This document shows positions 1-64,000 of a DNA stretch of 64,000 nucleotides, one piece after another. Position 1 is the first letter of the stretch. Each line of letters opens with the position of its first letter. Source of the DNA: Patescibacteria group bacterium. GTDB taxonomy: Bacteria > Patescibacteriota > Microgenomatia > UBA10105 > UBA927. The notes beneath the pieces are model-generated. The model was not told where the DNA came from, did not search any database, and saw only the letters and a list, made by a program, of their open reading frames with translations. The stretch covers positions 19,581 through 83,580 of the forward strand of contig JBMOPU010000012.1 of assembly GCA_049322955.1 (NCBI GenBank), in the 5' to 3' direction. The translations under genes and the position numbers were made by a program.

Positions 1-1064
1 ATGGTAGATCGTGAATGTAAAAAAATTTCAGTTAGTTGTTTGCCCTCAAGCTTCATATAGGTATCCAAAACACCCTTTAACAAATCTCTGGCAGCTGTTT
101 TTGTTAAATGAAATTGTTTATCATCTGGTGAATACCATGGCCCAAACTCACCCAAAAACACAACGCCGTCTCCCGTATTTAAGAACATTTGAGCTGCACA
201 ACACGCGGTATTACCTTCGCCTGTTAATCTAAAACAAATTCCTATATAACAAACACCTTCACGAGCACTTACAAGCTTCCATGGTTTACCTCCACATTTA
301 TAATATATGGTGGAATTCAAATTCCACATGCGATCAGACAATGGTGTTAAGCGCCTTTCACCAAAGGCGTAGTTATCGTCAGTTTTTAGTGTTGACTCGC
401 GTATTATTTGAATCGGAACATCATATTCCATTGCTCTTGCTTTTATTTGTCTTCTAAAATCAGGTGACATGAGATATTGGTTAGGATCATAGTTTTCAAT
501 TAAACCCAATTGACCGGATTTCCGCTTTGCTAATTCCTTTGGAGAGATTCTTGTTCCAATTGGATTAACTACGTGTGATTGAGTACGACAATTAAGCCAA
601 ACTTCATCGGGCACGACACAGATGACAACACCAATTTTTTCATCCATCTTTTTTAGCTTCTCTAGTCCCTCGAGGTACAAATCTACTACTTGAAATGCAC
701 GCTCACTTGCATTTCTTTGAATTGAGGCGGCGTGTAGATTTTTATCATCGATCTCATGTACATATACTGGTTTGGGCGAAAACTCCGAGTTAAATGCAGC
801 TTCAAAACCTGGGTAAGGGGGCCATATTTGTGTTCGGTCTTTTGGTGCGAGAACAGCTGGATTATTGATAATACTTACCCAATTTAAGTATTTTTGAATC
901 CCCATTTTTGTACCGATTGTTATATAAGAGATAGTTTTTGGGTGTGTACTAATATCAGAATCGTAAGGACCAAATAAGGATAATCCATCTCTCGGATCGA
1001 TCACTCTCTGACCGTATCGAAATTCTAATTCTGGTTCATCAAAAACTACTATTGGGTTACTCAT
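1..1064 (-). CDS. short prokaryotic Argonaute (MID-PIWI), predicted catalytically inactive; 3' end lies beyond window start
   Basis: Manual translation of minus strand from ATG at 1064..1062 is open through position 1, at least 354 aa; not in ORF track because there is no in-window stop. PIWI-type motif YYKCGGKPWKL (K-x-GG-x-x-W) is followed by GVCYIGICF, where the canonical GxDVxH aspartate is replaced. The start overlaps the stop of the upstream gene (ATGA). Confidence 0.6.
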   Translation of the reverse strand, partial: MSNPIVVFDEPELEFRYGQRVIDPRDGLSLFGPYDSDISTHPKTISYITIGTKMGIQKYLNWVSIINNPAVLAPKDRTQIWPPYPGFEAAFNSEFSPKPVYVHEIDDKNLHAASIQRNASERAFQVVDLYLEGLEKLKKMDEKIGVVICVVPDEVWLNCRTQSHVVNPIGTRISPKELAKRKSGQLGLIENYDPNQYLMSPDFRRQIKARAMEYDVPIQIIRESTLKTDDNYAFGERRLTPLSDRMWNLNSTIYYKCGGKPWKLVSAREGVCYIGICFRLTGEGNTACCAAQMFLNTGDGVVFLGEFGPWYSPDDKQFHLTKTAARDLLKGVLDTYMKLEGKQLTEIFLHSRST

Positions 1065-2839
1065 GCGTCATCTCCTTCTAAACTATCTACTTCAGTATCT
1101 TCTCTTTCAAAAGATTCAGGAGTCAAAGTTGTTTCATTAATTCCTTTGGGGGAGCTTAATATTATTGGCTCTGCGTCGATTATTATCGTGTCATCATCAT
1201 TCGTGCCTATTACTATTTTTTTATCCACTGCTAAAAACTCACATATTGCTAACAATCTTGTCAGCCATTCTCTATTCCACCAGTCTTTACATAAATCTTT
1301 TCGACGACCGTTAGCTTGATGGCCTGGAAGCGCATTTCCTACGATATCAGTAATATGAATCCTCGCTCTAACAAGGATTGTATAAGAATTAGCAATAGAT
1401 TTAGATATTGAAAACGTAGGCGCTAAATAGTATATGTATTGTTCTTTTGAAGCGCTCCTTCGGTATTTTCTTATACCAGAAGCGTTTATACGATTAATTT
1501 TTCCGCTCTGAGCTGTGTAGGTTAACGCATCGTTTTTAAGTAATCCTGAAGGAAAATAGACCATCCTTGCTGCTTTGTCATAGACAAGGCCTTTTTTTGA
1601 ACAATACACTTGAAGCGATTTACGTAATAATTCTGAAACTAAGTACGATGGATTAATTTCAAGTATTTTTTCTGTAGATGTCCATTCAATTTTTTCGATA
1701 TTAATATCATACTTTTGAACTAATTCAGATGGTGGATAGGAAAAACTCACCAATTTTTCACCAATAATCCTAAATGCCCAACTATCGAAATATTGAGTTA
1801 ACTCTTCATAATCAATTTTGGTTTTAGGGGAACTGACTAATAATTCTCCGGGTATTCTCTCAACTGTTAAGCAATTACTGATTAGCTGTTCCGTTTTATC
1901 TGTAATTACGCCCCTGTTCAAATAAAAGTTAGCGGCGATATTTTTGCCGTCCAATACAGACTTGGGAATTTTAAGAGATGTTAATTTTTTTAATAACTGG
2001 TCTAGCCCCTTTGCCCAATTCTCAAATGGAATCATGACAAGTTGGCTTGAAAAAGCATCTAGTTTATCTTGCGGCAGATTATCTTTCTTAAGAGGTATTA
2101 GAAATTCAATCTTCTGTTTTTTGCTAATATTCACAGCAAGAGACCGTTGTCTCACTATTTCAGCGTTACTCAGTGATTCCAATGAATATATTGATATTAC
2201 ACACGCCGCTTTAGAATCTATTGCCGTGTCGATATCGTCAGGATATTTCTCGCCACCTAAAAGCTTAAATCTTTCATACCAAACCGAATAACCCTCTGAA
2301 GTTAATTTGCGTACTAACCAATCAGCTAACGCTATATCACTTTTATCACAAGAAATTAATATGTTATTTTTTATCTTTTTGGTGGTGTCTATAAAAAAGT
2401 CATTTCTAAAAACCTGAGGATAATTGCCCTTGATTTCGGGATGTTGAGCATCAAGTAAATTTCTTAGCCGTTCTATGTCATAAATCTCCAAATCCCAGCC
2501 GTATTTCGATTTTATTATCATCTTTAATGAATCTCTCTCAGAAGCTGTAACATCTGAAGTAGTTACAAAAACATACTTCTCACACTTATGTCCATGTTTA
2601 ACAATTTTGTCTGCATCCTCAAATAGTTTCGCCTGCCAATCTTCTCTAACGCTATAAGAAAAAACTGTAGTCGTATTCTTTTTATCGACATGTACTGCAT
2701 CTCTACCTTTATCTTTAAATCCTCCTAATGGCTCTATTTCTGGATAACCGCTTACCGACAGCACATCGTCACAAAGACGCTCAAACTCAGCATAGTCAGT
2801 AAGTTCTTTTAAACAAAATGTGGTTAAGTTTGCACTCAT
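1061..2839 (-). CDS. Mrr-like nuclease-fold / TIR / APAZ-like multidomain protein (SPARTA TIR-APAZ partner)
   Basis: 592 aa. N-terminal segment FERLCDDVLSVSGYPEIEPLGGFKDKGRDAV resembles the Mrr restriction-endonuclease core. Central TIR-like block SCDKSDIALADWLVRKLTSEGYSVWYERFKLLGGEKYPDDIDTAIDSKAACVISIYSLESLSNAEIV. Long C-terminal region consistent with APAZ. TGA stop overlaps the pAgo ATG. Confidence 0.6.
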   Translation of the reverse strand: MSANLTTFCLKELTDYAEFERLCDDVLSVSGYPEIEPLGGFKDKGRDAVHVDKKNTTTVFSYSVREDWQAKLFEDADKIVKHGHKCEKYVFVTTSDVTASERDSLKMIIKSKYGWDLEIYDIERLRNLLDAQHPEIKGNYPQVFRNDFFIDTTKKIKNNILISCDKSDIALADWLVRKLTSEGYSVWYERFKLLGGEKYPDDIDTAIDSKAACVISIYSLESLSNAEIVRQRSLAVNISKKQKIEFLIPLKKDNLPQDKLDAFSSQLVMIPFENWAKGLDQLLKKLTSLKIPKSVLDGKNIAANFYLNRGVITDKTEQLISNCLTVERIPGELLVSSPKTKIDYEELTQYFDSWAFRIIGEKLVSFSYPPSELVQKYDINIEKIEWTSTEKILEINPSYLVSELLRKSLQVYCSKKGLVYDKAARMVYFPSGLLKNDALTYTAQSGKINRINASGIRKYRRSASKEQYIYYLAPTFSISKSIANSYTILVRARIHITDIVGNALPGHQANGRRKDLCKDWWNREWLTRLLAICEFLAVDKKIVIGTNDDDTIIIDAEPIILSSPKGINETTLTPESFEREDTEVDSLEGDDA

Positions 2840-2944
2840 TTAGTTACATTAACAATGCAGTTTGGTAAATCAGAATCTGCTGTTTGCAGTCTATAACTAT
2901 TGAAACTTTTGTCAACCTATTTAGTGTTCAATTAGGTTAGCCGG

Positions 2945-2953
2945 TGATATAAT
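2945..2953 (+). promoter_or_regulatory. extended -10 promoter element (TGaTATAAT)
   Basis: Sequence tgatataat at 2945-2953 in the divergent intergenic region between the SPARTA operon and the 3105 gene. Confidence 0.3.
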
Positions 2954-2954
2954 C

Positions 2955-3079
2955 ACTTCGAATCAGCCTAGAAGCTGTGCCGCGAGTAATCGCGGTGCTT
3001 TCATTGGATCTAATAAGGGGCAACCCAAACGGATCCAATGCTTCTAGGCTGAGGAATACGCGGGTTGTCCCTTTTTATT
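2955..3079 (+). ncRNA. candidate structured small RNA or cis-regulatory leader ending in a terminator-like hairpin
   Basis: Nested inverted repeats: cagcctagaagc ... gcttctaggctg; ccgcgagtaatcgcgg; cattggatc ... gatccaatg. A 10-bp stem ggggcaaccc / gggttgtccc (one G-U) at 3017-3071 is followed by tttttatt. Confidence 0.3.
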
Positions 3080-3104
3080 GTTTGACAACTCCAAAGGAGG
3101 ATAT

Positions 3105-3821
3105 ATGGATTCCATTCAGCCGGAGCAGACAAAACCAAATACCAGTCTGCTGAAAGTATTCTTGGCGGTTATTTTCTTTCCATTTACGATCAGCTATCTC
3201 ATTTGGAAACAAACACAATTTCCAACCCTCGTCCGTGTTCTCGGGATACTCATTTTCTGGGGAGTGTTTATAAAAATTGGATCATCAGGATCTAGTACGT
3301 CTAGTACAACAACGGGAAATAATAATACGGAGGTAGTTGCTACAAAAGCACCTACGCCTACAGTTGTAGTCATAACCCTAGAACAGAAACAAACAGATTT
3401 CAAAGAATTGTACAAAAAATATCAGTCGGGTGCACAAGGAATGCTCCTCGTACAGGTAGCCATTCAAAAGATAGCAAGTACAGCAACGAGCAAAGCGGAT
3501 TTGTATCTAGCACTGGATAAAGTTGAAAAAACTCAATCCGCGATAGCATCGGCAAACTCTGACATTAATACACCAAATTCTTTAAAAGAGTATAAACAAA
3601 TAAGTGAAGCACTCATGAATTTTCAAATTGCCGGAAATAACTTTACAGATGCGATAAAAAAGATGAAGGAATATGTGAATAAAGATGACCTTGAAAAACT
3701 GACCCAAGGAAAAGAGCAAATTGATCGTGGAACAGCAAGGCTCAGTGCGAGTAAAGATCTAATGGATGCGGTAGCTAAAACTTTAGAAGTAGATGTAACC
3801 CAAATACAAGGAACAAAATAA
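3105..3821 (+). CDS. hypothetical membrane-anchored protein (N-terminal TM helix, Ser/Thr-rich linker, helical C-domain)
   Basis: ORF with AAGGAGG RBS 6 nt upstream of ATG at 3105; the ORF-track start at 3078 is a TTG. One predicted TM segment (LLKVFLAVIFFPFTISYLIW). Confidence 0.5.
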   Translation: MDSIQPEQTKPNTSLLKVFLAVIFFPFTISYLIWKQTQFPTLVRVLGILIFWGVFIKIGSSGSSTSSTTTGNNNTEVVATKAPTPTVVVITLEQKQTDFKELYKKYQSGAQGMLLVQVAIQKIASTATSKADLYLALDKVEKTQSAIASANSDINTPNSLKEYKQISEALMNFQIAGNNFTDAIKKMKEYVNKDDLEKLTQGKEQIDRGTARLSASKDLMDAVAKTLEVDVTQIQGTK

Positions 3822-3840
3822 ATAGATTAATCCAAAATGT

Positions 3841-3893
3841 TGTCATTACTGTCATAATGTCATTCTTGTGTTCCGGCATGAAGCGTTTGTCAT
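3841..3893. repeat. tandem TGTCAT motif cluster (operator-like)
   Basis: tgtcattac tgtcataa tgtcattc at 3841-3863, plus a further tgtcat at 3888. Confidence 0.4.
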
Positions 3894-4391
3894 TTCCCCC
3901 TTACCCCCATGGGTATTCAAGCAGTTGATTGATATGTATTCAATCTTTGCTTTAGGATGGATTTTCCAACATTGGCTTCTTATACGTTCCGTATATGTGA
4001 GCTGAAATCGTCTTTCACCGTTTGTTGATCTTCGGTGTTCCCTTGGCTTACGAATTCTTTTAAGTTGTCATTGCCTGCCACCACACGTGGACTTTAGACT
4101 ATTTTAACTGGTAGTCGGAGAGATTTTTCAAAAACTATCATTTTCATCTAGAGCTAAGAGATAGCCTAAGCCGTATTCAGGGTCACCGCCTTTTGAATAC
4201 AAAATCTGATCTCGAGGTCACGAGACCATTCATTCTGAAGCTATTTTGCATAGGATATATAATCTACCATCCTTAGTAAAACAAAGACTCGAGTGTCATC
4301 AGGGAGACCTGAGCATATGTCCTCAGCCATAAGTAACGGTAGCCAAAAACGCTATTACTAAAAATTACTCGGGAGAAATTCAGACTTACGT

Positions 4392-4509
4392 GGATAGTTG
4401 AGCGTCTTGTCCATGAAAAAAATAGGATTGGGGTGGTTGTAGGCAACGGATACAAGATGTATCCACTTCAAAGCTAAGTTATCCGTGTCACTGGATACAA
4501 AACTTATCC
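4392..4509. repeat. iteron-like array of GGATAC / TTATCC half-sites in alternating orientation
   Basis: ggatag 4392, ggataca 4448, gtatcca 4460, ttatcc 4480, ggataca 4494, ttatcc 4504. tgtatccac resembles a DnaA-box variant. Confidence 0.35.
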
Positions 4510-4545
4510 AAGCATTATTTGCTGAATAGTTCCATCATAATGAAA

Positions 4546-5049
4546 TTAGGGTCTTATGTTATTCCATTTATCCTCATAGGATCCGGCCATTGGCACGTTG
4601 AAATTATACTCCTCATAAAAAAGCCCAAGACGGAAAGTGCGTACCGTGCTTTCTTTTGTTGCGCCTTTTGTTTCCATCCATGCTTTATGTTCATAGTACA
4701 AATACTGCGTTACGACATTGTTTGGAACGATAAAATATCGATATTTATATGTTGATTTATCAAAATGAACAAACACATAAAAATAGCTATCATCAGTTCG
4801 ATCCTCATCTTTCTTACTTAATATCCATGTTAGGCATTTGCCGAATATTTTGGAGTTTAATATACCTGCATCGGTATACATGATTGATACCGTAGAAACG
4901 GTTCCTTGTGTGCCACGGACCACCATTGTGATTCTACTACCATTTGTTGGTTTTATTTCAGTCGAATAACCATGAAAGAAAAATTGCTCAATGATATTAA
5001 ATAGCCCTATTTTCCTATCCGGATCGAAATTGTGAATTTTTGTCCTCAT
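4546..5049 (-). CDS. hypothetical protein (island cargo)
   Basis: 167-aa ORF in the AT-rich island; no recognisable motif. Confidence 0.45.
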   Translation of the reverse strand: MRTKIHNFDPDRKIGLFNIIEQFFFHGYSTEIKPTNGSRITMVVRGTQGTVSTVSIMYTDAGILNSKIFGKCLTWILSKKDEDRTDDSYFYVFVHFDKSTYKYRYFIVPNNVVTQYLYYEHKAWMETKGATKESTVRTFRLGLFYEEYNFNVPMAGSYEDKWNNIRP

Positions 5050-5066
5050 ACCATATATAGATTACA

Positions 5067-6224
5067 TTAATTACTGCGTTTCATCAGTATTCGAAATATC
5101 CACAAGTTTTTCTTTCTGTCAAACTGCCATTCTACATTGTCCTTAATTCTATGCTTTGGTTCAATAATCGTGCTTCGAATGTTGGTTACCGTTTCACCGA
5201 TTTTTGTAACTACCTCGATTTCTTCTTTGTTTACGAGTTTATAACTTTCGCATATCTGTTTTATTGTGTAGCGACCAGTATTATCCTTTTTCCACAAATC
5301 CCAAAACGCTTCAAACATTTTTCTACTTTTGTCAGCTCGTGAGAAATCAAATTGGTCAGTTGATCCATCAGTAAGCCTAAATATCAATTGTGAATTTTCA
5401 TACGTATATGATCTATCAGTTGGCGTCACAAAAAGACTTCGAGTGCTTGATAATTTAAATCGTTCCCTGATGGTTTCGTTTGATAATGAATTCGTCTCTT
5501 TGAGCGCTATCGTCACACTATAGTTATATTTATTATCCTTATATTCAATCTCTAAGTCATACACGTCTATTACCCGAGCAATCCACAACGTCATGACCAT
5601 TTCCATAAATTTATAATCCGTATATTCTTCGTTCACAAAACTATATTTTTCTTTTAATAATCCCATCAGATCTTTTGGAGATATTAATAGGTACTTCGGG
5701 TTATAAATCCGTAATACTTTATCCATATATTCCCTGAATATATCCAAATGCGTATTGAAATTAATATCTCGACCATTGCCAACAAGTTCATCATCCACAA
5801 ATAACGATATATATTGATTGATAATCGATTCAAGATGCTTTGCCTGAGTTTTGGTGTTACTGAGCGTTATTGTCAACGGAATTTGATCAACATTTTCACT
5901 CTTGATATCGTTTTTGGATTTTAAATACTTCGAAAAAGAACTGAATAAGTCCTTATAGCACTCGATTTTATCTGCCTCTTTTAACGGTCTGATAATCTCA
6001 CGCCTTCTCACTACTGTGCTTATGCTTGCGATATCCCAAAGAATGCTTAAGCTGTTATTGCTTTTTCGATTAAACACGGTCGTATCCACAAAAGAAGAAA
6101 AATTTGGATAACTACTTCGAGGTAGCTCAATATTGTCCAATCTATTTTTGGTCTTGAGCAAGGTTTCCAACGTCAAATAGAGTTGATTTGGATGAAAAAA
6201 GTGATGCAAGTGCATTGACCTCAT
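5067..6224 (-). CDS. hypothetical protein (island cargo)
   Basis: 385-aa ORF 18 nt upstream of the 167-aa ORF on the same strand; no recognisable motif. Confidence 0.45.
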   Translation of the reverse strand: MRSMHLHHFFHPNQLYLTLETLLKTKNRLDNIELPRSSYPNFSSFVDTTVFNRKSNNSLSILWDIASISTVVRRREIIRPLKEADKIECYKDLFSSFSKYLKSKNDIKSENVDQIPLTITLSNTKTQAKHLESIINQYISLFVDDELVGNGRDINFNTHLDIFREYMDKVLRIYNPKYLLISPKDLMGLLKEKYSFVNEEYTDYKFMEMVMTLWIARVIDVYDLEIEYKDNKYNYSVTIALKETNSLSNETIRERFKLSSTRSLFVTPTDRSYTYENSQLIFRLTDGSTDQFDFSRADKSRKMFEAFWDLWKKDNTGRYTIKQICESYKLVNKEEIEVVTKIGETVTNIRSTIIEPKHRIKDNVEWQFDRKKNLWIFRILMKRSN

Positions 6225-6272
6225 TATATTTCCTCGATCCCTTAATCACAAATCTATCGCTCATTTCTATTT

Positions 6273-6350
6273 ATGACGTCATAAACGATGTCATACGGCT
6301 TATTATGACAGCCTTCCGCACAAACTGCCCCATTGACTTCCCGATGTCAT
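6273..6350. promoter_or_regulatory. TGTCAT / palindromic ATGACGTCAT motif cluster in divergent promoter region
   Basis: atgacgtcat (6272-6281), gatgtcatac (6287-), atgaca (6305-), gatgtcataa (6343-). A ttgact -35-like hexamer follows before the 6400 ATG. Confidence 0.4.
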
Positions 6351-6399
6351 AAAAAATTACTTGACTTAGTACAAACATTTATTTCAAGAAAGGGAAAAT

Positions 6400-6738
6400 A
6401 TGAAAAATATTAGAGGCACATTTAAAGCAACTTTAATTAGCTTCAATTCCGTTGAAGTAAAAAGTGCTTATGTTGGAGAACATGGTTTTATAGAAGCTTA
6501 TTGGTTTGAACTTAATCTTAGAGATGGTTTCACCAAAATACTCCCATATATTCTTGACTACACATATGAGCTTTGGGAAGCAAAAAACGAATATTGGACA
6601 TTGACCCAACCTCTTAGATCATACAAAAACTCTTCTGATAAGGAACTCATTGGAACTACCTGCAGGGTTTCAGCAATTACAGACGATGAGGGTTTTCCCA
6701 TCTCTATCGACTTCATTTTATCAAAAAATAATAAATAA
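6400..6738 (+). CDS. hypothetical protein
   Basis: 112-aa ORF downstream of a ttgact / AT-rich promoter-like region. Confidence 0.45.
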   Translation: MKNIRGTFKATLISFNSVEVKSAYVGEHGFIEAYWFELNLRDGFTKILPYILDYTYELWEAKNEYWTLTQPLRSYKNSSDKELIGTTCRVSAITDDEGFPISIDFILSKNNK

Positions 6739-6763
6739 AAAATTTTTCTTGAAAGGAAAACAT

Positions 6764-8572
6764 ATGAACAATATAACTACAGAACAATATTTAAAAATTG
6801 CCAAATCTTATCTCGATTTTGGGTTCTCAATAATACCAATTGGAGCAGATAAAAAACCATTGATTAAATGGACTGAATATCAAAAACGACAAGCAACTGA
6901 TAATGAGGTGCAACAATGGATTACGTTTCCCAATCTGAATGGATTTGCGGTAGTGACTGGTCAAATATCAAACGTGTTTGTTTTAGATTGCGATGCTGGG
7001 TATAAACTGGACGATTTTGACCTTCCTCCGACACCCATGGTCAAAACCGGATCAGGTATCCATATCTATTTCCGCTATCCGAAGGCGTATCGGATAACAA
7101 ACACAACACAACTTCTTCCTCATGTCGACATCAGAGGAGAGGGTGGTTACGCCATACTCCCTCCCTCCCTCCATTCTTCTGGCGTTCGATATGAGTGGAT
7201 CAATAATCTTTCCACTCCTATAGTCGAAGCGCCGGAATGGTTACTAAAGCTTATAAAAGACAAAGCGAATGATGATAATTCAAATCCTCCTATTGCAGAA
7301 ATTGCTCAAGGCGTAGGAGAGGGTGGCAGAAATGATAGTGCCACTCGAATCATTGGCACTCTGCTAGCATACCAACCAGCAGAACATTGGCGAACAGTTA
7401 TATGGCCACTTATTCACACATGGAATACCAACAATCACCCTCCACTTTCTGGGTCAGAACTTGCTAACACATTTAAATCCATCGAGAAGCGTGAGTTAAC
7501 CAAAAGAAACAATCCGTCACTCAGTCAGAACATATATAGTCATGACCAAGTGACTGATACTCAATTTGAGTGTGTCGCTTTTTCAGAACTGATGGATAGG
7601 CACTTTAGTGACGATATCTGGACTGTTGATCATTTAATTCTTGAAAATGGCATCAACTGCATTGCAGGAAAACCCAAAAGTGGAAAGAGCTTTGTTGTCC
7701 TCCAAATGGCAAAGAATATTGCCGAGGGAAAACCTGTATTTGGAAAATACAAAACCAAGCAATCAAACATTCTCCTCATCACAAAGGAAGACAGCCTGCG
7801 TTTGCTTAAAATGCGGTTGGTTAATTTTGGTTCAAACAAAGATTTACCAATTTCATTCTCCATAGATTCAGATATTTATCTGGACAATAATCAATATCTG
7901 AACTCAATTCTTCAGAAATGTCGTGATCTTGACACTAAAATAGTCATTTTTGATAGCTTTCGCAGATTCATGCGAGGAGACGAAAACAGCTCTGCAGACG
8001 TTTCAAAACTTCACTGGTTTTTTAAACATCTGAATGACGCTGGAATAACCGTCATTTTCAATCACCATTTCAGAAAAGGGAATGTAGTATCCACGGACTC
8101 CTTCCGCGGATCATCCGATATTCACGCCATGGTAGATACCGCCATGGTGCTGGAATTAGATAAAGAACTCAACATCATTCAAGTCACACAAAATGCGTGC
8201 CGGGAAGCAGAGGAACAAAAACCATTTTCAATATCTATTCCAAAGTTTATAGATACTGACAGGGAATTCAAAATCGTTAACGCCTGTATTCAAATACAAA
8301 AAAGCGCTCATGATCAGGCAATTGAAGATGTTCTTAATTTTCTCCAAAAACAAAGCGAGCCAATCAATCAAAAAATGATTATTGAGGCATTGGTAAATCC
8401 AAATAGTCCATATAAAGGTACTTACGTCAAAAAAGCACTTGAAAGGCTTGCGGGTGTTGGCCGTGTCATTGCTCGTAAACAAGGAAATAAAACCTTTTAC
8501 TCACTTTCTGAGCATCAGTCACTCAGTCAAACCAGTAATGGTGATGACGAAGTGACGGATGAAATCATATGA
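6764..8572 (+). CDS. bifunctional primase-polymerase (prim-pol) N-domain fused to P-loop (RecA/DnaB-like, AAA_25-type) helicase/replication ATPase
   Basis: Prim-pol motifs: FSIIPIGADKKPLIKW, VVTGQISNVFVLDCD, KTGSGIHIYF, DIRGEGGYAILPPS. Walker A GKPKSGKSF and Walker B IVIFDSF. Start chosen at ATG 6764 with aaagga RBS; the ORF-track start overlaps the upstream ORF. Confidence 0.7.
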   Translation: MNNITTEQYLKIAKSYLDFGFSIIPIGADKKPLIKWTEYQKRQATDNEVQQWITFPNLNGFAVVTGQISNVFVLDCDAGYKLDDFDLPPTPMVKTGSGIHIYFRYPKAYRITNTTQLLPHVDIRGEGGYAILPPSLHSSGVRYEWINNLSTPIVEAPEWLLKLIKDKANDDNSNPPIAEIAQGVGEGGRNDSATRIIGTLLAYQPAEHWRTVIWPLIHTWNTNNHPPLSGSELANTFKSIEKRELTKRNNPSLSQNIYSHDQVTDTQFECVAFSELMDRHFSDDIWTVDHLILENGINCIAGKPKSGKSFVVLQMAKNIAEGKPVFGKYKTKQSNILLITKEDSLRLLKMRLVNFGSNKDLPISFSIDSDIYLDNNQYLNSILQKCRDLDTKIVIFDSFRRFMRGDENSSADVSKLHWFFKHLNDAGITVIFNHHFRKGNVVSTDSFRGSSDIHAMVDTAMVLELDKELNIIQVTQNACREAEEQKPFSISIPKFIDTDREFKIVNACIQIQKSAHDQAIEDVLNFLQKQSEPINQKMIIEALVNPNSPYKGTYVKKALERLAGVGRVIARKQGNKTFYSLSEHQSLSQTSNGDDEVTDEII

Positions 8573-8808
8573 GACTTAGTTTAAAAGCGATCTCAGAGTT
8601 TAAACAAATTTATAAAAACCAATTTGGTGTTGACCTAACCGAAGACGAAGCTAATACCAAAGGCTTGGAGTTACTGGGATTTTTCCAATACCTTTCTAAG
8701 CCAATACCCAAAGAAAATGAGCTGTATTTTCTTTCGCTTAGTGTTGAAAACGGAGCGTCTAATCGAGCTATGTACAATATCAAACAAACTGATAATAATA
8801 GACTATAG
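8569..8808 (+). CDS. hypothetical protein (translationally coupled, ATGA overlap)
   Basis: 79-aa ORF whose ATG overlaps the upstream TGA. Confidence 0.4.
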   Translation: MRLSLKAISEFKQIYKNQFGVDLTEDEANTKGLELLGFFQYLSKPIPKENELYFLSLSVENGASNRAMYNIKQTDNNRL

Positions 8809-8844
8809 GACTATGGTAATGAGCATCTATATTCAAAATCAAAT

Positions 8845-9120
8845 ATGAACCATGACATCAACTATTTTATATACTGCTCTCCTCATCAATCATTTTCAAA
8901 ACAGGAATCTGATCTGATTACATTTGCTGAAAAGGAAGAATTGAATGTCGTGGGTATATATTTTGGAACTTTTAGATCAATGCTTTTCCGTATTCAAAAA
9001 AGTGAGGCACAAGGCGTCATAGTCTCTGATATTACCGACCTACCAATTACACCATTATTTACTTCGCTTATATCAAAAAATCTCATTCGAGATATCAAAT
9101 ATCTAACTCAGTCCAAATAA
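8845..9120 (+). CDS. hypothetical small protein
   Basis: 91-aa ORF immediately upstream of the recombinase. Confidence 0.35.
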   Translation: MNHDINYFIYCSPHQSFSKQESDLITFAEKEELNVVGIYFGTFRSMLFRIQKSEAQGVIVSDITDLPITPLFTSLISKNLIRDIKYLTQSK

Positions 9121-9124
9121 TCGT

Positions 9125-10963
9125 ATGAATACGGATGCCACGAAACCAATCAAATATATTATGTACTGCCGAAAAAGCAGTGAGGGTGATGATAGACAAG
9201 CAGCCTCTCTTCCTGCGCAGAAAAGAGAACTTATTGACCTGCAAGAAAAAGAAAACCTAAAAGTCATCAAAGTAATAGAAGAAGCTCAGTCCGCATACCA
9301 CAAAGGTAGGCCACAATTTAGTCAGATGATCAATGATGTCCGAACTGGTAAAGCAAACGGTATTCTCGTTTGGAGCTTAAACAGAGTTACCAGAAATACC
9401 AATGACCACAACCTGATTGTAGAACTAATGAATGATGGATGTTTACGACGCATAACTACACCAAACAAATCCTACAACAATAATGCTGATGATATAGTGG
9501 CTATGGAAATGGATTTTATAAACTCAAAATGGTATTCAGCTAAGTTAAGCGAGGTCGTTAGACGAGGTAATAGACAAAAATTTTTAGTAAAGAAAGAATG
9601 GTCTGGATTAGCTAAACCAGGATATAAAAACGAATTTGACCAACAATTAAGAAAAAACATACTTGTTGTAGATGAAGAACGATTTCAATTGCTCCGAAAG
9701 GCGGCATTACTCATAATTAATGGTACACATACCGCTGGACAAGCCTTACACACCCTAAATGAGAAGTGGGGCTTTAAAACAAGATATATAAAAGTAAATG
9801 GTGGCAAGAAATTCTCAAGAACTTCTTTTTATGCATTCTTAAGCGACACCTATTATTATGGTCTTATGAAAAGAAAATTTGACGGTAGAGATTATACCGT
9901 TATGGGCGAACACAAACCAATGTTTACTGAGGAAGAATTTGATTTACTTCAAATCAGGCTCGGAAAAAAGGGGCTGCCACACCAATCCAAGCATGACTTT
10001 CCGTACAAAAGCGCTCTAAAATGTGGTGGATGCGGTGGATCAGTGACCGCTCAGGAGAAGTGGCAAGTAATCTGTCCTGACTGCAAGTTAAAGTTCCATA
10101 AAGGAAGATTAACCAATTCGTGCCCACAATGCAGCATCAAAATTGAGGACATGATCAAACCAAAGGTGCTTCATTATATATATTATGGCTGTGTCAAAAA
10201 AGTCCACCCAGAATGCACCGAGAAGCATATCAGGGTTGAAAATATCGAAAAAACCATAGATGAAGAACTCAAGAAATTTGAAATACCCAAAGAATTCACC
10301 CTTTGGGCCATAAAGTATCTCCAAGAGGTCAATACAGTGACCGAGAATGATCAAAGTGAGCGTCTGAAATATTTACACAAACAACAGGTGGCATGTCTTG
10401 CCCAAATTCAAAACTTAGTCAATCTCAAAACCAGATCGGACAATGTGGATGGCTCTATCCTCTCAGACGACGAATTTGTAGCTCAAAAGAAAAAACTGAA
10501 CACGGAGGCAGAAAGTATAACCTCGCAGATCAAACATGCGGATACTCAGGTGAATAATTGGGTATATTTGACGGAAGAAACCTTTAAATTTGCTTGCTTC
10601 GCAAGATACTGGTTTACCAAGGGTGATATCAAAACCAAGACCTATATTTTAAGCAAACTCGGTAATAACCTATTGATAAAAGACGGAAAACTATTGGTAG
10701 ATCAATCTAAAGCATTCTTTTTGATACAATCAGGTTATGACTCTGTAAAGAGTTTGGCCAATAAGTTGGAACCTAACTTGGAGGTTATCACACCAACCCA
10801 AATGCTCTCTCTCGAACCTGTTTGTAAACTATGGCGGAGGAGACAGGACTCGAACCTGCGTGGGATTGCTCCCGCGCGCTTTCCAAGCGCGTGCCGTAGC
10901 CGCTGGGCCACTCCTCCAAGGAAATTTATTATACCATCTTTGGCGCTTATCACGGTGCTATAA
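9125..10963 (+). CDS. large serine recombinase (phage-integrase type)
   Basis: N-terminal resolvase catalytic motif YCRKSSEGDDRQAASLPAQ. Cys-rich zinc-ribbon region CGGCGGSVTAQEKWQVICPDCKLKF...CPQC. Coiled-coil C-terminal part. The ORF's last ~45 codons read through the tRNA-Ser gene. Confidence 0.75.
   Translation: MNTDATKPIKYIMYCRKSSEGDDRQAASLPAQKRELIDLQEKENLKVIKVIEEAQSAYHKGRPQFSQMINDVRTGKANGILVWSLNRVTRNTNDHNLIVELMNDGCLRRITTPNKSYNNNADDIVAMEMDFINSKWYSAKLSEVVRRGNRQKFLVKKEWSGLAKPGYKNEFDQQLRKNILVVDEERFQLLRKAALLIINGTHTAGQALHTLNEKWGFKTRYIKVNGGKKFSRTSFYAFLSDTYYYGLMKRKFDGRDYTVMGEHKPMFTEEEFDLLQIRLGKKGLPHQSKHDFPYKSALKCGGCGGSVTAQEKWQVICPDCKLKFHKGRLTNSCPQCSIKIEDMIKPKVLHYIYYGCVKKVHPECTEKHIRVENIEKTIDEELKKFEIPKEFTLWAIKYLQEVNTVTENDQSERLKYLHKQQVACLAQIQNLVNLKTRSDNVDGSILSDDEFVAQKKKLNTEAESITSQIKHADTQVNNWVYLTEETFKFACFARYWFTKGDIKTKTYILSKLGNNLLIKDGKLLVDQSKAFFLIQSGYDSVKSLANKLEPNLEVITPTQMLSLEPVCKLWRRRQDSNLRGIAPARFPSACRSRWATPPRKFIIPSLALITVL
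10832..10917 (-). tRNA. tRNA-Ser (anticodon GGA)
   Basis: Manual fold of reverse complement. GGAGGAG acceptor, class-II long variable arm, anticodon loop TTGGAAA, T-arm GGTTCGAGTCC, encoded CCA. Confidence 0.85.
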
Positions 10964-10964
10964 T
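10956..10964 (+). promoter_or_regulatory. extended -10 (TGcTATAAT) giving a leaderless transcript for the EamA gene
   Basis: tgctataat ends 6 nt before ATG 10971. Confidence 0.35.
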
Positions 10965-10970
10965 CACCAC

Positions 10971-11870
10971 ATGAGCGTACGAAGAAAGGCGTTTTTGGGG
11001 CTAATACTTGTTTCGATATTGTGGGGAACGGCAGGTGTTACGGCCAAAATGCTAATTACCGAGCTCCATCCTTACGTGCTCCTGTTCTACCGATTCGGAC
11101 TTGCCTCCCTTATTTTTCTTCCCTGGTTTTTGCGGGCACACAAACCGGCGAATATGTGGCGGACACTTATTCCGTTTAGCCTATTAAGTATAGGAAATGC
11201 GCTGTTTTTTTATCTCGGCATTGTGCACACCTCCGCAAGCGCGGCCTCCGTTATCAATACCAGTACGCCGCTCCTTACGGCGCTTTTTTCTCATTTCCTG
11301 ATAGGCGAACGGACGCACAAAGAGAAAATATTGGGGGTAATCGTCGGACTTATCGGCACACTCATCATCATTCTTCTCCCGCTTTGGAATGAAGGCCGGA
11401 GTATCGGCGGAAGCATCACCGGAAATCTTCTTATTTTACTTTCCGTCGTCAGCTGGACACTGTACCTGGTAGGATCCCGTAAATTTATTTCGCAGGAAAC
11501 TTTTTCTCCCGTGGTGATGACGGAAATAAACTTTCTCACCCTGACGTTTTTTAGTCTGATAATGGCGATCGCAACCGGGCAATCGTTTGTTACCGATGCG
11601 CTCTACACTCCCTCGTATTTCTTCCTGTTACTGTATGCCGCAATCCCTGTTACCGTCGTCACGTTCGGAATATTCCAATGGGTCATTAAGCATATTTCCG
11701 CAACCACTGCGTCGCTCAAAGATTACATTCAGCTGGTTATTAGTGTCGGATTGTCTATCCTTATCCTGGGTGAACGATTGAACGCGATTTTTATTTTCGG
11801 AAGCGGTATTGTGGTTTTCGGCCTTATCCTTGCCTCACACAAGGCTATTTTGCGAATTCTTCGTGGATAG
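10971..11870 (+). CDS. EamA/DMT-superfamily transporter
   Basis: Ten-TM profile with duplicated EamA-like halves. The ORF-track N-terminal extension through the tRNA was rejected. Confidence 0.65.
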   Translation: MSVRRKAFLGLILVSILWGTAGVTAKMLITELHPYVLLFYRFGLASLIFLPWFLRAHKPANMWRTLIPFSLLSIGNALFFYLGIVHTSASAASVINTSTPLLTALFSHFLIGERTHKEKILGVIVGLIGTLIIILLPLWNEGRSIGGSITGNLLILLSVVSWTLYLVGSRKFISQETFSPVVMTEINFLTLTFFSLIMAIATGQSFVTDALYTPSYFFLLLYAAIPVTVVTFGIFQWVIKHISATTASLKDYIQLVISVGLSILILGERLNAIFIFGSGIVVFGLILASHKAILRILRG

Positions 11871-12441
11871 CATCGCGAATATCTTTCCACCAGTCTTGAG
11901 AATCGGTATCCGCAAGCGCGCGCATGAGGGCAACTGATTCGGGAAGGCGAACGCGGAGTGAGTTCGCATCCATCCATTCCTTTGCATGGGAATTGCCTTT
12001 TTCCATGAGGATACGGCACTCGACACCGAAGGCGATAACATTGGCCTCATAGACGATCTGTGCCTCAAGCGTTTGCTTTTCCTCATATTCGTTCAAGGTA
12101 GCAAGAAGCGCATCATCCACTCCCTGAAAAATATCCGCGTTGGCCTTATCTTCATGGCGCGTCATATAGCGCTTTGCCATTTTATCCATCTCACCAGTGC
12201 GCCCCTCATGAAAATCATGAAAGATACTCATGATGAGCACCTTTTCCATCGAGACCATTCGTTGGGAATCACCAGAAGCGTTTATTTCTTTTGCCAAAAA
12301 GTACGCAATGACGGCGGTCATAAATGAATGTTCGCCTACTCCCTCTTCATTGTCTCCCAATCGTTGCCATCCGGTACGGAGCATCCGCTTCACATTGGCG
12401 GCTTCGTAGATAAGATTGGTCAGTCTTTTTTGATCATCCAT
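11845..12441 (-). CDS. HD-domain phosphohydrolase (YfbR-like 5'-deoxynucleotidase family)
   Basis: Motifs RTGWQRLG, EHSFMTAVIA, HDFHE. Start set at MDDQKRL (ATG 12441..12439). Confidence 0.6.
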   Translation of the reverse strand: MDDQKRLTNLIYEAANVKRMLRTGWQRLGDNEEGVGEHSFMTAVIAYFLAKEINASGDSQRMVSMEKVLIMSIFHDFHEGRTGEMDKMAKRYMTRHEDKANADIFQGVDDALLATLNEYEEKQTLEAQIVYEANVIAFGVECRILMEKGNSHAKEWMDANSLRVRLPESVALMRALADTDSQDWWKDIRDAIHEEFAK

Positions 12442-12459
12442 AGAGATAGTATAGCTTTT

Positions 12460-12534
12460 TGGTACTCTCGACGGGAGTCGAACCCATATCACAGCCTTCG
12501 GAGGGCCGCATTCTATCCATTGAACTACGAGAGC
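12460..12534 (-). tRNA. tRNA-Arg (anticodon CCG)
   Basis: Manual fold: acceptor GCTCTCG, anticodon loop CTCCGAA, T-loop TTCGACT, encoded CCA. Confidence 0.8.
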
Positions 12535-12641
12535 AATATATATCCATTGTCAGCCAAAGGCTGATCGGCCTTTGGCCGAAACTACGAGAGCGACAAGCGT
12601 ATTATACCGCCCTTTCAGGCACTCTGCTAGAATGGGATCAC

Positions 12642-14732
12642 ATGGAAAAAGGCATTCGGATCATCCTTTGGACGCTTCTTGCCTGTTATATCGCCCTTGT
12701 CGCCTTCGCCAACAGAGCGCTCCTGTTATCCCGTTTTGATGTGGGCTATTGGCAGGATAAGTATGAACAGTCTCATTGGAAGCTCCCCCTATCATCCCGC
12801 GTCATCGGTGACGACGGTCTGTATTTGTACGAAGGCTATCGCCTGATTCACGGAGGAGATCTTTTGAGCGCCAACGCGGAAGTGCCGCCGCTGGGCAAAT
12901 ATCTTATCGGAGGAAGTATCGTGCTGTTGGGGAACGGGCATTTGTACGGACTGCTTACTTCGTTGTTGCTCATCGGAGCGACGTACCTATTAACCAAAAA
13001 AATTCTGGGCGGCACCATACCCGCACTCTGCGTTGCCCTCTTACTGGCAACCGACCCCCTTATCACCAATCAGTTCACCCTGACCATGATGGATGCCCTG
13101 CAGGCATTTTTTGGGGTGCTTTTTTTCCTCGCGCTTTTTTCGATACCGCAAACCGGCAAAAAAAAACAATTATTTTTGACAGTACTCTCGGGAATCATAC
13201 TCGGCTTATTTGCCGAGGTAAAATTGCCGTTATTTGCCCCGCTTCTGGGAGCAATCGGCCTGTATTATCTTTGGCGTATTGTCAGACGGGGTAGGCTCTT
13301 GATTCCGTTTGCCTTCGGGGTAGTGTCAGGGTATCTCTTACCGTATGCCTGGTATTTCCTGCAAGGCAACTCCGTTATTGATTGGCTGAAACTGCAAAAG
13401 TGGATGATTTCTTTTTATCGCGGAAGCAGTATTGCCCCGACATATGGGAGCAGTATCACGACGCTTTTTACGGGACAGTATCAGAATCTTTTCTCTCACC
13501 TCTGGGAACGGGCGAGCGAATGGAGCCCCTCATGGGGTCTTGCGTTTCTTTTTTGCGTTGCGACTTTTGTAGGCGGTCTGCGAAAAAAATCCCGTGATAT
13601 TCCCCTCGTGTTGATTGCGGGAACCGCGTTGTCGATGGTAGCCGTGTATGCCATGATCCCTTTTTGGACACGATATCTTGTGCTTGTTCTTCCGTTCCTC
13701 TATATGACCGGGTATGCAATGATTTCCCAAACCAAAAAGGGTGTGATGTTTTTTCTTTGCGCCGTCATGGTTACTGCCAATTTGTCTTCTTCAATCCCCG
13801 TGCTTTTCCCTCCCGCAACCAATACCGTGAATTTGGTGATGTATGAAATTAACAATAAATTTTTTGCAGACCTCTATGAGCATCTGAGCGGGGAAACCAA
13901 GCGAGTAATCTCCCGGGACGCATTCCGCAAGCAAGGCATGATGCTTATGGAGGGCGGTGAAATTGAAGAAATTCTTATAGATCCTGTTATCGACTCCCCG
14001 ATGCGCGATGAAGAGCATTCATTTACCCTGCATGCCACCGCTACGTTTTATACCCGCCGATTGGGGAAATTTACACAACCGATCACGCTTCCCTTCGTAC
14101 GTGAACAAAACAGATGGAAAATCGCCTGGCGATGGGACATGCTTATTCCCGACTATACCGACGGAGCAATGCTTGAAACAACGGTTATTCCCGCAAAACG
14201 GGGGGCAATCATCGCAAGTGATAAAAAGCCGCTTGCGGAAGATGTCATGGGTGCTACCGTTTGGATAACGCCGATGCAACGGGAAGAATCCCAAGAAGCG
14301 CGATTGCTCGATTTGTTGGAAACCGTCTTCGGAGGGAAAATACCGAAAGTGGCACTGCATCAGCGTATCGTCGGCAATACCCGTCCGAATGTACCGGTAC
14401 CAATAGGGGTTATGCCGCATCCGATGGATGACCCGAATGTTCGCGCGCTTGCAACAATACGCGGCGTAACATTTACCCCGACATTAACCAGAATTACCCG
14501 TCCCAATAATGTCGTTGACATAGGAACCATCCGTAACACATTGTACGATGAATGTTGCAGTTACCTGTACTCCACCAATAGTTATGACGGCATGTCCGGC
14601 GTCGAGAAAATAAAGAATAACGAGCTGAAAGGCTATAACGGGGGGCGCATTGTTCTGAAAGGACCGACGGGTACGGTTATCCGCACGCTTCTCGAAGTTG
14701 AGGCAAAAAACGGGACGGATGTTCAACCCTAG
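12642..14732 (+). CDS. polytopic membrane protein, GT-C-fold glycosyltransferase-like (ArnT/PMT family resemblance) with soluble C-terminal domain
   Basis: Start set at MEKGIRIIL (ATG 12642), preceded by tgctagaat. Many TM helices. DDG motif in the first loop (VIGDDGLYLYEGY). Confidence 0.5.
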   Translation: MEKGIRIILWTLLACYIALVAFANRALLLSRFDVGYWQDKYEQSHWKLPLSSRVIGDDGLYLYEGYRLIHGGDLLSANAEVPPLGKYLIGGSIVLLGNGHLYGLLTSLLLIGATYLLTKKILGGTIPALCVALLLATDPLITNQFTLTMMDALQAFFGVLFFLALFSIPQTGKKKQLFLTVLSGIILGLFAEVKLPLFAPLLGAIGLYYLWRIVRRGRLLIPFAFGVVSGYLLPYAWYFLQGNSVIDWLKLQKWMISFYRGSSIAPTYGSSITTLFTGQYQNLFSHLWERASEWSPSWGLAFLFCVATFVGGLRKKSRDIPLVLIAGTALSMVAVYAMIPFWTRYLVLVLPFLYMTGYAMISQTKKGVMFFLCAVMVTANLSSSIPVLFPPATNTVNLVMYEINNKFFADLYEHLSGETKRVISRDAFRKQGMMLMEGGEIEEILIDPVIDSPMRDEEHSFTLHATATFYTRRLGKFTQPITLPFVREQNRWKIAWRWDMLIPDYTDGAMLETTVIPAKRGAIIASDKKPLAEDVMGATVWITPMQREESQEARLLDLLETVFGGKIPKVALHQRIVGNTRPNVPVPIGVMPHPMDDPNVRALATIRGVTFTPTLTRITRPNNVVDIGTIRNTLYDECCSYLYSTNSYDGMSGVEKIKNNELKGYNGGRIVLKGPTGTVIRTLLEVEAKNGTDVQP

Positions 14733-15145
14733 CGGCTGATACGGGAGATATCTCCGTCTAAAACGATGGGCTGAATCGCATGCATTTCGGTTTTGTAATC
14801 CATATCGGGAACCGGAAAAAGTAAATAGACCTTCTTCCCTAATCCGAATGCATATCCCATCTCAAGGAACGTGTTCCCGCCGATATAACCGGGAATCCCC
14901 TTCTTTTCATAATTTAAAATAAGAATGGCGTCTGCTTGTTCGATCTTTCGAAAATGCTCCCTGATAAAATCGTATTCGATTTTTACGGTAATTCGTTCTT
15001 CATCGGAATCCATATAGGATTCGTTTTTGTGGATATCATCCAGTTCTCCCGGAACAAACACCTGATACCCCGCGGCTATGAGCGTATCGCGCATTGCCGC
15101 CATCTCTTTATGAAATTGCATGCTCCCGCAAATGGTAATGGTCAT
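14729..15145 (-). CDS. nucleoside 2-deoxyribosyltransferase-like (PF05014-like) small Rossmann protein
   Basis: ICGSMQF...AGYQVFVP...NTFLEMGYAFGLGKKVYLL pattern. Confidence 0.45.
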   Translation of the reverse strand: MTITICGSMQFHKEMAAMRDTLIAAGYQVFVPGELDDIHKNESYMDSDEERITVKIEYDFIREHFRKIEQADAILILNYEKKGIPGYIGGNTFLEMGYAFGLGKKVYLLFPVPDMDYKTEMHAIQPIVLDGDISRISR

Positions 15146-15162
15146 AGTAATGTATGCTCCTT

Positions 15163-15252
15163 TGGCGGAAGGAGCGAGATTTGAACTCGCGTGGGCCTTT
15201 CGACCCCCAAGGTTTTCGAGACCTGGCCGTTTAGCCGCTCCGGCATCCTTCC
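15163..15252 (-). tRNA. tRNA-Ser (anticodon CGA)
   Basis: Manual fold: acceptor GGAAGGA, class-II variable arm, loop CTCGAAA, T-loop TTCAAAT, encoded CCA. Confidence 0.85.
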
Positions 15253-15309
15253 ATGCAACTTAGGGCTGTGCCGGGATCGCCGGTTCCGTCAGTGCTCCCG
15301 TATTATACT

Positions 15310-15744
15310 TCAAACCCCCTCGGCGCCAATAATGGAGAGATTGGCAAGTCCACCAACCACCGTGGGGCGCATACTTGCAAGCTCAAGCTCATACCCCATA
15401 TGAGGAAGCGCATAGAGCACATACAGTTTTTTCCCCAGATAAAATCCTATCCCCATCTCGAGAAACGTGTTCCCGCCTATATATCCGTCTATGCCGTTTT
15501 TCGAAGGATTCACCACCAAAACGGCATCCGCCGATTCGATTTTCCGGAAGTGCTCTCTGATAAAGTCGTATTGCATCTCCGCGGCAAGGCGCTCGGCAAC
15601 AGTCACCGGTTTTGTGAAACCTTTTTTGTCGATGAGATCCAGGCTTTTGGGGACGAGCGGCGTATGGCCGAGAGCAACAAGGGCATGTTCCGCCTCGCGC
15701 ATCTTTTGATAAAAAGTCAGACTTCCGCAAATAGCTATTTTCAC
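15310..15744 (-). CDS. second nucleoside 2-deoxyribosyltransferase-like paralog
   Basis: KIAICGSLTF...NTFLEMGIGFYLGKKLYVL. Probable GTG start at 15744; a longer ATG start at 15813 is also possible. Confidence 0.4.
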   Translation of the reverse strand: MKIAICGSLTFYQKMREAEHALVALGHTPLVPKSLDLIDKKGFTKPVTVAERLAAEMQYDFIREHFRKIESADAVLVVNPSKNGIDGYIGGNTFLEMGIGFYLGKKLYVLYALPHMGYELELASMRPTVVGGLANLSIIGAEGV

Positions 15745-15760
15745 GATAATAAATAAATGT

Positions 15761-16093
15761 CTAGGTCTTTCGGGAAATTTCCGTATAAAGCACGATACTT
15801 GTCGTACCGACAAGTCCCCAAAACAACGGCATCCATAGAGGTATATTCAAAACCTGCGGTGTAACATAACTCCACGCGCGGCCGATATTTACCATGAGTA
15901 TCTCTACAATTGCTCCTCCGATTGTCAGTCCAGCATACCAGTAAAACTCACGCGCAATGGGAAGGAGCAGGCGCTTAACAAGTGCCAACGCAATAAGGAG
16001 GACCGACAGTACCAATGCCTGCTTCCAGAGGAAGATAATGCTTGCGATCGCGGCAAGGAGAATACTTAAGGCGATAAAAAAACGGGAAGACAT
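15761..16093 (-). CDS. small hypothetical membrane protein
   Basis: 110 aa, three hydrophobic helices. Confidence 0.4.
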   Translation of the reverse strand: MSSRFFIALSILLAAIASIIFLWKQALVLSVLLIALALVKRLLLPIAREFYWYAGLTIGGAIVEILMVNIGRAWSYVTPQVLNIPLWMPLFWGLVGTTSIVLYTEISRKT

Positions 16094-16103
16094 AAATTGC
16101 TTG

Positions 16104-16175
16104 TACGCCCAACAGGAGTCGAACCTGTATCAGAAGCTCCGCAAGCTCCTATTCTATCCATTGAACTATGGGCGC
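16104..16175 (-). tRNA. tRNA-Arg, anticodon reads GCG (unusual); CCA not encoded
   Basis: Manual fold: acceptor GCGCCCA / TGGGCGT (G1-U72), D-arm identical to the Arg(CCG) gene, anticodon loop TTGCGGA, T-loop TTCGACT. Confidence 0.6.
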
Positions 16176-16215
16176 GAATACCTTCCGTATTGTACAACAA
16201 ACGAGCCGATTCACG

Positions 16216-16731
16216 CTATGCTTGAGGCTTTTCCAGAGGGATTTTTTCACTTATCCACCGCGCGGCATTATCAACCCACGTGCGGTCCGGCTGTTCTCTA
16301 AAGGGGATATATTTTGCCACGTATTCCCGCATTTTATCCTTCGGCTGATCCCCCAAAAGAATGATTACCCGGGGAGCCATGAATAGACGAAGGACAAGCA
16401 TGGTTTGTCCCCACTGTTCCTCAAACCAAAAATCGGCACACTCTTCCCACCGGTAAAAATGCCCGCCGCTTTCGATTCCGAGGCTCGTTACCCGATGACG
16501 TATCTCTTCGGGAGGAACGGTGGAGAGCACATAAATTAAAAAGACGATTGAAAGGACGGTCGCGATAAGCACAAACTCGCGAACAAATACAAGAATCACC
16601 GACAAAAGAAATACGATGGCAAAGATATTGATAAAAAACTCACGATCCCGTTTTTTGAACAGTCGCGAAGGAGAACTCCACGACGCATATACTTCTTCTT
16701 CCTTACGGGAGTGTGAACCGTTCTGTTGCAT
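16216..16731 (-). CDS. hypothetical membrane protein
   Basis: 171 aa with two adjacent TM helices. Confidence 0.4.
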   Translation of the reverse strand: MQQNGSHSRKEEEVYASWSSPSRLFKKRDREFFINIFAIVFLLSVILVFVREFVLIATVLSIVFLIYVLSTVPPEEIRHRVTSLGIESGGHFYRWEECADFWFEEQWGQTMLVLRLFMAPRVIILLGDQPKDKMREYVAKYIPFREQPDRTWVDNAARWISEKIPLEKPQA

Positions 16732-17041
16732 GTATCTAGTATATCGTGGCCTTCAAAAATTGCTAGTCTTAAGAATATCCATACGCATACCCTAAATCTG
16801 ATCGCGTTCCCCGTGTCGTTCGATGATCGCGGTAACGAGGAGACTACGATTATCGTTTTGTCATTGAGAGCTGGAGAAACAAGAATTCACTGAAAGGACA
16901 TATCGACACACATGACAATCACCGCGCAATGAAACAGCATTGTAAGCGGAAATAAGCGCGTTATTAGCGATGGAAAATTATTGCAAAAAGCGTTGCGGAA
17001 GAGTAAAGGATTTATACAGTCGGTGTCCCTCAATTTTTTTG

Positions 17042-17416
17042 CTATCGTTTTATTGATGTTACCTCCCGGACCCTGAATTCGGTAATACGTCGGATCAAAT
17101 CATACGGGATTGGCTTATCCAGCGGAAACTGAATAGCCCCCTTAGATGTCTTATACCGAGCCAACGCTTTTTGAAATACAGGGATGGGGGATGGTGTGGG
17201 GAAAAAACTTATATGATTTTTAAAAGCGGCAAAGTGCACCATGTGCTTGCCGAAAAGATCCACGGTAGGAATCCCATAGCTTATTTTCTCCACTCCGCCG
17301 GGAATAGCAGAAAGGATCGTCTTGCGCATCGCGCGTAATGGCACCTGTATGTGTTGAGGATACCTTTGTATGTAGTTATCAACAGATAGTAACATCATGA
17401 GGAAATCAACACTCAA
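17042..17416 (-). CDS. DUF1801 (YdhG-like) domain protein
   Basis: Family resemblance over about 120 aa. Confidence 0.4.
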   Translation of the reverse strand: MSVDFLMMLLSVDNYIQRYPQHIQVPLRAMRKTILSAIPGGVEKISYGIPTVDLFGKHMVHFAAFKNHISFFPTPSPIPVFQKALARYKTSKGAIQFPLDKPIPYDLIRRITEFRVREVTSIKR

Positions 17417-17436
17417 CGTTACATATATTTATGTTG

Positions 17437-17519
17437 CGGAGAGGGCGGGACTCGAACCCACGAGACCTTGCGGTCGGCGGTTTAGTAAACCGCTGCAATA
17501 GCCACTATGCGACCTCTCC
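17437..17519 (-). tRNA. class-II (Ser-type) tRNA whose anticodon reads ACU; CCA not encoded
   Basis: Manual fold: acceptor GGAGAGG/CCTCTCC, 3-bp D-stem, anticodon stem-loop GCGGT-TTACTAA-ACCGC, long variable arm, T-loop TTCGAGT. Differs from the tRNA-Ser(GCU) at 19464 by A instead of G at position 34. Confidence 0.55.
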
Positions 17520-17682
17520 CGCGCGGAGTGAACATGCCCGGAACCCCAAAGTTGCCAGAGGATGTCTCCACCTGGGGAGTATTGTACCAGATTATATGTC
17601 GTGGCCGAGTCGAAACGAGACAGGCATACGCATAGACACGTATAATTAACATATAGCCTTATGCGCGGCAAAGGGAATTTGT

Positions 17683-19299
17683 ATGCGTCATCGACTGTAT
17701 TTCATCGTTTGGTTTGGACTGGGGCCGATGTTATTTTACCTGGCATGCTTTATTTTGTTGACCTATCCGCTCATCCGCACATTTACGACGCATATCTTTG
17801 CCGGTCCCATTGACGGATTACAAAACTATTGGAACATTTGGTGGGTCAATAAGGCCATTACACAGCTCCACACATCTCCCTGGTTCACCACGCAGATTCA
17901 ATATCCGCACGGAACGACACTCATCGGTCATACGCTAAACCCCATAAACGGCATTATGGCTATCCCGTTGTTACGGCTTATGCCGCTAAACCAAGTCTAT
18001 AATCTCATCGTCGTGTTTTCGTTCGTCGCGAGCGGATACACGCTGTTTCTCTTGGCCTATCGGCTTACCCAACACTATGAAGGAAGTGTCATCGCAGGAT
18101 TCATATTTACCTTCTCGCATTATCACTTTACGCATCTTTTGGAACATCTTCAGCTTACGTCGTTGGAATGGATTCCGCTGTTTCTTTTGTCCTTTTTGGT
18201 ATTTACCGAAAGACCCACCCCTTTTAAAGGCATTGTTACCGCGGTATTGCTTTTTCTTATCCTTCTGACCGATTATTATTACTTTTTCTATGCCGCCGTC
18301 TGCGCCGGGGTTGCCCTCTTATGGTTGTTTTCCGTACGTCGTCTTACTGTAGCTGATATGCGTCACAACAAAATCCCATGGATAATTTTTTTTGCGGTGT
18401 CGGTACTGCTCACGGCGCCTCTGTTGTTTCATCTCATCCAAACACATCTCGTCGATCCGCTCCTTGGCAGTCATGATCCGTCTGAGTATTCGCTGGACCT
18501 TATGGCGCCCTTCATACCCGGTGTGACATGGCGGTTTGCCGATCTTACCCGCATGTATTGGAGCGAGCTTGGCAGGAGTTATTTCGAGGCGAGTGTGTAC
18601 GTCGGTTGGTCCGTGATATTGCTCATCCTGTATGCCGCATTTCGCAAACGGACGTTGGTCCAAAGCCACCTCACACTTTTTTATATATTGTGCGTCGTCT
18701 TTTTCCTCTTGAGTCTCGGCCCGATGCTCCGTATCGGCACCCGATATACTTCGATCGTACTTCCGTACGAATATCTCACCATGCTCTTCCCGATCCTGGG
18801 AATATCCGGCGTGCCGGTACGCATGATGGCTATAGCAACGCTCGCGTTGAGTGTTATAAGTGCGTATGCCATTTCCGCACTGTGGAACAACGAAAGGCGG
18901 TGGGCACTTCTTCTCCTTGCCCCTGTTTTTATTCTCGACCACCTCCAGGCGCCTATTCCTTCATTGGCTCGCCCCACTCCTCATACCGTCCAAATTCTTC
19001 AAAATATTCCGGGGAACGACCCGGTCGTGGATGGTGCCTATCATATGTCCGATTCCCTCTATTACCAGACGATCCATGAAAAACCGATGGCGCTAGGGTA
19101 TATTGCCCGGATCCCCACCGGCACCGAACGGAAAAACGATTCGTTGCGCCGGGCAATCGATGGCAATGATTACGGAGAAATGCGACGTGCAGGGTTTCGG
19201 TTTCTGCTCACTAAATCACCTCTTCCCGCCGAGTCCTTATGCACGTTTCTTGCGGAAGATACGGGGGTCATACTGTATGATCTCTCGACGTGCAGATAG
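17683..19299 (+). CDS. large polytopic membrane protein (putative GT-C-type glycosyltransferase / YfhO-like)
   Basis: 538 aa with more than 10 TM helices; paralogous in architecture to the 61618 gene. Confidence 0.45.
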   Translation: MRHRLYFIVWFGLGPMLFYLACFILLTYPLIRTFTTHIFAGPIDGLQNYWNIWWVNKAITQLHTSPWFTTQIQYPHGTTLIGHTLNPINGIMAIPLLRLMPLNQVYNLIVVFSFVASGYTLFLLAYRLTQHYEGSVIAGFIFTFSHYHFTHLLEHLQLTSLEWIPLFLLSFLVFTERPTPFKGIVTAVLLFLILLTDYYYFFYAAVCAGVALLWLFSVRRLTVADMRHNKIPWIIFFAVSVLLTAPLLFHLIQTHLVDPLLGSHDPSEYSLDLMAPFIPGVTWRFADLTRMYWSELGRSYFEASVYVGWSVILLILYAAFRKRTLVQSHLTLFYILCVVFFLLSLGPMLRIGTRYTSIVLPYEYLTMLFPILGISGVPVRMMAIATLALSVISAYAISALWNNERRWALLLLAPVFILDHLQAPIPSLARPTPHTVQILQNIPGNDPVVDGAYHMSDSLYYQTIHEKPMALGYIARIPTGTERKNDSLRRAIDGNDYGEMRRAGFRFLLTKSPLPAESLCTFLAEDTGVILYDLSTCR

Positions 19300-19356
19300 T
19301 CATCACCGCCTCCCGTGCTACCGATCATTTCTTCTGCGGGCTTGCGGCGACCGTAT

Positions 19357-19446
19357 TGGCGGAAGGGGTGGGATTCGAACCCACGGTCAGCTTGCGCCGA
19401 CGCTTGTTTTCAAGACAAGTGCACTAGTCCACTATGCGACCCTTCC
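19357..19446 (-). tRNA. tRNA-Ser (anticodon UGA)
   Basis: Manual fold: loop CTTGAAA, long variable arm, T-loop TTCGAAT, encoded CCA. Confidence 0.85.
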
Positions 19447-19463
19447 TTGGGAAAACACCACTG

Positions 19464-19549
19464 CGGAGAGTATGGGAGTCGAACCCATTGACGAACTTAC
19501 GCTCGTCACGGTTTAGCAAACCGTTCCCTTACCGTCCGGGCCACTCTCC
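19464..19549 (-). tRNA. tRNA-Ser (anticodon GCU); CCA not encoded
   Basis: Manual fold: acceptor GGAGAGT, loop TTGCTAA, long variable arm, T-loop TTCGACT. Confidence 0.8.
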
Positions 19550-19578
19550 GTGGCGATCATTATACCAATAATACCCGC

Positions 19579-20250
19579 TTAACTCCTAGCTGAATCAGTA
19601 CTGCGGACCACGAAAACTGCTCCCAGATGAACGTCGATAACTGCCGCCGGGCCGGTAATTTCGTTACTGATGCCTAATGATGAATTGCGGAACATTTTTT
19701 GTTTTGTGATCGGATATTTGACGCCGGTTGCCGTAACAACAGCCCGCTGAGTGAGCGGGATAATCGAAAGATACCGATATGGTATGCTCCGTGAAAACTT
19801 CATAGAGCCTCGTCGCACAATGTTTATTTTATTGAAGTTATCCACAATTTCTCCATCAATATTGTGCGACGATAGGTATGCCAAGCTCTGCATTGCGCCT
19901 AACGTGTGATCAAACCGTTTTCCCAATACGGCAAACAGTCGTACTTTTTTGGGAGATCCCTTACACACTTCCCGTACCGCAAGCTCCAGATCAGTCATGT
20001 CCTTTTCCGGTTCATACTCCCTATAGATATCCGCCGTGTTATGAATACGCCGTTTTTCTTCGGAGGTTATCGAATCAAAGTCCCCGATAGCAAGATGTAT
20101 CGGAAATTTGTTTCTGAGAAGCCAGAGCGCCCCCCTATCGACCCCCACCATATAGTCTGCTTTGCTGATGAAAGGAAGCATGCGTCTGTCGAGCACTCCC
20201 CCCGCCACAATGGCGACCGTTTTTCCGATGAGTGAATTCTTTGGTTTCAT
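19579..20250 (-). CDS. thiamine pyrophosphokinase
   Basis: GDFDS motif and TDLELA motif. Start set at MKPKNS directly after the ComFC stop. Confidence 0.6.
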   Translation of the reverse strand: MKPKNSLIGKTVAIVAGGVLDRRMLPFISKADYMVGVDRGALWLLRNKFPIHLAIGDFDSITSEEKRRIHNTADIYREYEPEKDMTDLELAVREVCKGSPKKVRLFAVLGKRFDHTLGAMQSLAYLSSHNIDGEIVDNFNKINIVRRGSMKFSRSIPYRYLSIIPLTQRAVVTATGVKYPITKQKMFRNSSLGISNEITGPAAVIDVHLGAVFVVRSTDSARS

Positions 20251-20251
20251 A

Positions 20252-20938
20252 TCAACGCGCCATGGCAATTCCCCACACGTATTTTATTCCAGCGCGTTTT
20301 AACGCACCAGCGGCATTTTGCATGGTTGCCCCCGTCGTATATACGTCATCACAAAGCATCACCCCGTAGTCGCACCGTTTCATCCGTTCCGCAAAAAAGG
20401 CGTTTTTCATGTTTTGGAACCGAACGTCCCGCTTCTCTACCGTTACCTGTGGAATTGTTTCTTTGACACGGCGCAACAACGTGGTGTTCAGCGGCACCCC
20501 CCATCGTCGTCCCAACGCTTTTGCAATGAGTTCGGCCTGGTTAAACCCTCGGAGCTTCCGCCGCCGGGGAGCAAGCGGGATGGGCACAAGCACCATAGGC
20601 ATGTTCCCCATACGCGTGTGGACGGATGCCGCCATGGCTTCGGGAATCATTGATACAAAGGTTGACACCGCATCGGATACCAGCCGGTATTTCATCTCGT
20701 GGACAAGCGAGCGCACCACCCCGCGGTAACGGAAAAAACATGTAAGTCCGTCAAGTCCGTTATGTGTGCGGCACCGGGGGTGCACGGCCCCGTCGACGGC
20801 GGGTTTATGACAACGCGGACATATCATTTCGGTTGGGGAAAGAACCAAAACGGTGCTTGTACAGCGGGAACAAACGTACGCTCCCGGCCTGCGACATCCG
20901 ACACACCGCTTGGGGAAAAGGATAGCCAAAAAATCCAC
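20252..20938 (-). CDS. comFC: ComF family protein (ComFC; zinc-ribbon + phosphoribosyltransferase domain)
   Basis: N-terminal CxxC...CxxC, PRTase motif VMLCDDVYTTGAT. Confidence 0.65.
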   Translation of the reverse strand: MDFLAILFPKRCVGCRRPGAYVCSRCTSTVLVLSPTEMICPRCHKPAVDGAVHPRCRTHNGLDGLTCFFRYRGVVRSLVHEMKYRLVSDAVSTFVSMIPEAMAASVHTRMGNMPMVLVPIPLAPRRRKLRGFNQAELIAKALGRRWGVPLNTTLLRRVKETIPQVTVEKRDVRFQNMKNAFFAERMKRCDYGVMLCDDVYTTGATMQNAAGALKRAGIKYVWGIAMAR

Positions 20939-21026
20939 AATAAAGCCTCCTCATACCATTGTACAAGGAGGCAACATTGCTTGCCCTATCTCGTCCCGTC
21001 GAAGTGGGACGGACGCGAATGGGTGG

Positions 21027-21439
21027 AGATGCCGGGTAATGAGCCCGGGTCCGAAGGAATACATCAAAAACTTCTACAAGCGTAGTCCGTTTGGTTCTTT
21101 TCTCGGGAAAAAGCGGACAAATACCAGAGAAAAGGGTTGATCGAAATTATACTCCGGCTGTTCCCGATCATGAACAGCCTGACGGCCTGGCTTTGTTTAC
21201 ACCCTGATACCCTCACCAGACAAAAGAATATTCAGGATGGATCTTACGCAGTTGCGAAGGCGTATGCCCGCGCTTGCATGGATCGCTTAAGGGCAAGTCG
21301 TTCTACTAAGTAGGCGTACTTTTCCTCAAGCTCGCTAAGAGTGTTAGCAATTATAAATTGACAAGAGTTTTTACGGCTCTTTTGTCGTCGCCGGCTTGCT
21401 GTTTTTTAATGTGCTCGCATCGTCGATGCATGCATCCCC
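21027..21439 (-). ncRNA. ssrA: putative tmRNA (ssrA)
   Basis: Begins 1 nt after the smpB stop with GGGGAUGCAUGCAUCGACGAUGCG (tmRNA-type GGGG-N8-AUCGAC start). 3' end has T-arm-like CCGGG-CUCAUUA-CCCGG, then CAUCUCC complementary to GGGGAUG, then ACC. Tag ORF not confidently resolved. Confidence 0.45.
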
Positions 21440-21440
21440 G

Positions 21441-21884
21441 TTAATCTACCTTCCCCCGGAAGTCCCGTTCAAGCTCGCGCTTCTGTGCTTCCCTCCTCAT
21501 TTTTTCCCGTTTTTCGTATTGTTTTTTGCCGCGCGCAAGGCCGATTTCGAGCTTCACCAGAGGACCCTTAGTATACCAGCTTAAGGGAACCAGGGTCAAA
21601 TTGGCGCCGTCGATCTTGCTTTTTATGGATATAAGCTCGTTTTTATGCAGTAACAACTTGCGCGTGCGCTTCGGGTCATACTCTTCGGGGCGGGCATAGA
21701 TATAGGGAAATATTTGCGCGTTAATAAGATATGCCGCCGTACCTAAAATCTTCACAAACGAGCCGTCAAGTTTTGCGTGTCCCGCACGAAGCGACTTTAC
21801 CTCTGCGCCACTCAAAACAATCCCCGCCTCAAAACGATCAAGGATTTCATAGTCATACGTGGCTTTTTTGTTGACCAGCTTCAT
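21441..21884 (-). CDS. smpB: SsrA-binding protein SmpB
   Basis: 147 aa, KTRKLLLHKNELISIK... family pattern. Confidence 0.85.
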   Translation of the reverse strand: MKLVNKKATYDYEILDRFEAGIVLSGAEVKSLRAGHAKLDGSFVKILGTAAYLINAQIFPYIYARPEEYDPKRTRKLLLHKNELISIKSKIDGANLTLVPLSWYTKGPLVKLEIGLARGKKQYEKREKMRREAQKRELERDFRGKVD

Positions 21885-21894
21885 ACGAATCGGC

Positions 21895-23724
21895 TTACTT
21901 TAGGTCCGTGGCGTAGATTTTACCCTCTGCGAGCAAAAAAAGCTTGCGGGAAGATTCCGATACGGCAAGCGCGGTAGGCTGAAAGCCCGCACGCCATACA
22001 TACTGCGCCATATACATCCCCTCTTTATCAAACACGACGACCCGGTGATAATCGTGATCCAATACATAGACCATTTTCAGTTCATCATGGGTGTACACGC
22101 TGAGCCGTTTGCCGAGCGGCATATCATGGCCTTGTGGGGTATAGCTGTTTTCCTTCCCTGCGGTAAATCGCATGATTGTCCCGTTTGTCGTCCCCAACCA
22201 TACCGAACCGTCTATGGCCAGATTAGTAACCTGAGACAAATCCGGTAAGGTATCGGGATTCAAGTATTCGAACAGCTGGCTAAACCCTTTTTCCGTTGCG
22301 ACATACTTCCAAATCCTGCTCTTTTGGGTATCCAGAAGGTAAATATTGCCGCCAAATACCGCCATGTCGGAAATCCTTCCCCACTCGGAAGAAGCCGGAA
22401 TCATGTTCGGAACCGTTTTTTGATCGGAAAGCCGTATCTGATGAATACCCGTAGGTGTCCACACATAGACCTTGTCTCCGTATACCGCCACATGTGATGC
22501 GTTGTCAAAACCGTTACCGCCGCCGACGATATTGCCGTTTCTGTTGGTGACTCCCAGGGTATATACGGTTTTGCCAAAGGCATCATAAATACCGATTGTC
22601 TCGTCAAATAAGGAAATGTCGGTTGCCTTCGCGTCCTTTTTCAAAAGTCCCATATCAAAATACAGCTCCGGTTGCACATCGACGCTATGCATGGCGCGCG
22701 TAAGGTTTTTGACCACTTCTTCATACAATTGCCGCGCCTCCCTCAGCTCGGCGGATCGGGATTTTCGGGCAATAAGAGGCGCGAGCGTATCGCGTGCTGA
22801 GGTGAGCCGTTCCCTTCCCTTTACGGGATTTAGCTCCAGAAGCGCCATTCCTTCGTCAAATGAATGCTTGGCCGTCGCCACCGCATCGGTTACCGCACTC
22901 TGCACCTGAACCGTTTGTTGTCTGCGTATTCCTAAAGCCACACTGGCAAGGAACAGCGTAATAACAATGACGGCTATGAATCGTTTTACCGAGAAAGAGG
23001 GGTGCGAACGGACTTTGTGGATGAGAATCCGCGCCTTTGCCCTTCCAGACGCCGGGGTTATCCTACGAATGATTGCCTTAACGGTAGGTATCATCATTCC
23101 CCGCCTTTTTGCGGTCGGGGCGATCGTCGCCGACGGGACGATTTTTTCCTCCTGCTCCGTATCAAGCGGTTTTCCCATCTCAAAAATAAGCGCCGCGCCC
23201 CCTTCTCCTCCTTGTCGTTCGTGCAGACGTATGGTAAGTTTTTCGGCCACCTCATGGGGTCGTAAATGATCAAACGCGCCGATGATTTCCTGCTCTGAAA
23301 GCGTACCGAGGAATGATTGCGTGGCGGCGATAATGGTGTCCCCGGGACGCATATTTCCGGAAAGCGATCCGTCGCTGGTCAACAGCTTGGCTAGCTGATC
23401 ACCGCGCTTTAAATAGACGGCACCGTTCCCTTTGGAGACGATATAGAGCGTTTGCCCTATGGGAACAAGCAGAACAAGACTCACCACATCGTCATGAATC
23501 GTCGTTTCCGCAATATCGACAAGAGCGGCCAGCGAGACGGGAGGAATATCGAAAATTCGGGTGAGCTTGGTCAAAAGCTGGATACCCCTTGTTCGCGCAA
23601 TTCCGTCCGGGGCATGAACCTCGACCACACCGTAAGCGTGGGGTGTCTGGAGGACCTGTCCCCACCGCGTTTCCGTGGGAACTCCCACCACCGAAGCAAC
23701 TGTTGGCCTTACCGAATCCGCCAT
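21895..23724 (-). CDS. hypothetical membrane-anchored protein with C-terminal beta-propeller-like repeats
   Basis: 609 aa, single central TM (FIAVIVITLFLASVALGI), repeat-rich C-terminal half. Confidence 0.45.
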   Translation of the reverse strand: MADSVRPTVASVVGVPTETRWGQVLQTPHAYGVVEVHAPDGIARTRGIQLLTKLTRIFDIPPVSLAALVDIAETTIHDDVVSLVLLVPIGQTLYIVSKGNGAVYLKRGDQLAKLLTSDGSLSGNMRPGDTIIAATQSFLGTLSEQEIIGAFDHLRPHEVAEKLTIRLHERQGGEGGAALIFEMGKPLDTEQEEKIVPSATIAPTAKRRGMMIPTVKAIIRRITPASGRAKARILIHKVRSHPSFSVKRFIAVIVITLFLASVALGIRRQQTVQVQSAVTDAVATAKHSFDEGMALLELNPVKGRERLTSARDTLAPLIARKSRSAELREARQLYEEVVKNLTRAMHSVDVQPELYFDMGLLKKDAKATDISLFDETIGIYDAFGKTVYTLGVTNRNGNIVGGGNGFDNASHVAVYGDKVYVWTPTGIHQIRLSDQKTVPNMIPASSEWGRISDMAVFGGNIYLLDTQKSRIWKYVATEKGFSQLFEYLNPDTLPDLSQVTNLAIDGSVWLGTTNGTIMRFTAGKENSYTPQGHDMPLGKRLSVYTHDELKMVYVLDHDYHRVVVFDKEGMYMAQYVWRAGFQPTALAVSESSRKLFLLAEGKIYATDLK

Positions 23725-23754
23725 ACGTGTAAATCTATCGTATCACGCGGGAGG

Positions 23755-23973
23755 CTATAAGATAAGAAGAGCTAACGCAAAAACACCGATCGCGGCAACA
23801 AGGTGGATAAACGCCGCAACCCGAAGCACGGGTTCGAATGATTCCTCGAGCACTTGTGCCATCAGTTGTTCCTGGCGAAGGATAACGGTCGCAAAGACGA
23901 TATAGAGCCCCAATCCGAAGAGGATAAGAAATTTAACGAGGATAAAGATAATATTGGTTATATCCGGCGTCAT
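23755..23973 (-). CDS. small hypothetical membrane protein
   Basis: 72 aa, two TM helices, 4-nt overlap with upstream gene. Confidence 0.35.
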   Translation of the reverse strand: MTPDITNIIFILVKFLILFGLGLYIVFATVILRQEQLMAQVLEESFEPVLRVAAFIHLVAAIGVFALALLIL

Positions 23974-24578
23974 AGTCCTGCTTTTCCGTCTTCCAACAAT
24001 TCACTGATCGCCTCGACAACTTTTGCCGGCTTGGGCACGGCCAAAAATTCTATATTGGGCATATCCCCGCCCGCCGTCTGCACCGACGCATCGCCGTAAT
24101 CAAAAAAGACTGAAAATATGCCGCTACTTTTGTAACTGATGTCCTGAATTCTGTCGAGTCTGGCCTCGGAAAACTCCTTATAAAGAAGATGAATGAAATC
24201 GATATCTACAATCCGTTTATCGGTAACGATATAAATGTTAAAGAACCATCGGAGAAAACTCATCAAAGCAAAGCCGAAGGTTACGACATACCAGAATGCC
24301 GTCCCAACCACGATGTAGCTCACCGGTACAACAAACGGCAGGGTAAGAAACCGGAAAAGCAACGGAAAAAAGACGATAGGAGCAAGAGCGAGGAAAAGTA
24401 CCAAAAGCGCCGGACCAAGAAGGACAATCAGATGTTGGCGAAGAAAGAGTATGACTTTTTCCTCTTTTTCCTGGGTTTCAAAACTTATGCCTTCGGGACT
24501 CACAGCGAAACTGGTGAGCGGCGACATGATGGTACGCTCGACAAGGGGTTTCTCCTTAGCGGTAAAGACTGTCGGCAT
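23970..24578 (-). CDS. bacterial PH-domain (YdbT/DUF304-like) membrane protein
   Basis: Two TM helices followed by a PH-like soluble domain. Confidence 0.45.
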   Translation of the reverse strand: MPTVFTAKEKPLVERTIMSPLTSFAVSPEGISFETQEKEEKVILFLRQHLIVLLGPALLVLFLALAPIVFFPLLFRFLTLPFVVPVSYIVVGTAFWYVVTFGFALMSFLRWFFNIYIVTDKRIVDIDFIHLLYKEFSEARLDRIQDISYKSSGIFSVFFDYGDASVQTAGGDMPNIEFLAVPKPAKVVEAISELLEDGKAGL

Positions 24579-24632
24579 CGCGGTAATTGTACAACACTCA
24601 CCCGTTCCTGGCTATATGCCGTAGAAAACGGG

Positions 24633-26396
24633 CTATCGTCGTTCAATGTTAAACAGCGGACCGACGATTTGAATGTTGGCCGGGGCTCTCAGATTAAAGA
24701 AGTCCTTAAATTCGCTTCCTTCAAATGAAACGGTGCCCGCATCGCCGCTTATCGTAATCCCCGTCGTCCTTCCTACGCCCCAGTCAACGCCGGAAACACT
24801 CACGCTGGAGACCGAACCGAAAGGTGACCCACCGCGACTTTTCAATTCTTGCTTAACCCGATCCTTATCCCACGTGTCGGTTCCCGCCGGATTCGGTTTA
24901 TCCGGCTGATACAGGTGCTCTTTCGTGCCTCCGTCCTTCCGGGCAAGGAGAATGACGTTCACGATATCGGCAACCTCATCGCTTTTGAGCCAGGCGCTTT
25001 TGCCGTACTGACTGCGAAACCCCTGTGCCGCATAAAAACAGGGGGACTCCCGATCGTACGCTTTTGCCTGCAGATCAGCAAAGCTCCCGACATCTCCGCT
25101 GGTATCACGGGTGCGCTTTGTCCAGGCACGATGGCTTCCGCCCCAGACGTCGTTGTTTTGAAACGTGTATCCTCCGTCCGTTGACGAAAACCATGCCGCA
25201 ATCACCTGGCCGCCTTGCACCATCGTTTTCCCCGACGTATCGTTGACGGCACTCTCCCAAGCGCCTCCTTTTGGATCCGTTTTAAACACCTGGCAACTTT
25301 GGGTGGCACAAATTGAATTGTTCCCGTTATCCGTGGAATACAGCGCGTACGAACGGGCGGCTATCGCCTGTGCTTTCAGCGCTTCGGCAGGCCAACTTGC
25401 CGGCACCTCATAAATCCGTTTGACATACTCTTCAAGACTCCCCGTCCAGATGACAGATCCCTGATTCACCCCGTTACCGTTATTCACTTTAATGGTAATT
25501 CCCCCTTTGTCCTGATACTCATCAAAATTGAAATACGCACGAAGTATTTTGTCATACGAGTGTCCCTCCTGCGCCCTGCCCAATGCGCCGTATTGGTTCA
25601 TACCGACCCGGTGCGGGATACCGTAGGTAAAAAACGCAAATCCCGGCGAAAATCCCGGATCCAACTTTCGATCATCGGTACAATATAGCGGACCTGCTCC
25701 TAAGCTGGACGGAAGATTAAGTCCCGACAGCTTTGCCGCCAAAAAAGATTGCTGTTTCGCGGAAAGGGCGGCAATGGCTGAGGAAAGCTTGCTCTGATAG
25801 GCCGAAGCTTCCCCGACAAGTTTTCGTACCGATGCGGCCCGACGATCCAAATCTTCCTTGAGAGAACCGAGCGTTACCCGCTCTTTTTCCAATTCCGCTT
25901 TTCTTGTCTGCAGATCCCGGATAGATACTGCCGTTTGTCCGATCAGCTTTTTATCCTCATCGATGACGACGTGTTGATACGTGAACGCACGAAGCACCGC
26001 GCCTACATTGGTTGAGGTCAGAAACGGTAAGAGCGGGTTATAGGTCTGGGTGCGACGATACAATGCGGCAATTCTTCGGGAAGCAAGCGCTAACGCATCG
26101 GATAATTCCTCTTCGGCAATCCCAATGGCGGCGGCTTTTTTTATGAGATCTCCTTCAATCCCTTTAATGCGTGCCTGGAATGCGGCGATATCCGTTTCCA
26201 TTTTGTTGAGTGCCGTCACGTGCGGCGCTTTCGCCTTTTCCATGGCATTCCACTCTTCCTGACATTTACTTATCTTGCGCTGACATTCGTCGGGATCACC
26301 GCAGGAGGTGTCGCAACTTTGCGCCGCTACCGCGGCCGGAAACAGGAAGAGGCAAATAATGAGAAAAGATACTGAAAAAAGCCGAAAAATCTTCAT
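24633..26396 (-). CDS. SpoIID/LytB-domain protein with N-terminal signal peptide and coiled-coil
   Basis: SpoIID/LytB pattern (QVFKTDPKGG...WFSSTDGGYTF). Start set at MKIFRL (ATG 26396) with GGGAGGA RBS. Confidence 0.6.
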   Translation of the reverse strand: MKIFRLFSVSFLIICLFLFPAAVAAQSCDTSCGDPDECQRKISKCQEEWNAMEKAKAPHVTALNKMETDIAAFQARIKGIEGDLIKKAAAIGIAEEELSDALALASRRIAALYRRTQTYNPLLPFLTSTNVGAVLRAFTYQHVVIDEDKKLIGQTAVSIRDLQTRKAELEKERVTLGSLKEDLDRRAASVRKLVGEASAYQSKLSSAIAALSAKQQSFLAAKLSGLNLPSSLGAGPLYCTDDRKLDPGFSPGFAFFTYGIPHRVGMNQYGALGRAQEGHSYDKILRAYFNFDEYQDKGGITIKVNNGNGVNQGSVIWTGSLEEYVKRIYEVPASWPAEALKAQAIAARSYALYSTDNGNNSICATQSCQVFKTDPKGGAWESAVNDTSGKTMVQGGQVIAAWFSSTDGGYTFQNNDVWGGSHRAWTKRTRDTSGDVGSFADLQAKAYDRESPCFYAAQGFRSQYGKSAWLKSDEVADIVNVILLARKDGGTKEHLYQPDKPNPAGTDTWDKDRVKQELKSRGGSPFGSVSSVSVSGVDWGVGRTTGITISGDAGTVSFEGSEFKDFFNLRAPANIQIVGPLFNIERR

Positions 26397-26474
26397 GCGT
26401 CCTCCCATTGTATCAGACGGGAGAAACGTCGCCGCGACTTTTCTTATCTTGTAATTTTTGCTACACTTAAAGGC

Positions 26475-26969
26475 ATGAAACGGGCGATTCTGTCGCTATC
26501 TTTGTTTTTGGTTGCTACCTTTTCCCTTTTGCCTATCATGGGGGCTTTCATGCCGCAGATTTCCGCACAGGGGTTTGGCGGGGTATCCGCCGGTGCGGGA
26601 ACTTCCGCAGATGATTCCGTCGGCGAAAGCGCCTGCCGGTTTGTTACTTCCGGTGAAGCGGGAACATGCAAATCGTGTTTTGAGGGTGGCGGTGCGTGGA
26701 CGGCGATCGGTTGTTTGGGCGGCGAAACTCCGAATGACTTCATCGCATCGTTTTTGAAAATCGGCACGGGACTCGGAGGCGGTGTTGCGTTTCTTTTGAT
26801 CCTGTTTTCCGGTTTTCAGCGGATAACAAGTGCAGGCAATCCAGAAAAGCTTCACGAAGCAAAAGAGCTTATGACCGCGGCGGTCTCGGGTCTATTGCTT
26901 ATTATTTTCTCTATCTTCTTGCTCAGACTTATCGGCGTCGATATATTACAGATACCAGGGCTTAACTAG
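26475..26969 (+). CDS. T4SS-pilin-like (TrbC/VirB2-like) small membrane protein
   Basis: Two TM helices flanking GNPEKLHEAK loop; paralogous to six genes at 36.1-38.3 kb. Confidence 0.5.
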   Translation: MKRAILSLSLFLVATFSLLPIMGAFMPQISAQGFGGVSAGAGTSADDSVGESACRFVTSGEAGTCKSCFEGGGAWTAIGCLGGETPNDFIASFLKIGTGLGGGVAFLLILFSGFQRITSAGNPEKLHEAKELMTAAVSGLLLIIFSIFLLRLIGVDILQIPGLN

Positions 26970-26971
26970 GT

Positions 26972-27319
26972 ATGCAAAAGACACTTGCACAGTTTTCTAT
27001 AGGCGGCGGGAGTAACGGTCCGGGAATTGATATTCAGGGGCCGGAAGGTTTTGCGTTTGAAGGTGCGGGCATAGGGGAAATAATCGGACAGTCGTTAAGC
27101 TATGTCTTCGCCGCGGCAGGCATCGGACTTCTTTTGATGATAATCTCCAGCGGTTTTTCGATGATGATGAGCGCCGGGGACCCCAAGAAGGCGGCCGCGG
27201 GAAAGACCGCGCTTACCAACGCCATAATCGGTTTTATCTTAATTTTTGCCGCATTCTGGATTGTGCAGATAATGGGAACGATTCTGGGGTGGCAAAGTAT
27301 CCTCGATATCTTCCAGTAA
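26972..27319 (+). CDS. T4SS-pilin-like (TrbC/VirB2-like) small membrane protein
   Basis: TM - AGDPKKAAAGKTALTNAIIGFILIF - TM pattern; N-terminal MQKTLAQ. Confidence 0.55.
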   Translation: MQKTLAQFSIGGGSNGPGIDIQGPEGFAFEGAGIGEIIGQSLSYVFAAAGIGLLLMIISSGFSMMMSAGDPKKAAAGKTALTNAIIGFILIFAAFWIVQIMGTILGWQSILDIFQ

Positions 27320-27320
27320 T

Positions 27321-28001
27321 TCATTTGCCAAACCGCCGTTGCCGCTTTTCATATTCCTCAAGCGCTTCATCCAGTCTCGCAGGAGTAAAATCCGGCATGT
27401 GCCAAGGCGGAAAATATAGTTCGCTATAGGTGCTTTGCCAGGGAAGAAATCCCGATAACCGTTGTTCCCCGCTCGTACGGATAATAAAATCAGGATCGGG
27501 AATGTCCTTGGTATCCAGATACTGTGAAAATACCTCTGACGTTATTCCCTGCGTCGAGGGAAGCGCGCGGATGGCACGGAGTATTTCATCACGGCCGCCG
27601 TAGTTCAGGGCAAAGACGGCGGTTATTTTTTTATTGTGTTCCGTCTGGTTCATGACATCCACCAACGCTTGTTGGATATCCGGGGCAAATTTGGATATGT
27701 CGCCTATTACCTTCACCCGTACTCCCTTTTCATGCAGACGTTGCCAGCGTTTCCGTATCGTATGGCGAAATATTCGCATAATTCCTTCGACTTCCTTTGC
27801 GTCACGATGCCAGTTTTCCGTGGAAAACGCCCAAAACGTCACATAGGAAATACCTCGCGCCGCGGCGTGCTCAACAAGCGGCTCCAACACTTCATCGGAA
27901 ACCCGCTGGTGGCCGGAAAGCACCGGAAGTCCCTGCTCCTTTGCCCACCTGCGGTTACCGTCCATAATGATTGCAATATGGGTGGGTATCGTCTTTGTCA
28001 T
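27321..28001 (-). CDS. uppS: undecaprenyl-diphosphate synthase (cis-isoprenyl transferase)
   Basis: HIAIIMDGNRRWA and family motifs. Confidence 0.8.
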   Translation of the reverse strand: MTKTIPTHIAIIMDGNRRWAKEQGLPVLSGHQRVSDEVLEPLVEHAAARGISYVTFWAFSTENWHRDAKEVEGIMRIFRHTIRKRWQRLHEKGVRVKVIGDISKFAPDIQQALVDVMNQTEHNKKITAVFALNYGGRDEILRAIRALPSTQGITSEVFSQYLDTKDIPDPDFIIRTSGEQRLSGFLPWQSTYSELYFPPWHMPDFTPARLDEALEEYEKRQRRFGK

Positions 28002-28007
28002 AACGGT

Positions 28008-28988
28008 TTAGAATAAATGCGCGGATATGGTTCGCGCGCCCTTCGCCACTTTATTGTAAATAATTTCTTCAATCCCGGAAATATCAGTGAGTTCTGCTTT
28101 TACCCGTGATATGTCTTTTTCCTCACAGATAAGATGCACGTTTGGTCCCGCATCAATCGTAAAATATACGGGAATGCCTTTCGTTCTCCACACGGGTACC
28201 GCGGTCATGATCGCTTGGGTTACTTCACTCCAATACGAAAGCGGAGGATTTTGCGTTTGCATCACCCGGTGCATATCAAGACAATCTTCTTCAATGATAC
28301 TCCCCAGTGCCGCAAAATCCTTGCGGGCGAGTGCTTCTGTTGCCCGTTTCAAGCGGGCGGGCACTGCCAAAAGGCGGGAAGATAAATACGGGCTGGTCGT
28401 GACGTTTCTCATGCCGTCTGACGTCGCCACTTTTTTCATACGCTTATCCACAATCACCAAAAGGTCGCAAAGATCCCAATAGTTCTCGTCATAGAGCGAA
28501 TAGGCATACGATGTTTCATGACTCGTCCCCTTCTCCCAGACAACAAACCCCGAAGGAATACTCCGACACGCGCTTCCCGAACCCAATCGTGCAAATAGGG
28601 TCAGTTCTTTCTGAGATAACGAAACATTTGCGGCCGCGAATCCGGCCGTCATGAGCGCCGCAAACCCAGAGGCTGATGCCGCCGAACCCGCTCCTTTGGG
28701 AAACGTGTTTTTTGTCACTACGCGGGCACGGAACGGACAATTCGCCCTGGTTCGTATGACATCAAGCCCTGCCGTAACACGCGCGGTTTCTTCCGGTGAA
28801 AATGTTGCGTCAACAATATGCACTTCGTCCCGTGTATAGTGCTCGGAAAATTCCACCGTCGTTTGGGTGAATGCGCCTGATAAGTTCATGGAAAGCGAGT
28901 CATTAAGCGGCAATCGGAGTTGCTCATCCGCTTTCCCCCAGTACTTGATGAACGCGATATTTGCCGGTGCTTCCGCGGTTGCTTTCAT
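28008..28988 (-). CDS. mvaD: diphosphomevalonate decarboxylase
   Basis: NIAFIKYWGK motif. Start set at MKATAE (ATG overlapping the upstream TGA). Confidence 0.75.
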   Translation of the reverse strand: MKATAEAPANIAFIKYWGKADEQLRLPLNDSLSMNLSGAFTQTTVEFSEHYTRDEVHIVDATFSPEETARVTAGLDVIRTRANCPFRARVVTKNTFPKGAGSAASASGFAALMTAGFAAANVSLSQKELTLFARLGSGSACRSIPSGFVVWEKGTSHETSYAYSLYDENYWDLCDLLVIVDKRMKKVATSDGMRNVTTSPYLSSRLLAVPARLKRATEALARKDFAALGSIIEEDCLDMHRVMQTQNPPLSYWSEVTQAIMTAVPVWRTKGIPVYFTIDAGPNVHLICEEKDISRVKAELTDISGIEEIIYNKVAKGARTISAHLF

Positions 28989-29905
28989 GATTCCCTCCGT
29001 ACTCCGTCGGCTTGCGGAGTAATGTGGATAACTTTTCCACCCGCCTGTTCGATCGCGCGGGACACATCGGGTTGTTTTTCCGGAGGCACCATTGCGATCA
29101 TACAGTCCCCTCCGCCGGCGCCTGATAATTTTGCTCCCCACGCACCCGCTCCTTTGGCGGCAACAATAAGGCTCTCGAGTTGTTCACTGCTTACGCCCAA
29201 ATCACGCAGATACTCCTGATTGAAATCCATAAGTTTGCCCACGCGTTCCCAATCTCCCTCGGCTATCTTTGCTTTCGCATCAGTCGTAAGCTTGGCGATG
29301 GCGGCAAAGATGCGGGACACTTTTTCCTGCTGTTCTTCATACTTTTTTGCCACTTCAGCAACGATTGTCGGCGTATCGGCCTTAACCCCGCTAAATCCCA
29401 CTATAAGCGGCATCGGGGCATGAGGAACCGGGGTAATCGTCTTCCCCAACCGGTCATACCACAGCGTGCCTCCCCAAATTGCCGATGCGGCATCAAAGCC
29501 AGATCCCACCATTTGCACGGACAGTATTGCCTCGTATGCCAGACTAAAAAGTTCTTTTTTACTCACCGGTTTTCGGCAGTATTCCCCCATCGCAAAAAGC
29601 GTGGCAACCGTAACGGCGGCCGATGATCCCAGACCGTAATTGCCCGAAAACGTGCTTTGTGTGGTGATGGAAAGCGCATCAAAGGATTGTTTCCAATGTT
29701 TTTTTGCGACGACAAGTGCCGCTTCAATAAAGCGGGTATCATTCACTCCCGGCGTCAAAAAGTGCGACGAACCGTCTGAAGACTCGGTAACTGATACCGA
29801 AAGCCGCTCGCTCACCGCCGTTACTAAACACGGATTTTTATACACCACCGCGTGGTCCCCCATGAGCAGTAGCTTCCCCGGTGCCGATACGGTTATGGTG
29901 TTCAT
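28985..29905 (-). CDS. GHMP kinase, mevalonate/phosphomevalonate kinase family (probable phosphomevalonate kinase)
   Basis: APGKLLLMGDHAVVY and GLGSSAAV GHMP motifs. Confidence 0.6.
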   Translation of the reverse strand: MNTITVSAPGKLLLMGDHAVVYKNPCLVTAVSERLSVSVTESSDGSSHFLTPGVNDTRFIEAALVVAKKHWKQSFDALSITTQSTFSGNYGLGSSAAVTVATLFAMGEYCRKPVSKKELFSLAYEAILSVQMVGSGFDAASAIWGGTLWYDRLGKTITPVPHAPMPLIVGFSGVKADTPTIVAEVAKKYEEQQEKVSRIFAAIAKLTTDAKAKIAEGDWERVGKLMDFNQEYLRDLGVSSEQLESLIVAAKGAGAWGAKLSGAGGGDCMIAMVPPEKQPDVSRAIEQAGGKVIHITPQADGVRRES

Positions 29906-30849
29906 ACGATAATCTGTTCGCGTTGCACACCGGCACCGCCAAGCTGTGTCTCAAATGAGGGGTACCCGTGTTGTTTTGCTAGTTTTTTTATGAGTGCCGG
30001 TTCCTGATGGCTTGCAAATACTACCCCGCTCCCGCCTTCTCTCCCTCCTGCACCGCTAATTTTGGCAACCCCGCCGATTTTTTCAATATTCCTGATGAGT
30101 AATTGCGCGGATGGCGATACGACCCCCATTGTTTCCAACAATTGCTCGTTCGTTCGTAGACCGTCACGAAAGGCTTCTTCCCGTTCATCATGAAGCGCAG
30201 AAGTTATCTCTTTGGTTACGTTTTCTATCCGCGAAAGCAACTCGGCAAAACGCGCTTCGTCTTGCGTTTTCTGTTCTGCCACCATTTGTACCAAATCCCC
30301 GGTGCTTTCGGTTCTTCCGGTGTTAATAAGGACAAACGGGGAAAAGGTACGAGGAATTTTAAATGATAGGAGCCAAAGGGTTTTTAAGAATTCAAGTTCT
30401 TTCCGGTACCAAAGAATTCCTCCGTGGGCGGAAACCGCAGGATCGCTTCCCGAACTGTTTTTATGTTTCGTCTTTTCCGCAAGATATGCACCGTCGTGTA
30501 TGGCCTGTACGTTCCATGGCTCGTTATGCCAAACGGAGAGTGCGCCAATAAGCGCTACGGCAAGCGCCGCGGAGGATCCCATACCGCTTCCCACGGGAAT
30601 TGCCGAATCAATGGTGATAAAACATGACGGAACTAACACCTTGGCGTATTTCTTTTCAAAAGCGTTTGCTATGGCATCAATGTATGCGTCTTTTTTCCGT
30701 AACGCGGTAAGTGAGACTTCCCCCTGTTTTGAAAGAGTGACAGAGAGACGGAGTGACGTGGCAACAATAAGCGACGGTTTGCCGTACACGACGGCGTGTT
30801 CACCGGTAATATGTAATTTACCGGGGGCTGATACGGTAACTTTTTTCAT
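29902..30849 (-). CDS. mevalonate kinase (GHMP family)
   Basis: APGKLHITGEHAVVYG and PVGSGMGSSAALAVA. Start set at MKKVTV (ATGA overlap with the DUF35 gene). Confidence 0.6.
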   Translation of the reverse strand: MKKVTVSAPGKLHITGEHAVVYGKPSLIVATSLRLSVTLSKQGEVSLTALRKKDAYIDAIANAFEKKYAKVLVPSCFITIDSAIPVGSGMGSSAALAVALIGALSVWHNEPWNVQAIHDGAYLAEKTKHKNSSGSDPAVSAHGGILWYRKELEFLKTLWLLSFKIPRTFSPFVLINTGRTESTGDLVQMVAEQKTQDEARFAELLSRIENVTKEITSALHDEREEAFRDGLRTNEQLLETMGVVSPSAQLLIRNIEKIGGVAKISGAGGREGGSGVVFASHQEPALIKKLAKQHGYPSFETQLGGAGVQREQIIV

Positions 30850-31148
30850 ACAAGCGGCTTGGCTTTGATACCGTATGGAATCACTCCGTCGGTATCGGGG
30901 TTCATAACGCGTCGAACTACGGTAATAACTTTTTGTCCCGCGGTCAGATGGTGCTTTTCGTAATCGACCAATTGACACACCATTGTGGTGTTATCGGCAA
31001 GCTGAAGCAATACCACGGGATACGGTGCCTGATCGGTAAAGTCACCGGGAGGAACACGGATGATTGTCCACGAAAGAATTGTCCCGATCTTCCCGATCGA
31101 GCTCGCTATTCGTTTTTGATTTCTCCACACTTTTACCGGACTGTGCAT
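30846..31148 (-). CDS. DUF35-type OB-fold protein (thiolase/HMGCS scaffold, archaeal-type)
   Basis: 100-aa protein between thiolase and kinases. Confidence 0.55.
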   Translation of the reverse strand: MHSPVKVWRNQKRIASSIGKIGTILSWTIIRVPPGDFTDQAPYPVVLLQLADNTTMVCQLVDYEKHHLTAGQKVITVVRRVMNPDTDGVIPYGIKAKPLV

Positions 31149-31199
31149 AGTAGTTATATCGCTAAATCGTTACCTTTCATTTGTCGTTATATAACGGAA

Positions 31200-32366
31200 T
31201 CACTTGTGTTCTGACTCGCTCTTTAAAATATGTATCACCGCCGTCGCCCCGCTCCCACCCACATTATGGGCAAGACCGACGGCGGCACCGGGTACCTGCC
31301 GTTTTCCCGCACTCCCGCGCAACTGTTCTACCAACTCGACGATTTGTTTAACCCCGGTGGCTCCTACCGGATGACCGCATCCTTTGAGTCCTCCCGAAGG
31401 GTTCACCACTACCTGAGGATTCTTTCCCAACATCGTTTTTCCCGCTTCAATGGCGGCGGCCGCTTTCCCTTTGGGAAAAAAGCCCAGATCCTCGGTCGCA
31501 AGAATTTCAGCGATCGTAAAACAATCGTGTACTTCTGCTACGGCAACATCTTGTGCGGAAATATGTGCAATTTCGTACGCACGCTTGGCGGCCTGTTCTG
31601 TTGCCGAAAGCTTGGTAAGGCTTTTTCGTTGCGAAAGTCCCAGGGAATCGGTGGCCACCACGGAAGCGGCAATTTCAATTTGCTTATGGTGTTTGGCTTT
31701 TGAGTTTTTACTCGTGAGAACGACGGCGGCGGCGCCGTCCGATATCGGCGAACAATCAAGAAGCTTTAACGGGTCGGCGATTTTTCCGCTTTTCATGACC
31801 TGTTCAACGGAGAGCAGATTGTGAAATTGGGCATTGGGGTTTAAGGACGCGTGGTAATGATTCTTTACGGCAACTGCGGCCATTTGTTCTTCCGTCGTCC
31901 CATACTGTGCCATGTGCACACGGGCAAGCATGGCGTACAAACCGGGGAATGTCGCCCCTGATACGCGCTCTTCTTCGCTTCCCGCTCCCATAAGTGCGGT
32001 TGCCACATCTTCCGGTTTATGGTCGGTCATTTTTTCAATACCCAGCGCTACCACCGTATCATATTGACCGCTTAATAAGCTGTTAACGGCATTATGAAGC
32101 GCAAGGCCGCCCGACGCACATGCACCTTCCACCTTAAACGCAGGAACGGTAAGACCCAGTTCTTCGGCAAAAAACGCACCAAGATGCTCTTGTCCTCCCA
32201 ACATCCCTGATAGCATATTGCCCACGAATAGCGCCTGTACGTCATTTGCGGTTTTTTTTGCATCGGCAAGCGCATCAAAAACCGCCTGGCGTGCAAGCCC
32301 TCGCGGGGAGGCGCTCCAAAGTTCTCCAAAGGCGGTTGTTGATGCTCCAGCTACGTATATTTTCAT
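31200..32366 (-). CDS. acetyl-CoA acetyltransferase (thiolase, archaeal-type)
   Basis: 388 aa, thiolase pattern with active-site Cys region VEGACASGG. Confidence 0.75.
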   Translation of the reverse strand: MKIYVAGASTTAFGELWSASPRGLARQAVFDALADAKKTANDVQALFVGNMLSGMLGGQEHLGAFFAEELGLTVPAFKVEGACASGGLALHNAVNSLLSGQYDTVVALGIEKMTDHKPEDVATALMGAGSEEERVSGATFPGLYAMLARVHMAQYGTTEEQMAAVAVKNHYHASLNPNAQFHNLLSVEQVMKSGKIADPLKLLDCSPISDGAAAVVLTSKNSKAKHHKQIEIAASVVATDSLGLSQRKSLTKLSATEQAAKRAYEIAHISAQDVAVAEVHDCFTIAEILATEDLGFFPKGKAAAAIEAGKTMLGKNPQVVVNPSGGLKGCGHPVGATGVKQIVELVEQLRGSAGKRQVPGAAVGLAHNVGGSGATAVIHILKSESEHK

Positions 32367-33406
32367 AGTTTATGCGTCATTTTTAAAAACTCTACATAAT
32401 CGATATACCGTTTGTTGGCGATTGCATCGGACACCAAAAGTTTTTTTGTACGGCGAACGGTCTGAAGGTCGGTAAGTTTTTCCGTAGTTTTCCACACAAA
32501 CGCATCACTCCCCGCCCCCGACCCATACGACACCATAAATATTTTCTTATTGGGAGTTGCGATGTCACAAATTGCGGAGAGCCCCAACATCGCAGTCGCC
32601 GAGTACGCATTTCCTATCGCATCCACGGTAAGTGACGGTACCAGTTGCTCCGGCGAAAATCCCAATCGTTTTGCCACTTCTCTGGGGAATTTTCCGTTGG
32701 GCATATGAAAGACACAATAATCGTAGTCAGAGGCGGTTGTTTTTGTCATGCCAAAAAGCCGGGTGGCCGCCCCCATAACATGCTGATAATACGCCGGTTC
32801 ACCAGTAAATCTTCCCGCATGCGACGGATATCGCATCCCGTCCCGACGCCAGAAATCAGGTGTATCCGATGAATACGAGGTATCGGCAAGAAGCTGTACC
32901 GCGATATTGTCACTCCCGATAAGAAACGCCGCTCCTCCCGCCGCCGCAGTGTATTCGAGAAAGTCGTGAGGTTTCCCTTGTGCCGTGTCCGCACCGATAG
33001 CCATCCCGTATTTTGCATGTCCCGCGGCAACGAGTCCCGCGATGGCCTGCACGGCGGCGGTGCCTGCTTTACAGGCAAATTCCATATCTGCGGCCAAGTA
33101 TGATGAGCCTATCCCCAACAGCTCTCCCACGATGGTCGAGGTGGGATTGACCGCATACGGATGACTTTCGCTTCCGACAAATAATACATCAATATCCGCC
33201 GGTTCCCCTTGAAACGGGACAAGACACGCCTGCGCCGCTTCGATGGCAATGGTTGCCGCATCTTCATCCGATGCAGGCACTGACTTATCCGTAAGACCGA
33301 GCGACCGCACGACCTCCTGCGGTTCTTTCCGCCATGCCGCCGCAATGTCCGCAATACGGATCCGATGTTGCGGAATATAGGTGCCGTATGAAATGATACC
33401 GATCAT
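32363..33406 (-). CDS. mvaS: hydroxymethylglutaryl-CoA synthase (archaeal-type)
   Basis: 347 aa, MIGIISYGTYIP start typical of archaeal-type HMGCS; 4-nt overlaps both sides. Confidence 0.75.
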   Translation of the reverse strand: MIGIISYGTYIPQHRIRIADIAAAWRKEPQEVVRSLGLTDKSVPASDEDAATIAIEAAQACLVPFQGEPADIDVLFVGSESHPYAVNPTSTIVGELLGIGSSYLAADMEFACKAGTAAVQAIAGLVAAGHAKYGMAIGADTAQGKPHDFLEYTAAAGGAAFLIGSDNIAVQLLADTSYSSDTPDFWRRDGMRYPSHAGRFTGEPAYYQHVMGAATRLFGMTKTTASDYDYCVFHMPNGKFPREVAKRLGFSPEQLVPSLTVDAIGNAYSATAMLGLSAICDIATPNKKIFMVSYGSGAGSDAFVWKTTEKLTDLQTVRRTKKLLVSDAIANKRYIDYVEFLKMTHKL

Positions 33407-34590
33407 ATTGTTTTTCCTCTCGCAAGTTTTTCATGGGAACGGGAAAGTGTCTGTTCAGCAAGAGAACTTAATAGCGACACCTCACCCGCAAGCACCGCAC
33501 CGCCGATGATTTCTGCAAATCGCTCGGCATGCTTTCCGTCGTCGCCTCCCCCAACCCCAAGCAGTGATAGTGCTTCCCGTTGAGTCGCAAGTCCCGTTCC
33601 CCCTCCGACCGTCCCTATCATAAGATCAGGAAGATAAACCCCGATATGGAGCGCATCGCCATTGACAATGTTAGCGGTCGTTATTCCCAGGCTTCCTTCA
33701 ACAACATGCGCCGGATCCTGACCCGTTGCTATAAAAAGCGCGGCGATCACATTGGCATATTGGGCATTAAATCCCATACTGCCGCTTACCGCGCTTCCGA
33801 TCATACATTTCGCCATCCAGGTATCAAAAACATGCACGGCGTCGGTTTTCAACACATCGGATAACACCGCTTTTGAAAGCACCGTTTCCGCCCACACCGG
33901 TCGCCCGCGCTTGTTCACCATATTCTGCCATGACGGCTTCTTATCGACACAGAAATTTCCCGAAAGCGCCACACACGCTGTCTCTGTTGCTTCCTCAATG
34001 TGTCGTACGACGCGATCCGTCGCAATCGTGACCATGTTGAGACCCATGGCATCTTTGGTGTCATAGACAAACCGCATATACCGATAGAGCCCCACTCCCG
34101 TTGAGGTAACACTTTTTAACGTTAGGTGGCGCGAGGTTGCCTCCGCGATCTCTTTTAACCGCAAAAATTGATCGGTAACATAGGCCTCAAGGCGGGCGCT
34201 TTCCGCAAGGGACCGCACCTTAAATACCGGTCCCCTGGTTGCCCCGACAAGCGAACTTCGCACATTCGCTCCGCCGCTTTCCGATATTGCCTTGCACCCG
34301 CGACTAACGGAGGCGACAAGTGCCCCTTCGGTGGTTGCGAGCGGAAGGTAATAATCTGCCGTATCCCCGTCCGGATGGGTAAGCCTCACCGGCCCGGCGA
34401 CACCGACCGGCACCTGCGCGACTCCGATCATGTTTTCGCAATTTCTCGTGCTTGCGGTTGCTTCATCAAACGTAAATTTCCCGGTATGGGATAAGGTAAT
34501 CCCTCGTACCTCTTCAAGTTTGTTCCTTCGCGCTTCCGAAGACGGCAGGGTGCGAAGTGATACGGTTGTTGATTTCATAGGTCGTGTCAT
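33403..34590 (-). CDS. mvaA: HMG-CoA reductase, class I
   Basis: ENMIG, DAMGLNM, GTVGG motifs. Confidence 0.8.
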   Translation of the reverse strand: MTRPMKSTTVSLRTLPSSEARRNKLEEVRGITLSHTGKFTFDEATASTRNCENMIGVAQVPVGVAGPVRLTHPDGDTADYYLPLATTEGALVASVSRGCKAISESGGANVRSSLVGATRGPVFKVRSLAESARLEAYVTDQFLRLKEIAEATSRHLTLKSVTSTGVGLYRYMRFVYDTKDAMGLNMVTIATDRVVRHIEEATETACVALSGNFCVDKKPSWQNMVNKRGRPVWAETVLSKAVLSDVLKTDAVHVFDTWMAKCMIGSAVSGSMGFNAQYANVIAALFIATGQDPAHVVEGSLGITTANIVNGDALHIGVYLPDLMIGTVGGGTGLATQREALSLLGVGGGDDGKHAERFAEIIGGAVLAGEVSLLSSLAEQTLSRSHEKLARGKTI

Positions 34591-35210
34591 AGGAACGGTA
34601 CTTTAAAAACCCCCAGGCGATACATGCCGATCGCCCATGCGGTCATAATCGGCGCACACCCGATCCCCACAATGATCGCCTGTACTAAATCCAGCTTCAA
34701 TGTGAAGCGAAGTGTCAGATATGAAAGGGTAACTTTCCACCAAAGAAGGCTTGCGCTGAATATGATAAACAGGAGACTAAAAAGAATACCCATGGCACTG
34801 GTTGTCCGGGGAGGCGGCAACAACACATAGAGCATTGATGTGGCAAAAAACCATAAAACGGTAGGAATCAGCGTGTACGACCAGGCAAGAATGACGGTCG
34901 AGAAAGAAGCGGTCTTTCTGAAAAGCGATCCCATAACCACCATACTTGCCGCGGCAAACAACACCCCGCTTGCCGCACCGAGTGCAAGTAACACAAACTG
35001 CTGGGTGAGGAGGAACGGCCGGAATGCCGCGATTTTGACAACACTTGCCAGCGCGAAATACCCTGACAGCAGGAGGCCGATAAAGAGCAGTTCGCCGCTT
35101 TTCCCGTGGCTCACTATCATGCGATAGGTTTGGTATGGGCGGGTCGTCAACCCGATAAGGGTGCGCCCGAAATTTACTCCATCAATAATAAGCTGACTTA
35201 CCCGGTCCAT
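34587..35210 (-). CDS. hypothetical membrane protein
   Basis: Start trimmed to MDRVSQ (ATG 35210) to remove overlap with the anti-sigma ORF. Confidence 0.4.
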   Translation of the reverse strand: MDRVSQLIIDGVNFGRTLIGLTTRPYQTYRMIVSHGKSGELLFIGLLLSGYFALASVVKIAAFRPFLLTQQFVLLALGAASGVLFAAASMVVMGSLFRKTASFSTVILAWSYTLIPTVLWFFATSMLYVLLPPPRTTSAMGILFSLLFIIFSASLLWWKVTLSYLTLRFTLKLDLVQAIIVGIGCAPIMTAWAIGMYRLGVFKVPFL

Positions 35211-35263
35211 ACCATGGTAGTCGAAAAAGCGGAGAAAAACCTGCGAATGGGTAATCGACGGCC

Positions 35264-35494
35264 TTAAAATCCGCGTTGTAGTAAGGTAACGATGGCCGCA
35301 ATGCCCGGCCCGAAGATAACATAGAGTCCCGCGGTAAATACCAGGCTTACGCCTAAAAACCACGGCCACGGCATGATTTTTAGCCGTTTGGTCATACGCT
35401 TATAGAGGCCGGTCAACGGACCCAATGTTTGAGGGGGTATGTCCACTACCTCTTCCCAACGCCGGACAAATTTCTGATAGGTGGCATCCGTCAT
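35264..35494 (-). CDS. putative anti-sigma factor (small single-TM protein)
   Basis: 76 aa, cytoplasmic N-term + one TM, immediately downstream of the ECF sigma gene. Confidence 0.4.
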   Translation of the reverse strand: MTDATYQKFVRRWEEVVDIPPQTLGPLTGLYKRMTKRLKIMPWPWFLGVSLVFTAGLYVIFGPGIAAIVTLLQRGF

Positions 35495-35496
35495 AG

Positions 35497-36039
35497 TTAT
35501 ATCGATAAAAACACCTCAACAAAGGCTCTTCTGGCCCGAAACAATCGGGATTCCGCACTCTTAAAACTGATCGAGAGTTGGCGCGCGATGTCTTCAACGC
35601 TGACGTGATCAAGATATTTGAGCGTCAGCACTTTGCGATGCATGGGAAGCATACGGGCGAGCGCTTTTTGTATTTTTTCCTTCACCAGGGAAACATCGAG
35701 TTCTTCTTCGGGACCGAGCATCGGAGAAACGAGAAATTCGAGTTGCGGCATCTGTGAAAACACCACATGTCGCAATTTTTTCCTCCGGTAATAATCAACA
35801 ATCTTGTGTTGGCAAATCGAAAAAAGGTACGTGCGCACCGAACTTTTCTGCTGAAAGTCACGAATACCTTCCAAAAATGAAAAAAGCGTGTCCTGGAGAA
35901 TTTCCTCGGCATCCTCCCCCGTCTTAACTTTTCCGGTAATGTAGCGCCTCAACTGCGGGGCATATTGCCGGTAAAACGCGCTCGCGGCCTGACGGTCACG
36001 GGCAAAAAGCCTGGTGATAAGCTGTGCATCGTTCATCAT
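35497..36039 (-). CDS. ECF-type sigma-70 family RNA polymerase sigma factor
   Basis: Region 2 and region 4 patterns (…YLFSICQHKIVDYYRR…, LKYLDHVSVEDIARQLSISFKSAESRLFRAR). Confidence 0.75.
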   Translation of the reverse strand: MMNDAQLITRLFARDRQAASAFYRQYAPQLRRYITGKVKTGEDAEEILQDTLFSFLEGIRDFQQKSSVRTYLFSICQHKIVDYYRRKKLRHVVFSQMPQLEFLVSPMLGPEEELDVSLVKEKIQKALARMLPMHRKVLTLKYLDHVSVEDIARQLSISFKSAESRLFRARRAFVEVFLSI

Positions 36040-36098
36040 GAAGCGTTCTCCACTTTACCACAATTGACGCGTCGCCTCAATTTTAGGTACACTGAAAA

Positions 36099-36408
36099 TA
36101 TGTTTGAACAAGTGATGGCCCAGTCGGAAAACCTGCAGGATCTCGCCCCGAATCCGGGACTTACCACCTTCGGTATGCTGATTACCGCAATCGTGAAAAA
36201 CGCGTTCGTTTTGGCCGGTATCATAAGCTTTATTTTGTTGATTTTCGGCGGATTTAACGTTATAGTAGCGGCAGGTGACGCGAAAAAAGCGCAACAGGGC
36301 AAGACGGCCATCACCGGGGCGGTTACCGGACTTTTGGTTGTTTTGGGTTCGTTTTGGCTTGTTCAAATTATAGAAGTCATCACCGGACTTAAATTGTTGA
36401 GTCCCTAA
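36099..36408 (+). CDS. T4SS-pilin-like (TrbC/VirB2-like) protein
   Basis: TM - AAGDAKKAQQGKTAITGAVTGLLVVLGSFWLVQII - TM. Start set at MFEQVMAQ. Confidence 0.55.
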
Positions 36409-36414
36409 ACACGT

Positions 36415-36774
36415 ATGAAACTGCTCGCACAAGCTGGAGATATCGTAGGATCCATTGAGAGTCCGCTTTCAAACACCGGTTACGGCAGTATCCAATCCGG
36501 TGCGGTTGGGCTGTTTATCACCAATGTCATCCGGCTGGCTTTTGTCGCCGCGGGAATCTATGCGCTTTTTAACTTTATTATCGCGGGCTATTCGTATATG
36601 AACGCCGCGGGTGACAGCAAAAAACTCTCAGAGGCGTGGAGTCGGATTTGGCAATCCCTATTGGGACTCATCATCATCGTCGGATCATTTGCGATCGCCT
36701 CCCTCTTCGGATATCTTATATTCGGGAACGCGGGATTCATCTTAAATCCGACCATTTACGGACCGGGTGAATAA
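36415..36774 (+). CDS. T4SS-pilin-like (TrbC/VirB2-like) protein
   Basis: NAAGDSKKLSEAWSRIWQSLLGLIIIVGSFAIA motif block. Confidence 0.55.
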   Translation: MKLLAQAGDIVGSIESPLSNTGYGSIQSGAVGLFITNVIRLAFVAAGIYALFNFIIAGYSYMNAAGDSKKLSEAWSRIWQSLLGLIIIVGSFAIASLFGYLIFGNAGFILNPTIYGPGE

Positions 36775-36779
36775 TTCGT

Positions 36780-37145
36780 ATGAGACAACTTGCATTGGAA
36801 TTGGGACAAATCGGCGGACAGGGACTTGGTCCTTTTGGGTCAAACCCCGGTGACGGGCTGACCGGGATTACCGGTATGGTCTCTTCGACAATCGGCGTCA
36901 TGACTATCGCCGCGGGTATTTGGTTTCTTTTCCAGTTTATCATCGGCGGATTCAACTGGATTAATGCCGGCGGTGATAAAGCAAAGCTCCAGGCGGCAAG
37001 AGACAGACTAACGAACTCTTTGGTGGGACTTATCATCGTCACCGCGGGCTGGGCTGTACTTGCGGTTGCGGGAACATTCCTCAATGTGGACTTTACGATA
37101 TCAAATCCCGGAGGGATATTAGAGCAACTCAGTCCAAACAGATAA
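36780..37145 (+). CDS. T4SS-pilin-like (TrbC/VirB2-like) protein
   Basis: NAGGDKAKLQAARDRLTNSLVGLIIVTAGWAVLAVA motif block. Confidence 0.55.
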   Translation: MRQLALELGQIGGQGLGPFGSNPGDGLTGITGMVSSTIGVMTIAAGIWFLFQFIIGGFNWINAGGDKAKLQAARDRLTNSLVGLIIVTAGWAVLAVAGTFLNVDFTISNPGGILEQLSPNR

Positions 37146-37150
37146 CTACC

Positions 37151-37492
37151 ATGAAAAATCTCGCTCAGATAGTAAATCCGGTTCTTCCCGGCTCACTCGG
37201 ACGAGGAGGCAATGACACGGGCCCTTCCGCGTTGGGGTCGATTATCAGTTCGCTGGTCGGCGTATTTTTGATTTTGGCGCTTATTTCGACGTTTTTATAC
37301 ATGATGCTCGGCGGGTTTGACTGGGTAACTAGCGGCGGGGACAAAACAAAGCTCCAGTCGGCACGCGATAAAATCACCAACGCACTTGTCGGTCTTGTGG
37401 TTGTTGGAGCCTCGTGGGCAGTCATGATGATCGTCTCCAATTTCATCGGTATTGATTTTCCCAACTTACCCATCCCCGTAGTAGGAAACTGA
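37151..37492 (+). CDS. T4SS-pilin-like (TrbC/VirB2-like) protein
   Basis: SGGDKTKLQSARDKITNALVGLVVVGASWAVMMIV motif block. Confidence 0.55.
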   Translation: MKNLAQIVNPVLPGSLGRGGNDTGPSALGSIISSLVGVFLILALISTFLYMMLGGFDWVTSGGDKTKLQSARDKITNALVGLVVVGASWAVMMIVSNFIGIDFPNLPIPVVGN

Positions 37493-37536
37493 CTCGTCAG
37501 GGCAAGCATTCCTCATGGTTGACAAAAGGAGTTTTG

Positions 37537-37565
37537 TTGCGCAAAAATGAAAGGTACAGTATAAT
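37537..37565 (+). promoter_or_regulatory. sigma-70-like internal promoter (TTGCGC-17-TATAAT) inside the pilin array
   Basis: ttgcgc 37537-37542, 17-nt spacer, tataat 37560-37565, 35 nt before ATG 37600. Confidence 0.35.
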
Positions 37566-37599
37566 AAAGCCCATATAGTTCTGACGAAAGGATTCATTT

Positions 37600-37929
37600 A
37601 TGGAAAAAGTATTTGCCCAGGCAGCGCTTGACGTCAAACAACCGGACACCATTAAAATTACCGACATCGGTAAGCTGATTAGCGCGTTGGTCGGAACAGT
37701 TCTTATCATCGCGGCGCTTCTGGCATTTCTTTACCTCATTTTGGGTGGTATCAAGTGGATTACCTCGGGCGGCGATAAGGCCGGCATGGAGGAAGCACGA
37801 AACAAAATCACCCATGCAATCGTGGGGCTTATCATTGTCGGCTCTGCATGGGCAGTGATGACGCTCGTCCAAAACTTCCTGGGCGTCCAGATCATCGGTG
37901 GCTCCATCAACTTCCCGAAGCCATACTAA
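37600..37929 (+). CDS. T4SS-pilin-like (TrbC/VirB2-like) protein
   Basis: SGGDKAGMEEARNKITHAIVGLIIVGSAWAVMTLV motif block. Confidence 0.55.
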   Translation: MEKVFAQAALDVKQPDTIKITDIGKLISALVGTVLIIAALLAFLYLILGGIKWITSGGDKAGMEEARNKITHAIVGLIIVGSAWAVMTLVQNFLGVQIIGGSINFPKPY

Positions 37930-37977
37930 CGGTTTTTTGGTCTTTACGCGAGGGAGTTCCTCAGCGATAATAGGTAT

Positions 37978-38274
37978 ATGGAAAGCTGTTCTGTTGACGG
38001 TGTTGCACAAATCACCTGTCTCGTTCCCCTTGTCGCGAATGTTATTCGAGCAGTTGTTTCATTGGGCGCAGTTGCATTGTTCGTCATGTTGCTTGCGGGA
38101 GGATTTAATTTTCTCTTTTCCTCAGGCGATCAGAAAAAACTTGAGTCTGCGCGCGGCACCGTTACACAAGCAATTACCGGTATTATCATCATGTCCGTCG
38201 CCTATCTTATTATCAAAACCATACAAGTATTTACCGGGGTGGACGTTTCAACCATACAGTTTCCCACCCAGTAA
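37978..38274 (+). CDS. T4SS-pilin-like (TrbC/VirB2-like) protein
   Basis: SSGDQKKLESARGTVTQAITGIIIMSVAYLIIK motif block. Confidence 0.5.
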   Translation: MESCSVDGVAQITCLVPLVANVIRAVVSLGAVALFVMLLAGGFNFLFSSGDQKKLESARGTVTQAITGIIIMSVAYLIIKTIQVFTGVDVSTIQFPTQ

Positions 38275-38312
38275 TTGACTTGGGCGCGCGGTATTACGGA
38301 TAATAGACACAC

Positions 38313-39932
38313 ATGAAACGAGTATTCGGAGCAATTATCGGGGTGCTGTTGAGCGTTGTTCTCGTCGTTACTCCTTCCGTGGTCTTTGCGCAGGGAACGG
38401 ATTCGACTGCCACCGCGGGAGCCGGCGAGTGTGATTCATGGTTTGTTGCTCCGGTCACGTGTCTTCTGGACCCTATCACGAAAGGGGTTGCCGGTTCATT
38501 AAATAAGCAGGTAGGCGACATCGGTACCGCAACATTTTCCATGGGACAAATGGTCATTGCGGGTATGGGTCTTTGTGATTCCGAATGTAATCCTAATTGT
38601 CCCAAGGGGGTAAGTTACCAGCATAGTGCCGTTGCGGGTCTTTCCACCACCGCGCTTGCGATGTATCAGAATCCTCCGGCCGAAACGAAAACCTATATTG
38701 CCGATGTCGGACAGACATTGGGATTCATGCCTAAAAAAGCGCAGGCACAGGGCATCGGATTTTCCGGACTTGCGGCCCTTCTCGAACTTTGGAAATCATT
38801 CCGGAACATCGCATATGCGTTGCTTGCCGTAATTCTGATTGTGGTGGGCTTTATGGTCATGTTTCGGAAAAAGATCGATCCCAAGACCGTCGTCACGGTG
38901 CAGAATGCGATCCCCCGCATTGTCATTGCCCTGCTTTTGGTCACCTTCTCCTATGCGATCGTCGGGGTCATGATTGACCTCATGTATCTTGCCATTGTGA
39001 TGATCGTTTCAATCGTTTCGGGAGCGGCTGGACCAGCTCTTGGCCAGTCGGTGAGCTTATTTACCACCGGCGGATCATGCGTCGGTTCGGGAACGGGAGC
39101 CGTAGAGATCGGCGCGGGAACGGCAACGACGGAAAAAGTGGCGAGCGTGCTGTTTAACGGCGGCGTCGGCGGATTAATGCAATTTTTCATGGGGAGCGGG
39201 TTTCAGGCATGGGACGATATTGCCGCAATGTTAACCGGCGGCTTTGATCCGAAAACGACCGCGGCATACTTTATCGTACCCGGACTTATCGGTGCACTGG
39301 TAGGTGGCGGCAAGGGATTATTCACCGGGCTCGTGTCCGCCCCGATACTCTTGACATTAATCATCCTCATCGTGTTAATCTTTGGGTTTATCAGACTCGT
39401 CTTCATGCTGATTGATGCCTATATAAACATCATCATTTCTCTCCTTACCGCCCCCTTCCATCTGATGATGGAGGCGGTTCCGGGCACCAATGCGTTTGCC
39501 AATTGGTTTAAAAACTTGCTTTCCAAGATTATTGTCTTCCCTATTACCGCAGTACTCCTTTTGGTCGCCGCAATTCTCACTTCACAAAATGTCGCCACGA
39601 GTATTTGGGCTCCTCCTATGCTTTCAACCGGCGGTGGCACATTCGGTATGGCCGGTATCATAGGACTCGGCATGTTGCTCGTGATTCCGACAGTCGTGGG
39701 AGGCATCCAAAAAGGCTTAAAGGCCGAGCCTCTTGTCCCCGGCGGCGTCGGACCAATCTTCGGACCTCTTGGCTCGGGCGTCGGACAACTCTTCTCGCTC
39801 GTCTATCAGGCGTCGTTCGTTTCAAGTGCGCTTCGCCACAAACCGGACGACCGATCGGGCATGCAAATTGCCAGAGAAGGCGCTTCAAAGGGTCTTGGCG
39901 CGATTACGGGCGCCGGCGGCGGCGGTCACTAA
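38313..39932 (+). CDS. VirB6/TrbL-like polytopic membrane protein (signal peptide, Cys-rich ectodomain, multiple TM, Gly-rich GGGGH tail)
   Basis: 539 aa, N-terminal signal, at least 6 TM helices, located immediately after the pilin array. Confidence 0.45.
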   Translation: MKRVFGAIIGVLLSVVLVVTPSVVFAQGTDSTATAGAGECDSWFVAPVTCLLDPITKGVAGSLNKQVGDIGTATFSMGQMVIAGMGLCDSECNPNCPKGVSYQHSAVAGLSTTALAMYQNPPAETKTYIADVGQTLGFMPKKAQAQGIGFSGLAALLELWKSFRNIAYALLAVILIVVGFMVMFRKKIDPKTVVTVQNAIPRIVIALLLVTFSYAIVGVMIDLMYLAIVMIVSIVSGAAGPALGQSVSLFTTGGSCVGSGTGAVEIGAGTATTEKVASVLFNGGVGGLMQFFMGSGFQAWDDIAAMLTGGFDPKTTAAYFIVPGLIGALVGGGKGLFTGLVSAPILLTLIILIVLIFGFIRLVFMLIDAYINIIISLLTAPFHLMMEAVPGTNAFANWFKNLLSKIIVFPITAVLLLVAAILTSQNVATSIWAPPMLSTGGGTFGMAGIIGLGMLLVIPTVVGGIQKGLKAEPLVPGGVGPIFGPLGSGVGQLFSLVYQASFVSSALRHKPDDRSGMQIAREGASKGLGAITGAGGGGH

Positions 39933-40063
39933 CACTCCCCTTTTTGTTACAGAATACACTCAGTATCTTTCCCTCGCCTTGGTTGCGTTTTGTTGCACCA
40001 TGAAATCATAAGGAAGTAGGGTCACCTGTGAGGAATTTCGGGGATATATGTCAACCAAAAGGG

Positions 40064-43000
40064 TTAATGGCCTCCCCCGCCACCGCCTCCCTTTTGTTCT
40101 TCAAGGGACTTTTCTGCGGCAATAGCTAGGGTTGCCAAAATTGGTACCCACCAGTATTTTCGCGCCATCGCCCACAATCGGTCGATAGGTAACGTACGGA
40201 ACTCCTTTTGCAGATCCTGCAGATACTCCGGATGATTGATAAAAAGCCCCATGTCATGGGCGGTATGAATAATTTCCGATATCTTTATTTCATCCCAGAC
40301 GTTTCCATGTGAACCGGTATATCGGGTAGAATAGGACACCGCTTCGGCAATGGAGTGCGGCCAATGCGCAATTTTTTCTTTTGCCAAATGTTGCCACCGT
40401 TCCTTGCCAAATATGGCCTGAAGAATTTTATTGTTCTCCAACCCGCGAAAATCCGGTTCAACATGCTGTAACAAACCGATAAGACCCGGAACGAGTTGCA
40501 TTGATAGGTGTCTTCCTTTGTTCATCTCAAAAAACACCCGCATCATTTCCTTGACGGTTGCTTCCGCCGCATCGGGACCCGAGTAGTCAACAATGGCGGT
40601 CCGCACTTCCATCATTTTCTGTAAGCTCTTGGTGTAATCGTTGGGAGACAGTACCATTTCCGAATTTGAGAAGAACTCCATAAGACCGTCGCGCGCGCGC
40701 ATCTGTGCTCCTACGTCACGAATACGCCGATGCATGGCGACGGTTCCCAGCTGATAAAAGTTTGTTTCTTTCCAGTCGAAATCGGTTAAGCTCATGGTGA
40801 GCGGCAGTTTCAGCGCGGCGATGGCGTCCATCTTATTTCTGAAATTCGTTCCCGATGCCTCAACGGGGCGGCTCCGATATATCTCCGCCTGCATATCCAC
40901 GATAATCTGGCGCATGCTTTCATTACGTGCAGGATCGAGATTTAAGATTTTCAAATACGGCGCCACCAAGGCATCGAAATCTTTCTTTTCGGCTAAATCA
41001 ATACGGGCAAATTGCCATTCTTTCTCATGCGCCATCTTGAGTTCGGCAAGCGAAAGCGCCTCTTTAAACTTCTTCCACTCTTCGTGGGTAATATTGTTTT
41101 TGGTAAGGATACGCTCCGTATCCTCCTCTAAAAGTTCGAGGAATTTCGAGGGATTTCTGCGTAACATACGATCGAGAATCGGACGTCGTTCTCCCGCATT
41201 ACCTGCCGTAAGGAGCTGAATGGAAAGCGCCTGATTATCCAAAAGCGCGGCGTTTTCCGGGAGCTTCTTTAAACTCAGCATCTTGCCGCGCAGTTCATCC
41301 GCGACTCCTTTTTCCAAACGCCATGCGGTGCCGTCGTAAAATCCCCCCGAAGCCATAAAGCCCGGTCCCAACAACTCACTGAATGATATACCCGTCGCGT
41401 CTTCGGCAAATTCCCATGTTTCCATGGATTTTTGTCGTTCTTTATCATGCTCGTGATGTTTGGCCTCGTGCCACTCTTTTGTTTTGGTAAGCTTGAACTT
41501 ATGTCCCAGACTTTCGGCGGCTCCGCTTATCTTCTTATACCAATTCGGTTCCTTGGGATTTATGCCTTTTGTCCGAAGCAGATTCTTGCGGAAGATACTT
41601 CGTGCCGTAATACCCATATCGCCGCCGATATTAAAACGGGTGGCAAATGTTTCAGGGTTAAATATCCGTTGTATGTCTTCGAAAGCGGGTGCCCGCATGA
41701 CATGCTTTCCGGAACTTGTTCCGTACTCCACCGCGGGAGGAACGGACATCATGGCACCGATCATGGCCATGCGACCCGAGCCAATCATGGCGGTGCGAGA
41801 AGCCCACAGCGCCATACGCACCTCATATTCGGCAGGCTTGTAGTTCGGGTCATCAGGATGCTGGGCTTTCAAATACTCGACGAGACGCTTTCGCACTTCG
41901 ATATCAACCGGCGATAACCCTCTCGTTTCCAAAAGCTCCTGGGTGAAATTTTCATTGAGCATTTCCTCGCGATGCGAATAAATCTGATAGAGACGTTCAA
42001 CCTCGGAAAGCTGTTCCGTTTCCTTTTCGGTGAGCGCGACTCCTTCACTCTTTTTCTTTAACAGTTGCTCGCGGGTATTTCTGAGTTTGGAAAGCGTAAT
42101 ATGGAGTTCCGTATAGCTTTGCACATCGTCATCCCACAACATGACTCCTTCTGCGGCCAAATCCATTTGCTGTTGAATCTCATGCATCAGCCGTTGATCC
42201 TCAACGGAAAGCGGGCTTTGGGTTTTGCCTTTTTCCGGATCAAATCCTTCCTGCCGCTGTTTTGCCTTGAGTTCTTTCAAAATATCTTCCCGCTTCATGG
42301 TCTTGCCGTTCCAGGTGATATCCTCACGCAAATACTTAATGGCTTCGCCGTATTTTGCTCGTTTTGTCGCCATAAGTTCAAAAAGCACATGTTCGTATAA
42401 GCTGTACGCTTCGTTGGAGTGGTCGAAGTTTTTATACAGATGATCAAGATCGGCTCCCTGCAACAAACTCATGGCTTTAAGCCGATCCTTCACATCACCG
42501 GGATTATACATAAGCCCTTTGACGGCATATTCGTATTGTCCCCGACTATCCCAGTGTTTTTGATACAGCTGTACCGCAAGGTGATATTCACTGCCGTACT
42601 TCCATACGAGGAAGTCTTTAAATTCCTGGAAGCGTTGGTCCTGTGTAAGGGTCGGCCGTGTTTCCTCGCGACCCATAGAATAAATCTGATCAATAAAATC
42701 GAAATACCAACGAGCTTCCCCTTCGTCACCCTGGATAAGCATTTCAACATCGGACGGCGGAATATAGCGGAAATCAGGAAACACCTCATCCGGCCGATGA
42801 AGCTCGGGATTGGGGGCATTGCCCATAACCTCTCCCCACGTGACCACTCGTCCGCCACGAAGCTTCTCCTGATGTTTCTGCATCCGCAAATCGGTAAATC
42901 GCTCGAAATGACGCACCCGTTCAACCGCCTGTTGGACGAGTTTTTCGTTGACACCTTCTTTTCTGCCTTTTTCTACAATGCGTCGCACCGCGTCGTCGGT

Positions 43001-43705
43001 GAGTCGCCCGTCGTAGGCGGCCCCCGGATCTACGCGGAACCGATACTGCAAGTCTTTAAGATCATTGGCAATCGGCGTATCCATAAGCTCCGTGTCAGTA
43101 GATTCGTCATACAAATTTTTCACTTCACGGGTTAGCTCGGGATCACTATCCGCCGCAGGGTCATCCTGTCCTTGCGCGGCATCCTCCCCTCCCGACCCGC
43201 CTTGTATAACGGGCATCGCCTCATACTGCAATCGCTCAAGGCTCGGATGCTCGGCAACGATTTTTCGCAAAAACTTCCGTGCTTCAACGGCGGTGGGGCT
43301 CGTAAATTCCGCATCTTTTGCCACTTGTACCAACTGCTCGGCAACCCCGCGCATATACTCGGGGTTCGCTAGCTGTGCTTCATCGGCAGTCAGCAATGAT
43401 TCGACGATACTAAACACGCGGGCATCTTTCGGTAGATCATGTTCACTGCCGATAATCCGTTTTGTCGCCTCAGACGTTGTTTCCGCAAGCTTACCGACGA
43501 GTGCCGCAAACCGTTCGGGCGATACGTCGTGTGTTTCGGGGAGAGCGGTCGTTCCTTCTTGCGGCATCTCGGGCGTTGCGGCGGGCGGCGTGGACGAAGG
43601 AGTTTCCGGGGTCGGCGATTGCTCCACGGGGCGAGCGGTGGGGGTTCCTTCCGCCGCTTTTTTTGCGGCCTCCGTCAGACGTTTAAATAGCTCTTCGTTT
43701 GCCAT
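40064..43705 (-). CDS. giant (1213 aa) acidic hypothetical protein with C-terminal TM anchor and GGGGGGH tail; T4SS-associated
   Basis: Single long ORF; internal antisense ORFs judged spurious. C-terminal WWVPILATLAIAA helix. Confidence 0.5.
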   Translation of the reverse strand: MANEELFKRLTEAAKKAAEGTPTARPVEQSPTPETPSSTPPAATPEMPQEGTTALPETHDVSPERFAALVGKLAETTSEATKRIIGSEHDLPKDARVFSIVESLLTADEAQLANPEYMRGVAEQLVQVAKDAEFTSPTAVEARKFLRKIVAEHPSLERLQYEAMPVIQGGSGGEDAAQGQDDPAADSDPELTREVKNLYDESTDTELMDTPIANDLKDLQYRFRVDPGAAYDGRLTDDAVRRIVEKGRKEGVNEKLVQQAVERVRHFERFTDLRMQKHQEKLRGGRVVTWGEVMGNAPNPELHRPDEVFPDFRYIPPSDVEMLIQGDEGEARWYFDFIDQIYSMGREETRPTLTQDQRFQEFKDFLVWKYGSEYHLAVQLYQKHWDSRGQYEYAVKGLMYNPGDVKDRLKAMSLLQGADLDHLYKNFDHSNEAYSLYEHVLFELMATKRAKYGEAIKYLREDITWNGKTMKREDILKELKAKQRQEGFDPEKGKTQSPLSVEDQRLMHEIQQQMDLAAEGVMLWDDDVQSYTELHITLSKLRNTREQLLKKKSEGVALTEKETEQLSEVERLYQIYSHREEMLNENFTQELLETRGLSPVDIEVRKRLVEYLKAQHPDDPNYKPAEYEVRMALWASRTAMIGSGRMAMIGAMMSVPPAVEYGTSSGKHVMRAPAFEDIQRIFNPETFATRFNIGGDMGITARSIFRKNLLRTKGINPKEPNWYKKISGAAESLGHKFKLTKTKEWHEAKHHEHDKERQKSMETWEFAEDATGISFSELLGPGFMASGGFYDGTAWRLEKGVADELRGKMLSLKKLPENAALLDNQALSIQLLTAGNAGERRPILDRMLRRNPSKFLELLEEDTERILTKNNITHEEWKKFKEALSLAELKMAHEKEWQFARIDLAEKKDFDALVAPYLKILNLDPARNESMRQIIVDMQAEIYRSRPVEASGTNFRNKMDAIAALKLPLTMSLTDFDWKETNFYQLGTVAMHRRIRDVGAQMRARDGLMEFFSNSEMVLSPNDYTKSLQKMMEVRTAIVDYSGPDAAEATVKEMMRVFFEMNKGRHLSMQLVPGLIGLLQHVEPDFRGLENNKILQAIFGKERWQHLAKEKIAHWPHSIAEAVSYSTRYTGSHGNVWDEIKISEIIHTAHDMGLFINHPEYLQDLQKEFRTLPIDRLWAMARKYWWVPILATLAIAAEKSLEEQKGGGGGGGH

Positions 43706-43785
43706 ATGCAGAATACACCGAATTGGCGCGCCAGATAGGTACGCCTAGTAATATTCTATCGTTTCGCCAGATGACAAACAAGGAG

Positions 43786-44340
43786 TTATCGATAAAGGCT
43801 GTGCGCGGCTATGTATTCGCTGATTGCGGGGGGAACAAACTGATCAACGGAAAGGCCTTTTGCCACCCGCTTGCGGATTTTTGTGGAGGAAATATTGCTC
43901 CCTACCAAAAGATCGCTCCCCACAATCGTCATGTTTTCATACAACGGCTCATTCGGGAATCCATACCGCGGAAAAACAAGGAAGGGCATTGTTGCGAGGA
44001 GATCTTTCCATCTCCCCCACAAATGAAATGTCGGCAGTTGATCGGACCCGATGATAAATCGGAATTCGTGTTCTTTCGGCAAAAACGGGAGCAGGTTTAT
44101 TGTGTCTCCGTCGAGTTTATGATCAATTTCTATGGTCGAAACTTTTGTTTTCTCAAGCGCGAGAAGCTTCGTCATCGCCAGCCGGTGGTGCACATCGGCA
44201 ACGGGTTTGGGGGGGATTTGGCCGTAATTGGGTAAAAACCATACTTCGTCCGTATCGGTAAAATCCAGCACTTGCCGGGCAATCATGAGGTGACCTATAT
44301 GGGGAGGGTTAAATGCGCCCCCTAACAATCCTATTTTCAT
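43786..44340 (-). CDS. nadD: nicotinate-nucleotide adenylyltransferase
   Basis: GGAFNPPHIGH motif, about 184 aa. Confidence 0.8.
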   Translation of the reverse strand: MKIGLLGGAFNPPHIGHLMIARQVLDFTDTDEVWFLPNYGQIPPKPVADVHHRLAMTKLLALEKTKVSTIEIDHKLDGDTINLLPFLPKEHEFRFIIGSDQLPTFHLWGRWKDLLATMPFLVFPRYGFPNEPLYENMTIVGSDLLVGSNISSTKIRKRVAKGLSVDQFVPPAISEYIAAHSLYR

Positions 44341-44345
44341 GGGTG

Positions 44346-46529
44346 CTATTGTACCTTCTTTGTGTAGCGTTCGCGAGAAACACGGATTACCGTGTCCCGT
44401 TGCTGGTTTCTGCTTTTGGGAAGCGGAAGCGTCGTTGCCGAAAACGGCGATGATGTTTTGTTGTCGATTGAAAGCTTCAAGACAACCTCAAAATTTCCCA
44501 ATCCCACCAACTCGGCCTCTTCATACTTTTCTCCGAATTCTCGTCCTAAGAGCCGTGCATCCGCCGCACCCACGGCAAACGATATGATTGATCCCGCGTT
44601 CCCGAAAATCGCTTTTTGTACGTCTTCATCAATCTGACCTATATACTGATTCGCAAGCGAAAGATTCAGTCGATACTTACGCGCTTCAGAAAGAATTTTG
44701 ATAAACGACTGTGTGGCGAAGTTCTGAAACTCGTCCACGTACAGATAAAAATCCCGTCGGTTTTCTTCGCTGACATAGACTCTGTTCATCGCCGCAAGTT
44801 GCATTTTCGTGATAATCATCGCGCCCAACAGTGCACTGCTGTCCTCCCCCAGCTTACCCTGGGACAAATTGACGATCACTATTTTTCCTTCATTCATCAT
44901 GTGTTCAAGATCAATGGTTGACGTTGGACTTCCGACAATATTTCTGATTGTTTTCGAAGACAAAAACTGCCCTACTTTGTTGAGTATCGGTGAAATGGAT
45001 TCGCTCCGCATTTGCGGGGACAGCTTGTTAAATTCGTTTAACCAAAAATTTTTGAGTACCCTGTCATCCAATTTTTCCACAATTTTCTCCCGGAATCGAT
45101 CGTTCGTCAAAAGTTCCGGAATGTCCAAAAACGTTGACTGCGGCACGTGGGTGAGCGTCAAAATGGTGTTTCGTAAAATGTACTCCAGCCGCGGCCCCCA
45201 ACTCATGTGATAGAGCTTATAAAATATCGAGACGATGCCAGAGGCAACTAATTCACGGTATGCGGGATTTTTCACTTCAAGCGCGTTGAGATGAAACGGA
45301 TGATCAGTGTCCGATGGATCAAGATATGCAACATCGTTTATCCGGTGTGAGGGTACGTAATCAAGAATGATGTCGCACAGATCTCCGTGCGGATCAATAA
45401 TGGCCATGCCCTCCCCGTTTTTCATATCGTTTATCGCCATATTGGCGATAAGGGTTGATTTTCCCGTGCCTGTTTTCCCGATGACGTAGACATGCTTTCG
45501 CCGGTCGGCTTTTTTGATTCCAAAGGTTGCCTGCATGTTTTTATATTCCGTTCGGGCAAAGAAATTGATCTGCCGTTTTTCCTCATCATCACTCCCCGCA
45601 ATCGGCAAATCTTCGGGGGCTTCGCCCAACAGGCGCGCACTCCAACGAATATTCTTAATCATTGATAACCCAAGACCCGGAGGGTGCCATAATGACGCAA
45701 TCTCCGAAGAACCGAGCACTTGGAAACGCGGTCTGGCGTAATCACTTCGCTCAATAAGCGCCTGCTCGAACTTTGTCTTTTGCCAAAACTGCGGTTCGGA
45801 TAACACAAGACTGTTCCCTTCTCCCAACGAATATACGCCAAAGGTGCCCGCAGTCGTCGTAAGAAGGCTTTTTGCCCGTTCCACGGCCGCCGCCACCGTA
45901 ACGATGCGAATAGCCGCATGAAACCCCGACTGGTTCATCTTCACCTCCATAAGCCGTGCGTGCGGGTGTGCTTTTGTTCTTCCCGTCGTGGAATGAGGGT
46001 CGGGCACCCCTTTTGCAATAAGAGAGGCTATCGATCGTTGCCATGAGGCACCGGCGGGCGTAAGCCGTATTTGAATAGCAACCGCTTCCTGGGAAGGAAG
46101 CTTTGCCAGCTGACCGACGACCCCGGAAAGGATATCAAGGTCTTTGATATCTTTATACGTGCGAAGCGGCAGATAAAAGCTGTTGCCATAGACAAGCTGT
46201 CCGACGCCGTGCGGAAGCGAAAGGAAATGGGGCATATAATCTTTCGCCGGTGAGATCAAAACACGCGGGTATTGTGCGGTAAGCTGACTTTCAACATAGG
46301 CGCGTTGATGATCGGCAGTCACGAGAAAAAAGTGGATACCGCTATTCACCGATACTATCTCCAGGCTTATTGATGAGCCGGGGGTATGTCCGCCGAACAA
46401 TCGCTGAAAAAATCCCCGATGGTCTCCCCCGGCGCTTAACGATGCGAGCACCTGCTCCATGGCAAGCGGAGACTCTTCGCTTTCCCGACTGTTTTGTATT
46501 TCTAAAATTACCTGTTCAGTACCGCTCAT
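44346..46529 (-). CDS. VirD4/TraG-like T4SS coupling ATPase (cytoplasmic, no N-terminal TM)
   Basis: Walker A VIGKTGTGKST followed by AIIDPHGDL. Walker B-like YLYVDEFQNF. Confidence 0.55.
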   Translation of the reverse strand: MSGTEQVILEIQNSRESEESPLAMEQVLASLSAGGDHRGFFQRLFGGHTPGSSISLEIVSVNSGIHFFLVTADHQRAYVESQLTAQYPRVLISPAKDYMPHFLSLPHGVGQLVYGNSFYLPLRTYKDIKDLDILSGVVGQLAKLPSQEAVAIQIRLTPAGASWQRSIASLIAKGVPDPHSTTGRTKAHPHARLMEVKMNQSGFHAAIRIVTVAAAVERAKSLLTTTAGTFGVYSLGEGNSLVLSEPQFWQKTKFEQALIERSDYARPRFQVLGSSEIASLWHPPGLGLSMIKNIRWSARLLGEAPEDLPIAGSDDEEKRQINFFARTEYKNMQATFGIKKADRRKHVYVIGKTGTGKSTLIANMAINDMKNGEGMAIIDPHGDLCDIILDYVPSHRINDVAYLDPSDTDHPFHLNALEVKNPAYRELVASGIVSIFYKLYHMSWGPRLEYILRNTILTLTHVPQSTFLDIPELLTNDRFREKIVEKLDDRVLKNFWLNEFNKLSPQMRSESISPILNKVGQFLSSKTIRNIVGSPTSTIDLEHMMNEGKIVIVNLSQGKLGEDSSALLGAMIITKMQLAAMNRVYVSEENRRDFYLYVDEFQNFATQSFIKILSEARKYRLNLSLANQYIGQIDEDVQKAIFGNAGSIISFAVGAADARLLGREFGEKYEEAELVGLGNFEVVLKLSIDNKTSSPFSATTLPLPKSRNQQRDTVIRVSRERYTKKVQ

Positions 46530-46652
46530 GAGGTAATCTTATCACACGAATTTTTTCGCTGTTCGTGAAAACTTAAAAAGTGGAGTTTTCACGGTCCTGA
46601 TGCGCTTTGTGCTATTGAACCCCATTCGTTTTCCCTCTACAATATTTTTAGT

Positions 46653-47963
46653 ATGGAGCAACATCCAGTACCGCAAAATGTCACCACTTTTCAGTTCCGT
46701 CTCATCGGAGACATGACGCTGAAGCAGTTCGGATATCTTATTGCGGGCGGTATCCTCGCCGTTATCGCCTATAAGTTGCCGCTTCCGTTCATCGTCACTT
46801 GGCCGCTTGCGGGTGCGTTTGCGTTTCTTGGTGTCGGCTTTGCGTTTATTCCCGTTGAAGAGCGGCCGATGGATGTATGGGTCTTTTCGTTTTTTAAAAG
46901 CGTCTATAGTCCCACACAATATATTTGGTCCCACACCCAAGAACCGGCACCCGTACAAATGCCGACTCCGGTGAAACAACCTGCTCAGCCTCAAGTTCCG
47001 CCAAAACCGGTTGCGGCCGCGGTAGCACAACCCGCTCCGTCTCCCATCGTTTCCCCGGCACCGTCGTCACAAAAAGCCGTGTTGTCCAATTTGTTCCAGC
47101 CGGTGCCGCAGGCGCCGAAGCCGGCGGTTCCGTCATCGTTTGCCGTTCCCCCGGTGCCTCATTCATTCCTTGATAACGTGTCGTCATTTTTCCACCCCAA
47201 ACCGCACCCTGCCCCCGCGTCATCACCCGCTCCTGCGCCCGTTCCATCGGTAACGGGACACCACCCCGTTGTTCCCCAGCAGACACCGCAACAGGTCGCC
47301 GACGCACAGGCCAATACCGCGATGCATGCAAAGATGGCAAGTTTAGAGGCGACGCTCAAGGCGCTTGAGGAAAAACTGTCCGCAAAGACGGTTACCGAAG
47401 AAAGGGTGCTTGAATTACAAAAGCAACTTACTGAGGTCATGACCCAAAAAGCAAAAACAGAGGAGGAACTTATCGCCCTCAAACGACATAGGGAACAGCC
47501 CCCCGCCCCGATGCCCCCTCCCGCGACAACACCACCGCCATCGGCACCTGTTCCTCCGTTGACTCCCGCCTCCCGCGGCGCGGTGAACGTCATAACAACG
47601 CAGGAAGGTGCGGTCAAGGCGGGTCTTCCCCGGCTGACTAACGTGCCCAATGTGGTAACGGGCCTCGTTAAAGACGATACCGGTAATTTCCTCCCCGGAA
47701 TACTCGTCACCATAACAAACAGCGAGGGTGTTCCGGTGCGAGCACTTAAAACAAACAAGTTGGGACAATTTGCCGCCTCAACCCAGCTCGCCTCGGGTAC
47801 GTATTTTGTTGAAATCGAGGATCCGCGCGCACGATTTACCTTTTCGCGCGTACAAATCACGTTAAACGGTGCGGTCGTGCCCGTTCTTGAAATAATCGCC
47901 AAAAGCGAAAAGGTTTTAACCCGCGAAAAACTCGCACAGGAAATATTCGGCAAAACAACCTAG
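46653..47963 (+). CDS. PrgI/VirB3-like membrane protein fused to Pro-rich linker, coiled coil and C-terminal beta-sandwich-like domain
   Basis: N-terminal FQFRLIGDMTLKQFGYLIAGGILAVIAY + second TM. Long PAPxP linker. VKDDTGNFLPGILVTITNSEGVP carboxypeptidase-regulatory-like fold hint. Confidence 0.45.
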   Translation: MEQHPVPQNVTTFQFRLIGDMTLKQFGYLIAGGILAVIAYKLPLPFIVTWPLAGAFAFLGVGFAFIPVEERPMDVWVFSFFKSVYSPTQYIWSHTQEPAPVQMPTPVKQPAQPQVPPKPVAAAVAQPAPSPIVSPAPSSQKAVLSNLFQPVPQAPKPAVPSSFAVPPVPHSFLDNVSSFFHPKPHPAPASSPAPAPVPSVTGHHPVVPQQTPQQVADAQANTAMHAKMASLEATLKALEEKLSAKTVTEERVLELQKQLTEVMTQKAKTEEELIALKRHREQPPAPMPPPATTPPPSAPVPPLTPASRGAVNVITTQEGAVKAGLPRLTNVPNVVTGLVKDDTGNFLPGILVTITNSEGVPVRALKTNKLGQFAASTQLASGTYFVEIEDPRARFTFSRVQITLNGAVVPVLEIIAKSEKVLTREKLAQEIFGKTT

Positions 47964-47967
47964 ACCT

Positions 47968-48630
47968 ATGGCAGAACCTATTACGCCTATCCGTGATTCT
48001 ACACAAACATTCACCGAGATTGCGGCGGTGGAGCGAGATCTTGTACTCTTTCGCGACGGCTCGGTCGCTCTCGTTATTTCGACGACTGCGGTGAATTTCG
48101 GACTGCTTTCCGAAAAAGAACAGGATGCGATTATTTATTCCTATGCGGGGCTCTTAAATTCCCTGTCCTTCCCAATTCAGATCCTTATCCAAACAAAACA
48201 CAAGGATATTTCCGCCTATCTTAAACTGCTTGAGGATCAGGAAGGAAGACAAACGAACCCCAAACTCACCAAGAATATTCACAGCTACCGGTTGTTTGTT
48301 GCGTCCATGGTGAAAGAAAAGGATGTGCTTGATAAGAAATTTTATATCGTTATCCCCTTTTCCAGCATCGAGTTGGGAGTTTCCTCGTCCCTGCTGTTTA
48401 GTCCCAAAAAATCCGGTCTTCCCTATGAAAAATCCTATATTTTGGATAAGGCCGCCATGGTGTTAGGTCCGAAACGGGACCATATTGTCCGACTGCTTGC
48501 ACGCGTGGGACTCAAGGCGACACAGTTATCATCCGATGCGCTCGTCAAACTGTTTTTCAGCATGTATAACCCCGGAAGCCCTGCGCCGGACGTATCAAAA
48601 CTTTTCCCCGGAAAGGAGCCCCGTGAGTAA
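47968..48630 (+). CDS. hypothetical protein
   Basis: 220 aa, between the PrgI-like and VirB4-like genes. Confidence 0.4.
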   Translation: MAEPITPIRDSTQTFTEIAAVERDLVLFRDGSVALVISTTAVNFGLLSEKEQDAIIYSYAGLLNSLSFPIQILIQTKHKDISAYLKLLEDQEGRQTNPKLTKNIHSYRLFVASMVKEKDVLDKKFYIVIPFSSIELGVSSSLLFSPKKSGLPYEKSYILDKAAMVLGPKRDHIVRLLARVGLKATQLSSDALVKLFFSMYNPGSPAPDVSKLFPGKEPRE

Positions 48631-50557
48631 TCCGTTTGACTTAAACGCTATGGTCGGCAAATTGCTGAACCCCACTCCCCCGTCAAAAGGCGGCGTTCCC
48701 GCGACCGGCAAGCCCCTTGCCGTAACGGATGTCATCGCTCCTCCCGCCATTGAAGTGGACTTTGATCTTCTGAAGATCGGCGATTGGTATTATCGCTCAC
48801 TTTTTGTCGCGGGTTATCCTCGCTTTGTTTCCGCCAACTGGCTCGAACCGCTCGTTTCGTTTAATCACACGCTTGATATTTCGATGTATATTTATCCGAC
48901 CCGGAGCGAAGAGATTCTTGAAAACCTCAAGCGCAAAGTGGGAGAAATGGAGGCAACCATTCAGTCTGATTTGAAACGGGGTCGCGTCATCGAACCGTCC
49001 GTGCAGGTTGCCTTAGAAGATGCGCTCGCCCTCCAGCAAGAACTCGCAAAAGGGTCGGAGCGTTTCTTCCAGTTCGGCCTTTATGTCACGATCCCCGCAA
49101 AAACCCGTGAAGATCTCGACAAAACGACAAAGTCGGTTGAGGCAACCTTGGGAAGTCTTTTGATCGTCACGAAAAAATCCATCCTCCAAATGGAAGAAGG
49201 CCTCAAAACAACGCTCCCCATGGGAAAGGATCGCTTACTGGTGACGCGAAATATGGACACCACGTCCCTCGCAACAACCTTCCCCTTCACCACCAGTGAA
49301 CTTACCGCAAATGAAGGAATTTTGTACGGGCTTAACGAGCACAACGATTCGCTTATCATATTTGACCGCTTCACGCTCGAGAATGCGAATTCCGTCGTAT
49401 TCGGCAAGTCCGGAGGAGGAAAAAGTTACATGGTCAAACTTGAAATCATGCGGAGCCTGATGTTTGACACCGAAGTCATCGTCATCGACCCCGAAAATGA
49501 GTATGAGGCGCTCACTCATACGCTCGGCGGCGAGTATATTCGTTTCCGTTTCGGATCAGCAACAAAACTCAACCCTTTTGATCTTGCATTGCTGGGTAAC
49601 GACGGGTCGTCGCAAACGGAGCTCAGCCAAAAAGTTTTATCGCTCCACGGATTTTTCCGCGTCGTCATGGGAAAACTCACGCCAACCGAAGACGCGCTTC
49701 TTGATCGAGCGCTCATTCTCACCTATAAGCAAAAGGGTATCACTCCCGACCCCACAACCCATGGGAAAGAACCTCCGCTTATGGAGGATTTGTATAAAAC
49801 GCTCGTCGGCATGGAAGAAACGCTCGCAAAAGGACTTGCCGATCGCATAGAAAAGTTCGTGAAAGGAAGTTTGGTCGGCATATTTGATCAGCAAACGAAC
49901 ATAGAGATCAGAAATCAACTCACCGTCTTTTCTATCCGGGATCTGGAGGATGAATTGCGGCCGATCGCCATGTACCTTATTCTCGATTTTATTTGGAATA
50001 AGGTTCGTCACAATAAAAAGCGCCGCCTCCTCATCGTCGACGAGGCATGGTACATGATGAAATATCCCGATTCCGCCCAGTTTCTTTATGGCATAGCCAA
50101 GCGCGCCAGAAAATATTATTTGGGGCTTACGACCATCACGCAGGACGTTGAAGACTTCATGGCGACGGAAATGGGCAAGGCGATTATCCAAAACAGCAGT
50201 ATGCAAATACTCCTCAAACAGTCGACCGCGGCAATTGAAACCATCGCACAAGTTTTTTATCTTTCCGAGGGAGAAAAACATTTACTGCTTGCGGCCGATG
50301 TCGGACAAGGGCTCTTTTTTGCAGGGCCCGCTCACGCCGCCATGCGGGTCATTGCAAGCCCCGAGGAGCATGAGGTGGCGACCACCAAACCGCAGGAGGC
50401 GCTGAAACCGAAGAGTGTTCCGCCGCAACCGGCCCAACAACCGGTAACCGCCTCCCCAACCGGTCATACGGTCACCGTGCAACAGCCGACAATTCCTCCT
50501 ACAAGTAACCGGCCGATTTTCACTGTTGAAACAGTGGATACGAAGCCCATAACATAA
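48623..50557 (+). CDS. VirB4/TrbE-like T4SS ATPase
   Basis: Walker A GKSGGGKSY followed by VIVIDPENEY. Walker B LLIVDEAW. GTG start after AGGAG RBS chosen over the overlapping ORF-track start. Confidence 0.65.
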   Translation: MSNPFDLNAMVGKLLNPTPPSKGGVPATGKPLAVTDVIAPPAIEVDFDLLKIGDWYYRSLFVAGYPRFVSANWLEPLVSFNHTLDISMYIYPTRSEEILENLKRKVGEMEATIQSDLKRGRVIEPSVQVALEDALALQQELAKGSERFFQFGLYVTIPAKTREDLDKTTKSVEATLGSLLIVTKKSILQMEEGLKTTLPMGKDRLLVTRNMDTTSLATTFPFTTSELTANEGILYGLNEHNDSLIIFDRFTLENANSVVFGKSGGGKSYMVKLEIMRSLMFDTEVIVIDPENEYEALTHTLGGEYIRFRFGSATKLNPFDLALLGNDGSSQTELSQKVLSLHGFFRVVMGKLTPTEDALLDRALILTYKQKGITPDPTTHGKEPPLMEDLYKTLVGMEETLAKGLADRIEKFVKGSLVGIFDQQTNIEIRNQLTVFSIRDLEDELRPIAMYLILDFIWNKVRHNKKRRLLIVDEAWYMMKYPDSAQFLYGIAKRARKYYLGLTTITQDVEDFMATEMGKAIIQNSSMQILLKQSTAAIETIAQVFYLSEGEKHLLLAADVGQGLFFAGPAHAAMRVIASPEEHEVATTKPQEALKPKSVPPQPAQQPVTASPTGHTVTVQQPTIPPTSNRPIFTVETVDTKPIT

Positions 50558-50562
50558 CGGGT

Positions 50563-52710
50563 ATGGCAGACGAGGCTCAATCACTGCAGGAATTTACCAA
50601 AAACCTCCTTTCCGATGTGGAAAGCGGCGCTATTTCCGTACACGAAGCGCTTGCGGCCGCCGAACAGTATTCCTATTTGCGGGAAGAAATTTCCGCCGCG
50701 TCCCTCACCTTAAGTGAGGCGGCGGCCGCGGGAGACGATGAACTTACCCAGGCATTCATTACGCTTATTTCCGCAACAATCGAAAAAATAACGGAGCTTC
50801 CCAATTTCCAGTCGCAGAGGCCGGACAGCCTGGAAACGGAAAAGGAAATACGCGATACCGCGGCGCTTCAAAAAACGGCCGCAACCAGACTGCGGGAGGC
50901 AACGGCGAACAAACCGGGAAAAGACGCCAGGCGGGCATTCGTTCATGACCTTGTCGCAAAGTTTAGCGCAACGGTTCCGTCTCTGTCGGAACGGGAGATG
51001 GAGCGCTTGGTCAATGCCTCTGCGGCAACTGCGGCACAACAATCAACTGCAGAACAAGAAGGGCGCTTCAGAACCGAACTTTCAACGCGAATTGCCGGCG
51101 TTTCGGAAAACGATTCGCCGGAGCAACGGCGACGAATTGAGGCTATCGTCGATACGGCGGTAAAAACCAGAACGGGCGCGGTTACCGACCATATCCGCGT
51201 GGTGGGAGAAGAAGTTGCGGTGTTTTCCGTGTTATTTAACGCGGAAGACATGAAGCGGCCTGACGTGTTTGCCGATATCGTTCTCCATGCGCCCGGTTCG
51301 GAAAACCTCGATCAGACGTTGGCTCGTGCGGAAAAGCTTGCCCGCGCGGCTCAGGCACTTGAAGAGGCGGCGGGATCCCGCGGCGGCAGGTTGCAATTTT
51401 TTTCAAGTGACGGCGCCAAGGGAGTAGCGGGCGGATTACAAAAAGGTGCCGACGGCATTCTTTCGCTTGTGGGAGAACCGGTTCGTGACATGGTACTGAG
51501 GGAAAAAGTGAACGGCACGTTGCGGTCGATGCTTGCGGGTACCCAGCAGTTTGCAGACAGGCTGGGAGAATCGTTTGTTCATTCCGCTCTTTTTACCCAT
51601 ATCGGCCAGGATCTTACAAAGCAGTTGTCCCAAAAACCCCAAGGGGGCGGCGCCGGAGGCGTGTTGGGTGACGTTTTCTCAACGGTTTTTCGCGGCCCGC
51701 TTAGTCTCCCTCTCGAGAGGAGTACCAAAAATGCCATTCTTGATTACTACGAACTTGCGCGCGCAAATGCGGCGGCTCCTCCCGGCCGGGCGTTTCTTGC
51801 TCCGGGTGTTTTCCCTTGGGACATTTTTCGGGTGGCGGATCGGGCAAAAAATGCGGCGGCATCAATACGTGCGGGAGGTGCCCGTTCGCGTTCCCTATTT
51901 CCTTTTTTGGGCCTGGGATCCGCAGGCGCTTTCCTCGGCGACTTTCTGAGCGGACTTGTTGATCGGGTGACTTCATTTGCACTCCTCAATCCGAGGCTTC
52001 CCGGGCAACTTTCAGCGGGAAGAAGGGCCGCGGCAATTCCTACGGCAATAGTGGATGATATGCCGCTTTTCGTGGCACTTGTCGTCGTTGTTGTGCTCGT
52101 GCTTTTTTTCCTATTCCCTTCGCCATTAAATATTACCCAGATAAGCCATAGTTCAAAGATAACCGCGCTTTTTTCCTCGCTTACGGCAAACGAAGACGTG
52201 CCCGCAACCACCAATAATAACGGGTGGCCGGTAAAGTGCGGGTGTATTATCAACGGGCCGTTTGAAGACACCCACTCAGACAATCAGCTCAACGCCATCG
52301 ACTTTAATTTTGAAGGATGTAGTCCAAAAACAAACGTGGGGCTGTATGCTACCGCAAAAGGGAAGGTTACCGCGATATCACAGCAATACGGCGTCGGGGA
52401 AACCTGTTTTTCCCGTGCTGAGTGCGGTGGAAGAAGCACCTACGGCAACTATATTCAGATCACCATCACGGAAGGGCCGGCAAACGGCTATGTCCTCCTT
52501 TACTCCCACATGGCAACCATAAAGGTGCACGAGGGACAGAGCGTTGAAAAAGGAGATCTGGTTGGCACCAGCAACCATAATGGGTTATCTTACCAAGAAC
52601 ATCTACACTTTGAGGTGATGGGGAGCCATTCCCATCCCCCGCTCAACCAGACGAATCCGGTCACTCCGCAGGCCGCAACAAACGGGCTGTGTGTTTCGGG
52701 TGGGATATAA
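50563..52710 (+). CDS. membrane-associated M23-family metallopeptidase (cell-wall hydrolase) with long N-terminal helical region
   Basis: C-terminal M23 motifs HSDNQLNAIDF ... NGLSYQEHLHFE. Internal TM (MPLFVALVVVVVLVLFFLF). Confidence 0.6.
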   Translation: MADEAQSLQEFTKNLLSDVESGAISVHEALAAAEQYSYLREEISAASLTLSEAAAAGDDELTQAFITLISATIEKITELPNFQSQRPDSLETEKEIRDTAALQKTAATRLREATANKPGKDARRAFVHDLVAKFSATVPSLSEREMERLVNASAATAAQQSTAEQEGRFRTELSTRIAGVSENDSPEQRRRIEAIVDTAVKTRTGAVTDHIRVVGEEVAVFSVLFNAEDMKRPDVFADIVLHAPGSENLDQTLARAEKLARAAQALEEAAGSRGGRLQFFSSDGAKGVAGGLQKGADGILSLVGEPVRDMVLREKVNGTLRSMLAGTQQFADRLGESFVHSALFTHIGQDLTKQLSQKPQGGGAGGVLGDVFSTVFRGPLSLPLERSTKNAILDYYELARANAAAPPGRAFLAPGVFPWDIFRVADRAKNAAASIRAGGARSRSLFPFLGLGSAGAFLGDFLSGLVDRVTSFALLNPRLPGQLSAGRRAAAIPTAIVDDMPLFVALVVVVVLVLFFLFPSPLNITQISHSSKITALFSSLTANEDVPATTNNNGWPVKCGCIINGPFEDTHSDNQLNAIDFNFEGCSPKTNVGLYATAKGKVTAISQQYGVGETCFSRAECGGRSTYGNYIQITITEGPANGYVLLYSHMATIKVHEGQSVEKGDLVGTSNHNGLSYQEHLHFEVMGSHSHPPLNQTNPVTPQAATNGLCVSGGI

Positions 52711-52719
52711 TAGAAGAGT

Positions 52720-53721
52720 ATGAGATTTTTAAAAAAACGTGCGGTGATTCTTACAATACTCTTATTCCTTCTTCTGGGAGGGGCGCTGGCATTTCGATCC
52801 GTGCAAAAAAACGTCACCCCCACCGTCACTCCCGCTCTTCCGACGGCCATTCCCATATCCTTGTACCCGTTGCCGCTTGTGAGCCCCGCCGCGGAAAATC
52901 AGTCAACGGTGTTTGTGGTGGGTTTTACGCCAAAAGACGAAGTGAAAACGGTTCCTGCGTATCGCGCGCTACCGACCGATCCATATGGGGTAGCGGAACG
53001 GCTTGCCAATAAAGTGCTCAGCAATCCGACGATGAGCCAGGACTCGGGCGTCAGGTTTTGGAAAACATCGAGCGCCCAGGTAACCGGCCAGGCAATTCCA
53101 CCGCGCGTCTCGTATCAGGCATATGACCTCCCCACACAGACAGGTCAGGGGCTTACCGAGGCGCGTGCCGAAGAAATAGCGCGAGACACCGCCCGGGATC
53201 TCGGTGTCGTGGGAGCGGAATATTCCTTTACAAACCCCATCGTGAGCAGATTCGACGGAACCCGCACACACCCCGAAGGAGAAGTGCAGAGCGGCGGAAT
53301 CACGAAGGTCGGTCTTACCTATATGCTTGCGGGGTTGCCGGTAGTGGATAGCACGGGAGGCTCATTACTGTTTTCGGTGACTGTTGACATGACCGGCAAG
53401 ATGTTGGGGTTAAGTACTGCGGTTCCTCCTACGGTGTTGCTTGCTAACACGGTGTCCGTTATTCCCATAAGCCAGGCGGTTGTCGCGCTTACCAACAATA
53501 GGGGGGTGCTTACTTCCGCTCAATACGATAGGGTGGATGTCGGGGCGTCTCTTGTCCGCCCCCGCATAAAAAACGCAACAATTACGTCCGTGGCACTAAA
53601 ATACCTCTGGAACGACCGAGCGCAGGTTGTTATGCCGGTTTATGTGTTTGACGGTTACTCCGATGATGATATCCAAAACGGCCGAATAAACCTCCTCTAT
53701 TTCGTCTCTGCCACGCCGTAA
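52720..53721 (+). CDS. hypothetical exported/membrane-anchored protein
   Basis: N-terminal TM/signal, 333 aa. Confidence 0.45.
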   Translation: MRFLKKRAVILTILLFLLLGGALAFRSVQKNVTPTVTPALPTAIPISLYPLPLVSPAAENQSTVFVVGFTPKDEVKTVPAYRALPTDPYGVAERLANKVLSNPTMSQDSGVRFWKTSSAQVTGQAIPPRVSYQAYDLPTQTGQGLTEARAEEIARDTARDLGVVGAEYSFTNPIVSRFDGTRTHPEGEVQSGGITKVGLTYMLAGLPVVDSTGGSLLFSVTVDMTGKMLGLSTAVPPTVLLANTVSVIPISQAVVALTNNRGVLTSAQYDRVDVGASLVRPRIKNATITSVALKYLWNDRAQVVMPVYVFDGYSDDDIQNGRINLLYFVSATP

Positions 53722-53753
53722 GTCCCGGCGTGTTGGCACGATGCCCGCATGAT

Positions 53754-54860
53754 TTAGGAGCTTACCCGAACCGGCATGATGATGTGGATGAATCCATCGT
53801 CTTTCACCGGCCGGAAGAGTCCCGAGTTAAGCGAGCCGGTCATTTCAAATAAAAATTCGCTTTCGGAAAAATTCGTTAAAAAGTCCAGGAGAAAACGGCT
53901 GTTAAACGCGATCTCTCCCCCCTCCCCGTCAATTTTTGCGGCTATTTCCACAGCATTTTTCCCCGTCTGTGCGGCGTTTGCAGAAACGGTTATTTGTTGT
54001 TTGTCCAACTGTAGGCGGACGATGTTCGCATTGTCACGGGCAAAGATAGCGGCAGACTTCACCGCATGAAGAAAAGGCTCTTTTTCGATAAGCGCCCGTG
54101 TCGTAAATGTCTTGGGGATGATTCTTTCAAAGTTGGGGTACTCTCCGTCAATGAGGCGGGTGCAAAGCGTCGTGTCTCCGATGATAAAGCCCGCCTGGTT
54201 TCCTCCCGCAAGCCCGATGCGCACTTCTTTTTCCTCTTTTTCCTCACCGCTTAGGCGAACGACTTCGGAAAGCGCCTTTGCCGGGATAATTGATCCCGAG
54301 AGTTTCCCTACGGGAAGATCAACGCGCCGAAGGGAAAGCCGGTATCCGTCGGTCGCGACAAACAGCGTTTTTTCCCCCTCGTCGACGATACGAACGCCGG
54401 TTAATACGGGCCTTCCCTCATCCGTTGCCGCGGCAAAGAGAACGCTCGACAATACGCCTCCGAGCTTTCCTTTATCAATCCCTGATGCTTCTTTCGCGGC
54501 AAGGTCGGGTTTTTGCGGAAACTCCTTTGCATTGACGGTAGGAAGCTCCGCAGTAAATTTCCCGCACGAAACATGGAGCGTCTCGTCGGCAACAACCAAA
54601 TGCACTGTTTCAGGAGGAAGGGATGCCACAAACTCCGTGAGGATACGCGCTGACACGCATACTTCCCCTTCTTTCTCGGTTTTGCTTCCTACCCAGATCG
54701 TTTCGGTTGTTTCCATGTTCGTGGCGGTAATTTCCAATCCTTGGTTCGTGGACACAAGCTTTATATTTTGGAGAACCGCTAGTTGTGGCCGGGGAGGAAC
54801 CACTCTCGTTATCCGCGTTAATGCTTTTAAAAGGTTTTCTTGAAGAACTTTGATATTCAT
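53754..54860 (-). CDS. dnaN: DNA polymerase III beta subunit (sliding clamp)
   Basis: MNIKVLQENLLKAL start, three-domain length of 368 aa. Confidence 0.85.
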   Translation of the reverse strand: MNIKVLQENLLKALTRITRVVPPRPQLAVLQNIKLVSTNQGLEITATNMETTETIWVGSKTEKEGEVCVSARILTEFVASLPPETVHLVVADETLHVSCGKFTAELPTVNAKEFPQKPDLAAKEASGIDKGKLGGVLSSVLFAAATDEGRPVLTGVRIVDEGEKTLFVATDGYRLSLRRVDLPVGKLSGSIIPAKALSEVVRLSGEEKEEKEVRIGLAGGNQAGFIIGDTTLCTRLIDGEYPNFERIIPKTFTTRALIEKEPFLHAVKSAAIFARDNANIVRLQLDKQQITVSANAAQTGKNAVEIAAKIDGEGGEIAFNSRFLLDFLTNFSESEFLFEMTGSLNSGLFRPVKDDGFIHIIMPVRVSS

Positions 54861-54956
54861 ATATATCTCTACAGTAATAGTATTAGAATTAACGCGTGGA
54901 AAAGTGTATGGGTTTTTGGTTTGTGTGTCAACTACGGGAAGAAACGGAGTTTTACA

Positions 54957-55034
54957 ATTGTGGAAAACAGGGGTGAACCCCCCAACAAAGATTGTGGATA
55001 ATTCTGTGGATAATCACCCTACTTTTGTGGATAA
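54957..55034. promoter_or_regulatory. oriC DnaA-box cluster (3 perfect TTATCCACA boxes + 1 variant)
   Basis: tgtggataa at 54992, 55005 and 55026 (reverse complement of TTATCCACA); tgtggaaaa at 54959. Confidence 0.6.
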
Positions 55035-55044
55035 GTGGAAAAGC

Positions 55045-56412
55045 CTAAGAAGACGAGGCCCATAGCTTTTGTTTTATCCCCGCCACCGCGGAACGAAGGC
55101 TCTCGTTTGTGGACAATTCCTGGGTTATTGTTTCCACCCCGTGCATGATAGTGGTGTGATCTCTTCCCCCGAGGCTCCCGCCGATATCATCATACGTAAG
55201 CCCGAGCTCCGTCTTTGCCAAATACATATACACCTGTCTTGGGCGGGCGATCGGACGATCCCGCTTTGTTCCCTTGAGCGCCGTTGCCTTGACGTCGAAG
55301 TACGAAGAAACGGCATCAAGGAGCTCTTGTGAAGACACTCTTTTGGTTGGCGTTGAGTCGCGGTTAACCAGGGTTTTTGTGTTGAGAAGCGACGAAACTA
55401 GGTCTGGAGTAATGGGTTGCGGGTGTGCGGCAAGCTCGGTAGCAAGACGCCGCAAAAACCCCTCAATGGCACGCGCGTCCACCACGTTTGCGGCAATAAG
55501 CTGTGCGGCATCATTCGGGGCATTCAATCCCAGCGCCTTTGCCTTGATATTTACGATGGCCGCGCGAAGCTCAAAATCGGGGGGAGAAATATCGACGATA
55601 AGCCCCCCCTCAAAACGGCTTCGAAGCCTATCTTCAAGCCGGGAGATTTCGTGCGGAGGCCTGTCCGACGTGAGGAGCACCTGTCCTCCTTCCCGAAGCA
55701 CCGCGTTAAACGTATGGAAGAATTCCTCCTGGGCCGTCTGCTTTCCTGCAATAAACTGTACATCGTCAACCATCAGAAGCTGTGCGCCTCGATATTTTTG
55801 TTTAAATTGTCTTGCTGTTTTGGATTGTATTGCCTCGATGATTTCGTTTAAGAACTCTTCACCCATGCAATAAACGACCCGAAGCGACGGCTTGACCATA
55901 AGGATGCTGTTCGCGATGGCATACATAAGATGCGTCTTACCGACCCCTACCCCGCCATAAAGAAAAAGAGGGTTATAGGCGCCGCCCAGCGTTTTAGCGA
56001 CCGCGGTAGCCGCCGCATACGCGAGCTGGTTTGTTGTGGAGACCGCATAGTTATCAAACGTTAAGTCGGGATTAATGTGGAGCCGCTTTGCCTGCATTAG
56101 CGCCGTCGTTTCGGTTTCTATCGGTTGCATAAAAAGCGGTCCGACGCTCCCCGACTCCGATTCTTTTTTGGGCAGAACCGTAAAAACCAGGCTCGTGTTG
56201 CCGCCCGTTTTATGATCAAGCGTACTTTTAATGAGGCTGTAATACCGTGTTTCCGCGAGCGTCCGCATGATGGGACTCGGAAACCCGATGGATGCTACCT
56301 CGCCGTTTAATGCAACGAGCTCCGAATGGGCAAAATGCGTGTGATACGTCGCTTTTGAAACAGAAAGCTCTATCTCCGCCAGTACCGATTTCCAAAGCCT
56401 CGTAAGATCCAT
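55045..56412 (-). CDS. dnaA: chromosomal replication initiator protein DnaA
   Basis: Walker A GGVGVGKTHL, DnaA domain III/IV patterns. Confidence 0.9.
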   Translation of the reverse strand: MDLTRLWKSVLAEIELSVSKATYHTHFAHSELVALNGEVASIGFPSPIMRTLAETRYYSLIKSTLDHKTGGNTSLVFTVLPKKESESGSVGPLFMQPIETETTALMQAKRLHINPDLTFDNYAVSTTNQLAYAAATAVAKTLGGAYNPLFLYGGVGVGKTHLMYAIANSILMVKPSLRVVYCMGEEFLNEIIEAIQSKTARQFKQKYRGAQLLMVDDVQFIAGKQTAQEEFFHTFNAVLREGGQVLLTSDRPPHEISRLEDRLRSRFEGGLIVDISPPDFELRAAIVNIKAKALGLNAPNDAAQLIAANVVDARAIEGFLRRLATELAAHPQPITPDLVSSLLNTKTLVNRDSTPTKRVSSQELLDAVSSYFDVKATALKGTKRDRPIARPRQVYMYLAKTELGLTYDDIGGSLGGRDHTTIMHGVETITQELSTNESLRSAVAGIKQKLWASSS

Positions 56413-56529
56413 AGAAGTTCACTGAGCAGAAGCCCGGGCAGAAAAGTGGATAAGTTGTCCACATAGTACGGTCGTCCCGTCAAAAAGTCAAGCAGAGTCC
56501 TCCCGACAGGCGTGTTATAGTAGGAGACA

Positions 56530-58527
56530 ATGGCAACGAGCACGTTTTGGTCCATCCTTATTAGCGGCGTCCTTTTTGTGACGATGCTTCTTGGAGATTC
56601 GCGCCAACACATTGTCGATGTGCTCGTGGTGGGAACGACGGTGTTTAGTTGTGTGGTGTTGCTCAAAAAAAAACAATTATTCACGCTTCCCGTAGCGGCA
56701 ATGGTGCTTTGGATAATCGTTTTTATTACTTCTTTCCCGGTTTTTTCACCCGACAGTCTCGGCCCCGCGCCGCAAAGCTATATACGGTATCTTTTCGGTT
56801 TTGTCTTGTTTGCCGTATGCTACTCGTTGAGCAGTAATGCAGTTGCAAAAATAGCGGCAAGATCACTCGTTATCGTCGGCGCCACCGCATCACTGTCAAC
56901 CGCCGCATTTCTCTTTTTTGATAGACCGTCATGGTTACCCACCATGAACCTTCTCTATCCTTCCTACGGGCACAATCATGCCGTGGATCTCCTCATTGTG
57001 GTGTTTCCGTTATTGTTATACAGCCAGACGCCCGGAATCGTCGTGCGCGTTATTCTTTGGGCATTCTTTCTTTTGGGTGTTGCGCTGTCTTTTGCGCGCG
57101 GCGCCTGGGCACTCCTTTTGGCGTATGTTGCGGGAAGCGGATTATTTACACAGCACACGCAAAGAAAACGGCGGTATGCCGTAGTAAGTATTATTCTTGC
57201 AACGCTCCTTATCGCGGGAATAAGCCTTCCCGCCTCGTATCGCGACAATCTTCTCTCGTACTCCCCTCTTTCACGGCTTGCCGCCCGCATGGCCGGCAAA
57301 GGAAACATACTTGCCGATCCGAGACAGGAATATTGGAAACAAGCGATGACTATGATTCGGGAACGGCCAGTTTTCGGTTCGGGAGCGGGAAGCTTTTACT
57401 TCGGTTCCCGAAGACTGCAATCTCGGCCGAGCTCATATTCCTGGTTTGCGCATTCGTTTATCCTCCAGGTGCTTGCGGAACAGGGGTTGTGGGGCGGCCT
57501 TCCGATCCTTGTTCTTATGGGGTGGGTGTCCTGGAGAATGCTCCGCTTTATCAGCATCCATCCGCCCGAGCAAAATCTGATAAGTCGTCTTGCGCTTGGC
57601 GCATTGCTTGCCATTGGCTATTCATTTTTTGAGTTTAATCTCAGTTTTGCCGTTGTTTGGGCGATTTTTTGGTGCATTGCGGGTATAGTTCTTGGGGCGA
57701 ACAAGGAAACGCAGGCGAAAGCAAGCGGCGGATTGTATGTGTACCCGCTTTTTATTTTAGGATTATTTTATATTCTCTACACGGCGCAAAGCGTGGTCTT
57801 GGCGGTTTCTCCCTCACATGCCCGCCTGGCGTTTTTGCTTACGCCGTTTGATGCGGGTGCGGCACAGTATTATTTGGCTTCCCCTTCCTTTGTCCCGACG
57901 GACATGCCAATCCTCACGGCGTTTCACAAAAAAGATCCTGAAACACTGCTTGTCATTGCGGCGACCCAGGAACGCCTGGAGCAACAGGATAAGGCTTTGG
58001 TGACACGAGAAACGCTGTTACGACTGGATCCTTTGCTTGAGGAAAATCATGCAAAATACTTTTCTTTGCTTGTGAAACTTGGGAAATATGAAAAAATTGC
58101 CGATTGGCTCTCGGCATATCCCCCGTTTCTTTTTCCTTCAAAAATCGAGACGTCCGTATTTACCCAACGCCCCCCTGAGGCCTTTCTAAAAGCTGAAGGG
58201 GAAAAACTTCAGGAACTCTTTGATGCGGTCCGGTCACACGAGGTGCGGTATGCGCGGTTCTATTACCGCCTTGGTTTATGGTATCTTACGACCCGGCCGG
58301 AGGAAACAAAGAGGTTTTGGAAAGCGGCAACCGCACTTGATCCGTCGCTCAGTTATTATTGGGTTGAGCGTGCCGCATTGGAAACCCATGTGTTTTTCAA
58401 CGACACCGGTGCGATGACGGTGCTTCGTGATTGTATGGCAATCGCGACCGCCGGCGAGCACTGCAGACAAACCTTGTATTCTCATATTCCTGCCCCAGGA
58501 TATTATGCCAGTACGATTGATAAATAA
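56530..58527 (+). CDS. O-antigen ligase/polymerase-like (Wzy_C) membrane protein with C-terminal TPR-like region
   Basis: Multi-TM N-terminal half with FARGAW motif, soluble helical C-terminal part. Confidence 0.45.
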   Translation: MATSTFWSILISGVLFVTMLLGDSRQHIVDVLVVGTTVFSCVVLLKKKQLFTLPVAAMVLWIIVFITSFPVFSPDSLGPAPQSYIRYLFGFVLFAVCYSLSSNAVAKIAARSLVIVGATASLSTAAFLFFDRPSWLPTMNLLYPSYGHNHAVDLLIVVFPLLLYSQTPGIVVRVILWAFFLLGVALSFARGAWALLLAYVAGSGLFTQHTQRKRRYAVVSIILATLLIAGISLPASYRDNLLSYSPLSRLAARMAGKGNILADPRQEYWKQAMTMIRERPVFGSGAGSFYFGSRRLQSRPSSYSWFAHSFILQVLAEQGLWGGLPILVLMGWVSWRMLRFISIHPPEQNLISRLALGALLAIGYSFFEFNLSFAVVWAIFWCIAGIVLGANKETQAKASGGLYVYPLFILGLFYILYTAQSVVLAVSPSHARLAFLLTPFDAGAAQYYLASPSFVPTDMPILTAFHKKDPETLLVIAATQERLEQQDKALVTRETLLRLDPLLEENHAKYFSLLVKLGKYEKIADWLSAYPPFLFPSKIETSVFTQRPPEAFLKAEGEKLQELFDAVRSHEVRYARFYYRLGLWYLTTRPEETKRFWKAATALDPSLSYYWVERAALETHVFFNDTGAMTVLRDCMAIATAGEHCRQTLYSHIPAPGYYASTIDK

Positions 58528-59575
58528 TGCCACATACCAAAACCTCTTTTCGCCATCAAAACGAATTGCCATAATAGGCGTTAAGGGTATGCCGCCGGAG
58601 TTTGCCGGAACTTCCGGGGTTGAGTTTTATGTCGCAAGAAGACTACCGGCGCTTCGTGCGCTCAAAAAGTCCGTCGTGTGTTATGTTCGTGCATGGGCGA
58701 CGCCTACCAAGCAAAAAAAGTATCAATCGACAACGCTAACAAGACTTCCGAGTATTAATACGGTGCACCTTGATGCGGTAAGCCATTCATTTCTCGCGAC
58801 CGTGCACGCCTGTTTTTCTCCCGTCGACACCGTTTGGTACCAGGCGACGGGCCCGGCACTTTTTGCGCCGGTAGCACGGCTTTTGGGAAAACGGGTGATC
58901 GTAACGATTCACACCAAAGAGTGGGAACGAAACAAATGGGGAGGAATATCCAAAGCCGTCCTTCATGCGGCGGAGTTTTTGGCAATCCGATTTGCTACCA
59001 CGGTTATCACCGTGTCGAAGGATCTTTCTCGGTATCTTACCGAAACCTATGGAATAACGGCCATTGTCGATCCTTTGCAAACGCCGCCCGTCGGTCGTGC
59101 GCCGCTCAACACTCTCCAACAAAAATACGGCCTCTCCCCTCATTCATATATTCTCTCTATGGGAAGGTTTGTGCCGGAAAAACGAATTGAATGGCTTATT
59201 GAGGGGTTTAGTAAACTTCCTCATAAACACGGGTTACGACTGGTTATTGCGGGAGGCGGACATACCCTAAGCCGTTATGAAAAGAAATTGCGGCAACTTG
59301 CCGGTGACGTGCCCGGCATAACGTTCGTCGGGTGGGTGTTCGGGAAAGAAAAAGAGGCGCTTCTGTCCCATTGCCGGCTTTTTGTGCTTCCTTCTCAGGT
59401 GGAAGGAAACCCCATCGTGCTTCAGGAACTTCAGCCTGGTACAATCGCTCTTGTATCGGATGAAGTTACACAAACGGGAACGTCGGCAAAGATATATACG
59501 TTTCCGACGCAGAACAAAGAACGGTTTATACAAACACTAATTTATCTTGCGACAAAAAGGCGAAGGCAACAATGA
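58505..59575 (+). CDS. family GT4 glycosyltransferase
   Basis: GRFVPEKRIEWLIEGF...LVIAGGG and E-x7-E-like C-terminal region. Start set at MPVRLINN (ATG 58505). Confidence 0.6.
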   Translation: MPVRLINNATYQNLFSPSKRIAIIGVKGMPPEFAGTSGVEFYVARRLPALRALKKSVVCYVRAWATPTKQKKYQSTTLTRLPSINTVHLDAVSHSFLATVHACFSPVDTVWYQATGPALFAPVARLLGKRVIVTIHTKEWERNKWGGISKAVLHAAEFLAIRFATTVITVSKDLSRYLTETYGITAIVDPLQTPPVGRAPLNTLQQKYGLSPHSYILSMGRFVPEKRIEWLIEGFSKLPHKHGLRLVIAGGGHTLSRYEKKLRQLAGDVPGITFVGWVFGKEKEALLSHCRLFVLPSQVEGNPIVLQELQPGTIALVSDEVTQTGTSAKIYTFPTQNKERFIQTLIYLATKRRRQQ

Positions 59576-59769
59576 AACCGCTTCAACAACTCAACAAAAA
59601 AATAACGGGAATTATTACCGCGGTTCTTTTTACCGCCGCGTACGTATTGGGAATTGGCGTTGTTGCTGTTTTTGTAAAAATGAGCGGCACGAGCATGCTT
59701 CATACGGCAAACAAAAAAACCTCCTGGCAAAAACCGACGGGAAGCAATCGTCTGGAGAAAATGTTCTGA
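59572..59769 (+). CDS. small hypothetical membrane protein
   Basis: 65 aa, one TM, ATGA-coupled to the GT4 gene. Confidence 0.35.
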   Translation: MKPLQQLNKKITGIITAVLFTAAYVLGIGVVAVFVKMSGTSMLHTANKKTSWQKPTGSNRLEKMF

Positions 59770-59770
59770 T

Positions 59771-61477
59771 ATGAATATTTTGGGAATTTCCTGTTATTAC
59801 CATGACAGTGCCGCGGTTCTTATTCAGGACGGCAAGATAACCGCGGCGATTGCGGAAGAGCGCCTCACAAGAAAAAAACACGATAACGGATTTCCCAAAA
59901 AAGCTATCGCCTATTGTCTTGATTGGGCAAACATAACAATCGACCGCATTGATGCCGTGGCTTTTTATGAAAAACCTCTTGTTAAGTTTGAACGGGTTAT
60001 CGCGCAACACATCGACGGCTTTCCCAGGGGAGCTAAAGCATTCCGCGAAAATATCGGTTCCTGGTTTTCCCAAAAAATGAAGATTGCCGAAACCATGAGG
60101 AAAGAATGTGGATATACCGGACCGATTCGCTATATCCCCCACCACCTGTCACATGCGGCAAGCGCTTTTTACCTGTCGGGATTCTCGGATGCATCAATTG
60201 TCACTATTGACGGCGTTGGTGAATGGGCGACCACAACTGTGGGAGTCGGTCGCGGCAGAACCATACAACTGCAAAAAGAAATACGATTCCCGCACTCCCT
60301 GGGCCTTTTGTACAGTGCGATAACCGCATATCTTGGGTTTGAGGTGAATGATGCCGAATATAAGGTAATGGGATATGCCGCCTACGGCGACCCTCATGTA
60401 TATAAAAGCCAATTTGAAAAGCTGATTACGCTCAACAATGACGGCAGTTTTACGTTAAACATGGAGTATTTTACCTATACCTGGTCGGACAGAATGTATA
60501 ACACGAAATTAGAAAATCTTTTCGGGCTTCCCACGAGACAAAAAGAATCCGGCGTGCAGAAGGAATACGCGGCAATTGCCGCCGGCTTGCAAAAAACCCT
60601 GGAAACCGCGGTTATTCATCTGTTAACAACAGTGCACAAACTTCACAAAAAAGAATCGCTTTGTCTTGCGGGGGGCGTCGCATTAAATTCGGTAATGAAC
60701 GGAAAGCTTTTGGCGAGCACCCCGTTTAAAAAACTCTATATTCCTCCGGACCCCGGCGATGCAGGAGGCGCCATGGGGGCGGCACTCCATACGTATGTTT
60801 CATTGGCCAAACAGCCGGTAAAAAAGGGGTTTTTCCCTAACCTTGGTCCTTCGTATCCCCCGGAACAAATTACGGACATTCTCGACACATACAGGCTTTC
60901 ATACGAGGTTTGTGAAGATGAAGCAGTGCTTGTTGAAAAAACAGCAACTTATCTTGCGGACGAGAAAGTGATCGGGTGGTTTCAGGGACGGACGGAATGG
61001 GGGCCGCGCGCCCTGGGATTTCGCAGTATCCTTGCTTCGGCAGGAAAGGCGGAAATGAAGGAGCTTATTAATATAAAAATAAAACACCGGGAGATTTTCC
61101 GACCGTTTGCGCCGGTAATTATCGACAAGTATGTGCACGAATATTTCCATGCGGACAAGAAGCTTTCGGAGTCGGCAAAATATATGCTTATGGTGTATCC
61201 ATTTACTCCGATAGGGATAAAACGGGTCCCTGCCACGGTACACGTCGACGGTACGGGAAGACTCCAGGTGATACATCGGACGGACAACAGATTATATTAT
61301 GACCTTATTGAGGCATTTCGTAAAAAGACGGGCACCCCGGTTATTCTCAATACTTCATTTAACGTACGGGGAGAACCTATTGTCTGCAGTCCGCGCGATG
61401 CCGTAGAATGTTTCTTGAGGACGGATATCGATTATCTGGTTATCAACCGATACATCGTCCGAAAAACGCATGTTTAA
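59771..61477 (+). CDS. carbamoyltransferase (NodU/CmcH family)
   Basis: MNILGISCYYHDSAAVL start and family-wide similarity over 568 aa. Confidence 0.75.
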   Translation: MNILGISCYYHDSAAVLIQDGKITAAIAEERLTRKKHDNGFPKKAIAYCLDWANITIDRIDAVAFYEKPLVKFERVIAQHIDGFPRGAKAFRENIGSWFSQKMKIAETMRKECGYTGPIRYIPHHLSHAASAFYLSGFSDASIVTIDGVGEWATTTVGVGRGRTIQLQKEIRFPHSLGLLYSAITAYLGFEVNDAEYKVMGYAAYGDPHVYKSQFEKLITLNNDGSFTLNMEYFTYTWSDRMYNTKLENLFGLPTRQKESGVQKEYAAIAAGLQKTLETAVIHLLTTVHKLHKKESLCLAGGVALNSVMNGKLLASTPFKKLYIPPDPGDAGGAMGAALHTYVSLAKQPVKKGFFPNLGPSYPPEQITDILDTYRLSYEVCEDEAVLVEKTATYLADEKVIGWFQGRTEWGPRALGFRSILASAGKAEMKELINIKIKHREIFRPFAPVIIDKYVHEYFHADKKLSESAKYMLMVYPFTPIGIKRVPATVHVDGTGRLQVIHRTDNRLYYDLIEAFRKKTGTPVILNTSFNVRGEPIVCSPRDAVECFLRTDIDYLVINRYIVRKTHV

Positions 61478-61613
61478 AGAGCTCGCCCAATTCATCTGGG
61501 AAAACAAAAAATGGTGGATGATCCCCCCCATAATTATTTTGATCCTTTTTGGCGTTCTGATATACCTCACCACTGCCACTCCCGTAAGTCCGTTCATTTA
61601 TATGCTCTTCTAA
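61470..61613 (+). CDS. DUF5989-like micro-protein (47 aa, single TM)
   Basis: MFKELAQFIWENKKWWMIPPIIILILFGVLIYLTTATPVSPFIYMLF; below the ORF-track size cutoff; overlaps the carbamoyltransferase stop. Confidence 0.5.
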   Translation: MFKELAQFIWENKKWWMIPPIIILILFGVLIYLTTATPVSPFIYMLF

Positions 61614-61617
61614 TCGG

Positions 61618-63366
61618 TTGCAATGTGCGGCTATGAAACAGCTTTTTCTTCGGGCGAGTAAGAGTATTCTTTTTGTGTGGCTCCTTTATCTTTTTTTTGC
61701 GATTATTTTTACCTATCCCGGTATTTTGCACTTCTCAACGAGGGTTATCGGTGACGGAGGCGATAACATCGAATATTATTCCTACACCCTTTTGGTAAAA
61801 GAAAACCTTGGTCATTTGCGATGGCCCTATGGTCACACGACCGCCTTCTGGTACCCCGATGGGTTTGATATGACGACGGGTTCCGAGGCGAAACTTTTTA
61901 CTTTTTTTGTCGCTCTTCTTTCCTTTGTTTTCCCCCCTGTCTTTTCCTACAACACCGGGGTGATCACCGTGCTTCTTCTTAACGCGATTTGTACTTACCA
62001 ATTACTCAAAAAACTCGGATATGCATCCGTAGCATCGTTTATCGGGGGCATGATCTACGGGATGTCTTATTATGTTTTGGCAAAAGCGGGCGGACACATT
62101 AACCTTATGATGGTATTTCCCGTTCCGCTCTTTGCTTCCTGTCTTCTTGAGGCCTACAAAGATCGGCGCATTACCTCATGGTGGTTGCTTCGTCTGGCCG
62201 GGGTATGCATTGCACTTCTCCTTTCCAGCGTCCAGTATTTTTTTATTGTTCTGTCCGTCATGATGCTTCTGTTACCGATTATTCTGTTGGGGATTCGACG
62301 GATACAATCGTTTTCCTTTTTCTGGAGAAATCCGTTATTTGTGGTTTATGCGACGGGCATCGGAGTGGTGGGGTTGATTATTGGAATACCGTATCTCAGA
62401 CTTGCGCAAACATATCCCTTTTCCGACAAGGTATTCGGGTTGCCGCGGTTGGTTGACGCCGCCCACCTCATTTCGCCGAATGATTATCTTATCCCGTTCA
62501 TATATCCGTACCTATACCCTACCCCCCTGCGCGAAGGAAGCATAGAGTATTCCCTATATCTGGGGATTTTTGAAATAGTGATTCTTATTCTATGGATCGT
62601 TTGGGCGAAAAAAAATCGGTACTGGCTCCTTATCTTTTTCTTCAGCATCGCGCTTATGCTTGTCTCTCTCGGACAGCCTCTCCGTACCGGCGGTTTATCC
62701 TTGTACGGATACTTACAGTTATTTTTCCCCTTTTCTATCATTTGGGAGTCCGAACGGTTTTTTATTATCTATTATCTCTTCTTTACCTTTTTCATCACCG
62801 CCGTGCTTCACGCAATGCGAAAAAACAAGGCAATTCTTGTGATTGCCCTGGGGTTTATTATCCTGGAACGGTTTTCCGGGAATTTTTATAACACCGACAT
62901 GAGTATGCTCACCGGAGGCTCTTACGCTCCTATGATTGCAAAAATGCCGACAACCGCGGTACTCGATGTCCCGTTCCTTCGTAAGGATTATCTTGCCGTA
63001 TCGCCCACGTTCTATAATCTGTTGCCGATGCAATACCAAAAACCCATTGTCGGCGGATATTATCATTGGCTGGCGGAAAACAAAACAAACTCAAACCGAC
63101 TCGAGGGCATTGCCGAAGAATTGTTCTGCGACACCACCAGCACCCTATCGGATGAGAAAGCAACGACAATAATCGATGCGCTTCTCGAACGCGGCATTCG
63201 GGTAGTCGTCGTACACAAGCAAATTCTCTACGACGAGAACTGCCTCAGCGGGAGAAATCAGTGGTATGTGCTTTTTGAGCTCCTTACGAAAAAGGCGTCG
63301 GTTTCCCGTGTTTTCGACGACGCTGAAGCGGAAATTTTTTATCTTGAACGGGTGCGGAAACACTGA
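61618..63366 (+). CDS. large polytopic membrane protein (putative GT-C-type glycosyltransferase), paralog-like to the 17683 gene
   Basis: 582 aa, more than 10 TM helices. Confidence 0.45.
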   Translation: MQCAAMKQLFLRASKSILFVWLLYLFFAIIFTYPGILHFSTRVIGDGGDNIEYYSYTLLVKENLGHLRWPYGHTTAFWYPDGFDMTTGSEAKLFTFFVALLSFVFPPVFSYNTGVITVLLLNAICTYQLLKKLGYASVASFIGGMIYGMSYYVLAKAGGHINLMMVFPVPLFASCLLEAYKDRRITSWWLLRLAGVCIALLLSSVQYFFIVLSVMMLLLPIILLGIRRIQSFSFFWRNPLFVVYATGIGVVGLIIGIPYLRLAQTYPFSDKVFGLPRLVDAAHLISPNDYLIPFIYPYLYPTPLREGSIEYSLYLGIFEIVILILWIVWAKKNRYWLLIFFFSIALMLVSLGQPLRTGGLSLYGYLQLFFPFSIIWESERFFIIYYLFFTFFITAVLHAMRKNKAILVIALGFIILERFSGNFYNTDMSMLTGGSYAPMIAKMPTTAVLDVPFLRKDYLAVSPTFYNLLPMQYQKPIVGGYYHWLAENKTNSNRLEGIAEELFCDTTSTLSDEKATTIIDALLERGIRVVVVHKQILYDENCLSGRNQWYVLFELLTKKASVSRVFDDAEAEIFYLERVRKH

Positions 63367-63952
63367 TGACGATAATGACAACGGCGAGGGTAGACACCGA
63401 AAGAATGTCAGCAAATTGTCTCCACCAAGTTTTGGTAAAGCGCAGTAGCAACGTGTGTTCCCCCGGGGGAACGGTGACGGTTATTGTGCCGAATTCGGGA
63501 TGCACTCCCGGGGTGATATATTGTGTGTTGAGTCGGACAGACCAGCCCGGGTACCACAGGGTGGGAATTCCGAGTGTTGCCTCTTCGCGTACCGATACCT
63601 CAACCTGTTTATTGAGGTAAGAAAGCTCTTGTTTCATCACCGTCGCATTCCCCGAAAGCACGCGTACTCCGGATGGTGACCCCGTCGGTTTTTGTTTTAC
63701 CCATATTGGCAGATATTCATCGTCCCATGTCGTTGTTTCATGTGGAAAGGATTCGCGGTAGAACATTTTTGGGTTAAAAAATGATATCTGTGTAGCCATC
63801 ATGAGAGACAGACACAGGAAGTATCCCATAAGGGGCGCATCGTTTCGATTCGCGGTACGGGCTAATGAAAGTAACTCAACGGATACAAGTGCCGAAATAT
63901 ACGCGCCAATCGTAATGAGGAGCAAGTGGATTCGCCAGGGAATGCGAAGCAC
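63284..63952 (-). CDS. hypothetical membrane protein (N-terminus may extend toward window end)
   Basis: 222-aa ORF overlapping the 3' end of the preceding + strand gene by 83 nt; the true start is uncertain. Confidence 0.3.
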   Translation of the reverse strand: MLRIPWRIHLLLITIGAYISALVSVELLSLARTANRNDAPLMGYFLCLSLMMATQISFFNPKMFYRESFPHETTTWDDEYLPIWVKQKPTGSPSGVRVLSGNATVMKQELSYLNKQVEVSVREEATLGIPTLWYPGWSVRLNTQYITPGVHPEFGTITVTVPPGEHTLLLRFTKTWWRQFADILSVSTLAVVIIVISVSAPVQDKKFPLQRRRKHGKPTPFS

Positions 63953-64000
63953 ATGGAGGAGCGGGATGCTATCCCAGATAAACGCGCTCGGTCGAAGCTC

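What the first reader, a model, noticed from the sequence alone, without database searches (positions are those of the whole stretch)
1..2839. SPARTA-like Mrr-TIR-APAZ plus dead short pAgo operon, partly off the window edge
The 592-aa protein shows an Mrr-like nuclease core (GGFKDKGRDAV), a clear TIR-like block and a long C-terminal extension. Its TGA overlaps (ATGA) the ATG of an unlisted downstream ORF that I translated by hand, open to position 1. That ORF has the PIWI K-x-GG-x-x-W motif (YYKCGGKPWKL) and a GICF sequence where the catalytic GxDVxH aspartate normally sits. This architecture matches short pAgo / TIR-APAZ (SPARTA) NAD-depleting abortive-infection systems, here in the Mrr-fused variant and on an AT-rich mobile island. 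The pAgo gene is invisible to the ORF track, so it is easy to miss.
Basis: partly seen in the sequence, partly recalled or inferred. Interest (0 to 1): 0.8.

Follow-up and report, generated by a model that had tools for sequence, protein, structure and literature searches.

The report
Argonaute defence operon, nuclease-TIR partner
This is a real two-gene bacterial Argonaute defence operon of an already catalogued type on a mobile island in a tiny-genome bacterium, but its TIR domain lacks the residue needed to destroy NAD+, so it probably kills through its fused nuclease-like domain instead.

The parts
1061..2839 (-). Gene 1: Mrr-like/TIR/APAZ protein, 592 aa plus stop (identical to NCBI MFZ5534603.1)
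   Evidence: ORF. PADLOC Aga_REase-TIR-PNTD1-PNTD2 E 3.3e-75 over aa 7-586. Exact match P0124. AF2 model pLDDT 83.6. Best PDB fold matches are SPARTA TIR-APAZ chains, E 2e-26.
2450..2812 (-). Mrr-like PD-(D/E)xK-fold domain (aa 10-130). Near-invariant E20, E36, D43-K44-G-R46-D47, F60-x-Y62-S63-V64-R65-E66, W68, K71, D75, H84, C86. No canonical (E/Q)xK on beta3.
1970..2365 (-). TIR domain (aa 159-290)
   Evidence: Pfam TIR_2 2.6e-13, aa 160-283. Aligned to the TIR of Map, Crt and Bab TIR-APAZ.
2147..2149 (-). Codon CAA = Gln231, at the position of the TIR catalytic Glu (MapTIR-APAZ E77), flanked by Arg230 and Arg232
   Evidence: Read. phmmer alignment. Profile alignment to 8qlo, 8u7b and 8fex. 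MAFFT columns: Q116/H3/L1/E0 of 120. Fused against unfused counts.
1145..1942 (-). APAZ (N-L1-L2-like) domain, aa about 300-565
   Evidence: Aligned to the APAZ part of SPARTA TIR-APAZ chains through aa about 573. Foldseek also matches the APAZ of SPARHA, SPARDA, SPARSA and AfAgo-N.
1064..1144 (-). Acidic, disordered C-terminal tail (aa 566-592, ...PESFEREDTEVDSLEGDDA)
   Evidence: pLDDT below 50 for aa 579-592. It resembles the autoinhibitory C-terminal tail of SPARTA TIR-APAZ described in PMC10899771. The functional equivalence is inferred.
1..1064 (-). Gene 2, 5' part: short pAgo (MID-PIWI), aa 1-354 of 497. The ATG at 1064..1062 overlaps gene 1's TGA. The remaining 143 codons lie left of the window.
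   Evidence: Translation. PADLOC pAgo_I 1.1e-106. CrtAgo 8ifk_B 1.2e-58. 100% identical over 354 aa to P0121 = NCBI MFZ5534602.1, 497 aa. The full length aligns 5-497 to 4-507 of CrtAgo/MapAgo, E about 1e-93. DNA continuation seen in L002 and L005.
435..461 (-). MID 5'-phosphate pocket motif D-F-R204-R-Q-I-K208-A-R (SPARTA Agos have F-H-D-Q-L-K-A-R); Q219 and K256 follow downstream
   Evidence: Invariant in pAgo family alignment A1. Aligned to CrtAgo and MapAgo. The assignment of pocket residues rests on general Argonaute knowledge.
231..305 (-). PIWI motifs YYKCGGKPWKL (273-305) and G-I-C277-F (231-242), where active Argonautes have the first catalytic Asp
   Evidence: Aligned to CrtAgo YYKAGGKPWKL and LGLVY.
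2888..2915 (-). Best sigma-70-like promoter match upstream of gene 1 (TTGACA-16-TAGACT, 10 of 12)
   Evidence: The number of such sites in the region is no higher than in shuffles, so this is only a candidate.
6650..8572 (+). Island context: Prim-Pol / PriCT_1 / AAA_25 replication protein
   Evidence: Pfam 4.8e-27, 6.7e-10 and 3.7e-21.
9125..10963 (+). Island context: large serine recombinase (Resolvase + Recombinase + Zn ribbon). The ORF's 3' end runs into the tRNA gene.
   Evidence: Pfam Resolvase 6.9e-17. ORF.
10832..10917 (-). tRNA-Ser(GGA), right border / integration site of the AT-rich island
   Evidence: ARAGORN. Rfam 51.9 bits. GC step. Same arrangement in relative L003.

Best explanation
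This is a two-gene short-Argonaute defence operon of the SPARTA clade (S2A), in its Mrr-TIR-APAZ subclade. It is carried on a roughly 11-kb or larger AT-rich integrative island in a Patescibacteria genome. By homology to solved SPARTA complexes (inferred), the 497-aa MID-PIWI Argonaute and the APAZ part of the 592-aa protein form a heterodimer. That heterodimer binds a 5'-phosphorylated guide RNA in the MID pocket and recognises complementary invader DNA. Target binding displaces the acidic C-terminal tail and drives Ago-Ago and TIR-TIR oligomerisation. This system departs from characterised SPARTA in one respect shown here at sequence level: its TIR has Gln231 where the NADase catalytic Glu sits, as do nearly all Mrr-fused relatives. 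Purifying selection is now concentrated on the N-terminal Mrr-like domain. The most likely mechanism (inferred) is therefore that the TIR serves mainly as an assembly scaffold. Oligomerisation would bring the Mrr-type PD-(D/E)xK domains together into an active nuclease. Indiscriminate or local DNA cleavage, not NAD+ depletion, would then stop the invader or kill the cell. This is the logic seen in SPARDA, SPARHA and Avs4.
Against: No activity was measured. The Mrr-like domain lacks the canonical (E/Q)xK on beta3. It has S63-V64-R65 in the gap-free register, or V64-R65-E66 in the hhalign register. Its catalytic competence is therefore itself an inference from conservation. An acidic residue one helical turn upstream of Q231 (E/D227) is conserved specifically in the fused clade: 30 of 33 fused, against Asn in 89 of 103 unfused. 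It might rescue NADase chemistry, or it may only be a helix N-cap. I could not superpose coordinates to decide. The representative set was chosen by similarity to this protein, so sampling is biased. The literature library is incomplete, and a study of this subclade may exist outside it.
Confidence: 0.55

Rival explanations
1. Classical SPARTA. Target recognition unleashes TIR NADase activity and the cell dies of NAD(P)+ depletion. The Mrr-like domain is an accessory, for example for DNA binding.
For: Clade membership and overall TIR-APAZ and Ago homology to NADase SPARTA. TIR fold retained with good pLDDT. A conserved acidic residue E/D227 lies four residues before Q231 on the same helix and could in principle substitute. 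R232 and A235 next to the site are conserved in both fused and unfused proteins.
Against: The canonical catalytic Glu is absent here and in 32 of 33 Mrr-fused proteins. In deeper branches that position varies (Q, R, T, L, I), which is not the behaviour of a catalytic residue. TIR conservation falls from 55% to 33% once Mrr is fused. E77A alone kills SPARTA NADase. N225-P226-E227 sits at the start of helix alphaC (H226-242) and looks like a structural capping motif.
Confidence: 0.22
2. Dual-effector system: both a non-canonical TIR NADase and the Mrr-like nuclease fire on activation.
For: Both domains are retained in hundreds of intact homologues. Both contain clade-specific conserved polar residues.
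Against: The same evidence as against the NADase reading. No known TIR NADase works without the Glu.
Confidence: 0.1
3. A decaying or inert remnant: both effector domains are catalytically dead, or the Ago is truncated.
For: Both canonical catalytic motifs are missing. One metagenome scaffold (L001) carries a pAgo whose last 40 codons are replaced by unrelated DNA.
Against: The genome matching the window has an intact 497-aa Ago. The family has over 200 full-length members with very strong purifying selection on the Mrr-like domain: 58% mean identity and many invariant residues. The ORFs are tightly coupled and free of frameshifts.
Confidence: 0.05

Closest known systems
SPARTA (short pAgo / TIR-APAZ, clade S2A): MapSPARTA, CrtSPARTA, BabSPARTA (PDB 8fex, 8ifk, 8qlo)
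   Same: Two-gene operon in the order effector-APAZ then Ago. The Ago aligns end to end (E about 1e-93), including the MID pocket, the KxGGKPW motif and the C-terminal FK(Y/F)YI. The TIR-APAZ part aligns over about 410 residues (profile E 1e-37 to 1e-39) and is the top structural match. Both have an acidic C-terminal tail.
   Different: This protein has an extra 155-aa N-terminal Mrr-like domain. The TIR catalytic Glu77 is Gln231. The first MID pocket residue is Arg, not His. TIR conservation is much lower than in unfused SPARTA.
Mrr-TIR-APAZ subclade of SPARTA (named in Koopal et al. 2022, PMC9097488; PADLOC model PDLC02416 Aga_REase-TIR-PNTD1-PNTD2)
   Same: Exactly this architecture. The window protein matches the PADLOC model over its full length (E 3.3e-75) and is 41-79% identical to more than 100 such proteins.
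   Different: Nothing structural: it is a member. I found no experimental study of this subclade in the searchable library; only two papers hold the term.
SPARDA (DREN/DUF4365-APAZ), SPARHA (HNH-APAZ) and SPARMA (Mrr/SMEK-APAZ) short-pAgo nuclease systems
   Same: A short dead pAgo plus an APAZ protein carrying an N-terminal nuclease domain that is activated by target-induced oligomer or filament assembly. Their APAZ domains are structural matches (9om4, 9qcc, 9vx6).
   Different: They belong to another APAZ clade (S2B). They have no TIR between nuclease and APAZ. Their nuclease domains have canonical active sites.
Mrr-type effector or cleavage domains: Avs4 N-terminal nuclease, MspJI/AspBHI, LlaBIII, FokI
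   Different: Only 8-16% identity. This family replaces the (D/E/Q)xK motif on beta3.

Membership tests
SPARTA clade S2A short-pAgo system | Short pAgo with MID and PIWI only (no N or PAZ domains), about 500 aa | tested here: met
   The full-length protein P0121 is 497 aa, is 100% identical to the 354 aa encoded in the window, and aligns 5-497 to 4-507 of CrtAgo/MapAgo. PADLOC pAgo_I scores 1.1e-106.
SPARTA clade S2A short-pAgo system | PIWI lacks the DEDX catalytic tetrad | tested here: met
   The motif positions are recalled from human Ago2 (GADVTH, YRDGVS, PAYYAHLVA). At those positions the protein has G-I-C277-F, H-S-R352-S-T and N-Y-N-A459-C, with no Asp, Glu or His within one residue either side. 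The corresponding stretches in nuclease-dead CrtAgo and MapAgo are equally non-acidic. No direct alignment to an active Ago was made.
SPARTA clade S2A short-pAgo system | MID domain 5'-phosphate binding pocket conserved | tested here: met
   R204, K208, Q219 and K256 are invariant in family alignment A1 and align with H, K, Q and K of the Crt and Map Agos. The first residue is Arg, not His.
SPARTA clade S2A short-pAgo system | Partner protein with an APAZ domain encoded immediately upstream in the same operon | tested here: met
   ATGA overlap. APAZ aligned to SPARTA TIR-APAZ through aa about 573. Foldseek E 2e-26. Same gene pair in L003 and L004.
SPARTA clade S2A short-pAgo system | TIR domain fused N-terminally to APAZ | tested here: met
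   Pfam TIR_2 2.6e-13, aa 160-283.
SPARTA as a functional class (NAD(P)ase abortive infection) | TIR catalytic glutamate (E77 in the Map and Crt TIR-APAZ proteins) required for NADase activity | tested here: not met
   Gln231 occupies this position in three independent alignments. The column is 0 of 120 Glu in close relatives and 1 of 33 Glu in Mrr-fused proteins, against about 99 of 103 in unfused ones.
SPARTA as a functional class (NAD(P)ase abortive infection) | Guide-RNA- and target-DNA-dependent NAD+ hydrolysis and tetramerisation | not testable with these tools
   This needs biochemistry. The Ago C-terminal K494-F495 (equivalent to K504/Y505, needed for activation in MapSPARTA) is present in P0121.
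Mrr-TIR-APAZ subclade (PADLOC PDLC02416) | N-terminal restriction-endonuclease-like (Mrr) domain preceding TIR-APAZ | tested here: met
Mrr / PD-(D/E)xK nucleases | Catalytic D ... (D/E/Q)xK motif (Asp at the start of beta2, (D/E/Q)xK on beta3) | tested here: inconclusive
   D47 aligns with the Mrr catalytic Asp (G-D-G-G-I-D against K-D-K-G-R-D). Mrr's Q-A-K aligns with V64-R65-E66 (hhalign) or with S63-V64-R65 (gap-free register). There is no Lys at that site. Other invariant charged residues (E20, E36, D43, K44, K71, D75, H84) could form a rearranged site.

The most novel reading that the evidence does not exclude
Within the SPARTA clade, the Mrr-fused branch has undergone an effector swap. 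The ancestral TIR NADase lost its catalytic Glu and survives only as a target-triggered oligomerisation scaffold. A fused, non-canonical Mrr-type domain (D47 ... S63-V64-R65-E66, K71) became the killing module. If so, 'Mrr-TIR-APAZ SPARTA' systems are really guide-programmed nucleases and not NADases. This would be an example of a catalytic immune TIR being exapted as a purely structural assembly domain in bacteria.
Probability: 0.45. Interest if true: 0.6.

Novelty: new member of a known kind. Interest (0 to 1): 0.45.

Why it matters
The locus itself is ordinary for the field. The architecture was named in 2022, has a PADLOC model, and the two proteins are already deposited in NCBI. Two things give it some value. 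First, the whole Mrr-TIR-APAZ subclade is filed under SPARTA and is therefore assumed to deplete NAD+. The comparative evidence here argues otherwise: the Glu is lost in 32 of 33 fused proteins but kept in about 99 of 103 unfused ones, and constraint has moved onto the nuclease-like domain. A simple experiment could test this (NAD+ against DNA damage, with point mutants). The result would matter for defence-system annotation and for SPARTA-based nucleic-acid detection tools. Second, this is a complete-looking Argonaute defence system on a serine-recombinase island in a Patescibacteria (CPR) genome of about 1 Mb.

Tried and rejected
1. 'The pAgo is 3'-truncated or pseudogenised.' Scaffold L001 (99.99% identical to the window) gives a 472-aa Ago whose last 40 conserved codons are replaced by unrelated DNA. 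I held this view until I found that L002 and L005 (both 100% identical to the window) and NCBI MFZ5534602.1 (P0121) continue with the canonical C-terminus. I rejected it for the window's genome. The L001 junction is either an assembly chimera or a strain variant.
2. Host identification by DNA: megablast of window 1-12000 against E. coli genomes found nothing. The GTDB representative scan with the 592-aa protein found no relative. The host was identified instead from the exact-sequence cluster look-up.
3. Recovering DNA left of the pAgo, to reach the third ORF and the left island border: three contig look-ups and one metagenome scan gave nothing longer than 71 nt past the stop.
5. An att-type direct repeat search on the island of relative L003 gave only short chance repeats.
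6. Pfam Piwi and NCBIfam do not recognise the Ago. This is uninformative, since short pAgos are too divergent for those models.
7. I tried to retrieve the Avs4 paper to read its catalytic motif, but it is not held.
8. The promoter scan shows no enrichment over shuffles.
Full report
1. WHAT IS IN THE SEQUENCE

The minus strand of window 1..2839 holds an ORF at 2839..1061 encoding 592 aa. Its TGA (1063..1061) overlaps an ATG at 1064..1062. From that ATG the frame stays open for 354 codons down to window position 1. All the quoted motifs are present. The region lies in a block of GC 0.36-0.38 (1..10000) set against about 0.50 for the rest of the window.

2. WHAT THE TWO PROTEINS ARE

The 592-aa protein matches:
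- Pfam TIR_2 (aa 160-283, 2.6e-13) and Mrr_cat (aa 15-106, 5.7e-5), both above their gathering cut-offs.
- The PADLOC model Aga_REase-TIR-PNTD1-PNTD2 over its whole length (3.3e-75).

The 354-aa fragment matches PADLOC pAgo_I (1.1e-106) at profile positions 4-350 of 493.

Against solved structures:
- The first protein hits only the SPARTA TIR-APAZ subunits, at 1e-14 as a single sequence and 1e-37 to 1e-39 as a family profile.
- The fragment hits the SPARTA Argonautes CrtAgo, MapAgo and BabAgo at about 1e-58.

3. COMPLETING THE ARGONAUTE, AND A FALSE LEAD

The exact 592-aa protein occurs on metagenome contigs L001 and L002. L001 extends 477 nt beyond the window. It gave a 472-aa Ago that loses homology to all relatives right after ...GLTKLNY. 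The invariant 40-residue C-terminus was replaced by 15 unrelated residues, with a sharp DNA breakpoint. I first read this as a truncated gene.

Comparing the two contigs showed otherwise. L002 is 100% identical to the window and continues with the canonical NACKLGDSGPVT. The cluster look-up then found the answer:
- The 592-aa protein is NCBI MFZ5534603.1 ([quoted passage not shown], contig of 990,597 bp).
- The adjacent accession MFZ5534602.1 (P0121, "argonaute/piwi family protein") is 497 aa. It is 100% identical to the 354 aa in the window and ends in ...RKPQFKFYI.
- Contig L005 (100% identical over 2,597 nt) confirms this at DNA level.

So the Ago in this genome is intact. The L001 junction is a chimera or a strain variant. 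P0121 aligns end to end with CrtAgo and MapAgo (5-497 against 4-507, E about 1e-93). That alignment includes the C-terminal K-(Y/F) pair whose mutation abolishes MapSPARTA activation (PMC10899771).

The MID pocket residues R204, K208, Q219 and K256 are invariant in the family. SPARTA Agos have His at the first of these positions. At the positions of the PIWI catalytic residues (located from the human Ago2 motifs, from memory) the protein has C277, R352 and A459. This is consistent with the literature statement that all short pAgos lack the DEDX tetrad (PMC9097488).

4. CONTEXT

The island carries:
- three genes with no recognisable family (a 247-aa ORF, called as 238 aa on the contigs, plus 167 aa and 385 aa);
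- a further 112-aa ORF;
- a Prim-Pol/PriCT/AAA_25 replication protein (6650-8572);
- a large serine recombinase (9125-10963), whose ORF runs into tRNA-Ser(GGA) at 10832-10917.

Host-like genes follow (EamA, an HD phosphohydrolase, and so on). The closest relative is L003, with an Ago 91% and an Mrr-TIR-APAZ 79% identical. It has the same tRNA-Ser/recombinase/EamA/HD junction and the same defence operon, but a different middle module. The element is therefore mosaic. No other PADLOC system was found on the island.

5. THE TIR ACTIVE SITE

In MapSPARTA and CrtSPARTA, Glu77 of TIR-APAZ is the catalytic residue. E77A abolishes NADase activity and toxicity (PMC9097488; PMC10899771). Here it is replaced by Gln231.
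- In the pairwise alignment, E77 (GVLK-E-LAVA) pairs with Gln231 (EIVR-Q-RSLAV).
- A 40-sequence family profile aligns the same column to E77 of three different solved SPARTA proteins.
- A MAFFT alignment of 120 relatives plus three SPARTA TIRs places it in a gap-free block. The column is Q116/H3/L1/E0 in the family and E/E/E in SPARTA.

To see whether this tracks with the Mrr fusion, I searched the 50%-identity representative library with the TIR-APAZ part only. That gave 1007 hits, 225 of them below 1e-30. I aligned 139 of the 150 best-scoring representatives with the window protein and the MapSPARTA TIR domain, 141 rows in all.
- Of 103 unfused proteins (about 450 aa), 98-99 have Glu.
- Of 33 true Mrr fusions, 1 has Glu. 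The rest are Q14, R14, T2, L1, I1.
- Two other N-terminal fusions were excluded: an IrrE/M78-like one that keeps Glu, and a PNP_UDP_1 one with Arg.
- Pfam confirms Mrr_cat in the distant fused members.

Conservation within the proteins tells the same story:
- Unfused proteins: TIR 55% mean pairwise identity, APAZ 26%. The TIR is the best-conserved part.
- Fused proteins: Mrr-like 58%, TIR 33%, APAZ 36%. The TIR falls to APAZ level and the Mrr-like domain is the best conserved.

One caveat remains. An acidic residue four positions upstream (E/D227) is conserved specifically in the fused clade. It lies at the N-terminus of helix alphaC. It may be a capping residue, but a relocated catalytic carboxylate cannot be excluded without a superposition.

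6. THE MRR-LIKE DOMAIN

The fold and the first catalytic Asp are conserved: D47, in K-D-K-G-R-D against Mrr's G-D-G-G-I-D. The (E/Q)xK of beta3 is not. Mrr's Q-A-K falls on V64-R65-E66 in hhalign, or on S63-V64-R65 without gaps. Nevertheless the following residues are invariant or nearly so, across both the 120 close relatives and the deeper representatives: E20, E36, D43, K44, R46, D47, Y62, S63, R65, E66, W68, K71, D75, H84 and C86. This is what one expects of a working, rearranged site. Variant PD-(D/E)xK sites of the Cfr10I or BamHI type are a precedent (from general knowledge). Activity remains an inference.

7. MECHANISM AND STANDING

What is shown:
- the architecture, clade membership and operon coupling;
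- an intact Ago with a MID pocket and no tetrad;
- loss of the TIR Glu, correlated with the Mrr fusion;
- a shift of constraint onto the Mrr-like domain;
- a mobile-island location.

What is inferred:
- guide-RNA and target-DNA sensing and oligomerisation as in SPARTA;
- the TIR acting as a scaffold;
- the Mrr-like domain acting as the effector nuclease once brought together, by analogy with SPARDA, SPARHA, Avs4 and FokI.

The classical NADase reading keeps perhaps 0.2 probability.

8. NOVELTY

Koopal et al. 2022 already describe "one subclade of SPARTA systems [in which] a putative ... [quoted passage not shown] PADLOC has a model for it, and the proteins are in NCBI. In the searchable library only two papers use the term Mrr-TIR-APAZ. 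Neither studies it or comments on its TIR active site. The locus is thus a new member of a known kind. The subclade-wide loss of the NADase residue is a testable point that I did not find reported.

Noticed in passing
L001 8241 (about 307 nt left of window position 1): Metagenome scaffold L001 (99.99% identical to the window) replaces the last 40 conserved codons of the pAgo with unrelated DNA, giving a 472-aa product (P0123). L002, L005 and NCBI P0121 carry the intact gene. This is either an assembly chimera or a real strain variant with a disabled Argonaute.
   Followed up: yes
L005 3024-3098 (about 430 nt left of window position 1): An ORF (MMPETQKDAPGLYGTHFKDLLPFE...) starts with an ATG that overlaps the pAgo stop codon (ATATGATG), suggesting a translationally coupled third gene. 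It runs off the contig. It is absent from the nearest relative L003, which has a DUF1508 gene 189 nt downstream instead.
   Followed up: partly
window 9125-10963 and 10832-10917: The ORF of the large serine recombinase reads through into the antisense of tRNA-Ser(GGA), marking the island/host junction. The same junction occurs in relative L003. The middle of the island differs between the two (Prim-Pol module against unknown genes), so the element is mosaic.
   Followed up: partly
window 17436-17519 (-): A tRNA-Ser with anticodon ACT (A at position 34, anticodon loop TTACTAA) sits close to a conventional tRNA-Ser(GCT) at 19463-19549. In all, five tRNA-Ser and two tRNA-Arg (CCG, GCG) genes lie within 10.8-19.5 kb. 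An A34 Ser tRNA is unusual for bacteria.
   Followed up: partly
window 21021-21439 (-): Rfam finds a tmRNA (103.7 bits) that ARAGORN missed, directly next to smpB (21441-21884). Conversely, the tRNA-Ser(CGA) called by ARAGORN at 15163-15252 did not reach Rfam's gathering score.
   Followed up: no
window 3078-3821 (+), 4546-5049 (-), 5067-6224 (-), 6400-6738 (+): Four island ORFs (247, 167, 385 and 112 aa) have no significant Pfam or PADLOC family. The 385- and 167-aa genes lie head to tail just beside the defence operon and are conserved on all contigs that carry it.
   Followed up: partly
proteins P0352 and P0378: Other N-terminal fusions exist on TIR-APAZ proteins. One is an IrrE/Peptidase_M78-like domain (TIR Glu kept). 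The other is a PNP_UDP_1 nucleoside-phosphorylase domain (TIR Glu replaced by Arg). The second may be another case of effector replacement.
   Followed up: no
window about 7776-7800: Two independent metagenome contigs (L001, L002) both end inside the Prim-Pol gene within 25 nt of each other. This hints at strain heterogeneity or a repeat at that point.
   Followed up: no

What the first reader, a model, noticed from the sequence alone, without database searches (positions are those of the whole stretch)
1..10963. AT-rich mobile island ending at tRNA-Ser(GGA), with the recombinase ORF reading through the tRNA
Base composition changes abruptly at about 10.83 kb. The first 10.8 kb is visibly AT-rich while everything downstream is around 50% GC or more. 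The island encodes a large serine recombinase, a prim-pol/P-loop replication protein, a defence pair and orphan genes. The recombinase ORF continues about 45 codons through the antisense tRNA-Ser gene, suggesting integration into or next to the tRNA and a hybrid C-terminus. A 10-nt copy of the tRNA segment (ctcgaacctg, 10811-10820) lies 38 nt from the original.
Basis: partly seen in the sequence, partly recalled or inferred. Interest (0 to 1): 0.7.

Follow-up and report, generated by a model that had tools for sequence, protein, structure and literature searches.

The report
Serine-integrase island inserted into tRNA-Ser
The AT-rich first 10.8 kb of the window is the right-hand part of a roughly 12-kb mobile element that a large serine integrase inserted into the last bases of a tRNA-Ser gene of a Patescibacteria bacterium; the integrase gene has no stop codon of its own because the recombination site lies inside it, an arrangement shared by a whole, so far undescribed clade of tRNA-targeting serine integrases.

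Summary
GC is 0.370 for 1-10831 and 0.501 for the rest, with no overlap between 1-kb windows. tRNA-Ser(GGA) lies at 10832-10917 (minus strand). The 612-codon large serine recombinase (LSR) ORF 9125-10963 runs 132 nt through and past it.

The island is a defence-carrying integrative element: a short pAgo plus REase-TIR-APAZ pair, a Prim-Pol/helicase replicase and the LSR. It extends beyond the window's left edge.

A sister island at the same site in the same species (L088) is 12,296 bp. It is flanked by the 8-bp repeat TGGCGGAG, with the tRNA's displaced terminator at the far end.

In 136 non-redundant relatives, 96 LSR ORFs overlap a convergent tRNA 3' end, 96 of 97 in the same frame. Fifteen reconstructed attP sites are dyad-symmetric about tRNA nt 72/71 (window 10836-10837). 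Their P' arm carries a T-arm-like motif 5 bp further out than in the tRNA, which is the known LSR attP/attB rule.

So attP lies inside the integrase gene and integration swaps its C-terminal tail. The window's tRNA-encoded tail is predicted disordered. The 10-nt "copy" is not a duplication scar.

New variant of a known kind. Whether the tail swap regulates anything is untested.

The parts
1..1064 (-). N-terminal two thirds of a short prokaryotic Argonaute gene (497 aa in full; the stop codon lies 429 nt left of the window)
   Evidence: L001 447-1940 is the same sequence, with window position 1 = L001 877. PADLOC pAgo_I 2.5e-168. NCBI name 'argonaute/piwi family protein' MFZ5534602.1.
1061..2839 (-). 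REase(Mrr)-TIR-APAZ partner of the short pAgo (SPARTA-type defence pair; the two genes overlap by 4 nt)
   Evidence: Pfam TIR_2 2.6e-13 and Mrr_cat 5.7e-5. PADLOC Aga_REase-TIR-PNTD1-PNTD2 3.3e-75.
3105..3821 (+). 238-aa protein of unknown function, conserved in the sister islands
   Evidence: Called gene in L001, with 236-aa counterparts in L004 and L005. No Pfam, PHROG or PADLOC match.
4546..6224 (-). Two orphan genes (167 aa at 4546-5049; 382/385 aa at 5067-6224), in the variable middle of the island
   Evidence: No family match. This stretch has no DNA counterpart in sister island L004.
6400..6738 (+). 112-aa orphan gene upstream of the replicase
   Evidence: Called gene in L001. No family match.
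6764..8572 (+). Replicase: Prim-Pol + PriCT_1 + AAA_25 helicase-like P-loop + C-terminal winged helix (602 aa as called)
   Evidence: Pfam 4.8e-27 / 6.7e-10 / 3.7e-21. PHROG DNA polymerase/primase 1.2e-35.
8569..9120 (+). Two small genes between replicase and integrase (79 aa at 8569-8808; 91 aa at 8845-9120). They are conserved in all three sister islands. The 91-aa product resembles the integrase N-terminal domain without its catalytic motif. Candidate regulators or a directionality factor (inferred).
   Evidence: Gene tables. BLASTP of the 91-aa product against the integrase N-terminus: 27% over 82 aa, E 4e-5.
9125..10963 (+). Large serine recombinase ORF as it stands in the integrated state. 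Residues 1-570 (up to Trp570, TGG 10832-10834) are element-encoded and conserved. Residues 571-612 are translated from the antisense tRNA and spacer.
   Evidence: AlphaFold2 model pLDDT 87 overall but below 50 for 572-612.
10806..10831 (+). P arm of the hybrid site (attR), lying inside the last codons of the integrase gene. TGTAAA at 10823-10828 mirrors TTTACA in the P' arm of the sister island.
10832..10839 (+). Core identity block TGGCGGAG (antisense of tRNA nt 69-76), with the inferred crossover dinucleotide GG at 10836-10837
   Evidence: 8-bp direct repeat at both ends of sister island L088. Identity blocks of 17 attL/attR pairs intersect at x3-x6. attP dyad symmetry peaks at x5/x6.
10832..10917 (-). 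tRNA-Ser(GGA), intact. Its last 5 nt (nt 72-76, including CCA) are supplied by the element.
   Evidence: L183 shows another element supplying a non-CCA end at the same tRNA.
10847..10856 (+). B' arm motif GACTCGAACC (antisense T-stem and T-loop), the likely zinc-ribbon-domain recognition motif in attB
   Evidence: The corresponding motif RTTAGAACC in P' arms lies exactly 5 bp further from the core in 17 sites; other shifts score 0-2. This is the rule established for LI integrase (PMC3783163).

Best explanation
Window 1-10836 is the integrase-proximal part of an integrative, self-replicating element of at least 11.7 kb (about 12 kb by analogy with its sister island). It resembles an integrated plasmid or satellite and has no virion or conjugation genes.

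It sits in a Patescibacteria chromosome and was inserted by its own large serine recombinase into the 3' end of tRNA-Ser(GGA). The recombination site of the free element (attP) lies inside the integrase gene. The P arm is formed by the last roughly 8 conserved codons. The crossover dinucleotide is the GG at 10836-10837, which corresponds to tRNA nt 72/71. The P' arm, together with the natural end of the ORF, lies at the other end of the element.

The chromosomal partner (attB) consists of the tRNA acceptor 3' strand plus the T-arm (B' arm) and the sequence just downstream of the tRNA (B arm). In this species the B arm is the tRNA's terminator hairpin.

Integration has four consequences. It rebuilds the tRNA with 5 element-derived nucleotides. 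It moves the terminator about 12 kb away. It leaves an 8-bp repeat, TGGCGGAG. It fuses the integrase ORF to antisense tRNA sequence, so the integrated gene makes a protein with a different, unstructured tail. That tail is 42 residues here and 3-60 residues in most relatives.

Shown: the junction anatomy, the family-wide pattern, the symmetry centre and the 5-bp motif shift. Inferred: that the enzyme catalyses this reaction, that the free form is a replicating circle, and any regulatory effect of the tail swap or of convergent tRNA transcription.
For: The island is foreign and variable. GC is 0.370 against 0.501. A mosaic sister island occupies the same site in the same species, and another occupies it in a second species.

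No other recombinase is present in the window or in the complete 12.3-kb sister island.

The integrase looks intact. All family-invariant residues are present, including R16/S18 and four Cys. The AF2 model shows the catalytic domain, recombinase domain, zinc ribbon and a long coiled coil. The nearest solved relative is SPbeta integrase.

Both ends are defined in L088. TGGCGGAG lies at 12,296 bp spacing, GC jumps from 0.36 to 0.50 there, and a hairpin plus T-run follows on the host side.

The ORF reconstructed across P + core + P' ends ...WRRTIYSVITYFKTTVLSPEQLNYIPILT*. A real metagenomic protein, P0005 (65% identical integrase), ends ...WRRTIYDVITYFKTTVLSPEQLNYNLNLSLS.

Family-wide pattern: 96 of 136 non-redundant loci have the ORF overlapping a convergent tRNA (Ser 31, Gln 27, Asn 18, Met 8 and ten other isotypes), and 96 of 97 share one frame. 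About 62 of 120 homologous proteins have antisense-tRNA tails.

Seventeen attL/attR pairs were found, with identity blocks of 7-11 bp. The blocks intersect at x3-x6. Islands are 6.1-12.3 kb.

attP dyad symmetry scores 90/225 at x5/x6, against 40-74 at 19 other centres and 56 expected.

The P' motif lies at +5 in 17 sites, against 0-2 for every other shift. This matches the LSR attP/attB geometry.

The Thr codon inside the motif is ACC in 17 of 17 sites despite AT-rich genomes, so the constraint acts on the DNA.

Contigs L180 and L184 start exactly at TGGCGGAG, which means an assembly branch point lies at the junction.
Against: The left end of the window's own island could not be retrieved, so its size, its attL and its excised-form tail rest on the sister island.

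No circular contig and no empty attB site was found.

The P0005 junction could be a tandem junction rather than a free attP. L033 and L022 show that a second element can insert between an older one and the tRNA.

The P arm shows the mirrored inner repeat but no mirrored copy of the outer motif. attB shows no clear symmetry.

The 8-bp repeat alone is not statistically significant. Its support comes from the accompanying features.

No experiment shows activity.
Confidence: 0.82

Rival explanations
1. The tail swap is a built-in switch. Only the free element encodes the full-length integrase, with its natural 'DVRTY...' C-terminus. After integration the enzyme carries a junk or shortened tail. 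In addition, the tRNA promoter, having lost its terminator, transcribes antisense through the integrase gene. Together these lock the element in, or change directionality.
For: The architecture is conserved over integrases only 28-40% identical and over 14 tRNA isotypes, always in one frame. Excised-form tails are homologous across the family (DVRT[YF], and in a subset F[FE]IP). No convincing terminator follows the tRNA on the minus strand inside the island; there are only 5-6-bp stems about 600 nt or more downstream. The tRNA has its own TATAAT box 12 nt upstream of its 5' end and points into the island (my reading of the sequence).
Against: The most conserved part of the excised-form tail is explained by a DNA constraint, the P' motif with a fixed ACC codon. 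Beyond that motif the tails vary. Integrated tails range from 3 to more than 60 residues with no common feature. The window's tail is predicted disordered, as expected for a by-product. There are no expression or activity data.
Confidence: 0.25
2. The read-through is a pure by-product with no consequence. The protein is functionally complete at about residue 570, and whatever follows the core is tolerated.
For: Conservation in the family stops at the Trp/Leu codon that overlaps CCA. pLDDT is below 50 from residue 572. Integrated tails differ freely with the tRNA.
Against: This does not explain why no member of the clade has acquired a stop codon before the core, nor why the frame is fixed in 96 of 97 loci. 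One possible reason is that the P arm and core must code and cannot hold a stop.
Confidence: 0.5
3. The island is a fixed, no longer mobile remnant, or the integrase is inactive.
For: No empty site and no circular form was seen. The identical island occurs in several samples.
Against: The integrase is full-length with all invariant residues. Three or four different elements occupy the same tRNA in one species. Assemblies break exactly at the junction.
Confidence: 0.12
4. This is a classical tRNA island made by a tyrosine integrase, with the serine recombinase as a passenger (resolvase or invertase).
For: tRNA 3' ends are the classical targets of tyrosine integrases (Mageeney et al. 2020).
Against: No tyrosine recombinase is present in the window part or in the complete sister island. 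The repeats are 7-11 bp rather than the longer tRNA fragments typical of tyrosine-integrase islands (the typical length is my own knowledge). The serine recombinase gene itself abuts the tRNA in 96 independent loci. The sites have LSR geometry.
Confidence: 0.03

Closest known systems
Large serine recombinases / serine integrases (phiC31, Bxb1, A118/LI, SPbeta SprA)
   Same: Domain order is catalytic domain, recombinase domain, zinc ribbon with a coiled-coil insertion. Sites are short with a central dinucleotide and dyad-symmetric attP. The outer motif lies 5 bp further out in attP than in attB.
   Different: At most 24% identical to any integrase in the phage or plasmid collections. The target is a tRNA gene 3' end, not a protein gene or intergenic site. 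attP lies inside the integrase ORF. The identity between attP and attB is 7-11 bp. The left arms show little symmetry.
Serine-integrase islands in t(m)RNA genes noted by TIGER (Mageeney et al. 2020, NAR, PMC7192596)
   Same: That survey found 14 of 297 serine-integrase elements at t(m)RNA genes and stated that such use 'has not been reported previously' and needs proof.
   Different: Here it is not a handful of cases. It is a coherent clade (96 non-redundant loci, 14 isotypes) with site anatomy. It is mostly in Patescibacteria, which were hardly represented in that set of complete genomes.
Classical tRNA-integrating genomic islands with tyrosine integrases (P4-like, Islander class)
   Same: The integrase gene sits at the island edge next to the tRNA 3' end. 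The tRNA is restored by element sequence. A displaced tRNA fragment marks the far end.
   Different: The enzyme family and chemistry differ. The restored segment is only 5 nt and the repeat 7-11 bp. The integrase is convergent with the tRNA and reads into it.
SSV1-type archaeal integrases and mycobacteriophage integration-dependent immunity (BPs, Brujita)
   Same: attP lies inside a coding sequence (the int gene in SSV1, the repressor gene in BPs), so integration changes the gene product. This comparison rests on my own knowledge, not on a tool result.
   Different: Those systems use tyrosine recombinases. SSV1 splits int in two. In BPs the truncated product is the repressor and the effect was shown experimentally. 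Here only the last 25-40 codons of a serine integrase are exchanged, and no effect has been shown.
SPARTA / short pAgo with (Mrr-)TIR-APAZ
   Same: The cargo genes match the PADLOC class I short-pAgo models for both partners, and the two genes overlap.
   Different: This is only cargo, and it is cut by the window edge. Its function was not examined.

Membership tests
Large serine recombinase (serine integrase) | N-terminal resolvase-type catalytic domain with the nucleophile Ser and conserved Arg residues | tested here: met
   Pfam Resolvase 6.9e-17 over residues 12-151. R16, S18, R62, R87 and R90 are invariant in 86 sequences and present here.
Large serine recombinase (serine integrase) | Recombinase domain and zinc-ribbon domain with Cys ligands | tested here: met
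   Pfam Recombinase 21.0 bits (cut-off 21.1) and Zn_ribbon_recom 19.9 bits (cut-off 25.3) are sub-threshold in this protein. Both are annotated on most homologues. C300, C303, C356 and C364 are invariant. PHROG 95 'integrase' 3e-53 covers residues 4-527.
Large serine recombinase (serine integrase) | Coiled-coil insertion in the zinc-ribbon domain | tested here: met
   The AF2 model has two long helices, 389-436 and 448-499, with pLDDT of at least 82 in every 10-residue block of this region (82-95).
Large serine recombinase (serine integrase) | Short att sites, dyad-symmetric attP, crossover at a central dinucleotide | tested here: met
   Symmetry across 15 reconstructed attP sites peaks at x5/x6 (90/225 against 40-74 elsewhere), inside the intersection of the identity blocks. 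This is computational only.
Large serine recombinase (serine integrase) | Zinc-ribbon motif 5 bp closer to the centre in attB than in attP | tested here: met
   Right arms: shift +5 in 17 sites, 0-2 for all other shifts. The rule comes from PMC3783163. Left arms: no mirrored motif found.
Large serine recombinase (serine integrase) | Separate recombination directionality factor for excision | not testable with these tools
   Two conserved small ORFs (79 and 91 aa) lie upstream of the integrase and are candidates only.
tRNA-integrating genomic island (Islander class) | Island abuts the 3' part of an intact tRNA gene, with a displaced tRNA fragment at the distal end | tested here: inconclusive
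   The right junction is met in the window. The distal repeat is seen only in sister island L088 (8 bp) and in 16 other pairs. The window's own left end was not retrievable.
tRNA-integrating genomic island (Islander class) | Tyrosine integrase | tested here: not met
   No Phage_integrase hit in the window part or in the L088 gene table. The only recombinase is of the serine type.
Genes changed by integration (attP inside an ORF) | The att core lies within the coding sequence, so excised and integrated forms encode different products | tested here: met
   There is no stop before the core in 96 of 97 loci. The reconstructed excised-form tail matches the real protein P0005 and the 'DVRT' tails of about 16 of the 120 listed homologues.
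Genes changed by integration (attP inside an ORF) | The change has a functional consequence | not testable with these tools
   The only indirect data are the disordered tail and the missing terminator.
SPARTA-type short pAgo system (cargo) | Short pAgo (MID-PIWI) encoded next to a TIR-APAZ protein | tested here: met
   PADLOC pAgo_I 2.5e-168 and Aga_REase-TIR-PNTD1-PNTD2 3.3e-75. The genes overlap by 4 nt.

The most novel reading that the evidence does not exclude
A large clade of serine integrases, mostly in Patescibacteria, has specialised on tRNA gene 3' ends by reading the acceptor/T-arm as its attB half-site. It keeps attP inside its own coding sequence as a self-regulating device. The free element makes the full-length enzyme. 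The integrated element makes a tail-swapped one from a gene that is also transcribed antisense from the tRNA promoter. Integration therefore reprogrammes the integrase itself, without (or in addition to) a separate directionality factor. Because the half-site is a tRNA, newer elements can stack in front of older ones.
Probability: 0.25. Interest if true: 0.8.

Novelty: new variant of a known kind. Interest (0 to 1): 0.62.

Why it matters
Serine integrases are the main tools for inserting large DNA segments, and their natural targets were thought to avoid tRNA genes. The one survey that saw a few such cases called them unprecedented and unproven.

This locus opens onto a coherent clade with about a hundred mapped junctions and 14 tRNA isotypes. 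It comes with a defined crossover position and a readable recognition logic: the T-arm serves as the zinc-ribbon motif, shifted 5 bp in attP. That provides a natural series of related enzymes with different, highly conserved targets, which is useful for studying how serine-integrase specificity evolves and for choosing enzymes.

It also shows how small integrative elements carrying defence systems (here a short pAgo system) move and stack in the tiny genomes of Patescibacteria.

There is a practical warning for annotation as well. The C-terminal 3-60 residues of these integrases in databases are antisense tRNA.

Tried and rejected
Left end of the window's own island:
- The look-up of encoding contigs with the leftmost window genes and with the pAgo never returned the 40.5-kb Logan contig beyond L001.
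- A protein search with the methyltransferase fragment L001:1-450 found nothing.
- No anchored repeat lies in L001 1-10001.

Free form:
- A viral-contig scan with the family alignment gave no relative.
- DNA of the P0005 contig was not available, and that contig was not among the metagenome loci.
- No locus has terminal overlaps.

Empty site: eight contigs with the identical EamA gene were examined and none is empty.

The 10-nt copy as an att scar was rejected. It is not conserved as DNA in the sister islands, where the changes are synonymous.

A mirrored copy of the outer motif in the P arm was not found, and attB shows no symmetry.

The idea that all 'DVRT' tails mark free circles was rejected. 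Some lie on 138-467-kb contigs, and at least L033 and L022 are tandem insertions with a second, distant integrase at the tRNA.

The candidate left end in L005 (10-nt match at 2173) lacks the P' motif and a composition change and was left open.

Literature searches for serine integrases at tRNA genes or in Patescibacteria found no description of this clade.
Full report
OBSERVATION. The compositional break is real and sharp. GC is 0.370 for 1-10831 and 0.501 for 10918-64000. The richest island 1-kb window (0.412) is below the poorest of 105 host windows (0.441). Third-position GC is 0.28-0.38 in island genes and 0.53-0.54 in the two host genes checked. ARAGORN and Rfam both find tRNA-Ser(GGA) at 10832-10917 on the minus strand. 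The ORF 9125-10963 (612 aa) has no in-frame stop before TAA at 10961-10963. It covers the whole antisense tRNA and 46 nt beyond it, 132 nt in all, and ends 7 nt before the start codon of the host EamA gene. CTCGAACCTG occurs only at 10811-10820 and 10849-10858 in the window.

WHAT THE GENES ARE. The ORF is a large serine recombinase (LSR). It matches Pfam Resolvase at 6.9e-17, with Recombinase and Zn_ribbon_recom just below cut-off. It matches PHROG 95 'integrase' at 3e-53. A profile of the family matches SPbeta integrase structures. The AlphaFold2 model (pLDDT 87) shows the catalytic domain, recombinase domain, zinc ribbon and a long coiled coil. Upstream, in the same orientation, lie a Prim-Pol/PriCT_1/AAA_25 replicase and two small conserved ORFs. 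On the other strand lie a REase(Mrr)-TIR-APAZ protein and a short pAgo. PADLOC scores them at 3.3e-75 and 2.5e-168, and NCBI names the pAgo 'argonaute/piwi family protein'. This is a SPARTA-type defence pair, and its pAgo gene is cut by the left edge of the window. No virion, conjugation or second recombinase gene is present. Homologue names and locus titles place the host in Patescibacteria.

THE ISLAND IS FOREIGN AND THE JUNCTION IS AT THE tRNA END. A Logan contig (L001) is identical to the window and adds 876 nt on the left, still island sequence. A second contig from the same species (L004, extended by L088) has 100% identical host flanks and the same tRNA. Its island is 76-85% identical at both ends and unrelated in the middle. 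A third version sits at the same tRNA in another species (L005). In the DNA alignment the window and L004 differ up to 10829 and are identical from 10830 on. In L088 the GC content returns to 0.50 at 12.3 kb from the tRNA. There the sequence reads ...TAGTT-CTCCGCCA-GAAAAGGTGCTCCGCCAAAACAGGGCGGAGCATTTTTTT. This is an 8-bp copy of the tRNA 3' end followed by a hairpin and T-run, the tRNA's original terminator. In window orientation the island is 12,296 bp between two copies of TGGCGGAG.

THE READ-THROUGH IS A PROPERTY OF THE CLADE. Aligned homologues are conserved up to a Trp (or Leu) codon that is the antisense of CCA. They then continue as 'RRGRDSNPR'-like peptides, the translation of antisense acceptor stem and T-arm. 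About 62 of 120 database homologues have such tails. I fetched 160 loci from genome and metagenome collections. Of 136 non-redundant ones, 96 have the ORF overlapping a convergent tRNA 3' end by 1-445 nt. One stops before a tRNA, 10 run off the contig, and 29 have no called tRNA, although several of those still have such tails. The targets are Ser 31, Gln 27, Asn 18, Met 8, Pro 3, Trp 2 and eight single isotypes. The reading frame relative to the tRNA body is the same in 96 of 97. No relative closer than 24% identity exists in the phage or plasmid collections.

WHERE THE CROSSOVER IS. I searched upstream of each integrase for sites that share at least 7 nt with the tRNA 3' end. In 17 such sites (15 loci) a 'T...AACC' motif lies exactly 5 bp further from the shared block than the T-loop AACC does in the tRNA. 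Every other shift from -8 to +15 scores 0-2. These sites are the far junctions (attL). The islands are 6.1-12.3 kb. The identity blocks are 7-11 bp and intersect at x3-x6, where x1-3 is TGG, the antisense of CCA. The reconstructed attP sites are dyad-symmetric about x5/x6, with 90 of 225 complementary pairs against 40-74 for 19 other centres and 56 expected. In the window's subfamily the mirrored elements are TGTAAA (10823-10828) and TTTACA in the distal arm. The crossover dinucleotide is therefore tRNA nt 72/71, which is GG at 10836-10837. The last 5 nt of the tRNA, including CCA, come from the element. Consistent with this, contig L183 shows another element at this same tRNA whose arm supplies CAG instead of CCA, with identity to the window starting at x3. 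The 5-bp shift is the geometry established for LI integrase, where the zinc-ribbon motif lies at positions 16-24 in attP and 11-19 in attB (PMC3783163). With the centre at x5/x6 the motifs here lie at 17-25 and 12-20. The P' motif (consensus RTTAGAACCTAT) is constrained as DNA: the Thr codon inside it is ACC in 17 of 17 sites in AT-rich genomes.

attP LIES INSIDE THE INTEGRASE GENE. Joining the P arm, core and P' arm of L088 gives an ORF ending ...LEPICKLWRRTIYSVITYFKTTVLSPEQLNYIPILT*. The real protein P0005 (65% identical integrase, 3.9-kb metagenomic contig) ends ...LESVCKSWRRTIYDVITYFKTTVLSPEQLNYNLNLSLS. In other subfamilies the reconstructed tails read '...VDDVRTYWQTT..FFIP..'. These are the tails of a second group of real homologues, about 16 of 120. 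The natural 3' end of the gene therefore lies at the other end of the element, 25-70 codons beyond the core, and integration exchanges it for antisense tRNA. In the window the exchanged part is residues 571-612, predicted disordered with pLDDT below 50.

NOT EVERY P-P' JUNCTION IS A FREE CIRCLE. Some such genes lie on contigs of 138-467 kb. In L033 and L022 a second, distant LSR (23% identical, 497 aa) abuts a tRNA-Asn 8-9 kb downstream. The first integrase reads across TTGCTCCCCC into what must be the left arm of the second element. Elements can thus stack: a newer one inserts between an older one and the tRNA. This fits the lack of symmetry or conservation on the non-tRNA side of attB. Several loci also carry two attL-like copies. 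P0005 may therefore be either a free attP or a tandem junction. No circular contig and no empty site was found. Two short contigs with the identical host gene start exactly at TGGCGGAG, which marks an assembly branch point at the junction.

THE 10-nt COPY. In L004 it reads CTAGAACCCA and in L005 CTGGAACCTA. These are synonymous changes in a conserved Leu-Glu-Pro motif. It is therefore not a duplicated tRNA fragment. GAACC is nevertheless kept, and it lies in the P arm at half-site positions about 19-23. A further conserved 'FEP' motif about 21 codons before the core is encoded by GTTCGAACCT in many relatives. Whether these T-loop-like sequences in direct orientation are recognised by the enzyme remains unexplained.

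MECHANISM AND ITS LIMITS. Shown: the junction anatomy in a sister island and 16 other pairs, the family-wide fusion to tRNAs in one frame, the symmetry centre, the 5-bp motif shift, and the alternative ORF ends. Inferred: that the LSR catalyses the reaction, that the free form is a circle replicated by the Prim-Pol protein, and that the small upstream ORFs act in control. One of them resembles the integrase N-terminal domain without its catalytic motif. Also inferred is any effect of the tail swap or of tRNA transcription running antisense into the integrase gene; only weak terminator-like stems are found there.

COMPARISON WITH WHAT IS KNOWN. The enzyme meets the defining features of LSRs. 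The island resembles classical tRNA islands in layout but lacks their tyrosine integrase. Mageeney et al. 2020 found 14 of 297 serine-integrase elements at t(m)RNA genes. They wrote that such use had not been reported and would need experimental proof. The LSR discovery paper of Durrant et al. does not mention tRNA. My searches found no description of this clade. attP inside a coding sequence is known for the SSV1 integrase and for mycobacteriophage repressors, both with tyrosine recombinases (my own knowledge). I rate this as a new variant of a known kind.

VERDICT. The finding is correct in observation and interpretation. Its value lies less in this single island than in the clade and site logic it reveals. 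The main gap is the unseen left end of this island, together with the absence of any direct evidence for excision.

Noticed in passing
window 17436-17519 (minus); also L008 12057-12146 and L011 11829-11917: A tRNA-Ser with anticodon ACT (A34) has a clean anticodon loop TTACTAA. It coexists with tRNA-Ser(GCT) 2 kb away. The same odd tRNA is present in related genomes and is itself an integrase target in L008.
   Followed up: partly
window 10832-19549: Five tRNA-Ser isoacceptor genes (GGA, CGA, ACT, TGA, GCT) and two tRNA-Arg genes lie within 9 kb, all on the minus strand. Some encode CCA and others do not. The other Ser genes share the (TG)GCGGA...TCGAACC 3' ends that relatives of this integrase use, but they are unoccupied here.
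   Followed up: partly
window 12459-14732 (+) versus tRNA-Arg(CCG) 12460-12534 (-): The longest ORF of the penicillin-binding-protein gene starts inside the antisense tRNA-Arg. It is called as 757 aa on one contig (L004) and 696 aa on another (L001). This is the same kind of antisense-tRNA ORF extension, here at an N-terminus and probably an annotation artefact.
   Followed up: no
window 8845-9120 (+): The 91-aa ORF directly upstream of the integrase resembles the integrase's own N-terminal domain (27% over 82 aa, E 4e-5) but lacks the RKSS catalytic motif. It is conserved in all three sister islands.
   Followed up: partly
L001 447-1940 (window 1-1064 plus 429 nt to the left): The short pAgo has more than 3,500 database homologues, the 120 best listed at 61-68% identity, in contigs from many phyla, including 4-6-Mb genomes. 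It has no Pfam domain on record. It is a very widely spread and unusually conserved defence gene, carried here by a 12-kb element in a roughly 1-Mb genome.
   Followed up: no
L033 18455-19948 and L022 about 18681-20105: A second, much shorter LSR type (497 aa, 23% identical) also runs into a convergent tRNA-Asn. tRNA targeting with ORF read-through therefore extends beyond the clade studied here.
   Followed up: partly
L046, L075, L146, L159, L165 (about 60-90 nt before the integrase core); window 10765-10777: The conserved 'FEP/LEP' peptide about 21 codons before the core is encoded by GTTCGAACCT, a direct copy of the P' arm motif and of the T-loop palindrome. Its role, if any, in site recognition is unexplained.
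   Followed up: partly
window 10918-10970: The 53-nt spacer between the tRNA and the EamA gene holds two divergent TATAAT boxes. One lies 12 nt before the tRNA 5' end. The other lies 8 nt before the EamA ATG, so that mRNA would have almost no leader. The integrase ORF ends inside this promoter region.
   Followed up: no

What the first reader, a model, noticed from the sequence alone, without database searches (positions are those of the whole stretch)
3822..6399. Orphan two-gene module plus ~720 bp non-coding stretch inside the island, bracketed by TGTCAT motif clusters
Genes 5067..6224 and 4546..5049 (385 and 167 aa, same strand, 18-nt gap) have no recognisable family. They sit between the SPARTA pair and the replication module. 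Downstream lies an unusually long ORF-free region (3822-4545) full of short hairpins. Tandem TGTCAT(T/A)A repeats occur at 3841-3863 and again, with a palindromic ATGACGTCAT, in the divergent promoter region at 6272-6350. Defence islands often cluster uncharacterised systems, so this could be a new defence or anti-defence module controlled by one TGTCAT-binding regulator, or a non-coding RNA partner could be encoded in the 720-bp region.
Basis: seen in the sequence. Interest (0 to 1): 0.7.

Follow-up and report, generated by a model that had tools for sequence, protein, structure and literature searches.

The report
Mobile-element control region, not a defence system
The two "orphan" genes and the long gene-free stretch belong to the conserved core of a small mobile element in a Patescibacteria genome: a DNA-binding regulator with its repeated binding boxes, an optional small nuclease, and a probably new ~720-base structured RNA. 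They are not a new defence system.

Summary
Both ORFs, the 724-bp ORF-free stretch and the TGTCAT clusters are real and far above chance.

The interpretation as a new defence or anti-defence pair is not supported. In related metagenomic elements the 385-aa gene always sits beside the serine recombinase and, where present, the PrimPol-helicase module. The defence cargo differs between elements (SPARTA here; restriction-modification, Thoeris-like or OLD-like genes elsewhere) and lies further out.

- **385-aa protein:** its only confidently modelled part is a C-terminal OmpR/PhoB-type winged helix. ATGAC/GTCAT boxes cluster next to its homologues in 7 of 10 elements, including elements that share no other recognisable backbone gene except a distant serine recombinase.
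- **167-aa protein:** it has a PD-(D/E)xK nuclease fold and is optional. Several elements lack it.
- **ORF-free stretch:** it is as conserved at the DNA level (68-76%) as the coding genes. It has compensatory base-pair changes and a strand-specific folding signal (minus strand z = -3.8, plus strand z = -1.0). It matches no Rfam family. It most likely encodes a new large structured RNA; an origin of replication is the main rival.

The parts
5067..6224 (-). Gene for the 385-aa (probably 382-aa, start at 6215) hallmark protein of the element family. The N-terminal ~250 aa have no recognisable fold. The C-terminal ~130 aa form an OmpR/PhoB-type beta-sheet plus winged helix. It is the proposed ATGAC-box-binding regulator.
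4546..5049 (-). Gene for the 167-aa PD-(D/E)xK-fold nuclease-like protein. It is an optional insertion between the regulator gene and the RNA region.
3822..4545 (-). Conserved ORF-free element of about 720 nt. It is proposed to encode a structured RNA transcribed on the minus strand, either as a long structured 3' region of the 385(-167) transcript or as a separate RNA.
   Evidence: A gap of 718-730 bp between the flanking genes is present in L002, L008, L025 and the P0013 contig, and partly in L006. Nucleotide identity is 68-76%, equal to or above the coding genes. No Rfam hit. Alifold z = -3.84 on the minus strand against -0.97 on the plus strand. 22 pairs have changes on both sides, against 9.7 in shuffles and 1-4 in slid controls.
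4004..4057 (-). Best-supported helix of the RNA (GAATTCGT 4057..4050 pairing with ACGATTTC 4011..4004). It encloses a variable hairpin.
   Evidence: Three separate compensatory double changes, one in each of three sequences, with 100% of cells paired. The enclosed hairpin differs in sequence in the window, L002 and L025 but is a hairpin in each.
4259..4346 (-). Second supported helix (4346..4337 with 4269..4259). It contains G-U pairs that would be C-A mismatches on the other strand.
   Evidence: Three pairs have changes on both sides, and G-U pairs are present.
3841..3863 (+). Three tandem TGTCAT boxes with 9- and 8-nt spacing, just after the stop codon of the convergent 247-aa gene, at the far end of the RNA region.
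   Evidence: Conserved in the window, L002 and L008. Missing in L025, which also lacks ATGAC boxes in its promoter region.
6272..6350 (.). Operator-like boxes in the divergent control region: ATGACGTCAT (6272-6281), TGTCAT (6289-6294), ATGACA (6305-6310), -35-like TTGACT (6333-6338), TGTCAT (6345-6350).
   Evidence: The same order and spacing are kept in the window, L002, L004 and L005. The core TGTCAT-N10-ATGACA-...-N22-TTGAC(T/A)-N6-TGTCAT recurs downstream of the 276-aa homologue in L024, with related arrays in L027 and L029.
6223..6251 (-). Promoter-like site for the 385-aa gene (TTGTGA, 17 nt, TATAAT). The ATG at 6215 lies 7 nt after the -10 element, which suggests a leaderless or nearly leaderless mRNA.
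   Evidence: Consensus scan, 10 of 12 matches. 'GAAATATAAT' is conserved in the window, L002, L005 and L006/L007; the ATG follows 6-7 nt later in the window, L002 and L006/L007. The transcription start is inferred, not measured.
4448..4510 (.). Two GGATAC-N5-GTATCC-type palindromes 45 nt apart, directly after the nuclease stop codon.
   Evidence: Present with variations in L008 and L006. A GGATA...TATCC hairpin recurs at another position in L025 and L002.
3078..3821 (+). Convergent 247-aa gene (likely start 3105). The protein has an N-terminal hydrophobic segment and a Ser/Thr-rich linker. It is a conserved backbone gene that closes the module; variable cargo starts beyond it.
   Evidence: Homologues follow the gap or the nuclease in L002, L004, L008, L025 and L028. 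Translation.
6400..10963 (+). Rightward operon that the box region is proposed to control: 112-aa gene, PrimPol-PriCT-AAA_25-winged-helix replication protein (6650..8572), 79-aa and 91-aa genes, and a large serine recombinase (9125..10963). The 3' end of the recombinase ORF overlaps tRNA-Ser(GGA) at 10832..10917(-).
   Evidence: Pfam, tRNA scans, synteny.
1..2839 (-). Cargo: SPARTA-type pair. Mrr-TIR-APAZ lies at 1061..2839, and the downstream short-pAgo gene is cut by the window edge.
   Evidence: PADLOC Aga_REase-TIR-PNTD, E 3e-75. Pfam TIR_2 and Mrr_cat. Translation of 1..1060 reads like a pAgo but was not scanned against a family library.

Best explanation
Window 1..~10,900 is part of a low-GC integrative element. 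It is inserted at a tRNA-Ser gene of a Patescibacteria genome and carries SPARTA as cargo. Region 3822-6399 is the element's conserved control and maintenance core, not cargo.

1. **Regulator.** The 385-aa protein is a DNA-binding regulator. Its C-terminal OmpR/PhoB-type winged helix recognises ATGAC(A) boxes. Four boxes lie between its own promoter and the promoter of the divergent replication-excision operon (112 aa, PrimPol-helicase, 79 aa, 91 aa, serine recombinase). One box sits 6 nt after a -35-like TTGACT. One is a perfect palindrome just upstream of the regulator's own -35. The protein therefore probably autoregulates and gates replication and excision, much like a phage switch. Whether it activates or represses is unknown. 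Three further tandem boxes lie at 3841-3863.
2. **Nuclease.** The 167-aa gene encodes a small PD-(D/E)xK nuclease-fold protein. It has been inserted between the regulator gene and the downstream RNA region in some elements. It is an accessory, and its target is unknown.
3. **RNA.** The 724-bp ORF-free stretch encodes a conserved structured RNA of about 700 nt on the same strand as the two genes. Its function is unknown.

Shown: synteny, folds, motif enrichment and conservation, covariation, strand asymmetry. Inferred: who binds the boxes, the direction of regulation, that the stretch is transcribed, and any nuclease activity.

The confidence of 0.6 is for the whole package. By part it is about 0.85 for backbone rather than defence cargo, about 0.6 for the 385-aa protein as the box binder, and about 0.6 for the RNA.
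For: **Backbone status**
- The 385-like gene sits next to AAA_25/PrimPol and serine recombinase genes in L001-L005, L025, L028 and the P0013 contig. It sits directly divergent from recombinase plus HTH_17 in L024, L027 and L029.
- The cargo beyond the 247-like gene differs: DUF4417/methyltransferase, NotI plus a D12 methylase, ThsB_TIR, OLD-like/MmeI-like, and SPARTA here.
- tRNA genes overlap the recombinase 3' end in the window, L002 and L028.

**Regulator**
- OmpR/PhoB-type fold.
- The box architecture is conserved across elements whose regulators are 59-70% identical.
- ATGAC/GTCAT clusters lie beside the gene in 7 of 10 elements. These include L024, L027 and L029, where tblastn finds no other window backbone protein except a 22%-identical recombinase.
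- L028 lacks the boxes and has a strongly divergent recognition helix. L025 lacks them and differs at several helix positions.

**Nuclease**
-. It is optional.

**RNA**
-. No ORF in any genetic code. No Rfam family.
Against: - No transcript data exist for any part of the region.
- The single-sequence fold of the stretch is not more stable than shuffles (z = -0.28 on the minus strand, -1.70 on the plus strand).
- Covariation rests on only four independent sequences, and the tested structure was derived from the same alignment.
- Box spacings of 8-9 nt in the triple repeat are unusual for OmpR-type domains. By general knowledge these usually bind direct repeats about 10-11 bp apart.
- Three ATGACA copies inside the RNA region persist in L025, where the promoter boxes are gone. 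Those copies may be RNA sequence rather than operators.
- The exact 24-mer ATGACAGTATGACAGTAATGACAG also occurs in unrelated contigs that lack any 385-like protein. Other proteins can therefore recognise such arrays.
- The N-terminal two thirds of the 385-aa protein remain uninterpreted.
- Elements L004 and L028 lack the RNA region, so it is not essential for the backbone.
Confidence: 0.6

Rival explanations
1. Iteron-type replication origin. The 385-aa protein would be a Rep-like initiator. The 724-bp stretch would be oriV, with the three tandem TGTCAT boxes as iterons. The ATGACGTCAT palindrome in the promoter would be the classical autorepression site for Rep dimers. The PrimPol-helicase would be recruited to this origin.
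For: - Tandem direct repeats lie near the gene, and an inverted repeat of the same half-site lies in its own promoter.
- In minimal elements (L024, L027, L029) no other recognisable replication protein is present.
- Palindromes and hairpins are common in origins.
Against: - The whole 720 nt is conserved at 68-76%, although the 385-like proteins have fallen to 27% identity. That is atypical for origins.
- The structure signal is strand-specific, and several helices use G-U pairs.
- L025 keeps the region but has lost the triple repeat.
- L004 and L028 have both the PrimPol/helicase and the 385-like gene but no such region.
Confidence: 0.2
2. One reading: genes 5067..6224 and 4546..5049, with or without an RNA partner, form a new defence or anti-defence system carried in a defence island. 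A wHTH sensor would work with a nuclease effector.
For: - The module sits in an element that carries SPARTA, and related elements carry other defence genes.
- The small protein has a restriction-endonuclease-like fold and no partner methylase.
- Neither protein matches a known family.
Against: - The 385-like gene is fixed next to the recombinase and replication genes, while the defence genes vary.
- The nuclease is missing in at least five element types that keep the 385-like gene.
- A distant nuclease homologue (L028) has lost the candidate catalytic residues.
- No PADLOC hit.
- The ATGAC boxes sit at the promoters of the element's own operons.
Confidence: 0.08
3. Selfish nuclease cassette. 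The 167-aa protein would be a homing-type endonuclease, like I-Ssp6803I, that inserted itself between the regulator gene and the RNA gene. The conserved stretch would then be unrelated to the nuclease.
For: - The gene shows presence/absence polymorphism at one precise junction.
- It is a free-standing small ORF with a 17-nt gap after the upstream gene.
Against: - The nuclease has diverged in step with its element (42-68% identity), which suggests long residence rather than recent homing.
- It also occurs in elements without the RNA region (L004, L028).
- No target-site duplication or intron/intein context was seen.
- This reading is compatible with the main explanation rather than opposed to it.
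Confidence: 0.25

Closest known systems
Tycheposons and related cryptic tRNA-targeting integrative elements (Hackl et al., bioRxiv 10.1101/2020.12.28.424599)
   Same: Small integrative elements inserted at tRNA genes. They carry a site-specific integrase (a minority use large serine recombinases), excisionase-like small genes, primase/helicase replication modules, regulators and variable cargo that includes defence genes.
   Different: The host is Patescibacteria rather than marine cyanobacteria. The integrase here is a large serine recombinase whose ORF overlaps the tRNA. The hallmark 385-aa regulator family and the 720-nt conserved non-coding element were not seen in the passages of that paper I searched. 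No protein comparison with tycheposon genes was run, so this is an analogy of organisation, not tested membership.
OmpR/PhoB-family winged-helix transcription factors (Pfam Trans_reg_C; includes response regulators, CadC/ToxR and SARP/AfsR)
   Different: No sequence match to Trans_reg_C in any of 60 family members. There is no receiver domain; the N-terminal ~250 aa are of unknown fold. The boxes occur in both orientations and at 8-9-nt spacing in the triple array.
PD-(D/E)xK nucleases: I-Ssp6803I homing endonuclease, archaeal Hjc resolvase, small type II restriction enzymes (PvuII, NhoI), RecU-like proteins
   Different: No sequence-level family match. The canonical D...(D/E)xK could not be placed with confidence. 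There is no methyltransferase partner and no intron context. The L028 homologue lacks the conserved charged residues.
Large structured non-coding RNAs of mobile elements and prophages (GOLLD, ROOL, HEARO, OLE class; compared from general knowledge)
   Same: Several hundred nucleotides long, located in a mobile element. Invariant blocks alternate with variable hairpins, and there is no coding capacity.
   Different: No match to any Rfam 15 model at E <= 1 or at gathering score in related loci. Only four sequences are known, transcription is unproven, and thermodynamic stability is unremarkable.
Phage lambda-type divergent switch (CI at PRM/PR; compared from general knowledge)
   Same: The regulator gene is transcribed divergently from the replication/excision operon. 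Shared multiple operators lie between the two promoters. The regulator mRNA is probably leaderless.
   Different: The DNA-binding fold is different (OmpR-type rather than a lambda-repressor-type HTH). Operator occupancy, cooperativity and any induction signal are unknown. In L024-type elements the gene is co-directional with the operon it would control.

Membership tests
Known anti-phage defence systems (PADLOC-DB models) | At least one protein matches a model of a known or candidate defence system | tested here: not met
   No PADLOC hit for the 385-aa, 167-aa, 247-aa or 112-aa proteins at E <= 0.01. The neighbouring TIR-APAZ hits at 3e-75.
Defence-island cargo (guilt by association) | The gene pair travels with varying defence neighbours, independently of a given mobile-element backbone | tested here: not met
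   In every locus recovered, the 385-like gene is adjacent to the recombinase/replication backbone. The defence genes vary and sit beyond the 247-like gene.
Obligate two-gene system (385 aa + 167 aa) | The two genes co-occur across genomes | tested here: not met
   Co-occurrence is seen in the window, L002, L004, L005, L006, L008 and L028. The nuclease is absent next to the 385-like gene in L025, the P0013 contig, L024, L027 and L029.
OmpR/PhoB-type winged-helix DNA-binding domain | Fold: N-terminal small beta-sheet, three-helix winged HTH, C-terminal beta-hairpin | tested here: met
OmpR/PhoB-type winged-helix DNA-binding domain | Sequence membership in Pfam Trans_reg_C (PF00486) | tested here: not met
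   No Pfam hit for the window protein or for any of 60 family members.
OmpR/PhoB-type winged-helix DNA-binding domain | Sequence-specific binding to repeated DNA boxes | not testable with these tools
   Only indirect evidence: ATGAC/GTCAT clusters beside the gene in 7 of 10 elements.
PD-(D/E)xK nuclease superfamily | Alpha-beta-beta-beta-alpha-beta core fold | tested here: met
PD-(D/E)xK nuclease superfamily | Catalytic D...(D/E)xK residues in the canonical strands | tested here: inconclusive
   Conserved D60, D81/E82, D97-K98 and E120-H-K122 exist in the close subfamily. They could not be mapped unambiguously, and the L028 homologue lacks them.
Any described RNA family (Rfam 15) | Covariance-model match | tested here: not met
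   Only tRNAs were found, at E <= 1 in window 1-11500 and at gathering score in six related loci.
Structured non-coding RNA (generic) | Conserved secondary structure supported by compensatory changes, specific to one strand | tested here: met
   Alifold z = -3.84 (minus) against -0.97 (plus). 22 double-change pairs against 9.7 +/- 2.4 in shuffles and 1-4 in slid controls. Caveats: only 4 sequences, and the structure was derived from the same alignment.
Structured non-coding RNA (generic) | The region is transcribed | not testable with these tools
   No expression data are available. The promoter and terminator scans were uninformative.
Iteron-type replication origin | Several direct repeats bound by the element's initiator, next to an AT-rich unwinding region, and required for replication | tested here: inconclusive
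   Direct repeats are present. However, they are lost in L025 while the rest of the stretch is kept. The stretch is absent in L004 and L028, which keep the replication genes. Function is not testable here.
tRNA-targeting integrative element with serine recombinase | Large serine recombinase at the element edge abutting a tRNA gene; compositional island | tested here: met
   Resolvase/Recombinase/Zn_ribbon_recom domains at 9125..10963. tRNA-Ser at 10832..10917. GC is 33-42% in the island against about 50% outside. The same arrangement occurs in L002 and L028. The left end lies outside the window.

The most novel reading that the evidence does not exclude
The 724-bp stretch encodes a previously undescribed class of large (~700 nt) structured RNA. 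It would be specific to serine-recombinase/PrimPol integrative elements of Patescibacteria and genetically coupled to a new family of OmpR-fold regulators. Such an RNA could take part in element maintenance, replication control or transfer, as an RNA partner of the element rather than a passive UTR.
Probability: 0.4. Interest if true: 0.7.

Novelty: new variant of a known kind. Interest (0 to 1): 0.5.

Why it matters
- **Mobile elements of Patescibacteria.** These elements are almost undescribed, and it is unclear how such tiny, often episymbiotic cells acquire and move defence genes. This locus defines a recurring backbone: serine recombinase, small proteins, PrimPol-helicase, an OmpR-fold regulator with ATGAC boxes, a ~720-nt conserved non-coding element and a membrane protein. 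That backbone carries SPARTA, restriction-modification, Thoeris-like and OLD-like cargo in different copies.
- **Annotation.** The 385-aa family and its boxes give a practical marker for finding such elements and their cargo slot.
- **The non-coding stretch.** It is a candidate new large structured RNA.
- **A caution.** "Unknown genes next to defence genes" can be the vehicle's own control region rather than a new defence system.

Tried and rejected
- **Family searches.** Pfam, NCBIfam, PHROGs, PADLOC and PDB sequence searches gave nothing for either protein. A 60-member family profile also found nothing in Pfam or PDB.
- **Structure of the 385-aa protein.** AF2 was uninformative for residues 1-~280.
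- **Alternative genetic codes.** TGA, TAG or TAA read as sense do not open a conserved ORF in 3822-4545.
- **Known RNA families and intron ideas.** No Rfam match, including the group I/II intron, GOLLD, ROOL, HEARO and OLE models.
- **Similar DNA in annotated collections.** blastn of the stretch against the phage and plasmid collections found nothing.
- **Covariance model.** A model of the best-conserved 130 nt found no further copies in 230 kb of held loci.
- **Triple-box scans.** The metagenome and genome scans mostly returned unrelated contigs. These contigs have no 385-like protein, so they do not help with this element.
- **Literature.** A search for the 24-mer found nothing.
- **Other candidate box binders.** The 112-aa protein is less likely: L004 keeps the boxes but has no 112-aa homologue. 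The PrimPol C-terminal winged helix is less likely: L024, L027 and L029 have boxes but no PrimPol.
- **Calls that failed or added little.** The last profile search of the 5.8-billion protein set returned only already-known members. The afdb50 fold library was unavailable.
Full report
**Setting.** The first ~10.9 kb of the window have 33-42% GC, against about 50% for the rest. The island ends at a large serine recombinase gene (9125..10963). The 3' end of that ORF overlaps a tRNA-Ser(GGA) gene at 10832..10917. Reading leftwards, the island holds:
- a 91-aa and a 79-aa gene
- a PrimPol-PriCT-AAA_25-winged-helix replication protein (6650..8572)
- a 112-aa gene
- the divergent 385-aa and 167-aa genes
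- the 724-bp ORF-free stretch
- a convergent 247-aa membrane-protein gene
- a SPARTA pair: Mrr-TIR-APAZ at 1061..2839 and a downstream short-pAgo-like ORF cut by the window edge

The 385-aa protein is 100% identical to a protein of a Patescibacteria MAG on a 990,597-bp contig.

**Check of the observation.** All features are at the stated coordinates.
- The two proteins have no hit in Pfam, NCBIfam, PADLOC or PDB sequences.
- The stretch 3822-4545 has no conserved ORF, also when any single stop codon is read as sense.
- TGTCAT occurs six times on the + strand of the stretch, against 0.37 expected (0 of 3000 simulations).
- The 175-bp divergent region holds five ATGAC/GTCAT pentamers, against 0.36 expected.
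- Two minor corrections: the intergenic gap is 17 nt, and the 385-aa gene probably starts at 6215.

**The pair is backbone, not cargo.** The 385-aa protein has only seven close homologues among 5.8 billion proteins. Their contigs all show the same neighbourhood: recombinase, small genes, PrimPol and/or AAA_25 helicase and a small gene, then divergently the 385-like gene, usually the 161-167-aa gene, and a convergent 220-240-aa homologue of the 247-aa gene.

In L001/L002 the element is inserted next to an EamA gene, as in the window, and a tRNA gene again overlaps the recombinase 3' end. Beyond the 247-like gene the content differs:

| Locus | Cargo beyond the 247-like gene |
|---|---|
| L002 | DUF4417, HTH/M78 and a methyltransferase |
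| L025 | NotI plus a D12 methylase |
| L028 | ThsB_TIR |
| Window | SPARTA |

L024 carries OLD-like and MmeI-like genes. It has no 247-like homologue, so its cargo sits downstream of its own 385-like operon.

A profile search of 1.84 billion representatives found 93 family members. Most share only the C-terminal ~130 residues. In L024, L027 and L029-L032, these shorter or more distant homologues are the first gene transcribed divergently from a large serine recombinase plus an HTH_17 excisionase-like gene. These elements have no PrimPol. The 385-aa family is therefore a hallmark of a group of serine-recombinase integrative elements.

**The boxes.** The divergent control region keeps one architecture in the window, L002, L004 and L005. 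Read in the direction of the replication operon, it is ATGACGTCAT, 7-8 nt, TGTCAT, 10 nt, ATGACA, 22 nt, TTGACT, 6 nt, TGTCAT.

Essentially the same core (TGTCAT-N10-ATGACA ... N22-TTGACA-N6-TGTCAT) lies just downstream of the 276-aa homologue in L024. Related GTCAT/ATGAC arrays lie downstream of the homologues in L027 and L029. In total, 7 of 10 elements have a significant cluster within 180 bp of the gene.

L024, L027 and L029 share no other recognisable backbone gene with the window apart from a distant recombinase. The 385-like winged helix is therefore the most economical candidate for the box-binding protein. L028 has no boxes and a strongly divergent recognition helix. L025 has no promoter boxes, differs at several helix positions, and has also lost the triple repeat.

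Box positions suggest joint control of both promoters. One box lies in the spacer after a -35-like hexamer, and the palindrome lies just upstream of the -35 of the regulator's own promoter-like site (TTGTGA-17-TATAAT, 6251..6223). The sign of regulation cannot be told.

The gene is missing in L025 and in the P0013 contig. There the 385-like gene is followed directly by a gap of 718-724 bp between the genes. It is thus an optional insertion at one precise junction.

**The ORF-free stretch.** An intergenic gap of 718-730 bp between the same flanking genes occurs in L002, L008, L025 and the P0013 contig, and partly in the short contig L006.

- *Conservation.* Its nucleotide identity to the window is 76%, 68% and 69% for L002, L008 and L025. 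The neighbouring coding genes are 61-78% identical. In L025 the 385-like protein is only 27% identical.
- *Pattern.* Invariant blocks of up to ~25 nt alternate with segments that differ in sequence and length but form a hairpin in each copy. Examples are GATTGA...TCAATC, CTACTG...CAGTAG and CTGTATT...AATACAG at one position, and CCAC/CCTC/CCGC...GTGG/GAGG/GCGG at another.
- *Best helix.* One 7-bp helix (window 4057..4050 with 4011..4004) carries three compensatory double substitutions, one in each of three lineages.
- *Pair counts.* On the four-sequence alignment, 93% of cells pair. 22 pairs have changes on both sides, against 9.7 +/- 2.4 in shuffles and 1-4 when partners are slid.
- *Strand specificity.* A column-shuffling test of the consensus folding energy gives z = -3.84 for the minus strand (0 of 60 shuffles reach it) and z = -0.97 for the plus strand. 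This asymmetry points to RNA, or at least single-stranded nucleic acid, from the strand of the 385/167 genes rather than to double-stranded protein sites.
- *Limits.* There are only four sequences, the structure came from the same alignment, the single-sequence stability is unremarkable and there are no expression data.
- *No known relatives.* No Rfam family matches. Nothing similar is in the phage or plasmid collections. A covariance model finds no extra copies in the held loci. L004 and L028 lack the stretch, so it is dispensable for the backbone.

**Most likely mechanism.** The region is the control core of the element.
1. The OmpR-fold protein binds the ATGAC boxes. It sets the level of its own probably leaderless transcript and of the replication-excision operon.
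2. A structured RNA is made from the DNA downstream of it.
3. The nuclease is an accessory gene.

The main rival is an iteron-type origin with the 385-aa protein as initiator. It explains the tandem boxes and the promoter palindrome. It fits less well with the strand asymmetry, the conservation of the whole 720 nt, the loss of the triple repeat in L025 while the rest is kept, and the absence of the stretch from L004 and L028.

The defence-system reading is the least supported.

**Comparison with known systems.** In organisation the element resembles tycheposons and related cryptic tRNA-targeting elements (10.1101/2020.12.28.424599). I did not test any protein-level relationship. The regulator resembles OmpR-family factors in fold only. 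The nuclease belongs to the PD-(D/E)xK fold class. The RNA candidate has no described relative.

**Verdict.** The finding is real but was read wrongly. It is not a new defence system. It is a new variant of a known kind of element, with one part that may be new: the large conserved non-coding element.

Noticed in passing
L010:13527-13549, L011:542-564, L017:1056-1078, L019:724-746, L020:3632-3654, L022:148-170, L023:1373-1395 (near-identical in L018, L021): The exact 24-mer ATGACAGTATGACAGTAATGACAG (three tandem ATGACAGT units) recurs in unrelated contigs. These include Clostridia, Bacteroides, Prevotella and Thermoproteota MAGs and a 66%-GC contig. It usually lies in an intergenic spot upstream of a gene and near replication genes: an AAA_25 helicase 590 bp upstream in L010/L014/L015/L023, and a BT4734/PriCT/VapE primase in L022. 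None of these loci has a 385-like protein, so some other widespread factor must recognise this array.
   Followed up: partly
window 9125-10963 and 10832-10917; L002:5514-5598; L028:5395-5475: The serine recombinase ORF runs antisense across the tRNA gene it abuts; in the window it covers the whole tRNA-Ser. The window recombinase is 612 aa against 580 aa in L002. Its C-terminal tail may therefore differ between the integrated and excised forms of the element.
   Followed up: no
window 10832-19549: A dense cluster of seven tRNA genes, five tRNA-Ser and two tRNA-Arg. One is called by ARAGORN as tRNA-Ser with anticodon ACT (17436-17519), which would be unusual for a bacterium.
   Followed up: no
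window 1061-2839: The TIR-APAZ partner of the short pAgo carries an N-terminal Mrr-type restriction-endonuclease domain (PADLOC model Aga_REase-TIR-PNTD1-PNTD2, E 3e-75). It is therefore a nuclease-fused SPARTA variant, in a Patescibacteria genome.
   Followed up: partly
L002:17165-17335: A 56-aa ORF at the far end of the L002 island is 42% identical over 40 aa to the 79-aa backbone protein (window 8569-8808). It may be a remnant of a second, tandemly inserted element or may mark the island boundary.
   Followed up: no
L027:4553-5568 and L024:4832-5206: The more distant elements also have long ORF-free stretches (about 1.0 kb and 0.37 kb) after their 385-like operons. They have no Rfam hit and no similarity to the window's stretch. 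They could be further uncharacterised non-coding elements.
   Followed up: partly
window 3078-3821; L002:12378-13088; L025:7099-7806; L028:11727-12392: The convergent 247-aa protein has an N-terminal hydrophobic segment, a Ser/Thr-rich linker and a helical C-terminal part. It is a conserved backbone gene of unknown function that marks the border between backbone and cargo.
   Followed up: partly
L007:464-949 and L006:1-417: In the closest relative of the window's element (87% identical 385-like protein), an extra 161-aa gene in the same orientation precedes the 385-like gene, replacing the divergent box region seen in the window. It is not homologous to the 167-aa nuclease despite its similar length.
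   Followed up: partly
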